Assembly: GCF_006345805.1 (NCBI RefSeq)
Contig: NW_021836128.1
Location: forward strand, 124,001-188,000
Direction of reading: 5' to 3'
Source of the DNA: Octopus sinensis
Taxonomy: Eukaryota
Length of the DNA: 64,000 nt
In this document: one piece after another, positions 1 through 64,000 of the stretch
Layout: every line of letters starts with the position of its first letter
Position numbering within the stretch: position 1 is the stretch's first letter
Notes under the pieces: generated by a model
What the model was told of the DNA's origin: nothing
Database searches by the model: none
Seen by the model: only the letters and a program-made list of their open reading frames with translations
Made by a program: the position numbers and the translations under genes

Positions 1-199
1 ATTCTAAAAATAAGAGATAACTATAAAATGTACTCCAAATATACTAGCATATAAAATTAATCAATTAATAGCGTAGAGAATAAATTTTTTAAACAAGTAC
101 TTGTTTTTATTAATAACAAAGCACAGAAAGTGGAACTCTGTTAGTATTACCTCTCTCTGTTACGGATATGTCTTTTTCGCGTTTTACAACTTTGGCGAC

Positions 200-634
200 G
201 TTTCACATGGGAGCTTAAACACAAGAGGACTGAAATTCATTTACAAGCAGCACCAACTTGCACGGGATCTCTAAAATCACCACGTCAGTGTCTGCTGTCT
301 CCAAGAGACAAAGACGACTGAAAAAAACACCACACTGGCCGGTAACTTTTATATTATTACCCTACCATGCACTTGTCTACACTATGGTCTGGGGTTTGTA
401 GTACACCGTCATTTATACAATTTGGCGGTTTCTGATCGTGTTGCAGTTATGCAGATGAAGTTTGGAGACAAACCTAATTCTATTATATCAATTATCAACA
501 TATATGCGCCAACGGGAACGAGAGTTAACTCCAATCCTAAAGAGCTGGACGAATTTTATTCCACCCTTAGGGAGACATATAACTCGGTCTCTCAAAGTAC
601 TCCAAACTGTCATTGTTTAAGGAAGGGATTATAG
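200..634 (+). mobile_element. Non-LTR retrotransposon fragment, APE endonuclease domain (degenerate)
   Basis: Translates FHMGSLNTRGL...VSVCCLQETK...IINIYAPT...ELDEFY, the EEP/APE motifs of RTE-like LINEs; contains an internal stop. Confidence 0.75.
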
Positions 635-1229
635 CGACAGGATAAATTCGTTAGTTCTGCTACAAAATTTCCCCTCGGCTGGAAAATGTGTGTTTGCCGT
701 GACTGGGGAGAGCAGATTTGTTGTCCTCGTCGAAATCGGTTGGCAGTGTTGTTCACGTCAAGTCAAGCAAATCGACGGGCAGTTGGAAGCACGGAGATTG
801 GAGTCGATTGTAGTTTACAACGGGAGTGTGTTCGCCCTGTCAGCAGTGTTGGGGACTGTATTGGAAGTGAGGGGAGCACGGGGGCAGATCAGTGGATGGA
901 GGGTCGGTCTGGAGGCGCCCCATGCCAGATTATACACCCCTCGTCACTGAAAACCGGACAAGCTATTTTTGATAATTTTATTAATTAAATATGAAAAATC
1001 AAAAACTTACGCTTAATATTTTTACTTAATAATAATAATAGTGTAATAATTATTAATTATGCTATTATAGAATTTATATTTAAAGCAGAATTTCAATTTA
1101 CTTATGACATATAAAACCGGACAAAAATAAAACAAGTCATTTAGTAGTTAATTCGATCTCATATATTTTTTTTTGATTTCAAAACACCCGAAAATAATTA
1201 TTACAATCTAAAGCTACTGATGATCGAGA

Positions 1230-1843
1230 AGTAGTTAATATATCCACCATTTGCACTGAAAATTTTGTAACATCTATTTTTCATAGACATTACTAGTTTT
1301 TTCAATAATTCTGGTGATATATGATTCCATATTTCTGTTAATTTGTCCTTTAGTTCATTTTTGTTTTTGATTACATTTTTGATAATTCTGCCATAGATGT
1401 TCTATGAGGTTTAGATCCGGTGATTGAGCCAGCCATTGAAGTAAAATAATGTTTTTTTCTTTAATATAATCTTGTACTATTTTAGATTTATGGCAAGGTG
1501 CATTATCCTGTTGTAAAATAAATGAGTCTATCCCGAATTTTTTGGCACATTCGAATATATTATTGGATAAAATATTAATATATTTTGCGCTATTCAGGAT
1601 TCCATCAATAAAAACAAGATTACCGACTCCGTTATACGAGAAACTGCCCCAGACCATTACTTTTCCACCACCGAATTTTACAGTTGTTATAATATTGCAT
1701 TTTTTGTATGCAGGACAATTTTCTCTATACACTATTTGATGCTTATTGATATTAAAAATATCAAAAGACCATTCATCAGTAAAAATTACCGACTTCCATG
1801 TCTCGTCGGAAATGCTTAAAAATGATTTCGTATTTGATTTTTC
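1230..1843 (-). mobile_element. Tc1-family transposase remnant (DD34E-type catalytic domain)
   Basis: WKSVIFTDE, KFGGGKVMVWG, QQDNAPCH, SPDLNLIEHLW and C-terminal ANGGY; 5' part missing. Confidence 0.9.
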
Positions 1844-2182
1844 GTGTGCAGAAATAAATTGGTTAATGGAGGAGCAGATCAGAGAGTGTGTTTATGGGGA
1901 CTCGACGATGACTGCGTATTAGTAGTCCGATCATGTTTAGCAACTCACTTTGTTGAGAGAATGGGAGACTGCCGTCATGGATTTGTCTGCCATGAGGCTT
2001 CTGAGGTGAAATGCGTATTTTACTGTTAGATGTGACGGCAAAGTGTCGGTCCTTCTTTCAGGGAAGGGATTTGAGCTTTTGGAACTCTTTTAGGTTTATT
2101 GTTTTCCCTGCATTGCCTCCTGTGCTTTTTTAACAAATATTTTGTTAGCATCATTACTGAGGGAATAAACAAGGGAATTTAA

Positions 2183-3256
2183 TTAGGAATACAGTTGCTC
2201 CAAACCCCTACAAAAGAGGCAACTCTCCCCTTCCTCGCACTGTGTGTAGGAGGATTGTTCCTCGGGGGACACCTCGACGAAGGAGGGGAGTGTATCCAGT
2301 AGCCACTTGTAGTTGCAATGCTCCTCAAAACTTATCCGTGCCCTGTCATTCGGATTGAGACTTCCCATTATGTAGGTCGAGGCGGAATGGCTGATGTGAT
2401 CCTCCATTCCAAGACCCCTGGACATTATTTCAGAAATCAGGTCGTGAGAATAGTTCTTGGTTATTTGTAAATAAAAGATGACTCCCAGACTCCACGAAAT
2501 TAAGGATTCGTAACAAACCCAACCAGTGGCCAACCACTCGGGTGGAGAGTAGGCCTGATCTCCTATACAGTTCCCCAAATAAACACCACCAAAATACATG
2601 TTCTCGTCCTCCGTGGCAAACCTGACATTGATCAAGTCGATAATCTTGATGGTTCCCGTGTGGAAATCCAACAAAAAGTCGTCGAGACTGAGTCCCCTGT
2701 GGTGAAGTCCCTTCCCGTGGAGGTGTGCGATAATATTGATAATCTGCGGAATCAACCAATATGAAAACCATGACTTGGAAATAGCATATCTCTGTCTCCG
2801 TGAGGCACTCGATTAATTTACCGAACGCTTTCAGTCCGATTGTGTGGCGAGGACGGTCGAGGACACAAATGTAGTAGTTACCAAACACATGAAACTCCAA
2901 AAGTTCTGCTTTCAGGAAACATCTGCCCAGGCGTCTGTGAATGGCGACTTCCATTGGCACGATTCCTCGGTTCGACTACAAACTTTATTTTTTAGACCAC
3001 GTTAGTGTAATTAGCCGTCTGCTGTGATAGTTTTATCACGACCTCAGGGATGATATATTTACTGAACCTGTCTTTTGTCAATTTTGCGGATGGCAGGAAC
3101 GTTGATGGCCTGGTAAGTCTGGAAAACATACTCTCCGATCTGGTATCGTAAACGCAGGAAGTCTAGTCTTTCCCTATTTGAAGAGTAGGGTTCAGAGTGA
3201 TACTCTGTAGTTCCAGAAAGAGAAACAGACTTTTGTAGATCGTCAAAAAGGAACAT
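2183..3256 (-). CDS. PIM-like Ser/Thr kinase-fold protein, predicted pseudokinase; 4 exons
   Basis: Removing introns 3043-3067, 2976-3000 and 2744-2774 (all phase 0) joins three ORF pieces: VVIK, VPMEVAI, HHRGLSLDDFLLD, IKIIDL, YSPPEW, ISWSLGVI. VPMEV and YSPPEW are PIM hallmarks. Confidence 0.75.
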
Positions 3257-4470
3257 AACAACGGCGTATGTTCATCAAATTATTAATAGCTCTGGAATCT
3301 GGCCGAGATTTTTAATGTTAATGTCAAAAATGCATTTTTTAGATCACAATTAGAAACCAGAAAATGATTACTCAATACCAATTATCCAACAAACCCACTC
3401 ACTTTTACTCTCGCTATGCCTATATTCGACAAAACAGGAATTTTAAATATCGAAATTAACATTAGCCATCGATTAATATGATAGTTAGTTTTCGATACAA
3501 TTCGAATCGCCTTATTATTGTCAACTTGCTACTTTTATTTACTTTTTATGTTAAGATAAATTTGAGTCTACACCACAAATTGAGTCCCTTTTCCAGCTAA
3601 ATGAGATTCTTGTGTGGAACGAGGTTTATGTACCGCGGGCAACATATTGCAAACGGAGGTATTTCTCGAATTTGGTGAGAATGGCGCTGCATCTCTTCTA
3701 AAAGTACCAAGACTTATGATTAGGGCAACCACAAAGTTGACCTAAAAAAAGCAAAAATTGACCTCCATAAAGTCAACAAAATTGATTCAAAAAAGATGAA
3801 AGTTGACCAGAATGTGACCAATAAATTCGCTTGATACATTGAAAATATTGTAATCCATTAACGATTTTTTAATTAATTTAAAGAGATTTATTAAACAAAA
3901 CAGTCAAAAACAGGATCTGAATCCTTGAAATACGTGGACTATCATTTTGTCCAAAAAGGAATAGTTTCGTGTTTGAGAAGTGTTATATTTTACAAAGAAT
4001 CTTGCATTATCAGTTTGGAAACATGTATCACTATTTAGATAGTCTGATGAAAGTAAAATTGAAGAGTCTTGTCAATTTAAGTTCTAAAACAACAAGAATT
4101 TAATTAAAAAAAATAGGAACCGAATTCGGATGGTTACTGGAAAACTGTGAGAAAGCCGGCGTCTCATTAAGAGACTCTTAATAGATATACTCAAGAACTA
4201 TCGATATACGTATTAACCGCTTTTTGACTGTACCCAAATATACTTATTAAGAGTCTCATTAAGAGCAATGAATAAATTTCACGATTTGAAAATAATTAAT
4301 TTAGTTGTAAAATAAATTAAATTTATTTATTTGTAATTGAAAATGCATTTTGTATCTTTAGTTGAACTACTAAATTTGCAGTAGAAATGGTTAACCACAA
4401 ATTTAAACGTATTTACCGTTTTTTGACTGGACCCAAACTGATTCACGTGTACAAAAAACCCGACTCGGTA

Positions 4471-6205
4471 ATGAAATTCTAGGTCTATTCCACAGGAAGA
4501 TTACCACATGAATAAATTAGGACACATTTTGTCAGTATACACGAATATTGTTTGTTTTATGATATAACCATGGCAGATCTCATTTGTTAATAAAATAGTA
4601 TTATACTCTGCAGTCCCACTTGTCGTCCTTGGTTCTGATAAGCTAATGATACTTTATATATATAACTTTATTCCTGATCAAAAGAGTCCTCAATTTGACA
4701 AATTGTTAATAAATTGTTTTCTCGATTTTTTAGTGCTGGGTCGATTCTACAATCCTGTCTATATGGCATTCTTTGACAAATATTGCCAAGTACTCGACCA
4801 AAAGTGCTCAAAAGTAGAATCCAATTTTAATGAAAAGAACGTTTAGAAAGCATTTGACTACGATTTCCGATTCTGGCCTGTGGATTATGTTGCTCAATGT
4901 TCTGATTCTGAGATACTAAAACAGCTGCAGTCGGATTTTCTGGTCGATCATATTTTTGATCTTAAATATATCTTTACATGGTTATTAATGCTTTTTGTGG
5001 GACGTCCTTTGGTCTATCCGGGGTCCACAGATTTCACAAAGAACTATTTCGAGCCCATGTTGAACGACGGACGGTCATCGCTTGTAGAACTTGTAGATTT
5101 TTGACTTGATTACCAAAGTATGGGGGACAAAGAGCGAAAGTCAAGACCCTCACAGGCGCAGAAATCGACACAATGTTTCTGGACCGTCGGGACTGCCACG
5201 CTGGGAGGTTTCTTGTCATTTGCAGTGAGGGAAACTGCTCTTTTTACGAGTGTGGGTCAAATCAGAGCATAATATCACTGGGAAATTCATTCCTGGCATG
5301 GAATCATCCGGGATTTGGGGCAAGTTCGGTATTTGGTTCAACTAGACGTACTTTAAGAGTCTTCCGTATGTCTATGAAGAGAATAACGCCGTTTATGCTG
5401 TCATTCTGTACGCCACTGAGGAATTGGGTTTCAATACAAACAAGATCATTTTATATGGGTGGTCTATTGGGGGTTATTCGGCCGCATTTGGAGCTGCCCT
5501 CTTCCCCTCAGTGGATTCAGTGGTTGATTTTGTTCGACTTTAATCAGATTGTCGATGGGACTTTCCATTCCATTATTCCCGTTGCTAAAAATTCGACGGC
5601 AGATTTTTTCCGTAATGAGTACTTTAAGAATTTATATTTTATGGTTGAGGTGTAATGAAAGCTCATTTTGACCTGGACGTTGCTAAGCTTCTCAAAAGGT
5701 CATGCGGTTTTGTTCATTTCATGCAGATATAGTGGCCCTCTTCTTATCCTCAGCGAACTAACGACGAAATAGTCTCTCTTGTATATAATAAGATTATTAA
5801 GCTTATAGTACAAATGATGTATCTACTAATTGTGGAAATTGCCTTGCTATGTCTGTTTTACAACACAGGTTTTGGAATTATGTTTAGATTTGTAAGGTTT
5901 CCAGCTCTTTTTACTGAGGAAGTGATGGAAGAATGCAAAATTTGCATCGCCGTTCCAGCCGAGGCTAGAGGTTAGTTTTTAATTAATATTCTGTATAGTT
6001 AAGCGCTACTCAGGTTACAAAATAAATGAACTAGAATCCCAAAATGTGTTGAATAAATATTTGGGCGAGACTACGTGGTGCGAATCGTCCTTGTTTGATC
6101 GGTTGTGTTAGTCATATTGTAAGAACTGATTTAAATGACAACGAAAGATTGAAATTTGCTTTATTTTGGGTTGATAAAACGCTATGCGATGTTGAGAATG
6201 CCTGA
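4471..6205 (+). CDS. ABHD16A: ABHD16A (BAT5)-like alpha/beta hydrolase, multi-exon; bounds approximate
   Basis: GRFYNPVY, FDYDFRFWPVDY, GRPLVYPGS, IDTMFLDRR, LVICSEGN, WNHPGFGAS and nucleophile motif GWSIGG; micro-introns and some frameshifts. Confidence 0.85.
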
Positions 6206-6977
6206 TCTACGGAATCAAATGCCTTCTTGACCCACATAAACATAAGTAAACTTCCTAAGCATTAGAAAGACACTTGTGGATCTCGTCAAACTCCTTGCGA
6301 ATGTCAAAGTCACTGCAAAACTCGGTCATCAAGAGTCTGTTGGACTCCACGAAAAGTCCACTTTTCGCTTGCGAGGTCTGACTTTCCAATACTTCCCCAT
6401 CTTAAACAGGTTGTTCTTTCGGTTATGTTTATATCTAGCTTCATAGGTAAATAGTTTCTTCTTGTAAACAAAAATAAACTCTTCTACTCCAGCCTTTACC
6501 CTAACAATTTCATTCAGGTTACACTTAGTGGCGTTGAAGTACGGTACGCACTAAGGGGGAGTCTGACCCGTTTCCCACATTCAATATGTTTCCCACTTCC
6601 AGTTCTACCTATCATAAAGCAATCTTTGCAGTGATATGGTCCTTCTACTTACTTGGTTGTTTGGGCTTAACAGTCAATTCCTCGTAGGTAACCTGAGCCA
6701 CATACAAAAAGGGGAAATCTTCTTTAGAGACTCGGGCCGCTTACTCAACAAATAGTGAGCAATCGCCCCGTTGATACCAGTCAGTACTCCACCTCTGACC
6801 CTACACGCAGGTATCTTCCGCTCTCTTTGCGATCCTCTAAGGGGACCCAAAAAAGGCAGATGGACTCCAAAAAAACCTCTTACACATGTTTGAATAATGA
6901 TAACTCAGAACTCTAGTGCTCGTACATTACACTGCACGGGGGGACTCCCGGCACCGGTTGACTGCTCCTCCTCCTCA

Positions 6978-8678
6978 GATAGCGATTAAAGCATTTCTCT
7001 GTGGAGCATAACTCTTCCTCCGTACAATCACACTGAGGCAATTTAGAAATATTTATCTTGGTAGGCTTGACACTCCCAAAAAATTTATTTGTCTATAATC
7101 ACAGAGTAAATGTATTTGAATACTTTAATTTTTTCAAAGTCTAGAATAGTTGATTCTCTAAAGTAATTCACATCAATGTTGTTTCGCCACTCTGTCCATT
7201 CAGCGGCGGCATTTTCAGCAATATAAATTGCTAAGAAGTTAAATAATGTAAATACCTTCCGAATATTTAATATCTAAGGTGTTTCGACCCAATTTTACAT
7301 TCATGTCATCCCCGATATGAAATTTAAAAACTCTAAAAATTACCAAAAATGTTTAAACGTTGATTTATTAGCCCAGGCATATGTTTTTTCAGCAAAAAAC
7401 ATAACAATAAACTCCCCTCGTTTATGTTTACTTTGGGCAGTATTTACAGGTATCAACTCGGGGATGCAAATTTCAGCTGGCCACCACCTAATAACAAGTA
7501 AATTACATTAACTAACCGTTAGCTCCCGAGCTTCATCCATACTATATCGCCATATAACGGCCGCACTCCAGATATGCAATCATTACATCGCCACTGTTCA
7601 CTCTGATACAGTTCTTGCTTCATGTTGAGGCACTACATATGGAAGGATGCAGAACAAGTGTCACAGCACAGGATCTTTCCTCCTAAAATTGTATATTTCA
7701 AAATTACCTTCCGAACAGATGAAACAAAAGCTAATGTTCTGTTTAACGGATTTCAAATGGTCAGGGCAAATAATATACTCGCTAGAAAATAAACTAGACC
7801 CAGCAGGGAGACAATAATAGCTTCCATGATATGTATTTGGACACATTAAACAGGATACGAGTTTCACTCATTCTACTAAAAAATAATAAAACTTTTTGAA
7901 TGTTCCTTGGGATTCTGACGGCGTAGAGCAAAACACGTGACACAGTAATGCCTTGGACAGTAAAATGTCTTGTGTCGACCACTACATGCATCCCCTCGGA
8001 ACACAGTTGAGCAATTTGAGTCATAATGAAGATTGCAATCTGAATAACCACACATTCGAAGACAAATATTATTCTTCCTGCATGTAAAACATGCTTCTTT
8101 ATTGATAGCTAAATCATAAAATACAGAACCTCACATTTAACGTAGTATAGACATCCTTCGCAGTAGTAATGACTTTTATAAAAAAACAAGACATTTCGAA
8201 TGAAACATTTTTTTGCATTGCCCCTCACATGCTTGAAACTTTGATTGGTTTATAGAATCTTCAATCAATTTTTTGTCACATTGATAGCAATATTCTTGAA
8301 GTTCAGATTCCACATTTTTCAGTTTAGTTAAATCTCCAATTGTTGATTTTATGTGTGTAAATTGTAGTCTACGTTCAACTTGCTTGTCGCAGCCTTGGAA
8401 AAGCTTTTCGATTTTTTCTAAATTGAACTTTATTTTAAGATTTAACCTCAAGACTGGATATTGAAAAACTACTTACACTATCTTTATCTACTAATTCTGA
8501 CGATGGTGAAGTAGAAAAAGCAGAATCAGAAGCTGGATGTTGTTTTTCCAATAAATGTTCTATTTAAAAGGTGGATTAATCGGAAAAAAAGAATTTGTAT
8601 TGCAATTATCAAAATTTAATTTAGTAGTATAAGATTTTTAAAATGTATAAATTGATACTAACCAGGTACAACATCCAT
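6978..8678 (-). CDS. NSD-family histone methyltransferase-like gene (PHD fingers, PWWP, AWS); no SET domain follows
   Basis: CEGQCKKMFHSKCL, FYCPRHYC, CLMCPNTYH...CLPAGS...ICPDH, FCFICSEG, WWPAEIC...GEFIVMFF (PWWP), QCDCTEEELCSTEKCFNR (AWS). Confidence 0.8.
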
Positions 8679-9867
8679 TACTTTATGTCAAGAATAATTA
8701 AAATTTAAATTTACTAATCATAGTTATTATTTAAAATTTTTTAATGATATTAAAGTATTAATGAGTATTAATATTAATTACTTTTTATTAGAGAAGCATA
8801 AACAAAATTATTTAACCTTTTAATTAATTTGTTTTAGAAAACTTGAAGTTATCGAAAAGTTAGTCAAAATGAATTTATAGTGTCTAGTGGAGAAGACACA
8901 GATTCAGATAGCTCCGTTTCTGACGGAGCACCGATTCAATAAGAACATTTAATAAAACGGAAAAAATATGTTATTTTTGATTATTAATTTTAAATTTTTA
9001 GAAAAAATATAAGAAAAACAAAAAACAGCAAAGTTTTTATTCATTAAAATAGATAAAATTTTAGAAAAAATTAAGACTGAAAAAAAATTGAACTTGAAAT
9101 GAAAAATACTACACCATTTTACGTTATTTTAAATAATTATAAATAGACTGGAAATGAATTACAACCGAATCGCAAATCTCCAATCGAAAAATATTATAAA
9201 AGCGACAAAAATTTTTTATTGGTTTAATAAATGAAATATATTTTAGATCTAAACAAAACAATTAAAAGATCTGATAAATTACCCAATATCATTCCAATGC
9301 CAGACCAAAATCATTTTCCAATTAGCAAAGAACCAAGTTTCATTAAAGAAACATTGGAAACGAAATATTTCCAGACCAATGTAAGTAAAGTAGAGGAGCT
9401 CATGTCAAAACAAGTTGTATTTATTCACGATCGTTTAATTGTGATGGGAACAAGTTCAATAGATCAATCATTTGCTAATAAAAACAGAAATATAAAAGAA
9501 CAAAAAATTGAAAAATTGGACATTATTTATCCTTAGGAAAACCTGCTACAATTGAATTTAAACAATCGGGAAAACTTTCACGACATATTAAAACCATTTT
9601 GTGAATCAATTATTGGACTTTGAGTTAACTTACAGAAAAATGGGATGCTCATTTGAAGAATTTGAAAATAAAATTAATGAAAAATATGTAATTAACAATA
9701 TATCTAACAAGTTTTAATGACATGATTAATTTTAACATGACAATAATTATTTATAAATGAAATATTTTCATTTTGTAACTTATTTGTTATTATAAGAAAC
9801 AAAAAAATTAAATAATAAAATTAATTTGGATATATTTTTGAATTAATTTTATATTTATGTGGGCCAA

Positions 9868-10185
9868 ATGATAGAAAAGGAATCTTCAGATAGTTTTTAT
9901 TTAAAAGATCGAATACAAAAAATAAAACTAGTCATGTTGGGAAGTTCTGCGGCCGGTAAAACAAGCATTACAATTCGATTTATTTTTGGACGCTTTCAGG
10001 AAAATCAGGAGCCTACTGTAGGGGGTATTTTAGTTTTATATTACTTACAGCCGCTTTTGTCAGTCAATTAATAACAATTGGAGAAACAGAAATAAAATTG
10101 GATGTTTGGGATACCGCAGGTCAGGAGAGGTTTCGTAGCCTGGTTCCAATGTATTATCGAGGTGCAAATGCTGCCATGGCTATCT
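9868..10185 (+). CDS. Rab5/22-group small GTPase, N-terminal half only
   Basis: KLVMLGSSAAGKTS, EPTVG^AAF (26-nt intron 10025-10050), WDTAGQERFRSLVPMYYRGANAA; runs directly into a retroelement. Confidence 0.85.
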
Positions 10186-11340
10186 TTCCAATCATACGGC
10201 CAACCATCCTCCCTTATCTTTGATTCCCACACTATCCCGTCTGCTTCGGGAGTTCAACAGAGATACCCTTTGGGGCCACTCCTTTTCTGTCTTGAAATCT
10301 CCGAGGTGACCAAGCTTCTATCTTCTCCATTAAACCTCTGGTATCTCGACGACGCCACTCTCGGTGGCCCTCCGGATATCGTTCTGCAGGACATAATTAA
10401 AATTATTCCGGCTCTGGAGAAAGTCGGCCTCACTATAAATTTCTCCAAATGTGAAATTTCCAACTTCGGGTGCTCGCAATCTATTTTCGAAGACACTGTT
10501 TCCTCTTTCTGCGATCTTATCCCGAGAGTTCAATCTACTCCCATTGACGAACTTTCTATTCTCGGAGCCCCGGTAACTGGCAATTCTATTGATGTGGCCC
10601 TACGCAAAAAAGAATTCTTTCTCGGGGCAGTTTTTGAACGTATCTGTCAGTTGGATTTACACACAGCACTATTCCTCCTACGAAATTGCTTTTCAATCCA
10701 AAAGCTCTCCTATTTGCTACGCTCTTCTCCGTGTTTTGCTTTTCCAGAGAGACTTTCCGCCATTGACCACCTTATCCGCACTTGTACTCAGAACATATGC
10801 AATTCCCCCTGCAACCCTCCCGTTATCTTTTGGAGGGCTCGGCATCCGCTCATGTTCCGACTTATCGTTCCCTGCTTTTCTCTCGTCCGTCTCCGCGAGC
10901 CACACACTTGCTTGGCTTTGTGCATTCCCGAACGCCCCATCTGGCACTCTCCTTGACGATGAAGCGGTAAGGATCGGAGTCTCTCTGCGCCTCGGACTAA
11001 GGCAATGTGTTCCGCACACGTGCCGCTGTGGCTGCACTGTTGACCCTTTCGGTCTGCACCTTTTATCGTGCAGGAGGAGTGCCGGACGTTTCCCGAGGCA
11101 CTCCGCTATGAACGACATCATACGGAGGCCCCTCGACTCGGCGGGATTTCCTTCGGTCCTCGAACCACCGGGTCTTGACCGCGGCGACGGGAAACGTCCT
11201 GACTAGATGACCCTTTTCCCTTTTGAAGGCGGAAAAGGCCTCGTATGGGATGCAACCTGCCGAGACACCTTTTCTGCTTCACATTTAACTTTGTGTGCTC
11301 TGGAGGCTAAATCTGCTGCTAAGAAGGCTGAAAATCAATT
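10186..11340 (+). mobile_element. CRE-like non-LTR retrotransposon (RT + REL endonuclease), 5'-truncated
   Basis: GVQQRYPLGPLLF, WYLDD, then CRCG...HLLSC...RH...GKRPD...VWDATCRDT. Confidence 0.85.
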
Positions 11341-11380
11341 AAAAAAAAGGGTATTAAAGTATATTTTAAATGAATTTAAA

Positions 11381-11730
11381 CCATGGTTTCCCAAACTTTT
11401 TTTTCCGCGACACCCCTAAAAATGTTAACTTTATCCTCGGCCCCCGTAAATAATATTTTAAATAAATATTGGTTAAAAACTTTTTACCAAAAAAGTATCA
11501 ACAAAAAGAACTCATTTGCAAAGTTTTTTAATATCAGGTGTTAACCTTGAAAGTTGGACTGTCATTTCAACCGATGCATCTAATCAATTTCTGTATTTTG
11601 TTTTGGTTGCAGTGTATAACAAAAATGAGATTCACATAAATAAATCATCAAAAATGGTAAGAGCGCATGGATAGCCTGGTTATGACAATAATGGATGCTT
11701 AAGTCATGAAAGGTGAAAGTCATTACTTCT
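11381..11730 (-). mobile_element. hAT (Buster/Charlie-like) 3' remnant with terminal sequence
   Basis: Minus strand YLCES...TKTKYRN.LD...LSRLTPDIKKL; terminus CCATGGTTTCCCAAACTT resembles Charlie TIRs. Confidence 0.7.
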
Positions 11731-11741
11731 AAAAAATATTA

Positions 11742-12750
11742 TGTCGCAGTCCGGAAGCGTTACGGCGCCGGAAGCGTTACGCATGTAAACAAAAAAATTA
11801 AAAATAACGTAAAACAATAATAATTTCATTTGAAAAGAAAAAATATCTATAAATATTAATAAATTATGAATAAATTTTAATCATTTTATCAAGTGTGTAT
11901 AATGCGTTTAGTGCAAATAACAAAAGAATCCCTACAGAAAATCAAAGAATTTCAAGAAAACCCCTGTGATCTTCTTTCGGAGGATTCATCGTCTCGGATG
12001 AAACGATTTAGGCTAGCAAAATTGGCTATGTCATTTGTTTTTGAAGGCGAAACGCCATTCATTTGGCAAAATAATCTAAAATTACGTTTTTTTTGTATGG
12101 ATGAAACTGAATTGAGACGTAAATTTGTTGAGGTATGTATTTGAATACAATATCAAAGCCACCTATTACGCCGATAATTGCAAGAAGAAGTAGAGACTGG
12201 TATATCGCCGATCTGGTCGATCTCTGAAGATATTCGGAAATTAATGACTCATTTAATTGGGTATTTGCCTTCTCTTAAACGATTAGATTCTTGTTATTGT
12301 TGATTTGTTTTCGAAATATGCCATGGTCGAGTTAGCTTATTCAAAAAGCTCCGCTGAAATTACATCTCTATTTCAAAAAGTTTTTTTCTACGTGGGGCCT
12401 CCATTAGTACTGCATACGGACAACGGCAAGGAATTTTGTAATGCCCATATGATTCGGCTTTGTGAAAAGTACAACATAAAGCATGTACGAGGAAGACCAA
12501 GGGCGCCCTGGATTCAAGGTCAGGTAGAAAGGTTATAATTTGACTAAATTTAAATGTTTATAGGCTCAATCAAAGTATAAAAAGGTGGATGTCTTCCAAA
12601 AGTTATTCAGATGGACATTTTGGACGATACTGCGATATTATCAAAGACATCATATTTGACTACAACAATACTGTTCATTCTACTACACGGAATATCCCAT
12701 TCTACATCTTTATGGGAATGCAATTTCCAATAAGAACGAAAATGGGTGAT
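11742..12750 (+). mobile_element. Ginger-type (rve integrase) DNA transposon, intron-containing, degenerate
   Basis: TGT terminus at 11742; IADLVD, VIVDLFSKY, LHTDNGKEF, GRPRAPWIQGQVER^LNQSIK; introns 12261-12286 and 12532-12563. Confidence 0.75.
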
Positions 12751-12759
12751 TAATTTTGA

Positions 12760-13544
12760 AAATTTTTGACGAAGGAAAAAAAGTCAATTTTGCTTTTGAT
12801 CAATAATTGTCCTACTCATTGTATACCTTGTCATCTTGAAAATTTAAAAATTATGTTCTTTCCTAAAAATGCAACAGGAATAATTCAACCAAAGTGTGCG
12901 TCTAATTACTTCTGGGACGCCACGTGCGCAGACACATGGTCTCCATCCGCTCTACCGTCATCTGCTTCTTCTTCCGGCTCGGTCGCGGCGGAAGCCCGCA
13001 AAGTGGAAAAATACAAGAATCTTGCCACTCGGCATTCCTTCGTGCCTGTGGCTCTTGAGACATCAGGCGCTTCCGGTCCGCAGACCTCATGCTTCTTAAA
13101 AGACCTCGGTATCCTCATCGCTCGGAAGAAGATGGATGCTCGCGAGTCCTCTTGGTTGAGGCAGAGGATCTCACTCGCAATCGTGCGCGGGAACGCGCAA
13201 GCAATCCGTTCGGCTGGATTAATTTAGTTAACTGACAATTGTTTTGTTATTAAATCGGATTTAATTTTCAAAAAAAAATTACTTCAATTCGAAATTTGAG
13301 GAAAAAAAATCAAAATATAAAAAGACAACAAACGGGACTGGAATATTACTTTGATAAAAAAAGCATAATTCTTTGTTAAAATAAAATTAATTTTTCCAAT
13401 TACGTCAATTTTGGCTATTTTCGGATTATCAAACAGTTCTACTCACATTCAAAAATTATTGATTATATTCTGAAATTCGCCATTTCTCAAATTCGCCGCA
13501 AAAAATGACGGAACCAAAAATGGCGAATTTGGGAGTATTCACTG
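12760..13544 (+). mobile_element. pogo/Tigger remnant with right TIR, interrupted by a CRE fragment
   Basis: ILLLINNCPTH...FFPKNATGIIQP; ends ...GGCGAATTTGGGAGTATTCACTG followed by TA. Confidence 0.7.
12893..13227 (+). mobile_element. CRE-like retroposon 3' fragment
   Basis: WDATCADT...FVPVALETSG...WLRQRISLAIVRGNA. Confidence 0.85.
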
Positions 13545-13669
13545 TATTTTATTCTCTTTTTTTTCTTTTTCAATCATTTTGACAATTAAAAAAAACCATT
13601 AAAGAACTTTAAACTGTCAAAGAACTTTGGAAATATTTTATATCTTTAGACCGTGATTTTTGTATGTGA

Positions 13670-14230
13670 TTACAATGGCAAAATCTTGTTAACTATGGTT
13701 TTGCGAAAATAATCATTAATGGAATCGATCGACCCCAGTGCATCCTTTGTGATACAATCGTTTATAACTCTAATTTGAAACAATCGAAACTGAGCAACAA
13801 ATATTAACTAAAAACTTCTTACCAAAAAAGTATCAATAAAAAGAACTCATTTACAAAGTTTTTTAATATCAGGAGTTAATCTTGAAAGTTGGACTCTCAT
13901 TTCAAAAATATTCCAAATAACGATCAACTCAATAATTGGATTCACAGGGAAAGCATTTTTTGGTTATGCACGGGGGAATAATACGTTCAGAAACTGATTT
14001 CGAAAATAAAACTCCGAACTACTTGATTGTTACAAATCTCCCGATTTTGTTATTTTGTGGCAGATTTGGCTGACATTTTCAATCACCTTAACGAATTGAA
14101 TCTTTCAATTCAAGGGAAAGGAATAAACATTATTAATGCTTCTGACAATCTAAATGCCTTCAGAAATGAACTTTATTATGGACTCGATATATTCAAGACA
14201 ATAATTTTGCCAATTTATTTCAGTGGATAT
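13670..14230 (+). mobile_element. hAT (Buster-like) transposase fragments
   Basis: YGF...RPQCILC...SNLKQSKL (BED-like) and LADIFNHLNELNLSIQGK; about 13810-13905 repeats 11475-11570. Confidence 0.7.
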
Positions 14231-15231
14231 TCGCACAATATTTTTGTATAATTATTGGCAGTCACCCCGGAGTATTGATAACGCAAAGTGAGGCGATTAA
14301 ATTAGCCCACGATGCTATAAAACATGCAGCGCAAAAGGACCGATTCACGGGAAGATTTTCCCAAAGTATATTTTAATAAATAATATCTTAGCTCACACAA
14401 TATCTTTATTTGGAATTAGTTTAGTAGGGCTAACCCCACTACAATAACTTCTGAAATTCGTTTAGTGAAAATGTGTACGACTCAAATTCTTTAAAACGTA
14501 TTAAATTTTTTAATCTTGTAGATAAAAATGGAGTCGAAAAAATCGGAGTTTTTTCAAACAATTTTGCGGGATTTTCGGAAAATGTTAAGCTAATACACGA
14601 ATTAATGTATCATCGATATAAAATACACCCAATGTTATTGACATCTGGAGTAAATTAAAAAAATACGAGACAAATCATTCACGGTTGTGTGCTTCTACGA
14701 CAACAAGCATTTCTAGTGATTTTCGTGGATTACGATATAGCCAGAAAGCAGAGACGCCGGAAAACGGACAAAATCAAAGACTTAATTTTACTGGATGTCT
14801 GCTATTGATTAGTTTTATTTGATCCATTTTTGATTCTTCGTTATTTTTGATAGATTTCTTGTTAATAGATAAATAAGAATAAAGATGCAGTAAAAAATTC
14901 AAAAAGGTATTAAAAAACCAATATAAAAATGTCAAAATAATAAAAGAGAATGACTTAAAGGGAATAAAATTAAAAAAATGATGCAAATGATGAAATTTCA
15001 AATTCTGTAAACAGGAAATGAAAGTTCATAAAGATTTATTCCTTATAAATCAAATTAAATAAGAATGTAGAAAAGTACACACAAAATACCAACAAACTTA
15101 GTCACCCACATGTATCAGCGTGTTATAATTTATTAGGCTTACCTTTAAAAATAGGTTAACCATAATGTAATAATTTTAATTTAATAAATATGAATTTTAT
15201 TTATATTTTTGAGAAGATTCTCCTACCAATG

Positions 15232-16838
15232 TCAGTGAGAAGTGGAGTCACGGCCTAGCCGACGTTTCCTGAGGTCTCTAAGAACTTTGAACTCTTTCAC
15301 TGGATTGTCAATTTTGTGAAAAGCGATGCCTTTACTGACGACATCAGTATCAGATAAGTTTGACACATTTTTAGTGAGGACAGAAGGAATGTGAATATTT
15401 TTCATGTCGATCAAAGTTACTGTTTACTGAAATGTGCGATGAGACACCTGATTTGGCATTGGAAATTGACTTATGTCCCTTGGTAAATTCATTTGGTGGA
15501 AATTGTTAAATTCCCGACTCTCTGGACCAGCTTCTTAATTCTTCGTTTTGGGATTGGTCATCGTTGTAGGACTGCTGTATTTAAATGTGGGGACTAAAAA
15601 TGATTCAACTTTGATAAACAAAAAACTGAACATGATTGAATGAAGGTTCCAAGAACCAATTTTTTACAATCGATTTAGTCTAATACTTAATAATTTAATA
15701 AAAAACAAAATAAAAAAATATTTATGGTTTTCTAATTAAGTAAAGCAGGAAATGGTAAAAAATTATTATTACAGTTACTTGACATTACGATCAAAGATGA
15801 ACAAAACAAAATTAATCTATAGCTAAAAATAAACAAAAATAAAAAGCCCAAAACTAAAAAATTAATTATCTTTTTAAAAATTGTTTGAATGCGGCTGAAG
15901 TTGCCTCATGAACATCAGTTGGGCCCTTATCTTTCAACAAATCCGAATAGTTTATATACTCCAAAGTCTCAGAATCAATAAAAAATTCCTTTTTAAACTA
16001 AACAATTTTTCACTAAAATATACTTTCTTCATTTCACTAGGATCTATGTAAGTAAATGTTTCTGTAAACGACGCTGTCGGTTTATTGGTGATCAATTCCT
16101 GGGTCTTTGTGCTTGTCCCGGTTATCCAAACTTGCTGGGTTTTGTGGTATCTCCAATTCCTACGAAATCTAAACAACTCTGACAGATCTAAACTACAATT
16201 CAATGCATGCTTTCACATGGAGTTCATTTTGAGTGTGCAAATAAAACATAAGTGCCAAAGCTGTGTCACTGTGTCTTTCCAACTTCAACGGTGGGACCTA
16301 TTTTTTACAAAAAATGTCAAAATACCATTTTTTTAATGTTTTTGGTGTAGTAACATGGTGGGAGAATCATTTCTAACATACAAATATATAAATACCAGTT
16401 CCCTCGGCAGAACAGTCATTGGATGAATCATTCAAATCCACATTACTTAAATAATTAATTTTAAATACTTGTAAGGGATTGAATCAAAATCGTCTTTATC
16501 AAACCCTTGAAATTGTTCAGTGCCTGCTTCTTGAGATTCTTGAAATTCTTCGACTAATTTTTTTAAATTTGCAAATTTTTCGAATGTATTTTGACTGATG
16601 GATGTCTTGTTTGGGTCAGTGTTTTTCTTTTTTTCAGTTTTTTGTGTATTGGTCATGCAAATTGGGGCTGTTGGTCATGAAATAAGTAGTTTTTTACTTG
16701 TAGGAGTCCTTTCTAGTTCGTCCCGTAATTCATGGAACCATTGACTATTATTAGTTAATGTTTATAGTGCCTTTGGTACCTTTTTCCTTTTACATTCTTC
16801 TTTTTTTGGTCAGGACTCTCCCTGTTCGTAGAAGACAT
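15232..16838 (-). CDS. Unidentified multi-exon gene, low-complexity protein
   Basis: Colinear minus-strand ORF pieces (16447-16656, 15952-16203, 15232-15414) separated by short GT-AG-like AT-rich gaps; no recognisable domain. Confidence 0.35.
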
Positions 16839-17772
16839 CAAATAAAATATATGTTAATTAATTTTTATTTAAATCAATTTTTTAATAAATTTTTTATTTA
16901 TTTAATAATTTTCTAAATTAATTCTATTTTTCTGAAAATTTAAAAATTTCTTTTTTAATATTTTTTTATTTGACGGATTGTTATTAGCATAAAATTCTGA
17001 TATTTATTCGATCAGAGAAAGTTGAATAATTTTTTGACCTCATTAATATATTTTATGTAAATATTGATTTTTAAACTTTGATAACTTGTATTATTAATAA
17101 CGTGAAATATTTACATAGAGACATTTTAAAGAGTATGTTTGTTAAATTTCAATAGATTGTCAAGGAGTTTGGATATCTTACAGTTATAGATGAAACTATT
17201 TGGGTTTGTTATATTAAATTTTCAACTCTGTTGGAATTGTTGTATCAATTCGTATTTCTGCGAGTTTCTACAGATATACTACCAAGCAAGCACAAAGAAT
17301 TATCGCAAGAAAATGATGTGCAAATAATTATGTTTTTTATTTTAACCGAGAAGATATTCCTTATTTGACTGTCACGTTGAACTGAAGAATATTTTTTAGT
17401 AAAATGTAAATATTTTCAGCTTCTTTATTTACGATGAAACCCGGAGTATATAACGATATAAAATTTTATCAATCATCTGCTGAACACGTGATCATGGCCG
17501 GGTTTGCTAGAATTTCCTTTAATTTATCACGTGAAAGGCGCATCAGGTTGACTATAAAAGCGATGTGCCTGATATTTATCGAAAATGTTATTCGGTCGTA
17601 TATTAAAAGCATCATGGTTTTAGATCGAGATGTCCTTGTGGCTGCAGAATATCTCTTCTTAATGAACAAATCCGTCAATCATCAATTAAATTCTTATTTT
17701 TTTAATAACAATTTTGTTTATCAAAATTTCGCAACAAAGGTAAAACGAATAATTTTTACTGGCAGACAAAGA

Positions 17773-18242
17773 AATGTCCGGAGTCGAACAATAGCTTCAG
17801 CATAGAGAGCATATTAGGAACTAATTCGGATATTTCCTCTGTGTACTCTTCCGACACTGAGCCATCTAATCCGCTCATTTTGGCTCCTTTTGAACACAAA
17901 ACAGTCAATCAAGGAACTCAGGGAGAAAATATGAGAGTTCGAAAATTCGTATGTCATTACGAAAACTGTGGAAAGGCCTATTTCAAAAATTCTCACTTAA
18001 AAACTCATTATCGGAAGCACACAGGTGAGGAATCCAAAATAACAACTTTAGGGGAGAAACCATACAAATGCAATTTTGAAAATTGTAGCAAATGTTTCTC
18101 GCGGTCAGATGAACTGGGGAGACACCGCCGCATACATACGGGAGAGAGGAACTACACGTGTCCTTACTGTCAGCTGAAATACATTCGTTCTGACCATTTA
18201 TCCAAACACGTCCAAAACAAACACAAAAAACAGAAAAGTTAA
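17773..18242 (+). CDS. Kruppel-like factor (3 C2H2 fingers, KLF9/10/11/13-like); start uncertain
   Basis: CHYENCGKAYFKNSHLKTHYRKHTG^EKPYKC...FSRSDELGRHRRIHTGERNYTCPYC...RSDHLSKH; 27-nt intron 18025-18051. Confidence 0.92.
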
Positions 18243-19699
18243 ATAAGAACTTCATATAATCCTTTTATTTAAAGCATTTTACATTTTCTTATAATTTTAA
18301 TCACGTGAACACTGATTTGAGCGCGTGAAAATTCTTGGGCGGGTATTCGGTTAGTCTCATGGGTGGTTCCCGATATAGTTTTAATTATTTGTTTTTATTC
18401 AATGACAATTTTCCGACTCAACACATTCAAATGACGTGTGTTGTTACCGCATAGACCAACAAGACAAGGATTTTCATACTTGTTGAGACTCACCCTATGA
18501 AAGAAGAGTAATCAACGTGGATGACCAACCCAATTTGTTAGATTACTCGAAATGATTATGTCATCTTCAATTTTCACTGAATTTTTTCATTCCCATGTTA
18601 AATTTCAATAGATTGTCAAGGAGTTTGAATATCTTACAGTTATAGATGAAACTATTGGGTTTGATAAATTAACGCTTAAAATAATTACAAAGTCAAAATT
18701 TTAATTCACAAATAATGATTCAAAACATGACGAAAATTGCGAGGAACTTGGCCAAAGCTTATTAACATTAAGTTTTTGAATTGAAAAAATCTTTTTTTGA
18801 TTTTTTAAAGTCACTTGAATTTTTTTTAAAAATTCGCTATGATCGCTTAGTCTGCATGTATCAGATCCTTGTGAAGGAAGATGACGTAGTGAGTTTATTT
18901 TTGTGACTTCAAGAAGGCTATTGACATACCGACACTCTCCTACTTGTCATTAGTCTTCTCATTTGATGTGCAAATCGAGGTGCAGTGTTGGTTGATGGCA
19001 GGGATTTTTGGTTATGTCTTTCCTCACAGATTAGCTTTTTTGTTCGGATCAGAACCCTGAATTAAATGAGCAAAAATCCAATAATTGAAATGAGTTTATT
19101 TAAGTACAGGAGTGAATATTAGTAGTAAAAGAAAAAATTTCATATTTGTTTCATTTCTTGCTATCTCAGCACATCACGTCGTCCATATCATTTGAGAAAC
19201 ATTGTTGCATATCTGAATAAATAATATTCATGCTTGTTGCTCCCACAGTGGACACTGTGATTGTTCCGGAAAACATTTGTCACTCATAATTATTACTAGG
19301 CTATGAAATAGATATGGATATACTCTAGTATTAGCCAATTATTTTTGCCTCCAAGTATTCTAAGCTATACATCGACATGAATACGATAGAATTCACTAAT
19401 TCGAAAGCACATTATAAACCTTGCAATATAAATTTTGTATGTAATGTTTATAAAAGAACGGTATGTTTTGTATCTCGGCAAAATACTAAAATTTTGTTAT
19501 ACTAAAAAATACAGATATAACAAACACGAACACGTCAAGAACACTTGAAACTCGAACATTCAAAAAGGGGTTTTATAAAACAGAGATTTTTAAGCATTTA
19601 GAAAATAATTATTTTATCCCCAGCTTTTCTTATACTTCGTACTTTTTTTTATAAAATAAAGCCGAAAATCGTAAAATTCTTTTAGCAGTTTAAAATATT

Positions 19700-21000
19700 A
19701 AGTTATAATTTTTTTAAACAAGAAAGTCAATTTATTGCAAATCAAATTTTTGTTTTCGGGCAATGTATTTCAAAATATAATCATTTCTTGCAATAGAGCA
19801 TAAGAATTAATCCGTGTTTACAGTTCTTTGTTCAAAAAAGATCACAATTGTTTTTTACTCGCGAAATCATACCTTTAATGGTATTGTATTTTTTTTAATT
19901 ATTGGTATTTGAGATAATTTGTTTCTTTAATATCAATTTGACAATTATTAATTTTGTTTCGTAATTGGTAACCATCACAAAAAAGTTTAAATCAATTCTA
20001 TAATTATTGTCGACAAACAAAACAACTCTGAAGTGATTGTCAATAGGTTAAAAATTGTTAGAAATATATTACTTTACGCTCTAAAATCTCTCAATTCGGA
20101 TCTCCCAACCTAAAAAAACAATTAATATTTACTTGGTCGAAAGTGATTTTGAATTATAATCTGTTTTTAATCAATAAAATCTGTTATAAGACGCACTGCT
20201 TCATTTCTCGAATAACATGGCTCTTCTGAAAATACAACAATAATCTAAAGATACATTGTTTTCTGTAAAATGACCTTCTCCATTTTAAATCCCGCATTGG
20301 CGTCCTGATCCTGCAGTAGGCTGCTTTTTGACTGAAGGGTGTTCCAATTGTGATTTCTCGCAGTCCTGTTATGTATAATTTTTTTAGTAATAATATCCCC
20401 TGCATTAACATTAATGTGATTGATATATTTCCAAAAATTAATTTCTAGCAAAATCACAATTTTATAAACAGTTTGACAAAAATTGTGAGGGACTTGGTCA
20501 AAGTTTATTAAAATTATTTTTTTGATTTAAAACTGATTTTTTTAGTTTTTTAAAGTTAATTGCATCCTTATTTCAAAATATAAAAAAGTTGAAATTCTTC
20601 TGTTCTTTATTTGTAGTTAGTTCTATAGCCTTCAAATATGGACATATCCTGGACATTTTTCCTTACAAGTTGTATTTATGTCGCATTTCTCGATATTGGT
20701 GAAAATTTTCATTTTGAAGTACATTGATTTAGTTGTAATTATATGTGCTATTACTTTAAAATGTATTTTAATAGTATTGTTGTGGATTACAAGTAATGGT
20801 GACCACATATATACTTCAAAGTATCACTTTATCAGCTCAATGGTTAAAAATATTTGTTCTGATCTCAAATATCGTTGTATTAACTTATTTTTGTTAATAA
20901 ATCTGTCATCTACTGTAGTTGATTTGGCATATGGAATGTGGAATGACTTCTTGTCTTTGTTATCCGACTGATTTCACATTCTCTTGGACTATAGTAAGTT
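19700..21000 (-). mobile_element. Possible highly decayed DNA transposon (MULE/SWIM-like)
   Basis: Broken Cys/His pattern near 20630-20700 (KCDI..TC....ICP) in AT-rich, stop-ridden sequence; weak. Confidence 0.25.
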
Positions 21001-21289
21001 TTCAGGACTTATGAATAACATATTTCTTGATCTGATATTAATTTGGAGAATTTCAATCTATACATTAATTTTTTTAATTCTAAAAAATTGACTATTATCT
21101 ACACATCAAAATTTACAGGGTTATCTGAGCTATAATATCGAAAACGCAAGCATTATTGTTGACACTATATAAGTCTTGATGACCGTTTGTATTAAATTCT
21201 TTTTTTCAATTTAGAAACTAACTAAAAATCAACTTCAATATTGAAAAGGATATCGCAGTCTTGAAGACGACTGAAATCATACATTGCAA

Positions 21290-21885
21290 CGCTAAAGATG
21301 TGGACTATAGAGAAGGGTTTGACCCTAGCACCGGAGAAGAGCACCATTTCATGGTTGCGGAGAGGGAGTCGCTATGCGGAGTCGTGTGCATATGCGATGA
21401 GTAGCTATGTGATGGATCTCCCGAAAAGCAAAAATCTTTCTTACCTGGGAGCAACCATCAACTGTCGTGGCTCATACGTAGAGCATATAGCAAATCAGAG
21501 AAAGAGGAGTGTGAGGATCCTCAAAAGCTTAACCAGGTTCCATCTGGATCCGGAAACGTACATCTACGTATACAAAACGTGTGTGCAGCCAGTCCTCACA
21601 TATGGCTACGAGGGCTGGTACGGTACGGAGGAGAGTGACTACCTGATCGAACAGTTGGAAAAGACAAGACGTTTCGCTATGAAATTGGCTTACGGAGTAC
21701 AACTTGACGGAAGGTTAAAAGACTCACAAGAATCCTCTGTGCCCACGATCCGGATGGTCTTGGAGAATTGTCGTCAAACATGACTAGTATTGGGGATACG
21801 CATGGAAAGAGACACTTCGGTGCCTTGTTTTTATCTCCCCGCCGATGATTTCTTCTTTGTTTTTCTTTTCGCTCAATAAACGCTA
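21290..21885 (+). mobile_element. LINE 3' fragment (RT thumb/C-terminus plus 3' UTR)
   Basis: GLTLAPEKS, YLGATI, YKTCVQPVLTYG; homologous to 23350-24165. Confidence 0.8.
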
Positions 21886-22429
21886 TTCTATTCTTCAATA
21901 TTGACTTCAATTCTATTTTTCAAACGTTTTTTAGATATGTGGATTCTATCATTAACAGATCTAATACCATTTTCAATTTGATTTTTGCGGTTGCATTTTG
22001 AAGTTTGTAACAACAAATTGACTTGAAAATGTTATAGACGGTGTCAACAATAAAGAGAGACAAAAACGATTAGAAGTGTTCTTGAGAGAGTCTTTTTTCC
22101 TCTCGAATCTGGAATTAAACATAAAAAAGAGGGAAACAACGCAGAAGAGGCATACATTGTCTCATTAACTTTCTCTCACTTTTTCGGCTTTTCCTTTCAA
22201 ATAAATAAATAAATTCATTCATTCATAAAGAGAGACTTTTAGATAAAATTGTTTGTAAATAATTAATGAACCATAAGCTGCTTTCACTCGAGGACAAACT
22301 GAAAAGTAATTTCCTTTGAAATTAAATGTTCAATTAAACTGGGATAACATATATTGCCAGCACATACTTGAAAATATCTCCTCACACGCTGATCAGTTCA
22401 GTTGAAAAGTATTAATTGTGCATGTCAGC

Positions 22430-23097
22430 CACATTTGGCCGATTGGCTTAATGCGTTACCAATCTCGTCAGGCGGTAGGTTCCTGGACAACGAATAAGTC
22501 CGCATTGGAGTTTTTATACGCCTTGGCATTGAGATTTGCCAGCCGCATTATTGAAGATATGGTAAACTCGTTGACAGGAGGGAGTTACACCCTCTCTTTT
22601 GTCGCCTCAGTGCCGGCAGGATCCTCAGACACGCATCATCAAATGATGTTATGAAGCGCGCACTTAACGCCGTTGAATTTGTCTCAATATTAGAACCGAT
22701 TAAACTGGACTGATGGGACTGAAAACGTCCTGATGGGTCGACCTTATTCCCGTTCAGGGGAAGACTGGCCCTTTTGTAAGATGTTACCTGCGTAGACTCA
22801 TTTTCCTCACTATCGCTGATCGACTCCATTTTCCGTCCTGGATCTGCATCTGCCCTTGCCGAATCTAGGAAATCTGCAAAATATACATCGTTGACCGATA
22901 CCTGCTGCTTCTTTCCCCTGGCTTTCGAGACCAGTGGGATAATTGGATCCAAAGCGCTAAAAATACTCTCGGAGATTGGTTTAGTCATCTCTAGGAGGAG
23001 TCACGACGGTGTCATGAGCTGCTTTTTTCAACGGATATCGTTCGCGATATTACGTGGGAATTACCTGTCCATCCGCTCGGCGAGTAATTTAAATTAG
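22430..23097 (+). mobile_element. CRE-like retroposon 3' fragment (decayed)
   Basis: KRPDGSTLFPF, DVTCVDS, FFPLAFETSG, FQRISFAILRGN. Confidence 0.85.
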
Positions 23098-23349
23098 CGA
23101 ACAGTTCTTTTATGTTGACTAAAAAAAATTTTTTTAATAAAAAAAATTTAATTGCCACGACTTATTCGGACTTCCGAACTTGATAATGGAAAAAGAACAA
23201 AAAATACTACGCAGGATAAAAATGCAAATCACTATTTATATATTAGACCAAAATAACTAGATAAATAGCATCAACTCGAAACAAGTAACTCTAAAGATAA
23301 TATTAAAAAGTCCACAGAAAAAGTGCATTTAAAGAAATTGATTGACTAT

Positions 23350-24165
23350 AAAAGGATATGATTGGAATAAAAGAAGATAAAAAGAGGTGTCCCTCAGGGT
23401 TCTATACTGAGCCCGCTATTATTCAATCTTTTTCTTGCTGACATCCCGTTACCTACGGGTCGATCGAGTAATCTCACTGTATACGTGGACGACATTCTCG
23501 TGACTGATGTCTTGAGACGGAGTGATCTGTCATGGCGAAGGCTTGAACCATACCTATAAAGGATAATGGAAAGGGTATAACGCTGGCCCGTGACAAGAGC
23601 AAAGTTTGCAGGCTGTCGAAGCGGAGGAGCGAAACTGCTCGTGTCTTTGGAGTTGGGGACTTAAAACTTTCGCAAAACCTCCAATACCTTGAGGTTACAA
23701 TAGATGCCAGAGGCTCTTATAGAAATCATATCGATACCCAAAGAAAGAGAGCCGTTAAAATCCTACGAAGCCTTATCAGATTTCATCTGAGTCCCGAAAC
23801 ATACATCTACATATACAAGACACATGTACAACCGATTCTCACCTACGGGTTTGAGGGCTGGTATGACACAGGTGAGAGAGTTTGTTTAATCAACAAACTC
23901 GAGAAAACAAGGCGTTACGCCATTAAGTTGGCCTACGGTTTCGATCTCAAGGAAAAATTGGATAACTCATATGAATCCTGCGTCCCCAAAATACAGTCCA
24001 TCCTGGAGAAGGCGCAGTTGTTTTTTTAGTGGACATCAGATATCTAAAGTGTCTATCAGGGAAATATGCTGCTCAGTAGAGACACTCCGGTGCCTCATTC
24101 TTTTTAAATTTCCCGTCGTCGATAATGGCTAATTTTTCCTGTCTTCCTAACTAGTAAAATAAAAA
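23350..24165 (+). mobile_element. LINE fragment, RT core to 3' UTR
   Basis: RGVPQGSILSPLLFNLFLADIP, YVDDI, YIYIYKTHVQPILTYG. Confidence 0.85.
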
Positions 24166-24169
24166 AGAA

Positions 24170-24910
24170 GTGGTAAAGTCCCTTAAAAGAAGCGCCGATC
24201 AAGTTAAACTCGCCTCGTTGAATGCAGCCTGTCACCCGCATTCTGGAGACTGGTTGAAAGCCATCCCTCTGTCCACCGCTGGCCTCCTCTTGGATGATGA
24301 ATCGACTCGAATCGGGACCTGTCTTCGTCTGGGAATTCCCCTTTGCCACCCTCACCGGTGCAAGTGCGGCCACATGATTGACCCCGATGGTCTCCACTCC
24401 CTTTCGTGCCGCTTAAGCACCGGACGTATCCCGAGACACGCTGGCCTGAACCACGTCATTAAACAGGCCCTCAATGCCGCAGGCTTCCCTTCTGTTCTGG
24501 AGCCTGCCGGCCTCGACCGTGGCGACGGCAAGCGTCCAGACGGAATGACGGTCTTTCCATTCTCGGAGGGGAAATGTCTCGTTTGGGATGTTACCTGCGC
24601 GGACACCTTTGCCCCCGGGACCGTTGCTCAGTCTGCGTCCTCCCCCGGCTTCGCTTCCCGTCGGGCTGAGGAGACGAAGCGGAAGAAATACGCCTCTCTC
24701 CCACCAAATTACCACTTTGTCCCGATTGCTGTGGAGACAAGTGGAGTGATAGGGGTGACCGGAGTGTCGCTCCTGAACGAAATCGGGAAGTGCATCTACA
24801 AGTGCACGAAGGACCACCGCCAAATCGGCTGGCTGTACCAGAGGATATCGATCGCAATCTTGCGAGGTAACTCGCTTGCAATCCGAGGTGCAGCCACTGC
24901 TGACACTTAA
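24170..24910 (+). mobile_element. CRE-like retroposon, uninterrupted C-terminal zinc knuckle + REL endonuclease
   Basis: 246-aa ORF with HSGDWL, CKCG...HSLSC...RH, GKRPDG, WDVTCADT, FVPIAVETSG, QRISIAILRGN. Confidence 0.9.
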
Positions 24911-25639
24911 TTAGTTATTTTGAGGAACTCTTTTCTAAAAAAAATCAAAAAGGTAAAATAAAAAAATTGTAATTGTAAAAGAAGATATTAATACATACAT
25001 CCAGGACCGAATTTCGAGAAGACAACTGGTGCTTCGAATTGAATCGGAATAAATTTTATAGACAAGTATCAGGAAATAAAATTTTTGCTGTGTTTGCCTT
25101 CAATGACAATGCAATGAAGCTGAAGAATAAGATTTCCATAATTGAAGTGGGAATTATATTGAAGGAGACTCAAGCAAACCTAAGTAAAAAATTAAATAAA
25201 TACTTGTGATAAAGAAAACACTAGAAAGCATATTAGTTGAGCATAGGCATAGCATTCAAAAGTCTCAAAAAGAAGTCATCACGGCAACCAGCCAGCTTAT
25301 TGAAATAACAAATTAATTTTGCAAAGATCTCTCGGATGAAACAAATGGGAAAATTTTTAATGATTCTGAGCATGAAAGTGCAAACAGTGAGTTGATAGAT
25401 AGTTCTTCTAAAATAAGAAAAATTCCCGGAGACCAATAAATGAATTACTTAATTTCTTATTATGTTGCATTCTTGGTTTAAAAATTTTACTAAATTTTAT
25501 TTTTTCGAGAATTATTTTTTAACAAAAACACCAATTAATAAATATAATTTTTTTAATAAGAAAGTTTCTAATGCATTCGAGAAATTTCTTGTTTAGTAAA
25601 AGAAGACTTGGATGCGAAATAAACAATTGATTTAAATAA

Positions 25640-27260
25640 TCAAAATCTGGGACTTTCCGGGACAAAAAAATTTTAACTGAAAAGCAAAAAAATATTTTTA
25701 ATTAAAATTAACTAAGAAATTCAATTATATTTTCCAACTAAATGAACTTTATCTGGAAATTTTTGATTATTTTTGATTTAAAAAAATCAATGCACGGTAT
25801 GTCAATATTAGATAATTTTAATGAAATTTTGAATTTGAATACTCTTCTCATTAAAATATTTACAAACATGCATCCAATTTAATTTGCAATTCTCTTGATT
25901 AGTTTTCAATTCCTTGTTTGTTGTTGACCTGAACGATTTAACATTAACAAATTCATCAAATGAATCGTCAACATTTATATATTTGAATCCAATTTTTTCA
26001 TTAATTTTTTTTTCTGCCGATGCTTTTGTATCAACCCATTCAATATCAAACATAGGAGCAATAAAAAGCATTAAAATTTCTTTTCAACAATTCAAGTTGA
26101 AATTTATTTTCATTCATATCACTGAGTTTTGTTTTTAATGGAATGAAGAAACTATATTTTGTTCCTGAATATTATTTTTCAAATCATTTAACAATTTGAA
26201 AGCGTCACTTGCAGTTTCATTGGTTTTTTCAATGTATAATAATGTTTTATTGAATATATTAAGCTGGTCTTCAACGAACAATAGATAAATCTCTCCATAC
26301 GGATTTTCGAAAAAATTCCTAATTAAAAATATACCTAATATGATTAGGGCAGTTTTCATGAGAAAAATGATTTTAAGCCTTCATATAAATGAAGAATTCT
26401 TTCAACTGCTTGTAGCAAAGACACAAATCTTGTATTTCCGTGCTGAAGAATTTTCTTGTATTCCATTTCCTCAGAGTCACAAAATTCCTTTAGTTCTGTC
26501 ACACGCACCGTGTAAAATTTACACTGTAAATATAAAAATATTTGTAAATTTTACCGACAAAACATTCTAAATCAATTGAAAGTGAATCAACTGCATGTTG
26601 AATACAGTTGTGTGTTATATGAGCACCACATCCAACACCAATAATATCTCTCAAGTTTTTTTAATCGGTAATCGATTTTTGACTTTTTTCTGTTTAAACC
26701 GCCACAATTTGTATTGAAATTATTACGACAAAAACTTACAACATCATTGAATAGATTATGTTTTTCCAATTAAGAATATATTCAGTCAACTATAACTTCT
26801 GAGGTTTCACAAGTAAATGAACAAAAATCAAGAAATTTTACCATCATTCCTACCTCTAGTAAAAAATATCTGCCATCAATTGGGATAAGTTTAACATTTT
26901 TCTATTTGACATGTCAATCGTAATAGATATAAAACGGACCGTAATTAATTTAGTTGCCAATTCTTCTTGGCCCAATGGAAAAATTTCATTACATGTTAAA
27001 GCTTCAGTTTTCGTTCTAGCTGAAGTAGACATTGGTTCGAACAAAATAAATATTAGTTTTGAAAAATAGTCGGCAACATTAGAACTAATGCTATAGAGTG
27101 CAGTGTAATATGCAAACATTGCCTCTTTTGTAGTAATAGTTTTTACTTTTAAGAAATGATTCAATGCAAGTATTTTAAGCTGCTGTTGAAATGCATAAGT
27201 TATGCTTATTTGATTAATCGGATGGTTAAAAATACATTTTCACAAACAATTTTTAAAGAA
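25640..27260 (-). mobile_element. hAT transposase remnant (Blackjack-like)
   Basis: EAMFAYY, ARTKTEA, FISITIDMSN, GVGCGAHITHNC; subterminal GGGAC/CCGGGAC motifs at ~25649-25663. Confidence 0.7.
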
Positions 27261-27274
27261 CGTGCTATATTAAA

Positions 27275-28600
27275 TGTCACAGTCGGTTAATGAAACACGC
27301 CGTTAATGAAACGCCAACATAAAATTGATAAAATCCAATAAAATTCTGTCAATAAAACCAACATACCGTATAAATTTGCGCTAACGTAAGCTTGTTCAAC
27401 AGTTTATTAAATTTAGGGCTATCCATTTATTTATTTATTAAACCAGAAAACCACCGTCATAGCCAAAAGAAAGAAGAATTCAGGTGATCCCAGCCTCCCT
27501 CAGCAGTTCGCGCAGCCTCTCCCGATGTTCCGCCGTTGTCCCGACGCATTTTCGGTACGGACGGGGATTTTCAGGACGAACCTCACGTAGATGGATTGCA
27601 AATGACTTTATGATGTTAAATTTAGGGCTATCCATTAATTTTAATATTGCAAATTTATTATTTTTTTTAATTTATTATAAATCTAAATTAATTACTCAAT
27701 TTTAGATAATCTGGAATGATGAACTTCCTCGATTATCTCCCCATCTTCACTTTGGATCTTATATATATTGTTTGCTTTCTCCAAAACTCAAAATTTTCTT
27801 ATTTCGACGCCATCAAACAAAGAAAATTTTCTTATGTTTGCATCGTTATCTTGAAATTAAATTAAGACAAATTCAACCTTAATAATACCTGGGCTCCAAT
27901 TTCAATGGATCCCTCGTCAAATCTCCACTTTCTTCGTTGCACCATTTTTTCACCAGCATTTATTAAATTGACGTATGCTTGTTCCCGGGCCTCATTGAGG
28001 TCGTCATCATATGAAAGGAGACTTTCCATTGTGTCATCTTTAATTTTCACTGGATTTTCCATTCCCATGAAAAGATAAAAATGGACTTTCTTCGTCGTCG
28101 AGTGCACTGTATTGTTGTAGTCGAAAACAATATCTTTAATACATTCAACGTATCTTCCAAAAAATCCATTTGAGGCGCTAGTAGATGAGATCCATCGCTC
28201 TATACTTTGGTTAAATCTAATTAAGAAAATAATTAAAATACAACCTCTCCACTTGACCTTGTATCCACGGAGCTCTTGGTCGACCTCGTATGTGTTTAAT
28301 TTTATATTTTTCGCATAAATTTTCAACATGAAGGTTGCAAAATTCTGTTCCATTATCCGTATGTGAAATTATTGGTGGGCCGATAAGATAAAATACTTTT
28401 TGAAATAATTCTGAAATTTCTTTAGATGTTTTAGTCATGGCAAGTTCGACAACGACATATTTAGAAAAAGAATTAATTATAACCAAAATCTACACTAAAA
28501 TAACATTAATACCCATTTAAAGGAATCATTGATTTCTGAATAACGTCAAAAGTCAATCAGATCTGCAATGTATCTGCCTCGACTCCTTCTCGCAAACATT
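27275..28600 (-). mobile_element. Ginger-type integrase element, second copy, with terminal TGT at 27275
   Basis: IADLID, FSKY, HTDNGTEF, GRPRAPWIQGQVER^FNQSI, YNNTVHSTT; same intron positions as the 11742 copy. Confidence 0.8.
27428..27615 (-). mobile_element. 5'-truncated retroposon insertion with 21-bp TSD and (TAAA)n tail
   Basis: TTAAATTTAGGGCTATCCATT at 27407-27427 and 27616-27636; minus strand ends with an ORF stop, short UTR and AATAAATAAATA. Confidence 0.8.
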
Positions 28601-29621
28601 AATCCTGGGACAAGCCTCCATTATCCAGGACTTTGCTAATTTACTTACACAACAAAATCAAATTACTTAATCAGACTATTAAAAGTCAAAAAAGAAAAGA
28701 CCAACTCGAGGAATTGAGTAAACTATCACAGCAGAGACGGGAAATGACTGAAGAGACAGCGAAACTTGTCATGCAAAGAGAGAAAGCATCTGAGCTGAGT
28801 CTCACGCAGGCAGAAATGAGATTGTTTGTGTTTGAACCTACTTTCACATTATTTTCACACTAAACCAGTTTTATAACAAGCAGAAATATGGAGAAAGAAA
28901 TACTCTAATGACTAGTAGAGGTATGATGATATGATATACAATTACTAATTTTCTGTGGAGTATCCAACAGAATGAGACAACACTTCTACCCGCAGATAAC
29001 AAAGTAAACAAAACAAGTTTATATTAATTGACAGGTTTATCTGAGGAGACATTATTCGGCACGCACATGTCAGAGAATTTACGAGGAATATCCGCAGAAG
29101 TGGGGTGTTGAGTCCCTGTCGCATTTTTCAGAGCCAATTCTCGATCGATTCCAGGCTCAAGCTGGGATATGGCCATGTTGTAATCTCCGGAGTTTGAAGG
29201 ACCAGGGAGATGAGAGTTTGAAGGACAGAAAAAGAATACCCACATGTTTCTACAATCTATGGAGACTACACAATCCCACGACTAACACGACAGACGAGTT
29301 GAACGCAGTCGGCCGAGGAAATGTGAAAGCAATCCTTTACATATTTTACGAAGCATTGAATCCAAATTTTTGCACTCTTTTCAAATGTACGAGAAAATAT
29401 CGGCTCAAAACAGTCACCAAATTGTCACATCTCTTCCTCGATTTGACAATCTTCAAATGAGCCAAAAGAACACCTCAATGATTGATGCAGCAGCCGACTG
29501 AGCAAATTGGTCAGGATCGTGGTAGTGCGACGCCATCTAGGGAATCAAAATTAAGATGACGAGGGCCACCACATCTCTCGATGGCTTATAGAAGAAGATC
29601 TCGGAATAAAAAGGAAATAAT

Positions 29622-32600
29622 TCAAAGATCAAGCACCAAGCCAATAATGACTTGTTCTCTTTTTTTGAATAGAGTCTCAGCAAACATCGATACAAGAAAG
29701 AAAAACATATAGAAAGTGGGGGAGAATGCCTTCAAAGTCATCAGACTGTAATCCCGCCGATTTATTTCTGAATACGTCCATTTGCAGTTTCCCGAATAGG
29801 GCCACGACCAAGGAGCACAGTTGTAATCCAAAGAAATACAAAACATCATTCGACAACATGAACGCCGACCCACATGCGAAAAAAGTCGAATATAATTCTT
29901 CCGGGCACTCCACTTGGTGTTTATAACAATCAAATAGTTTCACAGAGGTGACAAACGTGGACATTAACTGGGAAAAGAATTGTCGCTTTTATACTTAATG
30001 GGTCAAAATAAACCTGAGGATCCTCGATGTTCTCCAAATCGACTCCCTCGACATAGTAAACCAACCTTTTGACAAATTCCATGATGACGGGAAGTCCCAG
30101 CGCCTCATATATCTACAGTGAATAGGTTATCAACACACCTACAACGACCGTATGGCAAAGTGGGAATCAGGCGAGGAAAAACCAAGTCCATACAAAAGTG
30201 GGCCCATTTGGAATTCAAATCGGGTAAAATAGTACAGACTTGGAGAATATCGCAAACTAATGAAGACACCAAATCAGTAGAACAGACACTCTCCAAACAA
30301 TTACACCACCTCCAGCGTGGAGTACTGAAAATGTAAAAATACACGCACTCGGAAAATAGCATTCGCCTCAGTCTGTCCAATATTTTACTTGGTGAGTCAC
30401 TCTCCGACACGGTAAATTGAGATCCATTGCCAAAGTGAAATCGAAAATAACTGGGACTCAGACGTGTGACAATTTTATGCAAAATAATCTTGCATTTTGG
30501 CAGTATCAAATCACGTGTCGAGTCAAGACCTAAGAATGAGGGGTCTGAAAATACCAAGAACTGCAACATGAAGAACGAGTGGCGCAATTTAGAGAAACTC
30601 GGCGTCTGTCGTGTGCATTATAATTTCCTCTGATATAAAGAGAGCAGAAAAACAGCTGAAATTGAGTGAATATAGAAACATGGGAAAATCGCGAAGGGAA
30701 GTGGATTCCACTGGAAAGTAGTCTTTTAAGTTCATAAACAAGGACGAATTCACAGAGAATAGCTCATCTTGATTACCAAAATCGTCTTCAGGAGGCAAAC
30801 TGGTCGACCCGTCTCTGATATAAAGGGAATCCTCTTTAAGAAAAGAATAGTATGGAATTGTCAGCGTTCGAGTGAATCTGCAGTTTGTGGGAGTTGGACT
30901 AATCAAGTCAAGTTGGACCTTCTGTAAGACGACGTGGGCAATGGGGGACTGGACTATCCACCGCATAATACAATTACTCTAAGAGTCCCCAATTGGCACT
31001 AACCACCAACATGAATTTATTTGGCATGACCATGGCCATCATTTTGAGATATTCATAAATCACTTCAAAGTTGTTGTGCACTGAACTCAGAGTTGACCAC
31101 AGACAACTAACTTGGACAGCATATGAATCCATGAACTTACAGCATAGAGTAGCACAATACCTTAACTGTGATGAACATGAGGTTATTAAGAACAAGGTCA
31201 GTAATTTGCACACCACGACTGCTCTCGCTAGTCCGGACCAATTGAATATTTGCGAGCCACGGCTGCAGAACTTGGAAAATTGCCAAAAGCACAGAGTGAG
31301 AAGCGATCAAGATCTTAGTCGACAAATCTAAAACAGGCAAATAATATTTTATAACATAAAAACGAAATCAACCACTGACCTGAAAAAATGTTAATTGAAA
31401 GATGATCAAAAATATGCGAAAACTGAGTGGACGGGGACTGGAAGTGTACTCCCTCGGAGGGAGCGAGGACATTGAACAAGTAATCAGGAAGATCGAGAGT
31501 GGAGAGCATCTTGTTTGATGACATCTCTAACAGTAATTGATGGGAGAGAGTGACGGCGTCGTGGATAGGAAAACAGGAAAAAACCAGTGAAAATACAAAT
31601 AACTCTATAAATAGAGAACGAGGCAAATGAGTAGGAATATAATGATAAAACCAACCAGGCCAATGCAAACGGTGCAAAGGATATGTAGTAGCGGGAAAAC
31701 TCGTGGACTGGGGAACTATAGCAGTGACATATGATATAATGAATGTGCTGCGTATCACTTCCCAACAATCCTCCAAACAAATGGGAACACAACATAGCCT
31801 ACAATGAGGAGACGAAATAACATTATTTTCAGCGGCTTCGTATAGGCCAAACAAATATCGACCACAGAACTCTTCTGCGTCAAGGAATGCGCCACAAGAG
31901 ACCAACCGAATTATGGCGTCATCACACATTTTGACCAGACCGATGTCGCCACTAGGGATTGGAATCCTCGGTCTAGAACGAATATGGATTATAATCTACG
32001 AAATAGATCCAATACTGTTTTCCACGTCACCACGTGACTTCCACTCTGAAATGAATTCAAACATGTCGAGTCGGACATTTGGAGGAATTAAGGTAGTTCG
32101 AATAGAGTCTATAGGGATTATATCCAGCAATGGGAACCAGGCAGTTGGTCCACAAAGAGCGAAAAAAAGGCTAGAAACAAAAGCTTCTGTTCATACAATC
32201 CCGAATTATTCGAGTCGAAACAACAGAAGGCCGAATGCCAGTTAACCAGGAATTCAACGACAACGGAAATAAAGTCAGTTCTTCCAATGTGAATTCTAAA
32301 ATATAGTCATCTCGGGGAACCTTGTTTTCGTATAACCATTCCGACACAACTGGGTGAGAGTTCGAATCACATTGGAACAAATCAGCATTTTCCGTTTCCT
32401 TCGGGAACTCTTCTCAACTTTTTTGTCGACACACTCTCTCATAATGGGGGATAAGTCTGAAATAACGTCGCTGGGGTCATAAATGAGACCAACTAGATGT
32501 TGTGCGCTGACAAATGGCCGAGAGACACGATTGCACATTCTGACATTTCAGGACTCTCCCCTCGAAGTGCTGATATGAATAATCGCAACATTTGGAGACA

Positions 32601-34450
32601 GGACATTGTGCCCATGTTTACACTCGCAGAGCTTTCGGAGACGTCGGATTTATCCTTTAAGAACCTAGAATTGTAGAATGATGACCACTCGTAAGAGTCG
32701 TTCAACAATGTGCAGTAGATCACCGAAAAGCCCTGCCAAACAGACACGAAAGTATTTCCATACTTCCTTGTGACCAAACTACGGAATAATGACGTCGTTT
32801 CTGTCCTTCTAAATAGAAATTAGCAAATCACTTGTAGATGTTGGAAAAATGATTCGAATTGTTGTATAAAGCTACGAGACGCAAATGGATGAGGTGGACT
32901 GCAGTTAAAAAGACAGGGGACTCTCTCGACTTGTGCAAAAGAATCGAGTGGGAATATATCTGAATCCATAGACCGTGACCGTCCGCTATGGACTCGGAAT
33001 AGTCATGTTTTTTGAACATGGACAAATCAGTGAAGAACTGACAAACTCTCCAAACCCAATTCAACTCGCCAGCACAAGAATAAATCTCGGCCACCTGGAA
33101 AATCACGGAAATAATTACATTCGATACTCCTAAAAACTCGGATAGAAAACCCGGAAGTATATTCACCAACTCTTTGTCTATTGCCAATTTCAGAGACATC
33201 TCGGAATGCTTAGGTGAACTCTTACACAGGTCAACTCATCTGCGACAACCAGCAATTGACAGCCGAGGTGTTTGGAAGAAGTCTCAGGAAGAGTTAGAAA
33301 AAAAAGAGCGGTGCCTTCAATCGAACTAATGAAACAAGTGTCCACTCCTGTGGCCTTTTCGACAAAGAAAATAAGCCTCCTGGCTAATGAATTATACATG
33401 TTGTAGTGGAATATGTCGACAGGGACATTGAAAATAATGCTCACAGACTCTACAAATAAGGAACACGAGGATACTCTCAATAACCAGGGGAATTGATTCT
33501 GGATAGTTCAAAACGATCGCCGGAAGAGACTCGAACGAGGTCCTATTCGATTAGACAGGAAAACTCACGCTTGCACTTCTGGGTCGAAATGGAAGCATAG
33601 GTTGGCCAGGAAATGAATGTAATCCGGATCAGGACCGAAGAATCGGGGAATTGCGGCAATACACGTCGAGAATAAGTTCATTCTCAATCCTTTCTCGGTC
33701 ACATTTTCACCTTCTTTAAGGGCAGGGTCCACCCGGGAGACGTGGAATGGCTGGCCGACATGTTGATCAAGTAATTTGAGGATTATGGCGAAGGATCGGG
33801 TGATGGATGGAAGGAAAGGGGACAAGGCGGAGGCACTGTCGTCACTAAGTTTGCGTGTCTTGGTCAGTTTATTGCTCATCACTGCATTCAATCCCTTTGA
33901 ATTGAAGCACATTGTGCCATGATTGGATTGTCCTCCCTCTGCGATGGAGAGGAATGCACATATCCCCACGAGCATTCGCTGCAATGAGAATATGAATGTA
34001 CCTCCGGATATATATAACGAATATTCCTGTTCACGTGAAGAAGGTCATAAATGATCTCAGTCACCGCGAATTCAAATTTGTCCTTAGAATATCACAACAC
34101 CCAAACTTTGGCAATAAATTGGATTATTTTTACAAAAATGGCGATCGGACATTCCTTGGGGACAATGTTCTTCCCCCCGCGCGGGAAAATGGCGGAGGTG
34201 ATAGACAAAAGTCGAGAACGCGTCGTCACGTTGTTTTCATAGTTAACTCGTGTGGTGTACACCCTAGCATTGAGCATAAGCACGCGACACCATGTCAGTC
34301 TATATATGGCCTCCAGGGAAATCCACCGCTTCTTCTGGCCCTTGTTTTTCAAACTGATAAAAGACATGCTGTAAGGGGGACTTCATTGAACAAACAAAAC
34401 AACGTTGTAGAGTCTGGTGTGTGAGAACTATGGGAGAACCGCCATGGCAT
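29622..34450 (-). CDS. FRY: Furry (FRY/Tao3/Mor2) homolog, multi-exon; N-terminus not seen, bounds approximate
   Basis: ISLEAIYRLTW, ENNVTTRSRLLSITSAIFPRGGKNIVPKECPIAIFVKIIQFIAK, RMLVGICAFLSIA, NLFSTCIAAIPR match the furry N-terminal (MOR2-PAG1) region; colinear minus-strand ORFs continue to ~29.6 kb. Confidence 0.85.
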
Positions 34451-34735
34451 CGTGGAACTCGTGGGCGGCTTTTAGTCTCTGGGTTTCAACTAGGTGTACA
34501 ATTATTGGGGTATACTGTCGGCATCTTGGTCGTTTATTATTGTAATTAAATCACTAAAAATAATTGTCTTGATGATTCTTTCATATCAGTAATACAAATC
34601 CCACTGAATAAGTTGAACATTTGAATAAGCGAAATATTTTATTTATTTAAATTTAGTAAATTGAAAGTCAATTACTTTAAATATAAAACCTTATTCCAGT
34701 GTACAAAGAATTTTTAGTAATTTATTAAAAAATCA

Positions 34736-35100
34736 TTAAGTTGGTCTTTGGACACAACTGTTATAATGGTATAACTTAGTGCGCCGCACATCGACGTCTC
34801 GACATTCCCTGGCCTTGTTGTAGTAGTAAAAGAATCCTTTTTTTGTTTTCAGTTTTTTAACAAAACCATTTTCCCACAATGTGATCTGGCTTGTTAGCCA
34901 ATTGTACCTCATTCTGACTGTTGTATGCTTTGTAGTCAACTTCGTCACTATGCGGCATATGGTGACCTTATATGATGTTAAATCATGTGTCAAATCCTCA
35001 CTTTTCTGCTCTTCTTTTAAACCCCGGAGATTGAATGACGCCAAAGTGAACTCATTATTCGAAACGTGCGAAAAAGACATTTGTTTTAAGAACCAGACAT
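34736..35100 (-). mobile_element. LINE APE endonuclease fragment
   Basis: FTLASFNLRGLK...DLTSYKVTICRI, related to the 200-634 fragment. Confidence 0.65.
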
Positions 35101-35269
35101 TTGATCTAAAAATCCGAGACATTAATTTCAATAATTAAAATCTAAATATTCCGGGACAAAAAATTTGTTTCACAGAAAAACGACAGTCAGTAATTTAAGG
35201 ATTGCTCCAAAGCTAAAAGAACGTCAAATCCTCAGGTTTTGGGCAAATTCGACTCCCCCATTCATCTCC

Positions 35270-36075
35270 ACATGAACGACCTGATCAATCCTGCACGTGA
35301 ATGCTCCAAAAAGAAGATCCTCAGCCTCTTTAGTTGGCTCATCTCATCCGAACAAGTACCCCAATCCCTCCCACTCAGAAAATGGAACTGACAGTCCAAC
35401 AGACCCTCCAACTGCCCACCGTGGTTCAAGAAAGGGAATTCCGTCGCCTATTTCCAGACAGGACTGACGATTCAGCCTTTGTTGACTTTTACGGTTGTTT
35501 GTTGGCTTATTTGAGGGGCCGGGGAGTTTCTGGAGTCGGACGAAGAAGCCCGACTGAACTGGCTGAATTGGACAGGGAGTTGTCAGTCTACAAGGAGAAA
35601 TACGTATTCCTGCCTGTCTGGTTATGCAGGAGTCGGAAAAGAGGGAGGAAATGGAATGTGAGGAACTCAGATCGATGCTATGAACTGTCAAATCAGTCTT
35701 CTATTGCCGTCGATTGAAGTTAGAACACAGCAAACTGAGACTGGACTGCGAATTCAGAGGTGGTGGGTGGAGGAATGTCGTAGAATTGGAGATTGAGCGA
35801 GGAAGGGGACTGTTGGGTGTGGAGAGTGTGCCGTGGGTGGAGGAGTCGACTTATTGTCCGGACATAGAGGACTGTACTCGGCAGGAGGAGGTGGTCAGGA
35901 TGGAGAAGTTGAGGGAGATTGCGGAGACGAATGTCAAATTGAGAGCACTGGTAGTCCACTCTGGTGAGTAGATATCGGAATATGTGATGTTCTACAATGA
36001 ATGTGTCTCCGACGTGGAGAATGTGACGGAATATGACAGTTTGCGACTGGAGGTGTTCCATCAAGTCCCACTAAC
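35270..36075 (+). CDS. Unidentified gene (GC-richer coding-like segment)
   Basis: Consecutive plus-strand ORFs 35334-35717 and 35714-35971 with coding-like composition; no confident family. Confidence 0.35.
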
Positions 36076-36597
36076 CTTTTTTATCAGAGAAAATTAACCG
36101 TTTTCGTTAAGTCAGGTTCTGAACCTTCTTGTGATAAAATATAGACTTATTAGGTTTTAGCCTCGGGCCAGGCATGGTCGAGCCTAATTAAATTAAAAAA
36201 CTTTATATATCAGAATCAACTTAAATATACTCAATAATTTTACCTCGGATGTCAAAAAACCTGTAGAACGAAAAAATTAAAAGATCCAAATTAAAATCCA
36301 AATGATTAGAAATAGAAAAAAGTCCAAATTATTTTAAAAAAGTAAAGAAAGAAATTAAGAAGAGCGTCTGGGAAGATACTGCGAGCATAAGCAAATGGGA
36401 TTATATCCGGCTCGCTTCTATCTTGCCTATGAATAAATTGAAATAAATTGACCATTTCACAATGACCTTCAACTCTCCATCAATTCTACTGACAGAAATG
36501 ATATTCTCGAGTACATAAGTATTATCAGTCTGGGTTGTAGTGCTAATCATTTTAGTATGGGCTGTTTTTTTAGATTCTTCAAAATTATTAATCATAT

Positions 36598-37684
36598 ACA
36601 GTGAAAACCCTCGAATCCGCTGCTTCTCGAATCCGCCGCTTCTCGAATCCGCTTGTTTTAATCAAAAATTTGAAATTTCCTATGAATGATTCTTGAATCC
36701 GCTTGTTTCTCGAATCCGCTCCTCAAGTATTATGAAAAATAATTTTTTTATCTAATTGTAAGTTAAATTTAATTAACATTTTATAATTCTCATTACACGT
36801 TAAATTGTATTTTGTGATGCGTCGCTGTGTTAGACTTTCTATCAACGAAAAAATTTCTATACTACGTTATATTTCTGACAACCATTCGTTTCTGCACCTC
36901 AAATTTCCAGATTTTTTCTTCACGGTTAAAAAAGAAAATTTTTCCGAGAACTATAAACGACCTTAAATCAAAATCGGACCTTTTGAATAGGACTGACATC
37001 AAAAAATTAAACATAACGAGAATCCAAAACTCAAATTTAATGAAATTGATGTAGCGATGTTTTCCAGAATTTAAAGCAAGTCGTGGGTGGCTAGAAAAGT
37101 TTTAAATTACGAAATGGTATCAAGTAAGAAAATTTCACGGAGACAGTGGATCAGTAAATCATGATGAAAAATCTATTACTGATTTTAATGAAACAATGAG
37201 TTTAAAAATTGAACAATATGGATTGGACAATGTTATAATGCAGATGAAACTGTGTTTTTTACAAGGCGATTCCTTCCAAAAGTGTGTGCACCAAATCACG
37301 GCCTGGAATAAGTTGTCGAAGGATCGATTTTCGTTACTATTATGCGCAATTGTTCTGGTTCCGATAAAAGAAGGCCTGTGATGATAGGAAGATTCAAAAG
37401 TCCAAGGTGTTTTAAAAATTTCAACATTGGAAATATGTTACCTACACCCATTCCAATAAGGCATGGATGAACCGTGAAATTTTTAACAAGTGGCTCAGTG
37501 ATTTTGATTCTGAACTTGCAAAGAAAAAAAGAAAAATTCTACTTGTAATAGATCAATGTCCATCTCATCAAATTATTGTCACGTTAAACTCAATTGAAAT
37601 TCTTTTTTTGCCTTCTAGAACATCCTCGCTCTTGCAACCAATGGATCAAGGAATTATAAAATGCTTTAAAGCCGAATTTACCAA
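36598..37684 (+). mobile_element. pogo/Tigger element 5' part (left TIR and decayed transposase), cut by the Helitron 5' end
   Basis: TA-CAGTGAAAACCCTCGAATCCGC with repeated TCGAATCCGC; FKASRGWLEKF, DET, AWMNREIF, IDQCPSH, QPMDQGIIKCFK. Confidence 0.85.
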
Positions 37685-37704
37685 TCTTAATAATAAAATG
37701 GTAT

Positions 37705-37750
37705 GGTGTGTGTCTGTCTGTCTGTGTGTCTGTCTGTCTGTCTGTGTGTG
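37705..37750. repeat. (TG)/(TCTG)n microsatellite
   Basis: tgtgtgtctgtctgtctgtgtgtctgtctgtctgtctgtgtgtg. Confidence 0.95.
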
Positions 37751-37771
37751 CACACCAACTTCAAATTGGCA

Positions 37772-38390
37772 ATACGATGTCCTCGACTTACATGATGAGG
37801 TCCTTAAAACCTTCCCCCCAAAAAAAATTAAAAAAAATTTTTCTGCGTTTTGGTCAAAATGAACAACTACGATGTCCTCGACTTACATGATGAGGTCCTT
37901 AAAACCTTCCCCCCCAAAAAAAATTAAAAAAAATTTTCTGCATTTTGGTTAAAATGAACAACTACGATGTCCTCGACTTACATGATGAGGTCCTTAAAAC
38001 CTTCCCCCCCAAAAAAATTAAAAAAAAATTTTCTGCATTTTGGTTAAAATGAATAACTACGATGTCCTCGACTTACATGATGAGGTCCTTAAAACCTTCC
38101 CCCCCAAAAAAATTAAAAAAAAATTTTCTGCATTTTGGTTAAAATGAACAACTACGATGTCCTCGACTTTCATGATGAGGTCCTTAAAACCTTCCCCCCC
38201 AAAAAAATTAAAAAAAAATTTTTCTGCATTTTGGTTAAAATGAACAACTACGATGTCCTCGACTTACATGATGAGGTCCTTAAAACCTCCCGCCAAAAAA
38301 TCAAAAAATTATTTTCTGCATTTTGATTAAAATGAACAACGCGGATGTCCTCGACATTCATGATGAGGTCCATTAAAACTTTCCAGGCAA
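37772..38390. repeat. Tandem array, ~95-bp unit x ~6.5
   Basis: TACGATGTCCTCGACTTACATGATGAGGTCCTTAAAACC recurs at ~37773, 37868, 37963, 38058, 38153, 38249 and 38341 (last two diverged). Confidence 0.95.
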
Positions 38391-38635
38391 AAATCTCACG
38401 TATTAAGAATATCCTTGATGAAAACGACAGCGAGAATATTAACAATGATGAACTCCCAATTATTCGCGATAAAGAAATTCAATTCATCCTATGTTTTTCT
38501 CTTTAAAATTAAATGCATATATCATTAACGACCATGAATCAAAATTAAAGCTATTATCATAGAGTGTGCAATTAACAGATTTTGAAATGACAGCGCAATC
38601 AGAAGAATTTGCGTAAAAATATTAACTATTTAGTT

Positions 38636-38855
38636 AAGTTTTTCGTAAAGATTGAATTTATTTTCGGTATTCCTCTTTTCCTAAACTTTTTTATTATTCA
38701 AAAATAATTTTTTCAATAGATAACCGAAGGAGGGAAGACGACCTAAGAAAAGAAGTTTTTCGTAAAGATAGAATTTATTTTCGGTATGCCTCTTATCCTA
38801 AACTTTTTTATTATTCAAAAATAATTTTTTTAATAGATAACCGAAGGAGGAAAAA
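38636..38855. repeat. Tandem duplication of ~118 bp
   Basis: AAGTTTTTCGTAAAGAT...TAGATAACCGAAGGAGG present twice. Confidence 0.9.
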
Positions 38856-38904
38856 CGAAGCTGAAGAAAAAACGGTCAGCTTAATAAGGTAATTAATCAA
38901 ATCT

Positions 38905-39180
38905 TTTTTGTGTGTCGCTTTCTTGCCTGTCGCTTTTTTGTGTGTCGCTTTCTTGCCTGTTGCTTTTTTATGTGTCGCTTTCTTGCCTGTCGCTTTCTTG
39001 CCTGTCGCTTTCTTGCCTGCCGCATCTCTGCCTGCCGCATCTCTGCCTGCCGCATCTCTGCCTGCCGCATCTCTGCCTGCCGCATCTCTGCCTGCCGCAT
39101 CTCTGCCTGCCGCATCTCTGCCTGCCGCATTTCCGCCTGCCGCATCTCTGCCTGCCGCATTTCCGCATTTCCCCCCATCT
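38905..39180. repeat. 15-bp tandem repeats (TGTCGCTTTCTTGCC grading into TGCCGCATCTCTGCC)
   Basis: About 17 units directly visible, ending in CCCCCCATCTCACC. Confidence 0.95.
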
Positions 39181-39184
39181 CACC

Positions 39185-41265
39185 CAAATAAAAAAAGAAA
39201 AAAAAAAGGAAATTACAAAGAAACACGAAAAAATCAAATATAAAAAGTTAACAAATAAAAAAAAGAAAATAAAGCCCAAAAAAAAGAAAATAAAAAAAAA
39301 GAAAAAAAACTTAAAAAATTAAAAAGAAAATAAACAAAAAAAGAAAAAAAAACTTAATAAATAAAAAAAAGAAACTAAAAGACAAAAAAAGAAAAAAAAT
39401 TTAAAAAATAAAAAAAAATTTAAAAATAAAAAAAAATTTAAAAATAAAAAAAAATTAAAAAATAAAAAATTAAAAAACTTTTAAAAAATAAAAAAATGAA
39501 ATAAAAACACAATAAAAATCGAAAAAAAAACACAATAAAAATCAAAAAATTAAACAACTAAAAAATAAAAAAAGAAAATAAAACAAAAAAATCAAAAAAA
39601 GTAAATAAAACACAAAAAAAAGAATAAAAAAATAAAAACACAATAAAAAACAAAAAATAAAAAAACAAAAAATAAAAAATAAAAACAAAAAAAATTCAAA
39701 AAATAAAAAAAAAAATTTAAAAAATAAATGAAAAAAGAAAAAAAAATTAAAAAAATAAAAAAAGAAAATAAAAACACAATAAAAAACAAAAATAAGAAAA
39801 AATTCAAAAAAGAAAAAAAAGGAAATTACAAAGAAACACGAAAAAATCAAATATAAAAAGTTAACAAATAAAAAAAAGAAAATAAAGCCCAAAAAAAAGA
39901 AAATAAAAAAAAAAGAAAAAAAATTTAAAAATTAAAAGAAAATAAACAAAAAAAGAAAAAAAACTAATAAATAAAAAAAAGAAACTAAAAGACAAAAAAA
40001 AGAAAAAAAAAATTAAAAATAAAAAAATTTAAAATAAAAAAAATTTAAAATAAAAAAAAATTAAAAAATAAAAAAAATAAAAAAAATTTTAAAAATAAAA
40101 AAATGAAATAAAAACAAATAAAAATCGAAAAAAAAACAATAAAAATCGAAAAAAAAAAACAAATAAAAATCAAAAAATTAAAAAACTAAAAAATAAAAAA
40201 GAAAATAAAACAAAAAATCAAAAAAAGTAAATAAAACACAAAAAAAAGAATAAAAAAAAATAAAAAACACAATAAAAAACAAAAAATAAAAAAAATAAAA
40301 AAAATAAAAACAAAAAAAAATTCAAAAATAAAAAAATAAAATAAAACACCGCAAAAGACAAAAAAAAAATAAAAAACAAAAAATCGAAAAAAATAAAAAA
40401 AGGAAAATAAAACACAAAAAAAAAAGAAAAAAATTTTAAAAATAAAAAAAGAAAATAAAAACACAAAAAAGCAAAAAATAAGAAAATAAAAAACAAAAAA
40501 AATCAAAAAATACAAAAAAAGTAAAAAATAAAAAAAAGAAAAAAAATTTAAAACATAAAATAAAAAAAATTTAAACATAAAAAAAGAAAATAAAACCCAA
40601 AAAAATCAAAAAATAAGAAAATAAAAAAAAAAAAAAATTAAAAAATAAAAAAAAGTTAAAAAAAAAATAAAACACAAAAAATCAAAAAATAAGAAAATAA
40701 AAACAAAAAAATTAAAAAATAAAAAAAAGTTAAAAAATAAAAAAAAAGAAAATAAACAAAAAAAGAAAAAAAATTAAAAAATAAAACAAAAAATTTAAAT
40801 AAAAAAAAGAAACTAAAACACCAAAAAAGAAAAAAATTTAAAAAATAAAACAAAAAATTTAAATAAAAAAAGAAACTAAACACCAAAAAAGAAAAAATTA
40901 AAAATAAAACAAAAAATTTAAATAAAAAAAAGAAAATAAAACACAAAAAAAGAAAATATCTGTAGAAACCTCCGGGGCCATGAGCCAAAAATCGTTTGAA
41001 AATCGTCGTGAGGGTCGGGAATCTGATCTCGAGAAGACGGAAGAGCCTCGGGAGAAGCAATGGTTGTTCCAAAGAATATCCATTGCGATCCTGAGGGGCA
41101 AGTCTTCTCGATCATCAGCAGCTAAGATTATGATGATCATTTTCGCTCTTTGATTTTAATAAGATTCTATTTTTGATAAAACACAATAAAAAACAAAAAA
41201 TAAAAAAAAATAAAACACAAAAAAAAATTTTAAAATAAAAAAAGAAAATAACAAAAAAACTTTAA
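39185..41265. repeat. A-rich low-complexity tract with ~615-bp internal duplication
   Basis: Strongly A-biased plus strand; GGAAATTACAAAGAAACACG at ~39208 and ~39821. Confidence 0.9.
40958..41135 (+). mobile_element. CRE-like 3' fragment within the A-rich tract
   Basis: SVETSGAM... and KQWLFQRISIAILRG. Confidence 0.8.
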
Positions 41266-41451
41266 AATTTGTCTGCCGCCGTGTGTGCACACTTCAACAA
41301 ACCGTGCGCGGAACGCGGAAGCAACCGTACTGCTGGGCTCTAACCCCTGCCCCGTCGAGCACGCAGATCGAGCTGGATCTCTTAATTGATTCTTATTTTC
41401 ACTTAAAAATTATTTACTTTGAATTAAAATTAGATTAATTTTTTAACAGCC

Positions 41452-41645
41452 TATTAAGATAATGCTTAAGAGCCCTTACAGTTTCCGGAAATTTAGCTTA
41501 GTGACCTTGATTAGACAAACCACTTCAGATAGCAATTAAGATAAGGCTTAAGAGCCCTTTACAGTTTACGGAAATTAGGCTTAGTGACCTTGATTAGACA
41601 AACCACTTCAGATAGCAATTAAGATAAGACAAGGCTTAAGAGCGT
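41452..41645. repeat. ~83-bp tandem repeat x ~2.3 upstream of the Helitron ORF
   Basis: ATTAAGATAA.GCTTAAGAGCCCTTACAGTTT.CGGAAATT...CACTTCAGATAGCA repeated. Confidence 0.9.
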
Positions 41646-41692
41646 TAAATGTTCAATATGTATTACTGCGTGGCGTAAAAAATAAGATTAGT

Positions 41693-44600
41693 ATGGTGGG
41701 TAGTCAGAATATGGAGAGTTTCACCGAAGATATCGTGGATGCCAAAACAAACGAACAAACTGAGCTTGGGGGGAGTGTAAGTAATGTAGGTGCGGGCATA
41801 GGTAATATAGGTGTAGGAAATGCAGGAAATGTGGGCGCAGGAAGTGTAGGTAGTGTAGGTGCATGCGTAGGTAATCTAGGTGCAGGAAATGTAGGTAGTG
41901 TAGGCTTATGTAATGTCAGAGAAAATAAGATTACTCATCAGTTGTCAGAAGATCATCAATCGATCCGTTTCGATGAAAATAACTTCAGTAAAGAGGTATT
42001 AATATTAGATTTATTTTTAGTGTATGGAAACGGATTACCTATTGAGAAACAAAGAATATTTGGAAAATACACAGGTTTTAGATAATTTATGTAGCACGAA
42101 ACGTAAAAAAGTTAGTGTAGGAAATAATAATTTTAAACGATATAGTTTCGATGATATGAGTGTTAGTCTAGATAATAAATTTAACATTAAAGTAAATAGT
42201 TCAAATGAGACGTTTTCGATCTCAAATTTTAGACGAGAAAAGAATAGATTGCGCATGGCTATGAAAAGGGCAGCCGAGTCACAAGATCAAAAGGAACATC
42301 GACAAGAATGCAACAGATTAAGAGCAACTATAAGAAGGAGGCAAGAGACCGATGATATGAGGAATTTCAGAAAAGAACAAGATAGAATGGGGAAGGCTAT
42401 TACTAGGGAACAAGAGTCACAAGAACAGAGGGAACATAGACAAGAACAAGATAGAATGGGGAAGGCTATTAGTAGGGAACAAGAGTCACAAGAACAGAGG
42501 GAACATAGGCAGGAACAAGATAGAATGGGGAAGGCTATTAGTAGGGAACAAGAGTCACAAGAACAGAGGGAACATAGGCAGGAACAAGATAGAATGGGGA
42601 AGGCTATTAGTAGGGAACAAGAGTCACAAGAACAGAGGGAACATAGACAAGAACAAGATAGAATGGCAACGGCTATTAGTAGGGAACAAGAGACAGAAGA
42701 ACAAAGGGAACATAGGCAAGAGCAAAATAGAATGGGAACTGCTATTAGTAGGGAAAAAGAGACTCAAGAACAGAGGGAACATAGGCAAGAACAAGATAGA
42801 ATGGCAACGGCTATTAGTAGGGAACAAGAGACTCAAGAACAGAGGGAACATAGACAAGAACAAGATAGAATGGCAACGGCTATTAGTAGGGAACAAGAGA
42901 CAGAAGAACAAAGGGAACATAGGCAAGAGCAAAATAGAATGGGAACTGCTATTAGTAGGGAAAAAGAGACTCAAGAACAGAGGGAACATAGGCAAGAACA
43001 AGATAGAATGGCAACGGCTATTAGTAGGGAACAAGAGACTCAAGAACAGAGGGAACATAGGCAAGAACAAGATAGAATGGCAACGGCTATTAGTAGGGAA
43101 CAAGAGTCACAACAACAGAGGGAACATAGACAAGAACAAGATAGAATGGCAACGGCTATTAGTAGGGAACAAGAGACTCAAGAACAGAGGGAACATAGGG
43201 AAGAACAAGATAGAATGGCAACGGCTATTAGTAGGGAACAAGAGTCACAAGAACAAAGGGAACATAGGCAAGAACAAGATAGAATGGCAACGGCTATTAG
43301 TAGGGAAAAGAGACTCACAGACAACAAGGGAACATAGGCAAGAACAAGATAGAATGGCAACGGCTATTAGTAGGGAACAAGAGACTCAAGAACAGAGGGA
43401 ACATAGGGAAGAACAAGATAGAATGGCAACGGCTATTAGTAGGGAACAAGAGTCACAACAACAAAGGGAACATAGACAAGAACAAGATAGAATGGCAACG
43501 GCTATTAGTAGGGAACAAGAGACAAAAGAACAAAGGGAACATAGGCAAGAGCAAGATAGAATGGGAACTGCTATTAGTAGGGAACAAGAGACTCAAGAAC
43601 AGAGGGAACATAGGCAAGAACAAGATAGAATGGCAACGGCTATTAGTAGGGAACAAGAGTCACAACAACAAAGGGAATGCCGACGAGATCGGAACACAAG
43701 AAGAAATTCAGTTAGGAGGAACCAACTAACTCAGGATGAACATCAGACAGAAAATCGACTACGAGTTTCACGCAGGAATAGTAGGGTATCAAATTCTATT
43801 GGTTTAGAAAACACTGGATTTAATTATAATAGGGGCATTGAGTATAGAAATTTAGGTAATGTAGGTGCTTTAACGGAGATATGTACTTTTTGTTTAGCTA
43901 TGAAATTTAAGGGGGAAACTATCGGAATGTGCTGCAGTCGCGGAAAGGTACGTTTACCAGTTTTAGACCCGCCTCCTGAGCCTCTTTTAACACTGTTGAG
44001 GAATGATACACCATCATCTAGGCACTTCGTTGATAATATTCGCAGGTACAATAATGTTTTTCAGATGACATCTTTTGGTACAAGTGGAAATTTCAATCCG
44101 ACGGGCTATATGCCCACATTTAAGGTACTTGGGCAAGTGTATCACAGGATGGGTTCACTCCTTCCAAGTGAAGGCGAGGATTTTAAATTTTTACAAATTT
44201 ACTTTATAGATAATCACGAAGAACAATCTAACCGAAGATGTCTAGCAGATTCAAGACTACGAGGCAACATTATTAGTTCGTTGCAAAATATGTTGCAAAT
44301 GTGCAACACGTATATTTCATCTTTTAGATCTGTTCTGAGATCCACAGCAGATGAAGATTGTAAGGTAATTATACATGCAGATAGGACACCTGCAAATGAA
44401 CATAACCGTCGATACAACGCACCAACGTCAAACCAGGTTGGAATTCTAATAGTAGGTCAACACTATGACTCGAGAGACATAATAATAAACAAGAGATCCA
44501 CTGGATTAATGAGAATTTCAGAGACACATCGGTCATATGATGCACTTCAGTACCCATTATTATTTCCGAGAGGAGAGGATGGGTACAATTTTAAGGTAAT

Positions 44601-47600
44601 GCATTTTAATCCGTCGACTGGTTTAACTACTACTAAAAAAACCAGTTGTATGGAATTTTATTCTTATAGGTTGATGATAAGAGAGCAGGAATTCAACATT
44701 CTACATCGTACAGGCCAGTTATTTAATCAGTTTATTGTAGATATGTATGCGAAAATAGAGGCAGAGAGACTTCTCTACATTCGGTTGAATCAGCGGAAAC
44801 TGAGAGCAGAAGAGTATATACATCTAAGAGATGCCATAATGAATGACGGTAATGTGTCTAATGTAGGTCAAATGGTTATTTTGCCTTCGTCATTCACGGG
44901 AGGACCAAGATATATGCATGAGCGAACTCAAGATGCTATGACATACGTTAGAAATTACGGAACTCCGGATCTGTTTATCACTTTTACGTGTAATCCGAAA
45001 TGGCCAGAAATTAGTGATAACATATTTGTAGGACAAAAGGTCGAGTATAGACAAGACATCATAGCACGTGTTTTTAAACAAAAAGTCGATAAGATGATTG
45101 ATCTTCTATGCAAGGGACAGATTTTTGGGAAGACAAGATGCCACATGTATACAGTAGAGTGGCAAAAAAGAGGTTTACCACATATACATATATTAGTATG
45201 GTTAGTAACTAAAATTAGGCCTACAGAGATAGACGATTGCATACGGGCAGAATTGCCAAATCCAAATGAAGATAGAGAATTATACGAGATCATCAAAAGA
45301 AATATGATACATGGTCCGTGTGGCATATATAACAGAACATCACCGTGTATGCAAGATGGTAAGTGTTCTAAAGGGTACCCAAAAAACTTAATAATTAACA
45401 CGCAAACAGGTGAAAATGGATTTCCATTTTACCAGAGAAGGGGAGCAGCTGAAGGAGGATATACTGCAACCCTCCACGAAGGAAAAGAAAATGAAATAAC
45501 AGTTGATAACAGATGGATAGTGCCTTATAATCCACTATTAAGTAAGATTTTTGATGCACATATCAATGTGGAATTTTGTAATTCAATTAGATCAATTAAA
45601 TATGTATGTAAGTACATTAATAAAGGGTCGGATCAGGCAATCTTTTCAATAGAGCAACGTGATGAGCCAACTTTTTATCAACATGGACGCTATATCTGCA
45701 GTAATGAAGGAGCATGGAGAATTTTTGGATATCCGATTCATGAAAGATATCCATTGGTTATGCATTTAGGGGTTCACCTGGAAAATGGGCAAAGAATTTA
45801 TTTCACAGAGCAGAATGCACGCAATCAAGTTACAAATGCAAGAAATTCAACTCTGATGGCATTCTTCGAATTATGTCGTACAGATCAATTTGCAAAGACT
45901 ATATATTATGTTGATGTTCCTAGATATTATACATGGGATGTCGCGGGGAAGAGATTTAAGAGAAGGATAAGAGGAAATCCAGTAAATGGACATTCAGGAA
46001 TTGTAAGTGCAGATGCATTGGGTAGAGTATATACAGTGCATCCAAATAATTTTGAATGTTATTGTGTTAGGTTACTTTTGCACACCGTACGAGGGCCAGA
46101 ATCTTTCACTGATCTACGGACTGTAGATGGAGTACTCTGCGAAACATACAGAGAAGCCTGTTTTAAATTAGGTCTTTTAGAGGATGATAATCACTGGAAT
46201 CAGACTTTAACAGAAGCTGAACTTGCAGATTCCCCATCGCGACTAAGGTATTTATTTACTTTGATGCTAGCCCATTGTGGGTTAGCAAATCCACAACAAC
46301 TGTGGGAAGGTCACCGAGAAAGCATGTGTGAAGATATATTAAGAGAGAAGAATAGATTGAGTTTCGATGCAGAGATTTTCAACATTGGATTAATCATGAT
46401 AGATAGATTGCTAATATCTATCGTTGGTAAGAGTGTAGGTGAATTTGGTTTTATAATCAGCGATATTCATAATATTAATTCATTTGATGAGCATTATAAT
46501 TTAGAAGAACTTCGAACAATAGTGGAAGAAAGAGAACAAAGCTTAACCACTGGCCAGTTGGAGGTATACAGAGAAATTAATCGAGTCATCCAAGAAGAAA
46601 ACGGTTCTATCATTTTTATTGATGCACCGGGTGGAACAGGTAAGACCTATCTTCTAAATCTATTATTAGCTAAGGTCAGAAGCGAAAATAAACTAGCTTT
46701 AGCAGTTGCATCTTCTGGAATTGCTGCAACTCTTTTAGATGGCGGTCGAACCGCACATTCGACATTCAACATTCCGTTGAATCTCTCATATACTACTGAA
46801 CCGGTTTGTAATGTAAAAAAAAATTCAACTACGGGTAATAGAATTATGCATTCTAGGTTAATTGTTTGGGATGAATGTACGATGGCTCATAAAGGCGCAT
46901 TCGAAGCAGTTGATCGAACATATAGAGATATCAAGAATTGTAGCGACCATTTATTTGGGGGAGCAATAGTTGTATTGGCAGGTGATTTTAGACAGACGCT
47001 GCCAATTATTCAAAGAGGGACGCCTGCGGATGAATTGAATGCCTGCCTCAAATCGTCATATTTGTGGACACACGTGAAAAAGGTAAGCTTAGATGTAAAT
47101 GTACGTGCACATTTACAAGGCGTTAATAGCATATTCCCACAAATCCTTCTAGATATTGGAAATGGGGCAATCACTTCAGAAATGCAAGACCAGAAAATTA
47201 GGCTACCGGAAGAATTATGTATTTTCGTAGAAACAGCAGAAGAATTATTGAATGCCGTCTATTCCGAACTATCTGAACACTACGTGAATTTCGACTGGCT
47301 GCGTGAACGAGCTATATTAGCTCCACTTAATGATGAGGTACTTAATATAAATTTAGATTTATTAATGAAAATCCCTGGCAGAGAAAGAATATATAAATCG
47401 GTCGACGTTATTATGGACCATGAAAGGGCCTGCGAATATCCTGTAGAATTTTTAAATTCCTTAGATCCATCTGGAATGCCGAATCATCTATTGAAATTAA
47501 AAATAGGTGTACCGGTTGTGTTACTCCGCAATCTAGCGCCACCTAAATTATGCAATGGTACAAGGTTGGTTATCAAGAATTTGATGGCTAACGTAATAGA

Positions 47601-47906
47601 AGCGACAATATTAACAGGTAATTACAGAGGTGAGGATGTTTATATCCCACGAATACCTCTGATTTCGGAAGAATTACCTTTTAGATTTAAGAGACTACAA
47701 TTTCCGCTGAAGATAAGTTTTGCTATGACAATAAACAAGGCCCAGGGACAGTCTTTAAAGGTAGTAGGCTTATTTTTAGAGAACGAGTGCTTTTCACATG
47801 GCCAGCTGTATGTGGGGTGCTCAAGGGTAGGTAGAAGAGAAATTTATTTATATTTGCCAAGGATGGACGGACTGCAAACATCGTTTATCCACAGGCCTTA
47901 GAATAA
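41693..47906 (+). CDS. Helitron Rep/Helicase (~2060 aa reconstructed): Gly-rich exon, STPR-like repeats, Zn motif, HUH Rep, PIF1 helicase
   Basis: DLFITFTCNPKW, VEWQKRGLPHIH, IKYVCKYINKG; APGGTGKT, IVWDE, GDFRQTLP, FAMTINKAQGQS, HGQLYVGCSRV; 25-nt intron 41996-42020; frameshifts at ~43310-43330 and ~47840. Confidence 0.95.
42276..43726 (+). repeat. Coding 69-bp (23-aa) tandem repeat, ~21 copies
   Basis: Unit ETQEQREHRQEQDRMATAISREQ. Confidence 0.97.
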
Positions 47907-48251
47907 GGTTATATCAAAGCAGGTCGCATTTATATATCTACATAAATTTATAGTTATTTAAGGAAACTGCGAGCGTAGCGAGCAGGGCCTCCGCAGGAGC
48001 TAGCTCGCAGTGAGCGAAGCGAACTGCTGAGCTAGTATTTAATAATATGTCGCGAGCGCAGCGCCGACCCGAGCGTAGACGCGACTTGACAGCTAAAAGC
48101 CTATCATCAACAATATATTTATTAAATTATTTAAAATTTTAACATGATTTAAAATTAAAATTGAAATACACTTAAGTTTTCCATTGAATCCATAAAATAA
48201 TTTATAGTAGACCTTAATAGAAAAGTTAAAATCAATGAATACTGAACGCTA

Positions 48252-50133
48252 CAGTGCGACCTCGAATTGGGGAAAACCAAGTAGCGGGGAAACCCTCTTT
48301 TTTGGGGAAGGAAACCTTGCTTTTGGGGAAATATTTTTGCCATCCCTATAAAATACGATGATTTTTAATGAAATAAACCCCCTACCGGGGAAAAATTTTA
48401 TATTATCATAAACGATTAATTAATATATTTGTATAATTTTTGATTTATTATTATTTATTTATTGTAACCTGTTTTTCCAAATTTGTAATCAATAATTTTA
48501 AAATTTATTTAACCTGGTAACTTAGTTAGTTAGCTAATTAACCTGATAAAAATTGAAATTATCAATTTTTAAAGTTATTTTATAAATTTTAGAAAGCCAA
48601 TGCCTAGAAAACTAAATCAAAGTGAAAAGATCAGAATTTGCAAGGATATACAGTCGGGTCATAAGGACAAAATGATTTGTGAAAGATTTAACATCTCTAA
48701 AGGAATGCTATACCGACTAAAAAAGAAAAGGGAAGGAATCTTAGCTCAAGGTTTCTCAACATCCGAAGGGACAATTGGATACGATTTGAATGCCCAAGTT
48801 TACGAGATTTTTCGTAATCTCAGGTCGAAAGGTTTCCCAATTAATGGGCCAACCTTAAAGCTTATTGCACGTAAAATTGCGTATAGAAATTCAAATCATG
48901 ATTTCACTGCTTCTAATGGATGGCTTTACAGATTTAAGAAACAATTCGAAATAAAATTCAGAATATTACATGGCGAATCACGATCAGCTGATAAAGAAGG
49001 TGCGGAAAACTTCCGATCAACTTTCAATGATTTGCTTGAAAACTATGGGGGAGAAAACATTTTCAACTGTGATGAAACTGCATTATTTTATAAAGCTGTT
49101 TCCAAAAAGAGTTTTGTTGAAAAAAATGAGTCACACAGCGGACATAAAATAAGAAAAGAACGTATGACACTTCTTTTGTGTTGCAGTTTCACAGAGAAAA
49201 ATATAAACCGCTTATAATTGGGCGTACGAAGTCACCAAGAGTATTAAAAGGTGTGAATCTGAGAGAAATTGGCATTGAATATGATGCTTCGTGCAAAGCC
49301 TGGATGACAAAAAATATTTTTGAAAATTGGTTATCTCGATTTAACGAGGAAATGAGAGAGAAAAGAAGGAAAATAGCATTGTTAATTGATAATGCAACTT
49401 GTCATGCTGTTTCTCTCAAACTTTCAAACGTCGACGTAATATTTTTTCCAAAAAATACAAGTTCCTTAATTCAGCCATGTGACCAAGGGATAATAAAGGC
49501 ATTTAAGAATCATTTTAATAACTGGATTATGAAAACAATTATCTATGATAAAAATCCTGCAGGGCAAATAGATGAAGCAATAAAGGGAATTACAATATTG
49601 GATGCTATTTCATGTTCGAAATTGGCATGGGACGAGATTACAGACACTTCAATACAACATTGCTTTGAAAAAGCTTTGGAATATGACTGTCGGGGAAAAA
49701 GAGGACATCGAAAGAAAGTCTGATTAATTCCGATATTGTGGAAAATGCGATTTTGGAGAGTTTCTGGGATGATAACAGTAGTGATGAAGAGGACTGCAGC
49801 GAACAATTTATGGAACATTTGGATGATCAACAAGTTATAAACAATACGGAATGCGCATTCACAATGCTGCTAAATGTTATTAAGCAAGAGACTCCGGAAA
49901 ATGTACTTGATCTATTCAGATTCAAAGCAAATATTATGAGTTCGATGCGAAAAAAACAAAATACTCGATTAAAATTAACTGATTTTTTATTAAAAAATAA
50001 AAATTGTAGTTACCCGTCTCGGTTATATTATTAAGAGAGATATCGAACAGGCGAGACCTAAATTTAATGAAAAACCTTTTTTTGGGGAAAACCTCAAAAT
50101 TGGGGAAAAATTTCCCAATTCGAGGTCGCACTG
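48252..50133 (+). mobile_element. Complete pogo/Tigger transposon, 1882 bp
   Basis: Perfect 20-bp TIR CAGTGCGACCTCGAATTGGG (48252-48271 / 50114-50133); TA on both flanks; subterminal GGGGAAA repeats. Confidence 0.97.
48600..50034 (+). CDS. pogo/Tigger transposase (CENP-B-type HTH + DD30D), two frameshifts
   Basis: GFPINGP, FTASNGWLYRFK, CDETALF, IDNATCH, QPCDQGII with 30 residues between the 2nd and 3rd Asp; frame breaks near 49195 and 49700. Confidence 0.92.
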
Positions 50134-50409
50134 TAACTTGGTTTGGTACATTGACGTTTTTTTTGGTACACCAAAAAAATTTGAGAATCACTCCTATAAA
50201 ATTTAGTAATGTCGGTGAAAATAAAATTAAAAGATTTCAATCGTTAATTGTTATTGGATAAAATTTATATTCATAGTTTGGTGAATACTATCAAAATAAA
50301 ATTTATGATTATTTTTCAATAAATAATAATTTCGCATCAATTAGTAGCAATTAAATTATCTCTAATCGATGAACATTTTGAGAGATTTTATTAGAAAAAA
50401 GCACGTTAT

Positions 50410-50560
50410 ATTAAGTCCCAGCGGCAAGGACGCAGTGTGCGTTGCCCCGAACAATGGCCAGGCCGATGCGCTGCCGGAACCAGAGGCCCTCTTTCGTGTC
50501 CTTGAGCCTCCTCCCGATGGACTGCCCGACCTCGTTGAGGAATTTCATGGGCCCGCTTTT
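50410..50560 (-). mobile_element. CRE-like 3' fragment
   Basis: Minus strand LNEVGQSIGRRLKDTKEGLWFRQRIGLAIVRGNAHCVLAAGT*. Confidence 0.85.
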
Positions 50561-50749
50561 ATCATCAAAAAATAGGAGGAAAATCAAAAAGACTTAATAG
50601 TGCATTCCGTGTTTAATTTTTCCTGTTTTTACCTTAGTCTCGATGTTAAAAAAATTAAAAAAATTAAAAAAATCATCAATTATCATTTTCATTATTTTGT
50701 GACAGGTTGTATTTTATATGCTGCCCGATAACGTCAATTGAATCTAATC

Positions 50750-51501
50750 AATGCCTAAAATGTGCATCAACTTTCAATCCTGTTGTTGGACTGAATTATG
50801 AGATTTGCCTTGGATTCGGTCTATCAATTTAACAAACACTCTAACAGGGGCGCAGAACCGATCAAAGTTGGGTTGACAAACCGCTCATAGACCTTTAAAT
50901 TCCATCAATGTCCCTCCCACGTGACTGCATATCTCTCCGAACTGTCGAAATTATATACGAACATTAACTTCTACGAATAAGCCTAGTTTCTGCATCACAT
51001 TTGAGGAATAATTTAAGATCGCACATTTCACTGATTGTTTTGTTATGAAATGTCAGGATTCCTTCGATGATGATCACCCTCGACGGCGGGATTCCTTGAC
51101 TTTGTCCTTGACTCTAACACAGTCGAATTCTAGCACCAACCTACTGTGTGTCTTGTAGTCGTACACTGGGATTTCGACGGGCTTAAACTGCATCACATCA
51201 TTTAGTTTCTCGATGGCCAAATCCATGTCAAATGCTTCTATTTGTAAGTGGGACAAAGTGACCTGGATTGTCAAAGTCGTAGTCACCGTTGTACGCTGCG
51301 GTTAATTCCTCGGGGTTGAGTTCCTTGTAGAAGCTGTCGAGAGTGAATATTTGGATGTCGTTCAAGTTATATTGAGAAACAATTTTTTCTGTTAATAAGT
51401 TGCAGAAGTATGTCTGTTGGTTGGAAATATGTTAACTGTACTTTTCCAGAGGCACTACCTCCTGCCACACCGATTATGAATGGCCGCAAAACAGTCCTCA
51501 T
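50750..51501 (-). CDS. UCK: Uridine-cytidine kinase, multi-exon; 3' end approximate
   Basis: PFIIGVAGGSASGK^T, LDSFYK, YDFDNP^EAFD, IPVYDYKTHSR, VIIIEGIL, RRDMQSRGRD; introns 51414-51441 and 51238-51262. Confidence 0.9.
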
Positions 51502-51588
51502 GTTGCTGTATTTAACAAATGAGTTAATTCTTTTATTTCTATTTTAGGTTAGCCAATAAATAATTAAAAATTAATTAAACCATTATCA

Positions 51589-52420
51589 ATGACAGGTACT
51601 GTAAATTTGTAATCAATTTACAGACTTTATCTTAAATCTAGTGATCCCAAGTTAGTCATATCCCTCGATAATGAAACCGAAATGGAGCTTGTGGCGAATT
51701 CATTACATGAGTTTTCACACGGAGGAGTAAATAAAATTGAACATGAATGTCGACAAAGATATTTCACTGTCAAGAATGACATTATCAGAAAAGTCATTCG
51801 AAATTGTGAAGTTTGCAAATTTTCGCGTCCTTTAAAAGTTTAAGATTTTTTTTAATTGTAGATTGGAGATATAAATCACCATGTGTTTGCTTCTTGTCTA
51901 ATGAACGTTTTCAAATAGACATAATAGATCTGAAAAGATTTTCAACACTAAACGAAAATTTCAAATGGATTTTAACGGTCATTGACATTTATAGTAGGTT
52001 GGTTTCTTGAAATTTTTTTTATAGATTTGCATTTGCACGACCACTTTATAATAAGTCTGGTAAAGAAGTGTGTCAAAACTTGAGATCTTTGTTTCGCCTA
52101 AATGGACCATGCAAATTTCTTCAATCAGACAATGGGTCTGAATTCAAAAAACAAGAAATAACACAACTACGCGTTGATTTAACATCAAACAAATCCACAG
52201 AAGGCCCAATAATCCTCGGGTCAAGGAATTGTCGAAAGATTCAATCAAACGATAACCAGGAAGTGTCAAAAATGACGGACAACAGTGAAAAAAAGTGGTT
52301 GATAATTGGAAAATGCTGTGTACAGTTATAACATATCTGTCCATTCATTTTCTAACGAATTCCTTTCGAAAGATATCGAGGAATAAAGGGAATAAATTCA
52401 ATAATCCATGGTTATACATA
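51589..52420 (+). mobile_element. Ginger-type integrase, third and more divergent family, intron-containing
   Basis: LHEFSHGG...IRNCEVC (HHCC), ERFQIDIID, LTVIDIYSR^FAFARPL, LQSDNGSEF. Confidence 0.8.
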
Positions 52421-52489
52421 AATTTCTAATTATTAATTTATTTAAAACACAAAAAAGAAAATTAAAAATTAAAAATTAATTGATATTTC

Positions 52490-54241
52490 TCTCTTCTCTT
52501 AGGGGAACTACTCCGTTGACCGGTCATGTCTTGACACCTCTCCTCTTCGTATTGCAGTAAAGAAAGCAGACTCCTCTGGCAAGTCAACTGACACTCCCAG
52601 TTCTTCTCCTCTAGCGATAAGACTATCCGTTTCCTCTCAATTGGTAGTTGTCGACCTTCATGCCATGTTTGTATTCAACGACCATGCTCTCCAGGGTTTT
52701 CTTGATTGTCACTGATTGAATGTACGCCTTAGTGGGACCTCTATATTCAACTTTTTCATGTAGGACTTATAGAACTTGGCACTACCCCATCCCATGTCAA
52801 TACGACAGGGACTATCGTGACTTTTGCCTTGTGAATCTGTGCCAATTCTCCAGCAAGTAGATATACTTGTGGAGTTTCTCTACTTCGACTTGCTCTTAAC
52901 CTTCCTGGGATGTGACCCGACTTCGATTATCGTTATCTCATTTTCATTTTATCAAGGCACGAAAATGTCTGGCTTGTTGTTTTTAACTTCAATGTCGGTC
53001 CTGCAACGTCATGTCTACTCGATTTCAACACGACTATTTCCACGACCGACTGGACTGAGTGTTGCTTTCAATTCCTTGCATTTCTTTATCCGTACTGACG
53101 ACAGACGTGTAGATGTATGCATCTGACAATTTCATTGTGTCTTCGCATGTATGACCCGTGAAGCATTCTGCTACATCGAGTAGCTAGGTGATCCACGGTT
53201 TTTTGCCGAGCCGCAAGGGTTACAATTAGGCTTTGCCTCTCCGAAAAACAAAATTGCGATCCTGGGCCAAGCATATAGTGCCTCGGCCTTGGGCCATTGT
53301 TCCATTGGCTAGCCATACATTGGACTCCACGATATCAGCACTCGGTTCCTGAATGCATTTAAACAGCGTTGAATGTATCATCTTCGATTAATGGTGTTGG
53401 CCTCAACTCACTCGGTTCAATGTCGATCAATCCGATATAGTAGTTGTAGAGAGAGAGTGCATATTCGTTTATCGCTTTAAAGAGGTTTACTGCACTTAAC
53501 TTTGTTTTTGCAAGACTCTCGATTCTCTCTTTCACGTTTCGAGCAATTGTTTTCATTACCTCGATTTCTTGACATCACTTCCTCTATCCTCCAAGACTCC
53601 CAGGTATCGATACCCAGCACACCCATTCAGACATTTTGTATCTTTCACATAGTCCAGTTAGTCGCAGACTTTTCCGAGTTCCTCTTGAGGCCAACGGCAT
53701 CAAAATTTCATCGACATCTTCCATCATTTTAGAACGGTGTCTTCTTTCTCAGCGCAATTATTTTCAGGTCGTCAATAAACACAAATGGTTTGTTGAATAT
53801 GAAACCGTGAACGGTCATTTTGACCTATACGCACCTTCGGGAACTTCATATTCAAGCTCCTACTTAACGGATCCATTACCAGAGTGAGAGTTTGTGGAGA
53901 GAGTGAGTCTCCTTGTAAGATTCCTCTTTCCATTTTACAGTTCCAATTCTCTTTTGTTAAGTGTCAAAATGACATTCCAATTTTTGATTAAAGTTTTCAC
54001 AAAAATTTGTGATCCAATTCGGAATTCCAGACTGATCAAGCACTTGACATAAGAATTCATGATTGACAGAATCAAATGCCTTTCTGACATCGATCCACGT
54101 TGCAAATAAGTTATTTCCATACTCACTATTGACACACTGGTTTATTAGTGCTTGTTCCTTTGCGCCTTGGCATTGCCCTTCTAGCTCCCAGCTGATTATC
54201 CGAGATAATGTTAAACGCTTCGATATAGTCTGGTTATACAT
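52490..54241 (-). mobile_element. R4/Dong-like non-LTR retrotransposon (RT + CCHC + REL), decayed
   Basis: QGAKEQALIN, WIDVRKAFDSVNH, GILQGDSLSP, YLGVLE, DHLATRC...RRHNEI, NKPDIF. Confidence 0.85.
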
Positions 54242-54869
54242 ATCTTATGTCTTAGATAATTTAAGTGATGAGTGTGGTGACTATGGAAGAAATGGATGAT
54301 TTGGTTAATTGTTCGATTCCAGAATCTATTGAAAATTTTCGTAATTTGATTTAAAATATATATTTAGATTATTCCCAGTCAGACAATTTGTTGCCAACTG
54401 CGAAGAGAGGTGTTATTTTTGTCAGAAGAGATTCATCATTTTATTTCTTTGATATAAGAAGCCCCTTATTCATATTCATTGTAAATTCATACAAATAGAG
54501 ACGAAAATTAATAAATCGAAAGTTTTTTTGTCACAACACCAAAATATGACTTCAGGAACTTTTTTTATAAAAATTCATGAATAGTAATTTGATTTCGTTT
54601 GGTATTCCGTTTTGGTGCTGTACTTGTCCCGATACTTCTCTAGGAGCGAGGTCACTATGTATTCAGCACAAATGCCCCAAAACTCCTTACCCTCACCTCC
54701 TTTTCGTCTCACGTCTGATGTCGGCTTACTAAAAAAATTAAATATTTTTTAAATAATATTTTATCAGCACTATCAAATAATTGTAACTATTGCTTAAATT
54801 GATGAATTTTGCGAGATTACAGACTAAATTACTAGTGAACCGATTAAAGAAAAAACAGAGAACGATCAG

Positions 54870-55040
54870 ATCCCGGTCAAAAATAGCTTGCGCGTTTCCG
54901 CGCATGATTGTAACAGAGATCCTCTGTCTTAGCCGAGAAGATTCGCTTGCATTCATGTTTCTCCGCGCGATAAGGAGGCAGACGTGTTTTAAGAACTTGA
55001 TGTTTGCGGGACGAAGGCTGGGGAGGTCTCGAATGCAAAA
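54870..55040 (-). mobile_element. CRE-like 3' fragment
   Basis: FLKHVCLLIARRNMNASESSRLRQRISVTIMRGNAQAI, closest to the 12893-13227 copy. Confidence 0.85.
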
Positions 55041-55738
55041 GGGACAATTACTAGTTGGATTTGGATTGTTAAAATAGTTATTTAAAGAACAAATGAATAA
55101 AACAATTATTTTTAAAGTGTTATTTTGTATTCGTGTGCTTAGTAACTGCCTTTGCACCTTCTGTAAAAGCATAAATTCACATAATTATTATTATCAATTT
55201 AAATTATTTTAACTATGAGTCATTGAATATTATTGTTAACATTGAATACTCATTATTTCCATATCCTTATTAACATAATGTTCATTTTTACATTTTTTAT
55301 TAACTATTGAAATTTAAAAGCATGCCATTATTAGTTGAAATTGAATAAAATTATTGTTAGAACAAATTAAATAGCATTCTTTGACCCACAAATGGCTCTG
55401 TAAATTTGCTGAATTATAACAGCCATTAATTAAGCAAAAAATTTAAACCCACTTCGTAGTTGTCAAGATGCCAAAAACTACAATAATGGAATGATTGGCC
55501 AACATCGATAGCAATTCGAAATTCCTAGCCACTGAAATAGTCATTAATTGCTGATCAATTCTAAATTCCTTGATAGAAAACATATCGGAGTGAATGATTC
55601 AGGTATTCAAAATATAATTTACGCATTGAATTATTTTGTTTTATTTAATTACGAAATTGGCGCCATTTAGCATTTTTATTTTTATCGTTTAAATATAAAT
55701 ACTTTATCACGGTAAAAGCCATTAAAATAATCTTTGGA

Positions 55739-57470
55739 ATGTTATCTCATCCTCACCTACAGTTTGAATATAAATTAGTAAAAAAGAACAAAATCCACAA
55801 AGTAAGACAAGACCAACTCGGGATATCTTCTAACCCATCAAAGGTATTTATTTCAGCATTAAATGGTAAAATCAAAATCAGAATTTTTCAATATGCTAAA
55901 TGACATTTACAAAACTTCCCTTATCGATTAAGGAATCCTCTAAAGATTCAATATGCTAAATCTATTGGGGAAGGCAGACAAACTCTACAAATGGAATGTG
56001 TAATGGAGGAGGAAGATTAGAGACAGCCGACTTGAATATTGGGCAGTTCAGTGGGATTAGATGAATATAATTTAGAAAGATATGAAGTAAAATGTGATTA
56101 ATTTATCAGATGTTAAAATCAATGACTTGTCATTATATTGTGAGTGATTATCTGGGGAGGGGTACGTGGGCAAGTAGTAGTAGCCTGGCAATATGAAACT
56201 AATCGTCGAGTTGCAATCAAAGTTTTGAAGAAAAATCCGATTCATAAACGTCAAGGAATATCGAGGTTCGTCATAAATAATATTATAGATATCCTTGCTT
56301 AAATGTATCAACAATGCTGTGTCGGATTCGAGGCAAGACCACATAATTCTATTCTCGACCATTTTGAACACGCAGGCCACGTTTTTATTGTGTTTGAACT
56401 GCTTTCAATCAATTTGTATGATTTCATGAGAAATAATACATTTTTCTCCAATTCCTATTTACGGCATGCGGGCAATACCTTTCAAGTAAGTAATTCAATA
56501 TCTGACAAATCAAGGTTCTTAAGGCATTAATAAGCTTTCATACCTCGGGATTATCCACACTGATTTAAAGCCGGAGAATATCATGCTGGTTAACCACCAA
56601 GAATATCCATTCCACATTAAAGTTATTGACTTTGGCTCTGCGGTATATTGTAATCGAATAAGCGACTCCTTTTACTTACAATCGGATATTACCGGTCATT
56701 CTGAGTGATTATGATGTAGGGCACCCGAGGTTATTTGGGTTGTGAGTATGGATGTCCCATCGATGTGTGGTCTCTCGGCTGTATTATGGCAGAATTGGTC
56801 ACTGGTTGGTCTATATTCCCCGGAGCCAACCAGTATGAGCAGATTCGTTATATATGTTCTGCATTGGGTATTCCCAACGACGCAGTGCTCATGTCTGGGA
56901 AGAAGGTGCCTCTGTTTTTGAGAAAACGACTTACTGGAAGCTCAAGGTATAAATATGGCTATTTCAATCTTCAGAATGCTTCTAAATTACTGAGGCTACC
57001 GGAAAAACGGTCAAAAATCCGTCGCGATATTCCGTGAAAGATTTGAACAACATTGCCATAAAAGTGGACTTTAATGCTCATATTTAGATTCTAAAATCGT
57101 CCCAAAGTGTTCCAAATTTGGATTCATATCAAATCTATCAGCAGGATGTTAATAATTTCATGTTTTCGCTGAGGAAAATCCTCGCAGTGGACCCGAATGA
57201 GCGAGTAGCTGCTTGTGATGCAGTGAATCTACCATTTTGGAACTTTACTCCCTATTTGCCTCAGGATTCCAATTGGTATTCATATTTGTGAGTGGATAGG
57301 GTGGCCTATAATGTTCGAATAATGTACTCCTCCTATTCCTGGAAATATTTTCATGTCCCTCTACACTTTTATTTACTCCCCACTCAGTCTTCAAAAAGGA
57401 GTGTACCCTTTCCTTTCAGTTTTATTGGTCGTTATTAATCTTATCAGATCGTCAAATGAGCCTCAGTAGA
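55739..57470 (+). CDS. HIPK: Homeodomain-interacting protein kinase (HIPK), multi-exon; bounds approximate
   Basis: YLGRG, VAIKVLK, FELLSINLYDFM, IIHTDLKPENIMLV, KVIDFGSA, APEV, IDVWSLGCIMAEL, PGANQYEQIRYI; introns 56266-56288 and 56695-56719. Confidence 0.9.
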
Positions 57471-57957
57471 TGTTTTCCGGCTGTGAGGTAGTTTGGTGTG
57501 TGTATTGGGTGTAGTGGAGGTGCTAAAAAAATGTATTATCATTCAAATTTTAAAGATTTGAATTTAAAGTTTGGTTTGTTTCTTTCATATTTAAGCGCTT
57601 CATCTTTGCTCCGACACCTTTGATTTTTTGTATTTTTTGAAATTTTCTTAAAAAATGTTTGATGTTGAAATATATTTTTAATGAGGAAATTGTAATTTTT
57701 TGAGTTGGGACCACTATAATGTGATACCCAGATAAAGCACGTTAATTAATTTACTCGGTCGATTAATTTAATAATAATTCGATGCCTATTAACTCGGATT
57801 AATTAGGGAACCCCGATTAACATTTTTATGTAATGATCATAACGTGTTTTATTAATATAATTCACATGATTTATCTCTATGCCAATTCTCTCCCTAAAAC
57901 TCAGTTTCTCCTAACTTGATGATTGTCCTGAGTCAATCTTCTCTCCCTTTTCTCACA

Positions 57958-60741
57958 ATGGAGGACAAATTACTCATTATTGAGTTTCTATGTGAGCATT
58001 GTGAGTATTATGTGGCTCATCGGCTGATTCCTGTTTATACCGAGTGTCGAGAATGTGGAAAGTTTGTTTCTTTTAGAATTTATGGCAGAGCTAACAATCT
58101 GATGAATTGTCACCAATGTTGTGCTGCATTCCACTCCGAATGTGTTTCCAGTTTGCCTGATTCTGGCCAAGTTTGGGTTTGTTCTGCCTACAGGAGTTTT
58201 ATGGTATGAATTGAGTTCTCAGATGTAGATTGTGGGGGTTCATGATTTGGTTTTGAAAGAATCTTTACTGGGGAGGGATAGAAATGAGAGGAAGTACTAC
58301 TATATGGCCAGGAGAGTTGTGATGTAAGCACATTCTTTCATTTGTAGTCGTTCGAATTCCTCGGATGACGTGTATTATTCGACCAAACTACAACTTAAAA
58401 GACTAATTGAGTGTCTAAATGTCGAAATTGAGTGTGAGAGGAGTTTGGTTGATCTTCTGGGCAAAAATTCGGATATTTTTCGTGCTTTCTCCGTAACTGA
58501 GACCCTAACAGACGAGGGTTCAAACATGTCCAAAAAACTTAGTTATATTCAACACGAAAAAGGTATTTTTGTCGAAATTAATATTTCAGCTAATGATGCA
58601 AGCAGATCGGCTATTTCTATAAAAATAAATCCTAAAAATGTATGATATATAATATATATTGTAGATATCTCTCTCGAATATAAAAGGGGATAAAAGTATG
58701 CGGTTATCTTATGATGTCTTAGCCAATGAGCTGCCGGGCGGGAAGGATGTGAACAATCTTCTACTCAGAAAGAGTGACGGCACCAGAGTGAACGTCAAAG
58801 TCCACAAAATTGTACTCCTACGAATGAATGTGCCTCATTCCAGTCCGACAGTGATCAAAGGTAAAGACAAATTAGTTCCTTCACCTCCCCCGTCGAATCC
58901 AGAGAGGAGTGATATTGGAGAGTTGTATGTTCTCGGTATTTAGTCCTGATACTAGTCATATATAGGGAGGGATTATCATGAGTATATAAATAAGTACTCG
59001 GAACTTGGAAATAAGAATTCGCATGTTGACAGAAAGGCACTCTTGTCTGACTTGTTCTCTGTCAACAACGAGCCGAAATGGAATCTTGATTTTTTTAGTA
59101 AACCGAACGAGTTGAATAATTTTTTGTGTGCGAAGTATATTTATCTATCTCAGTCGATCATAGAATGATTCAGTTGGAGAATTATGTTCCTCCTTTCTTC
59201 ATGAGTCGACTGTGGTCGATAAAGAAACAGAAATGGGTTAATAAAATCCACCGTTCTTCGAACTACCAACAGCTAAGAAGATGACTTTCCATTCTGCAAG
59301 CCAACTTTAGGCCAATTGTGTATGTTGATGCTTGGAATGAATTTTTCGGTAAAATCTGACTTTGTTACTGGAATAGGCCTTTTGGAGACAGTTTACTTGT
59401 ACTCGGAAACCCAAGACTGGTGATGAGACTACGTTGATAAATACTCAGAAATTAGTAAATACACCAAAGGATGATGTTGGATTTTGGAGAACTAATTTAG
59501 ATTCGAGTTATGATTGGAGAGGAGTGTAGAAGAGGTGGTGGATGGTGTTGGATTGGTTGTTGTAAACATCTTCGATCACGTCCTTTTCATACAATCGGAT
59601 TGTCGGTACTTTCTCGGAAGGTGGAGGAAATAAAGAACTGATCGAAGAACGGGGGTCTAATCCCAGGTGCGAATATTAGTGATGAAGACTACAATAATGT
59701 AAAGTGTTGTGAAGTCATGATAGCAAATGAAAATTGAGGTGTCTGTCTTGAATGAACTGGAGAGGTCGGATAAAAATTTGCAACGACTGTATTCCCCGAT
59801 TAGTGTGTCGAATGGGATAACAGAACATGGTATATATCCACATTCGTTTATCAATAACTCTATGTATGTATATCTTAATTGACTGTCGTAGTTTGAATGG
59901 TATTCTTGACATTCTTCTCAAAGTATTGGAATCCCTGCGACTCCGTATTGTCCGTCAGTTTGAAATGAATTCTAACGATTCTGTTCGTTCTGATTTTAGC
60001 ACTCCTTCACCACTCAGTTTATATTTGTATAAAATATTCAGTCTCGGTTTTCGATTCAAATTTGAGTTTGTTTACTAATTTGCTTAATTCATATCGAGAA
60101 AGTGAAACTAATAACTACTTTGATGTCGGCAGTGATGGTTTTTATACTCTGGCTAGAAAGGTACATCATTTGTGAGATTGGAAAAATAGATCTCTTCTCT
60201 TTGGTTTTCAGATACTGCAGATTCGTTTTCGTTAAAACTGTCCAATAAGGAGCCACTTTTATATCCATCAGATGACGTGGAGACATTTACGACATTTACT
60301 AATAAACAGAGAATTTTTAATCTGCCTTCAAATTTACATCGAAGGTGATTGTCGTTTTTAGTGTTGGAAGACTTGGTCGTATGCACTTCTGTGGCTGATC
60401 AGAGTATTTTGTGAATCGTTTGATTTTCGTTTTTACGATCTTCAGTTATAATCAAAGAAAGGCCACTTAGCCACTCCCTCCTCTGACATTCAAGACAACG
60501 GAAGGTATGTCCACTAGTATTATTTTAGGGATTTTGGACGTTCCCCGCGACACGGAGAAAACAGGGTGTAATTTAATGGATAACTCGAGTGGACCGACGG
60601 TGTCTGGTTTGTCTATTTTGTGAGCCTGTAGATTCCTCGTCGTCAGAGCCACAAAAGATAAAAGTATTTAAAGGACAGGATGGGGTTATTTACGTTCGAG
60701 GTTTGAAGGCAGGACAGAGGTTGGTGCAGATGGAGGATTCC
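57958..60741 (+). CDS. BPTF: BPTF/NURF301-like (WHIM1-PHD-WHIM2/3 and central conserved blocks); no DDT or C-terminal PHD-bromodomain seen
   Basis: EDKLLIIEFLC, PHD, LGRDRNERKYYY, YYSTKLQLKRLIECL, ENYVPPFFM, FRPIVYVDAWNE, GEECRRGGGWCWI, KGQDGVIYVRGLKAGQRLVQMED. Confidence 0.8.
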
Positions 60742-60771
60742 GTTTGGTTTCTTCCAATTCCACTAATTCAG

Positions 60772-61991
60772 CCCCAGCATATTCTGGAATGTCATCGAGG
60801 GTGTCAATCATTCTTATTATAAAAACAGAGAACTGGAAAAATATTTTTCCAGCCAGTTCGAGGCCCTCCACTCCAAACTCAGCAAAGTGCACTCGCAGAC
60901 CCCGCCACTCCCCCCAAAAAAGTGATAGGGAAACTGGATGCCCAATTTGTGCAGAAAAGACTGGGGGATTTGCATGTATGAGTGATGAGGTGATGCAATT
61001 ATTTCTCCCAGACCTCCACTCCGAAAATGCCTTTATCTTCTTCCACAGCGACAACAACTGGACTGTCCATCGTCTCCTGGCAGACATTGGTTGGCGGGGG
61101 TCCAAGAACTACTTTGTTGTGTCGAAGGTCTCCCACTGCAAGACCAACTACCTGCTGTCCTTCGTACTCCCCCATCGCCACCCAGACCGAGTACTTCCCC
61201 CACAGTCCCCAATCACTGTCGAAGTCGTCCTCACTCAAAAGTTCCAGGTGTGTGCCAATTGTGACCACCAGTGCCAGTTCATCGTCCCCGTCGTGTCCTC
61301 CCACTTTGCAGTGTCGGGAATGTACTCCACACACGTCTTCCTCCCCAACGGGTCAGTCCGGGATTGGCTAGAACAAGATGAACGCCTTCTTCATCCGCAA
61401 AATGAGTGGACCGAACACTCCTCTCCCGTCCTCGGGTATCAACACGTTGGGTCTCCACATCCTCCGTGCCCTCGAGTAATTGCACGCCCACGGACTGTTC
61501 AATGGCAATGTCCACCTCGGAAATGTCTTCTTCATCAACGGCATCTTCAAACTGGCCGAAACAGAAAGTTCCCTTCTGGGTGTCTCGTCTTTTCATCGAC
61601 CTTTGTGCGTGAATCACGGCAGTATTAAGGTTGGTGGGAGTGTCGAGGTAGTCCGCTACCGCATTCGACGTGTATTTGTACGCACACATGCTCTACGAGG
61701 CTGCCATCGGGCGCATTCTCATGGAAACATTCGTCGACGTTGAGTCAGTCTACTTCAAAGACCAGGACTTGGGTAGACATGTCACTCATTTCTAGTGCCC
61801 GTCCTCTCCGCCGTCCTGGGAAAGCAGACACTCAAGTCGGGCATTCCGTTATTCCAAAACTTGTCCAAATTCAAGTAGTGTGCGTTCTCACCCCACAGAT
61901 ACTACCGAAATGTGTCCGACGAGTATGTCTCCAATCCTATCCACGTCCCACCAAAATGCAGGGATTGCTCGAGGCCCACTCGGCCAGTTGA
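60772..61991 (+). CDS. PXK: PXK/Slob-like PX-domain pseudokinase
   Basis: HILECHRG, QFEALHSKL...PPLPPKKVIGKLDAQFVQKR (PX), LADIGWRGSKNYF, LHAHGLFNGNVHLGNV, ESSLLGVSSFHR, DVYLYAHMLYE. Confidence 0.8.
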
Positions 61992-62094
61992 CTGCAAAAA
62001 AAGGTAAGTATACAAACAAGGTGTCCTCACTTCCTCGAGAAGAAAGGAACAAAATATTATCTCGCCATAAAGTCTGTTTTGAGTGGAGAATTGA

Positions 62095-64000
62095 CTAGAA
62101 ACAAATTTCCTCGAAGGAGAGTAACTCGGATGTGAAAAAGGAGTCTCCTGTCTTCCCTGCCCCCCATCCATCAATGGAATTGTCGAGGATACACCAAGAC
62201 CCTTCCTTACCGATATTCGAAGGTTTCAAAAAGATTAATTTGGAATGTTCATATTTTATCATCATGGAAATTAAGTTTTTGCTTGCCTGAGATGGATGTG
62301 CCAGAACACTCGTGTTTTGGAGGATATGATTTGTCAGCAAAGGGGATTAAATAAGGAAATGACTGGAATAGCACACAAGTGTCACTGAGAGATTACTTGT
62401 CGGTTAAAAAGGCCAAACCTAATTTTAAAAAAGAGCCTATCTGTTGTACTACGAACGACTCAGTTTCACCCGATTGAGTCTGAATTGTCGCATTCGTAGG
62501 AATATCGAGCTTATAATGATCAGAGGACAATTGGTGTCCCACGATTAGAAGGGAATATACTGCGCGTGCTGAATTCTCCGTATTTTGCGGCCAAGCCTAT
62601 TAGTTTTTGGCGATGGTCTTAAACATACAATGGATGCCGACATGGAAAACAAGGAAATAAATTAACATATTTTAAAGCAAAATTTGTTTAAATTGATATG
62701 TTTACTAAATTCATTGACCAACCTTGAGTGTTGATGGATGAAATAATTCCTGACATTCTTTTTAATAGTCCCATCGGAGTGTTTAGTGAGCAAATTGCAA
62801 GTATAATATATAATTATCGAGTCCTCCCACCCGAACAGCTCTATTGCCTGGCAGAATATGCTTTTCCCCTCCCTGCCTATTTGGGAGACAAATCTCAACA
62901 TCACTTCCTCCTATTCTTCCTCCTCCAACACACCCCGCAAGGACAGACCAACGTTTTGTCAGTTTTCCCTTCCAGTACTGATTGGGTGTGGAGACTGGCG
63001 GCCATTTCCTCATTGATGGAGGGAAGTATAGCCAAATTCGTCATTGGGGGGAATAATTACGTGGATTATTTGTGACGGGATATTGTAGTTGCATTGAAAT
63101 TGACATTTCAGTTGTCCACACTTTCTCGAATGGCCAGGGAAACCAAATTGAGAGAACAGATGGCCAGCATTTGGAGTAGAGTGATCAATGTGATTACTCG
63201 GTTGATGAATTTAAGTTGTACTGCCACTACTTGGGGTGTGCTTTGGACTGTAAGCATATCTCCTTCCTCTACCACATCGCCCCCATTTCAAATACCCAAA
63301 TCTAACACCTTCTTATTAAACTCTCGAATAAAGTTCATTCTGTCACTGTCATCACTAAGCTCTCTCAAATCTCCAATTCTTATATCAAATTTACTACCTT
63401 CACTTTGTTGGACATGTTCGAGTCTTCTGACAATATTTCAAACACATTTCCCACCAAAATGTATTGATATCTCAACCTGCAGTACTCCTCATCTTTCACA
63501 AACGACTCAAACTCCTAAAAAAATATTTAAAACTAAAATTTGACCATTTTTTGAAATTTTTTTTCGCGCTGCTGGATTTGTGGTCATCTTGGAATGCAAA
63601 AATACTCTTTTCTACACAAATAATAAAATCTCGAACTTTTCGTGGAGTGAAGGACTGTCGAATTACTCTCACGTTATTCTCCCTCCAAGAAACACCGGAA
63701 ATAATACCCGTCGATCTATTGTGGACAAAAAACCCAATTTTTTTTATCAAAATCTTCAAATTGACTCAAATATCTATAAAATGTGAATCGTAGATTACTT
63801 CATATAGGCTTGTTTGATTTGGTGAGTTTCACATTCGTAATCCTTCATTTTCTCCCGAACAAAATGCCACTTTGTATCGCGGGAAACCTTCTTTATTACA
63901 CATTTTATGACCTTCTTATATCCTCCGTAGTTTTTTACCACTCGAAAAAATTCGTAGAAATCAAGTTCTTTTCCACCAAGCATAGGAGTTGTGGTTATCG
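62095..64000 (-). CDS. ARID-domain protein, ARID2/BAF200-like; 5' end at or beyond the window edge
   Basis: PMLGGKELDFYEFFRVVKNYGGYKKV...W...QIKQAYMK (ARID) followed by colinear minus-strand exons of helical character. Confidence 0.7.

Follow-up and report, generated by a model that had tools for sequence, protein, structure and literature searches.

The region at positions 41693..47906 of the window, i.e. the whole 64,000-nucleotide stretch of DNA that was analysed, is the transposase gene of a complete HLE1 Helitron, a young rolling-circle transposon of 10.35 kb located at 37685-48035. The element as a whole exceeds the stretch flagged in the original prediction (41693..47906), from which both the element ends and the recombinant origin were absent. 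We are nearly certain of the identity of the element taken together with its mosaic structure. Its features are as follows.

37685..37712, forward strand: left terminus, starting with 5'-TC after a flanking A; the start is common to copies with differing flanks
37707..37749, forward strand: (TGTC)n 4-bp microsatellite, immediately inside the left end
37773..38384, forward strand: subterminal 95-bp tandem repeat, 6.5 copies
38636..41628, forward strand: non-coding left arm, common to sister copies
41693..41995, forward strand: exon 1, 101 aa (303 nt), Gly/Val-rich and of low complexity, with the ATG at 41693
41996..42020, forward strand: 25-nt GT-AG intron in phase 0, joining exon 1 in frame to the ORF at 42021
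42021..42206, forward strand: first part of exon 2, including a short stretch of basic residues
42207..43725, forward strand: 22 STPR-related 23-aa units (by profile and model), with basic end units and an acidic, near-identical core
43305..43330, forward strand: reading frame interrupted within unit 16 by a net gain of one base (70-nt spacing), private to this copy
43862..43866, forward strand: crossover, with lineage A2 to its left and lineage B1 to its right
43882..43935, forward strand: CxxC...CC zinc-finger-like motif, marking where the conserved body of the transposase begins, aligned to Helraiser (7LCC)
44656..45615, forward strand: Rep (HUH) nuclease (PF14214, 205 bits), with the HUH motif near 45181 and the two-tyrosine motif at 45601
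46543..47906, forward strand: PIF1-like helicase (PF05970, 214 bits), with Walker A at 46624, Walker B at 46867 and later motifs
47839..47842, forward strand: an A run shorter by one base in this copy alone, which alters the last ~20 codons
48000..48035, forward strand: right terminus, a hairpin followed by CTAG (48032-48035), with a flanking T next

Element ends and transposase gene

The first 28 nt of the element have 415 exact matches in the genome (G000), while a control gave none. An A precedes the 5'-TC in 12 of 13 outer left ends (four further, internal duplicates are preceded by C), and a T follows CTAG in all ten right ends. The 3' hairpin has a predicted folding energy of -13.4 kcal/mol (z = -2.5), which was equalled by 3 of 200 shuffled sequences. 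Hence, the element shows the 5' TC, the CTRR-type 3' end after a hairpin, the insertion between A and T without target duplication and the HUH two-tyrosine Rep fused to a PIF1 helicase that define HLE1. An assignment to HLE2 (Helentron/Helitron2) was rejected, as the predicted protein P0001 contains neither DUF6570 nor an endonuclease domain and the insertion sites are A-T and not T-T. The (TGTC)n tract is found in all three copy lineages, A, B and C, with a length of 24-68 bp in A and B, and lineage B carries a 96-bp variant of the 95-bp repeat that is about 80% alike. The left arm further contains a 117-bp duplication, 15/30-bp repeats, a long A-rich tract and an 83-bp duplication. In RepHel the copies are 99.6-100% alike, a likeness which speaks for recent spread only, not for transposition today.

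The gene structure proposed in the original prediction, a Gly-rich exon joined in frame through a 25-nt GT-AG intron, was borne out. A single contig of run X2, which is not on record as RNA, covers 41698-42109 without mismatch and lacks exactly the 25 intron letters; without splicing, the frame ends at a stop after 130 aa. Of 21 genomic stretches examined, 18 extend across the site and every one of them keeps the intron; the other three do not reach it. Lineage B has a 33-nt intron at the same place. Exon 1 is open in five of the six copies having the ATG, one copy carrying an in-frame 45-nt expansion, and matched no Pfam family. Splicing of the transposase gene through the 25-nt intron is thus likely. 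Run X2 left 43700-46327 uncovered at 95% likeness, from which nothing is concluded on expression. The basic stretch at the start of exon 2 may serve as a nuclear localisation signal.

Genes neighbouring the element have introns of 24-28 nt as well, and the contig is therefore likely to stem from a tiny-intron parasite, probably a dicyemid, that was assembled along with its host. Unplaced contigs of the assembly are accordingly to be flagged as likely belonging to a second organism.

Rep and PIF1 motifs had been described as intact. The catalytic motifs of both are indeed present in the window copy, but its frame is broken at ~43310 and ~47840. The arrays of two sister copies (C12605 and C2533) are free of the indel in unit 16, and in the reading frame of the sister copies the stop lies at 47904-47906. 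The protein predicted from C12605 (P0001, 1763 aa) contains no stop and holds array, Rep and helicase in one open frame, whereas an open frame from ATG to stop was found in none of the assembled copies. In the assembly 24 of 29 deleted bases fall in homopolymers, and both frame breaks of the window copy may be assembly errors or very recent decay. RepHel shows a dN/dS of 0.13, and the CxxC...CC motif is present in 116 of 121 proteins.

A variable array of STPR-related units

Tandem repeat finding returned a 69-bp unit in 18.9 copies with a 92% match, in agreement with a strict period of 23 residues. With the divergent end units included, the array comprises 22 units from 42207 to 43725, and the original count of ~21 holds when counting starts at 42276. 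The duplicated triplet noted earlier was recovered as 207 nt present twice with one difference, and the recent expansion of which it was taken as a mark is supported. In all seven A-type copies that have both array ends the totals are 14, 15, 17, 18, 22, 22 and 26 units, differing in whole 69-bp steps between copies that are 97-100% alike. Across the A, B and C arms the numbers run from about 6 to 26 in one organism. Among 102 relatives counted, the median is three units and the maximum 16, so that the array is, as had been claimed, unusually long; 37 of these relatives have no or one unit, and an array is thus not required by all Helitrons.

The core units carry a net charge of -1 to -3 and the end units of +3 and +5, and the mean charge of the core units is the lowest among 67 proteins with two or more units. 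Eleven A unit types show a pN/pS of 0.20, while the B units are under weak constraint (0.71). Units of A, B and C are alike at only 7-11 of 23 residues.

The identification of the repeats as STPR had rested on their pattern. The register stood: Glu1, Ser/Thr2 and Arg9, which belong to the definition of the STPR unit (PMC4856987), occur in 21 of 21 readable units. A match to the Pfam STPR profile (PF21107, cut-off 27 bits) was not obtained for the window array, whole or in seven pieces, nor for the B or C arrays, while controls from the same genome scored 45.7 and 66.1 bits. With a matrix built from 21 Pfam-labelled relatives, all 20 scored units fit best in register (p = 0.0003-0.012; 0.0003-0.026 without the four seed columns), although, at 2-14 bits, they score towards the lower extreme of what true members reach (leave-one-out median 24). 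In a whole-library search, 19 of the best 40 of 78 matches exceed the PF21107 cut-off, and after one profile step 28 of 58 aligned members match PF21107. A profile seeded with the array finds FMBP-1 (5D23) as its first match (E = 4e-11).

The alignment-based model predicts 20-residue helices with a break every 23 residues. The top of its structural matches is again 5D23 (Z = 7.2, rmsd 0.6 over 64 residues), an old structure that the predictor may have learnt. From the single sequence one straight helix is predicted, and the kinks thus come from the aligned relatives. Foldseek returned nothing for either array model, and the ESM Atlas gave one unnamed, uninformative match at 0.78. When the single sequence was compared with solved structures, the only match was to a 23-aa repeat in the neck of a C-type lectin (3JQH, E = 3.5e-6); it was rejected as a match of period, since profile, whole-library matches and position all point to STPR. 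By profile and by structural model, then, the units are related to STPR, and Pfam evidently misses divergent STPR arrays.

Glu1, Ser/Thr2, Arg6, Arg9, Arg14 and Arg21 are kept as in the STPR units of Helitrons. Only two of the nine DNA-contact positions of FMBP-1 (R6 and R9) are retained; L10, M13, S14, Y16, A17, R20 and L21 are changed, and the residues of its thymine-methyl pocket are lost.

A crossover between copy lineages

To the left of 43862 the window copy has 136 A2-type and 2 B1-type sites, and to the right of 43866 it has 395 B1-type and no A2-type sites. This sharp crossover is common to five copies on five contigs, and a contig of run X1 spans it without mismatch. Judged by these sites, the left arm with its array and the RepHel core stem from different lineages. 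The window's family would be a recombinant in which left arm and array descend from A2 and the enzyme core, together with the right end, from B1. For A2 coding copies, contig ends and nested insertions prevented recovery of the 5' ends. As the array adjoins the left arm, one crossover moves both, whether or not they interact.

A study of 5' switching in LINE retrotransposons (bioRxiv 10.1101/2022.11.04.512097) reportedly, by its title, describes the exchange of a 5' part on a conserved enzyme core; as these are retroelements and not Helitrons, this is an analogy only. No earlier report of a Helitron arm swap was found in a search of titles and abstract starts, with subscription journals and Repbase Reports outside its coverage. 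New here are the 14-26 units among near-identical copies and the sharp crossover at 43862-43866.

Possible roles of the array and known systems

On balance, the locus is probably best explained as a whole by a young HLE1 Helitron with a spliced transposase and an exchangeable, DNA-gripping STPR arm. According to this model, the 14-26 STPR-related repeats, which precede the Rep-helicase core in the same reading frame, would grip double-stranded DNA at the left end before the nuclease cuts. The array would lengthen and shorten by slippage or unequal exchange, while selection would preserve it as protein. Contact with the DNA may involve no more than a few units at once, perhaps the basic ones at the ends, so that array length would be of little consequence. 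That the array grips the left end is a tentative proposal which we hold to be plausible rather than probable.

The most serious alternative, unlikely in our judgement, sees in the expanded core a coding minisatellite that the element tolerates, a helical spacer of acidic character which descends from STPR, no longer binds DNA and leaves any binding to the basic units at the ends and to the zinc-finger-like domain. Such a spacer would suit the negative core charge, the seven changed contact residues, the wide range of unit numbers among copies so much alike and the plain helix of the single-sequence model. It accounts poorly for the six positions kept as in other Helitron STPR units and for the pN/pS of 0.20, and neutral or slightly acidic units also occur in some Pfam-positive relatives. 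Binding of DNA, or of AT-rich targets, by the long core, as originally proposed, is so far unsupported, given the acidity of the core and the retention of R6 and R9 alone.

Rather improbable is a direct reading of the (TGTC)n tract by the homogeneous array, one helix per 4 bp, which would bring the transposase to the ends of its own element and of non-autonomous ones. Each STPR helix covers 4 bp of major groove (PMC4856987); in lineages A, B and C, all with homogenised arrays, 22-25 nt separate the 5' TC from the tract, the length of which is a multiple of 4 in 14 of 15 measured A/B cases; a chromosomal family with four unlike units lacks the tract in the three ends found; and insect Helitrons carry a (CTGT)n tract (PMC4344730). 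However, the tract is identical although the A, B and C units share so few residues, slippage alone maintains a 4-bp register, and the comparison is one of two groups in two organisms. Moreover, 22 units occur with a tract of 44 or 36 bp and 15 units with one of 64, and no relation was found within the element between unit number and tract length or copies of the 95-bp repeat, which lends no support to the earlier idea that the array may recognise the element's own tandem repeats. BmSTPR binds (agac)3 and (gaca)3 weakly, with affinities of 8.4 and 5.4 micromolar compared to 0.135 micromolar for (atac)3. Thirteen metagenome loci showed no tract, but most of them were too short to reach a left end. 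We give equally little weight to the broader idea that the STPR arm is an end-recognition module for a 4-bp microsatellite and that arm-plus-end cassettes are swapped between cores at the domain border; if true, it would account for (CTGT)n near the 5' end of many animal Helitrons and provide a natural, length-tunable DNA-binding scaffold.

A selection of AT-rich insertion targets by the array is still less probable: BmSTPR does prefer AT-rich repeats and the flanks seen are mostly AT-rich, but the thymine-methyl pocket is lost, and flanks of this kind would be seen in any case in this genome and in Helitrons at large. It is very unlikely that misassembly produced the long array or the mosaic, since, despite the single-base losses in runs and the garbled appearance of unit 16, seven copies on seven contigs differ in unit order and number and five copies share the crossover.

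The family bears on the way in which Helitron transposases locate their left ends within double-stranded DNA. It was active recently and offers natural test material, with one core that occurs with two arms (A, B), one arm on two cores and a third arm, C.

The basic association of STPR repeats with Helitrons is already published: HELIANO (2024; PMC11417382), the sole relevant work among the literature matches listed for STPR and transposons, lists STPR as one of 17 domains found in ORFs separate from RepHel and, in the parts available, gives no unit numbers. Among 120 listed relatives, 21 have PF21107 in the same predicted protein, and in most close relatives the repeats belong to the transposase and not to a separate captured gene. 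HLE1 Helitrons with PF21107 on PF14214/PF05970 proteins likewise carry the repeats upstream of RepHel. A second Helitron family in the same genome has four STPR units at the same place. Compared to the HELIANO elements, the array here is in frame, consists of 14-26 acidic units below the Pfam cut-off, follows a spliced exon and has apparently been swapped between lineages.

Helraiser/Helibat1 (7LCC; PMC4778049, PMC5876387) is alike in its TC/CTAG ends, 3' hairpin, zinc-finger-like motif, HUH-Y2 Rep and PIF1 helicase, and P0001 aligns to it over residues 322-1741 (E = 7e-262). Ahead of the zinc-finger-like motif, however, Helraiser has about 120 charged, weakly alignable residues, whereas the protein predicted here has about 730. 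In Helraiser the left end and the N-terminal 489 aa are needed for DNA binding and cleavage (PMC5876387, PMC4778049). This speaks for a role at the left end, although the deletion concerned also took out the zinc-finger-like part and did not isolate the repeats.

Bombyx mori FMBP-1 (5D23, 5D2Q, 5D2S; PMC4856987) shares the 23-residue period, E1, T/S2, R6 and R9 and, in the alignment-based model of the array, a predicted zig-zag of ~20-residue helices. Surveyed STPR proteins have three to seven units (PMC4856987). FMBP-1 is a host transcription factor with four basic units, while the array described here places 22 mostly acidic ones in a transposase.

Organisation of the element and its gene

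Comparison with sister copies places the left end of the HLE1 Helitron at a 5' TC at 37685, preceded by A, and its right end at a hairpin finishing in CTAG at 48035, with T next, for a total of 10,351 bp. The transposase gene opens with two features read from the sequence:

41693, + strand: ATG of exon 1, which is 303 nt long and Gly/Val-rich
41996-42020, + strand: 25-nt intron (GT..AG), after which the second exon follows in frame

At 42373-43677 Tandem Repeats Finder detects a 69-bp unit repeated 18.9 times, and the array comprises 22 units (42207-43725) once divergent end units are counted; a three-unit block of 207 nt is present twice with one difference. On the 3' side of the array lie the Pfam domains Helitron_like_N, PIF1 and Pif1_2B with HUH, two-tyrosine and Walker motifs, and the protein of sister copy C12605 (P0001) aligns with the reference Helitron Helraiser at E 7e-262.

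The original prediction described a spliced Gly-rich exon joined in frame to the array and followed by intact Rep and PIF1 motifs. Exon, join, array and motifs hold; the word intact does not, as the window copy has two frame breaks, one in unit 16 (~43305-43330) and one caused by a base lost from an A run at ~47839. Across 4 kb of RepHel (Rep nuclease plus PIF1-like helicase), one substitution and one deletion separate the window copy from the majority call of six copies at each column. Among the bases deleted in these six copies, 24 of 29 lie within homopolymer runs and 26 of 29 are private, a pattern suggesting long-read errors, with recent decay as a further possibility. C12605 has a single open frame of 1763 aa spanning 15 units, Rep and helicase, with a break of its own just upstream, and copy C2533 is open from exon 1 via the array into Rep.

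A DDE_1 (Tigger/pogo-like) fragment (37416-37684) stops at the left end, and a frameshifted CENP-B/Tc5-DDE_1 transposase (48573-50034) lies just right of the Helitron. Directly after the CTAG end, 48037-48100 is GC-rich and partly self-complementary, possibly as the terminus of a different abundant element; depth in sequencing run X1 peaks in bin 47642-48298. In the left arms of C12605 and C9004 the A-rich tract holds a nested reverse-transcriptase-like element, and similar C-terminal pieces occur in the window at 21265-21783 and 23547-24029.

Tiny introns and the source of the contigs

A contig from run X2, which is not recorded as RNA, matches 41698-42109 with 0 mismatches and lacks exactly 25 letters at the intron. 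The intron is kept in all 18 genomic copies covering the site, and a sister lineage has one of 33 nt at the same place. Introns this short are the norm in the surrounding genes. As an internal control for tiny introns, a C2H2 gene in the window (17709-18242) contains an in-frame intron of 27 nt (18025-18051), whose removal mends the zinc-finger linker. Candidate introns in a kinase gene on C9082 measure 24-28 nt; in a related kinase, present on two unplaced contigs, the intron is ~22 nt, compared to ~1.1 kb in a homologue on chromosome C21. The window itself spans 124001-188000 of C12599. Unplaced contigs such as C12599, C9082, C8593 and C9550 are gene-dense with introns of 22-33 nt, unlike C21. 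The first 28 nt of the element occur 415 times in the assembly; among the 100 of 415 matches listed, in ascending contig order, the lowest contig is C49, and the chromosome-sized contigs carry none of the coding copies identified in the assembly.

Dicyemids are inhabitants of cephalopod kidneys. For this group, mean intron length is given as 26.2 nt by one study (excerpt of PMC2222250) and as 38 nt genome-wide (excerpt of PMC6736024). The unplaced tiny-intron contigs are likely to represent a second organism within the assembly, and, judged from sequence, a co-assembled dicyemid is very probably their source; the nearest database protein, P0003, is labelled octopus. Given a second organism, gene models there may be credited to the wrong species.

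Relation of A1 to the A2 and B1 lineages

Segment identities split the copies three ways, into A1 (the window copy and four others), A2 and B1. A2 has the same array as A1 and a RepHel 86-92% alike; B1 has another array, a left part 70-81% alike and a RepHel 99.4-100% alike. Left of 43862, informative sites are 136 A2-type versus 2 B1-type, and right of 43866 they are 395 B1-type versus 0 A2-type, which places the switch after the linker of the array and before the zinc-finger-like motif. Since an X1 contig spanning 43700-44522 crosses the 43862-43866 junction with 0 mismatches, this junction is no product of chimeric assembly. Read most simply, A1 would have descended from A2 and B1; this is supported by C8713, in which an A-type left arm occurs together with a type-2 right end, and by contigs of runs X1, X2 and X7 joining B-type repeat sequence to helicase near 46825-46856. 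In the literature searched we found no report of a Helitron arm swap between lineages.

Purifying selection accompanied the divergence of the two cores (dN/dS 0.13 over 1335 codons), and the array-flanking parts are faster (0.46-0.47, 69 codons each). Contigs of the same three runs (46825-47435, 47682-48036) also reveal a derivative with B-type repeats on the helicase that skips 47436-47681; this internally deleted form is apparently abundant. B elements agree with A in their opening ~25 nt and in the microsatellite, and have a 96-bp subterminal repeat of their own. Four B-type copies (C12465, C8713, C8320, C9634) carry a second left terminus in tandem, about 320-340 bp inside the first.

The array: STPR kinship, length and proposed role

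The units had been predicted to match the STPR profile. PF21107, the Pfam STPR entry, finds no match in the array, whole or in pieces, and two positive controls from the assembly do match. The main features of a matrix built on 125 units, taken from 21 relatives with the Pfam label, are E1, T/S2, E4, Q5, R6, R9, L10, R14, R16, S20 and R21. For all 20 window units scored, a set without lead-in and broken unit, the best fit is in register, with low scores (p 0.0003-0.012 against shuffles; p 0.0003-0.026 without the seeding columns). When 1.84 billion proteins were searched, 19 of the best 40 of 78 matches exceeded the PF21107 cut-off, and a profile of the array plus 57 of these matches ranks FMBP-1, the STPR protein of Bombyx mori, first (E 4e-11). 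Given the sequence alone, AlphaFold predicts a single straight helix, and given an alignment it predicts 20-residue helices separated by 3-residue breaks; for the latter model the FMBP-1 structure 5D23 is first of 48,161 chains (Z 7.2, modest for a helical repeat; rmsd 0.6 over 64 residues), a match that depends on the alignment. The window unit is a relative of STPR, but we do not class it under PF21107.

Of 1742 relatives, the best 120 were considered (969-3086 aa only), and in 21 of these PF21107 sits in the same protein. The matrix finds at least one unit in 85 of 102 relatives with an N-terminus of at least 60 aa, compared to 1 of 104 shuffles; the median over the 102 is 3 units, eight have at least 10 and the maximum is 16. 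The 22 units of the window and 26 of C12411 are the longest arrays seen, a difference of degree rather than kind. Unit counts are 14, 15, 17, 18, 22, 22 and 26 in A-type copies, 7, 11 and 13 in B-type copies (three of six measurable copies) and about 6 in C-type. Arrays are homogenised within each lineage, the commonest units matching at 7-11 of 23 residues across lineages, and pN/pS among unit types is 0.20 in A and 0.71 in B.

According to the excerpt of PMC11417382, HELIANO lists STPRs as one of 20 extra domains, nearly confined to HLE1, and among 17 domains in ORFs other than RepHel. The array was correctly spotted as a real feature of a Helitron transposase, of a class already known; new are its length and variability, the acidic drift and the clean arm swap between lineages.

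STPR-like repeats also precede DUF6570 in proteins P0126 and P0145, which shows that HLE2 transposases can possess them as well. On C1, C3, C23 and C28 a distinct, chromosomal Helitron family (L102-L105) encodes four STPR units that differ from one another, in one frame with RepHel. Three clustered short ORFs (L061, L073, L076; C3:141.94-141.97 Mb) have about four basic units that exceed the Pfam cut-off, lack a Helitron body in their frame, and are possible host STPR genes. On chromosome-sized C29 (L085; 2.62-2.65 and 3.03-3.05 Mb), very long, satellite-like tandem arrays of STPR-matching 69-bp units give >20 Pfam matches.

In Helraiser, the transposase nicks at 5' TC, the left end is required, and the N-terminal 489 aa are required for DNA binding and cutting (excerpts of PMC5876387 and PMC4778049); in FMBP-1, each STPR helix covers 4 bp as the helices wind along the major groove (excerpt of PMC4856987). 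By analogy with both, the array might hold double-stranded DNA at the left end as an accessory arm gripping it there, a tentative reading to which we give somewhat less than an even chance. The acidic core (unit charge -1 to -3) and the freely varying length favour a rival reading, itself rather unlikely, in which most units are tolerated spacer. Less probable still is that the array would read the (TGTC)n tract just inside the left end: the tract lies 22-25 nt inside that end in A, B and C and is missing there in the chromosomal family with four units, the two periods match, and insect Helitrons are known to have tracts of this sort (excerpt of PMC4344730), but one tract is common to three unlike units, tract and array lengths do not covary, and BmSTPR affinity for a TGTC-type repeat is 40-60 times below that for its best repeat (excerpt of PMC4856987). 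The excerpts of PMC13085455 and PMC13286980 add nothing on STPR. FMBP-1 touches DNA through R6, R9, L10, M13, S14, Y16, A17, R20 and L21 (excerpt of PMC4856987), whereas the window unit retains R6 and R9 only.

Follow-up and report, generated by a model that had tools for sequence, protein, structure and literature searches.

A 64,000-nucleotide stretch of the Octopus sinensis assembly (contig NW_021836128.1, positions 124,001 to 188,000; hereafter the window) carries on its forward strand part of the chromatin remodeller gene BPTF/NURF301 joined to part of the PX-pseudokinase gene PXK/Slob. The BPTF piece (57861..60850) is the middle of the gene, codons ~122-1120 of ~1784, with its introns retained. 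The PXK piece (60851..62238) begins at codon 47 and is a decayed pseudokinase that lacks the N-terminal strands of the PX domain and the KRY motif, which has a role in phosphoinositide binding. The two adjoin with no intergenic DNA at all. An earlier note on this DNA had described this adjacency and the absence of the C-terminal PHD-bromodomain of BPTF from the window, and both observations hold. It offered three explanations: a fusion of a remodeller with a PX-pseudokinase, overlapping genes with PXK starting at an internal ATG, or a deletion or misjoin.

Fragments and lesions along the window

The joined genes belong to a longer duplicated block that runs past the window to ~70.6 kb in window numbering. 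Its first donor fragment adjoins a 441-bp high-copy repeat on the reverse strand (54732..55172; 42 matches from 40 of the 135 candidates scored, most of them ending at the same base), which we take to resemble the tail of a non-LTR retrotransposon. The fragment itself (55171..57860, forward strand) copies C1794:1200039-1202963 at 84-88% identity with indels; it contains a decayed protein-kinase gene, recognized by Pkinase matches and presumably HIPK/DYRK-like. At 57860..57861 a blunt 2,150-nt deletion has removed the DNA upstream of BPTF, its start codon and its DDT domain (the first ~121 codons). The BPTF sequence that follows is 93-96% identical to C1794:1205114-1208592. It is interrupted by stops at 59282, 59639 and 60468 and by a frameshifting 474-nt deletion at 60379..60380, private to the window copy, that takes out 418 coding nucleotides; a contig of set X2 has 411 extra letters at this point. 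The first PHD finger (E 2.4e-4) and the WSD domain (E 0.013) both fall below curated cut-offs, with DNA 96% identical to the donor. DDT is missing, and no C-terminal PHD finger or bromodomain follows 60850.

The PXK sequence is 89-98% identical to C12470:320125-318384. Its PX domain is incomplete, reduced to two sub-threshold pieces (E 0.016 and 0.015), with codons 1-46 and the end of the domain missing. The intron at 60976..61011 has the acceptor AA instead of AG in all copies. After it, the end of the PX domain is lost to a 106-nt deletion that only the window copy has. Deletions of 7, 6, 5 and 6 nt (at ~61205, 61225, 61362 and 61755) are common to all five assembled copies; the 7-nt and 5-nt ones shift the frame. 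Those at ~61205 and ~61225 also occur in record 8 of contig set X1 (61175-61297, no gaps), and the 5 nt deleted at ~61362 are retained in spliced contigs. Stops at 61369, 61477 and 61989 and several frameshifts break the kinase-like domain. The window copy as a whole has 6 in-frame stops and 16 indels. Further right lie the first part of PXK's downstream neighbour gene on C12470 (62598..63242, forward strand) and, joined through a 7-nt insert, a fragment of a third donor (63250..64000; C8695 from 186060 downward). Vps53 was considered as the gene at 63.3-64 kb and rejected: the donor reads as other genes.

The junction and the frame across it

The DNA breakpoint lies at 60850, ~100 nt downstream of the site proposed earlier. 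The match to donor contig C1794 stops and the match to C12470 begins at this position, where exon is joined to exon with one shared C (1 nt of microhomology). A short-read contig, record 2 of X1, covers 60785-60879 across the join with 0 differences, at a depth of 151.5 versus 58.4 for the native BPTF continuation (~2.6-fold), contig depth in X1 being a rough guide only. X1 is a separately built contig set that may derive from the assembly's own sample, and its bridging contig extends 65 letters to one side of the join and 30 to the other, one below the tool's 31-letter rule. Loose ends of both donors fall at 60850 in X1. Sets X2-X5 contain spliced sequence, since introns are gapped in their contigs: a 22-nt GT-AG intron is missing from X2, X4 and X5, and in X3 a 25-nt gap covers a modelled intron. 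PXK contigs from three studies (X2 and X4, both spliced, and X6) continue at 60850 into native 5' sequence and so correspond to the donors. No contig over 60850 is among the matches listed in X2-X6, and a further set, X7, gave no matching contig; contigs drop rare variants, and we do not count this as evidence.

Were C1794 and C12470 adjacent, a single large deletion between them could account for the join. The contig ends compared (C1794, C12470, C8695, C8699, C12599 and C12187) showed no overlap of C1794 with C12470. Comparison of 60 kb of each donor revealed no common repeat near the breakpoint; one 63-bp match at 83% lies far from both breakpoints. A later deletion could have erased a shared tract at this site. 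Microhomology-mediated joining was also considered as a general signature (mean 1.21 nt over 24 deletions of at least 5 nt, versus 0.74 +/- 0.21 at random, P 0.025). We dropped it because one deletion had been counted twice, some may be assembly errors, and the joins between donors have only 0-1 nt of microhomology or a 7-nt insert.

How, then, could one frame appear to pass from BPTF into PXK? A stop-free frame is present at 60577-60822 (...KGQDGVIYVRGLKAGQRLVQMEDSVWFLPIPLIQPQHILECHRGCQSFLL*), reported earlier as 60589-60822. So is a frame-neutral 30-nt GT-AG stretch at 60742..60771 (forward strand); intact BPTF has the same stretch, which is a candidate intron only. The earlier note took HILECHRG for the first PX strand of PXK. 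The same DNA in intact BPTF on C1794 reads AYSGMSSR in the BPTF frame; the HILECHRG reading arises only through the deletion of 7 nt between GGAT repeats at 60734..60735, which gives SVWFLPIPLIQPQHILECHRG. This deletion is found in all five junction copies and in record 1 of X1 and is absent in the donor. The 81-residue frame with HILECHRG fails to match any named PXK (E 6.0). The true PX strand on C12470, EYSILVTRG, aligns to PXK (E 3e-10) and is missing from the window. The ATG at 60730, proposed as the PXK start in the overlapping-gene option, is the Met of BPTF VQMEDGG, and that option finds no support; the window lacks the real PXK start, which on C12470 precedes the breakpoint by 185 nt.

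A frame does enter PXK in the window copy (SQFEALHSKLSK), but only past a 28-nt BPTF intron at 60801..60828 that had been overlooked and that contains the stop ending the first reported frame. The longest Met-initiated frame over the junction (60507..60925, forward strand) has 121 codons once introns 60607-60631 and 60801-60828 are removed, their positions being projected from the modelled donor gene and not taken from transcripts; stop to stop it has 133. It consists of BPTF middle sequence, 32 frameshifted codons and 24 PX residues, and then a stop. Undamaged BPTF and PXK halves joined at 60850 would be out of frame, and the in-frame state at the join is a one-in-three event. At 60772 the window copy retains a donor base that is gone from the other copies, and the array's founder may therefore already have read in frame across the join. 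A functional chimeric gene would keep an open frame over usable parental parts. Here the frame spans at most 121-133 codons and no whole domain, and it is open in one of the five assembled copies.

Intact donors and broken copies

BPTF on C1794 is a continuous frame of ~1,784 codons with 26 GT-AG introns and no frameshift. A DDT domain (PF02791, E 1.2e-6), four PHD stretches and a bromodomain lie in this one frame in the order DDT...PHD...PHD-bromodomain, and the top PDB matches are BPTF (E 3.7e-19). We take the middle motif VRGL..GQ.LVQM to be a BPTF hallmark, for which no PDB support was found; the junction-proximal exon gave nothing useful against PDB. PXK on C12470 has 499 codons and 11 introns, with a PX domain (E 8.6e-13) followed by a kinase-like domain (Pkinase, E 0.0075). 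A homologue search with it returned 104 matches, and of the ten top-match clusters looked up four were named, all PXK. We built both models ourselves, BPTF by scored search and PXK manually, four of the PXK introns appearing in contigs as single, correctly sized gaps and others only through joint lengths. Word-based searches with a donor PXK exon (0 of 288 candidates) and a donor BPTF PHD exon (0 of 53) yielded no homologue and no database fusion protein, a faint hint that none exists. None of the papers listed, judged by titles and the starts of abstracts, concerns a BPTF-PXK fusion.

The block with the join is assembled five times. C10663 matches copy A at 98.96% identity along 50.7 kb, which makes it a haplotig; C12187 and the start of C12599 share a 6.3-kb overlap at 99.1%. 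The five copies therefore amount to four paralogues, on ~257 kb, and one haplotig. The paralogues differ from one another by 2.4-2.7% and from the donors by 3.1-3.9%. All lack the BPTF start and DDT domain and have PXK frameshifts in common, and they differ by nested private deletions. The 2,150-nt deletion is present in all five junction copies and in C8699, where the PXK join is absent. C12187 has dozens of 1-nt indels, a sign that the assembly is error-rich in places.

Substitutions found in a subset of the copies (43 synonymous, 116 non-synonymous) give a pN/pS of 0.78 (P 0.18 against neutrality), or 0.54 for PXK alone; errors of the long-read assembly and differences between haplotigs also fall into this class and bias pN/pS toward 1. 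These later substitutions look neutral. Substitutions common to all copies (31 synonymous, 32 non-synonymous; branch not assignable) give 0.30 (P 5e-6), which may reflect selection on the donor lineage. A tandem PXK copy could not polarise them because only 6 of 1573 sites distinguish the two tandem copies. Comparison with C8699, over few sites, assigns 7 synonymous and 5 non-synonymous changes to those shared with C8699 and 0 and 2 to the junction copies only.

Origin of the joined copies

With intact BPTF and PXK elsewhere and every joined copy broken, the block is most likely ordinary duplicated DNA in decay and not a working fusion gene. We consider it very probable that the join is a chimeric pseudogene, one that most likely never functioned or no longer does: 5'-deleted BPTF and 5'-truncated PXK within a decaying ~20-kb patchwork duplication. 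We hold just as strongly to the same claim in its fuller form, in which this duplication was copied four times in a probable dicyemid genome co-assembled with its octopus host. Both parents are intact elsewhere, the copies are multiple and they carry disabling lesions; introns and flanks are retained, so the copying was at the DNA level. The join is a germ-line-type rearrangement in duplicated DNA, not an assembly misjoin. Of the earlier proposals the deletion or misjoin came nearest, in that the DNA itself does connect a piece of BPTF with a piece of PXK; its misjoin half is extremely unlikely. The functional fusion is not supported, and the outcome that the earlier note had named as refuting it is observed: full BPTF and PXK loci exist elsewhere, and spliced PXK contigs keep their native 5' end.

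The chimeric pseudogene may have formed as follows. The kinase-BPTF region would have been duplicated with loss of the BPTF start and DDT domain; we place this deletion first because C8699 has it without the PXK join. A break in a BPTF exon would then have been joined, out of frame, to a break in a PXK exon, perhaps by end joining or template switching. Short deletions would have gathered, one of which (7 nt) aligned both frames by chance; the joining and these deletions may have come in either order. Finally, the block would have been re-duplicated in a transposon-rich region, each copy decaying neutrally.

Could the window copy or the founder instead encode a young protein, a short BPTF-middle/PX-half product of which the other copies are debris? 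The open frame over the join, the amplification of the join to four copies and the pN/pS of 0.30 at shared substitutions are what such a proto-gene would predict. Yet its frame depends on a frameshift yielding 32 non-homologous codons, the native promoter and ATG are absent, and the resulting protein would contain no BPTF domain, would be missing PXK codons 1-46 with the KRY motif and would end 24 residues into PX. Every copy has lost the acceptor and has both the 7-nt and the 5-nt PXK deletion. We regard this as very unlikely. An assembly misjoin of two repeated or low-coverage regions is extremely unlikely: the error-rich places, at least one redundant haplotig and the 30-nt arm of the short-read bridge leave room for one, but it would have to produce an identical join in four paralogues that have diverged and carry nested private deletions, and X1 holds the same join at 2.6-fold depth.

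Two further explanations invoke mobile or somatic DNA. A Helitron with Rep and helicase domains lies at 42021-48036 (PF14214, E 1.6e-60; PF05970, E 3.3e-63), and near-identical Helitron ends occur between block copies, as expected if a neighbouring rolling-circle transposon had captured the gene fragments and spread the mosaic. This Helitron, however, terminates in a hairpin-CTAG of its own, and ~7 kb with pieces of other transposons separate that end from the first donor fragment; near the other copies, Helitron pieces keep a distance of more than 10 kb to the block and point one way or the other; and the block ends are ragged (the right end was checked unsystematically for a second terminator). 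A captured block would be bracketed by a 5' TC end and a 3' hairpin-CTRR end, and the lack of such a common pair in the copies was partly seen. Capture is highly improbable. Programmed somatic rearrangement or amplification would draw on the chromatin elimination, circular DNAs and selective amplification cited for dicyemid somatic cells in the accessible part of PMC6543705. We think it almost certainly wrong: the divergence of the copies from their donors and their nested shared lesions need inheritance over many generations, and the junctions inspected have no common signal sequence.

Probable dicyemid source and known systems

The 37 introns that we modelled measure 22-30 nt (median 25). 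Among 51 animals, according to the available portion of PMC13644364, introns are mostly <30 nt only in myxobolids and Dicyema. A second, long-intron PXK lies on contig C1, and one of its exons matches a protein named as Octopus by NCBI at 100% identity. The homologue searches and the cluster look-up with donor sequences gave no named dicyemid sequence. Introns this short beside an octopus genome suggest a dicyemid source, and the tiny-intron DNA is probably that of a dicyemid, an octopus parasite, co-assembled with its host. A probable parasite genome would thus be mixed into a 2.7-Gb assembly, where in-frame 'fusions' call for a search for intact donors first. The dead chimera itself carries little weight, being one more broken composite in duplicated DNA; it indicates that a gene-poor, intron-shrunken genome still makes and retains multi-donor duplications.

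Against its donors, the window copy of BPTF is closely similar but has lost the start, DDT, C-terminal PHD fingers and bromodomain and has gained stops and frameshifts; that of PXK lacks the first 46 codons and the PX end, and its kinase-like part is frameshifted with three stops. The 'tinkering loci' of Drosophila (Weisman preprint, bioRxiv 10.64898/2026.08.09.743762, in its available part) are dense in dispersed gene fragments among transposons. They resemble our block in their fragments from several loci, the flanking non-coding DNA kept, the re-duplication of the composite and the many transposon classes nearby. Here a span of 9 kb draws on three donor contigs, and the 13 kb upstream contain remnants of five kinds of mobile element, counts that have no genome-wide baseline. 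The systems differ in that our block is known from its DNA and not as a site of transcription or proto-gene birth, and in that ectopic recombination at shared donor sequence does not fit the 1 nt at the BPTF-PXK join. It is conceivable, if improbable, that the transposon-rich ~257-kb region is such a gene-fragment hub, gathering pieces of distant genes and duplicating the composites again, with the window copy retaining the founder's in-frame BPTF-PX join as a transcribed proto-gene of ~121 residues that selection briefly acted on. One of the most reduced animal genomes would then harbour a hub, and dicyemids would be a compact system for watching chimeric gene birth.

The chimeric pseudogene also has counterparts in the chimeric duplicates and the unprocessed pseudogenes of segmental duplications treated in the accessible text of the Katju review (PMC3449122), among them Sdic of Drosophila. 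Sdic unites neighbouring genes and counts as a gene, whereas BPTF and PXK here come from separate donor contigs and none of the copies is intact. The likeness lies in the DNA-level duplication of pieces of two genes, the fusion inside exons, and the internal deletions and local amplification that came later.

The join between BPTF and PXK

The earlier note proposed that BPTF runs in frame into the PX domain of PXK, with the peptide HILECHRG as its first strand. Both the stop-free frame that it described (60577-60822 in full) and its GT-AG stretch of 30 nt (60742-60771) are present in the window, but HILECHRG resembles a PX strand by chance: compared with a named PXK it scores E 6.0, where the true PXK exon scores 3e-10. 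The methionine at ATG 60730, suggested as a PXK start, belongs to BPTF. Pfam finds no match in frame 60577-60822 and only two PX pieces downstream, both sub-threshold.

The two genes are nevertheless joined in DNA, at 60850. A search of the 2.72-Gb assembly with window 60400-61100 (the window being C12599:124001-188000) returned 14 matches. Five places hold both sides of the join; the match on C1794, the BPTF donor contig, ends at 60850 with none beyond, and two places on C12470, the PXK donor contig, match from 60850 on only. Beyond this point C1794 stays BPTF (...RTGKIVF, then PNGDL...) and continues into PHD fingers and a bromodomain; upstream of it C12470 reads ...HT, EYSILVTRGYGKNVKYSVGKRY, SQFEAL. 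At the breakpoint, where the donors have one C in common, a BPTF exon (near codon 1121) meets a PXK exon (near codon 47).

The join is not a misassembly. In X1, a separately built set of short-read contigs possibly from the assembly's own sample, record 2 is identical to the window from 60785 to 60879, at a depth of 151.5, compared with 58.4 for the native BPTF path, where depth does not equal copy number. This record reaches 30 letters to the right of the join, one short of the bridging threshold. Both donors appear in X1 as loose ends at 60850; 8 of the 31 X1 contigs over the region appear as pieces.

Intact donors and a duplicated block

Both donor genes are whole, and the BPTF C-terminus and PXK 5' end whose separate existence the earlier note wished to see checked lie on C1794 and C12470, respectively. 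BPTF on C1794 is modelled as a frame of 1,784 codons, free of frameshifts and interrupted by 26 GT-AG introns (22-30 nt), although single intron calls may be wrong. Its exons match DDT, PHD (four stretches) and Bromodomain, and the PDB match is BPTF (E 3.7e-19). In this intact tiny-intron gene (G000:C1794; L010:1400-2779) four PHD stretches precede the bromodomain, more than the two known from other animals. The BPTF exons missing from the window at 60380 are present in one contig of X2, a set containing spliced sequence.

One C12470 copy of PXK is modelled with 499 codons and 11 introns. It has a PX domain (E 8.6e-13) and 104 relatives in a full HMMER search; of ten clusters looked up among these, the four that are named are all 'PX domain-containing protein kinase-like protein'. 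PXK contigs of three studies (X2, X4, X6) match from 60850 and extend upstream into C12470 sequence, not the window's. A 6.5-kb tandem duplication (G000:C12470:308263-321346; 99.1%) carries two PXK genes. The upstream one lacks the intron-3 acceptor, a loss common to all chimeric copies, which suggests that it gave rise to them, that conversion by them altered it, or that the assembly mixed the two.

The join lies in a patchwork block (window about 50.1-70.6 kb, extending past the window end) that consists, in order, of mobile-element pieces, a 441-bp repeat, C1794 sequence (a kinase gene and BPTF), C12470 sequence (PXK and the start of the next gene), C8695 sequence and C12470 sequence again. 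We count four paralogues, on about 257 kb, because contig C10663 (98.96% identical to C12599:15524-66385) is treated as a haplotig and C12187 overlaps the start of C12599. They differ from each other by 2.4-2.7% and from the donors by 3.1-3.9%. A further kinase and 5'-deleted BPTF copy (G000:C8699:80047-83476) has the same 2,150-nt deletion but another right end, stopping at window-equivalent 58989 with no join to PXK; this suggests that the deletion is older than the join.

The tiny introns also bear on the source organism. The 37 modelled introns measure 22-30 nt (median 25). A second PXK with kilobase-spaced exons (G000:C1:23221648-23226366), one of them identical to an Octopus-named protein, shows that the assembly holds two animal genomes. 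In the available part of PMC13644364, introns this short occur among 51 animals only in myxobolids and Dicyema; the accessible text of PMC6543705 gives a median of 27 bp for Dicyema sp., and that of PMC6736024 gives 36.7% GC and 49% repeats. C12599 has 36% GC. Given intron lengths, these published values and the separate Octopus PXK, the tiny-intron contigs are likely dicyemid.

Reading frame, decay and selection

Was the chimera ever a gene? Undamaged, the BPTF and PXK halves would meet out of frame. Donor BPTF reads the HILECHRG DNA as MEDGGFRLVSSNSTNSAPAYSGMSSR; in all five junction copies, 7 nt between two GGAT repeats are deleted at 60734/60735, which moves the reading to MEDSVWFLPIPLIQPQHILECHRG. 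With this deletion, and with removal of a 28-nt intron (60801-60828), the window copy is in frame: ...HRG-ELEKYFS, then SQFEALHSKLSKVHSQTPPLPPKK and a stop. The frame spans 133 codons stop to stop, or 121 from Met 60507. Its stop at 60923 lies downstream of a C missing from a homopolymer, which may be an assembly error; without that stop the frame would gain about 18 codons before the lost acceptor and a 106-nt deletion. The remaining four copies are out of frame, with extra indels near 60772; a base there is also missing from the X1 contig covering the site. Because the window retains the donor base and lacks two further deletions common to the other copies (at 705 and 1880 in the template), the founder was possibly in frame. 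The four paralogues share substitutions in a star-like pattern, which does not decide the founder's frame.

All five copies lack the BPTF start and DDT domain, have lost the PXK intron-3 acceptor and have deletions of 7, 7, 6, 5 and 6 nt in common. The window copy carries three more deletions (474, 106 and 51 nt) as well as six in-frame stops. By membership tests the chimera is neither BPTF nor PXK nor a functional chimeric gene. We scored substitutions at codons that at least three copies cover and that lie over 3 nt away from any gap. Those in a subset of copies (43 synonymous, 116 non-synonymous) give pN/pS 0.78 (P 0.18; BPTF part 0.96, PXK part 0.54); assembly errors raise the overall ratio. 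The main result against a dead chimera is the ratio for substitutions in all copies, 0.30 (31 synonymous, 32 non-synonymous; P 5e-6). Such a value would be expected if these substitutions reflect the donor lineage, and sites covered by the C8699 copy lean that way, in small numbers: seven synonymous and five non-synonymous are shared with it, and none and two, respectively, are junction-only. We are confident, if short of certain, that the chimera is real in DNA, dead and of a known kind.

Origin and neighbourhood of the join

Introns and flanks are kept in the copied donor segments, so copying took place at the DNA level. The join itself probably formed by end joining or template switching: microhomology is 1 nt, and 60 kb of each donor showed no shared repeat close to the breakpoints. 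Ectopic recombination with a later deletion is a less likely alternative.

A Helitron frame (42021-48036, plus strand; 1,846 stop-free codons with Helitron_like_N and PIF1) lies 7 kb upstream of the block's donor fragments and does not visibly bracket the block. Its 5' end has a 23-residue repeat region in a second frame, and its terminus is a hairpin and CTAG, then T. The last 355 bp recur at 99-100% identity in several other places, so it was probably active recently. Directly upstream lies A-rich low-complexity sequence (38800-41100; GC 10-20%, short tandem repeats). Mobile-element remains and gene pieces run from 48373 to 54300: a pogo/Tigger-type DDE transposase, integrase pieces, a reverse-transcriptase piece and a uridine-kinase-family fragment on the minus strand. 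The 441-bp repeat (54732-55172), which recurs dozens of times on small contigs, mostly with a shared end point, resembles a short element from a non-LTR retrotransposon tail. Farther away are a three-finger C2H2 zinc-finger gene (17709-18242, plus strand) and a protein-kinase frame (2183-2812, minus strand).

As far as the accessible portions of both sources go, the chimera behaves as do the chimeric duplicates that PMC3449122 reviews, and it is similar to the fragment hubs of bioRxiv 10.64898/2026.08.09.743762.
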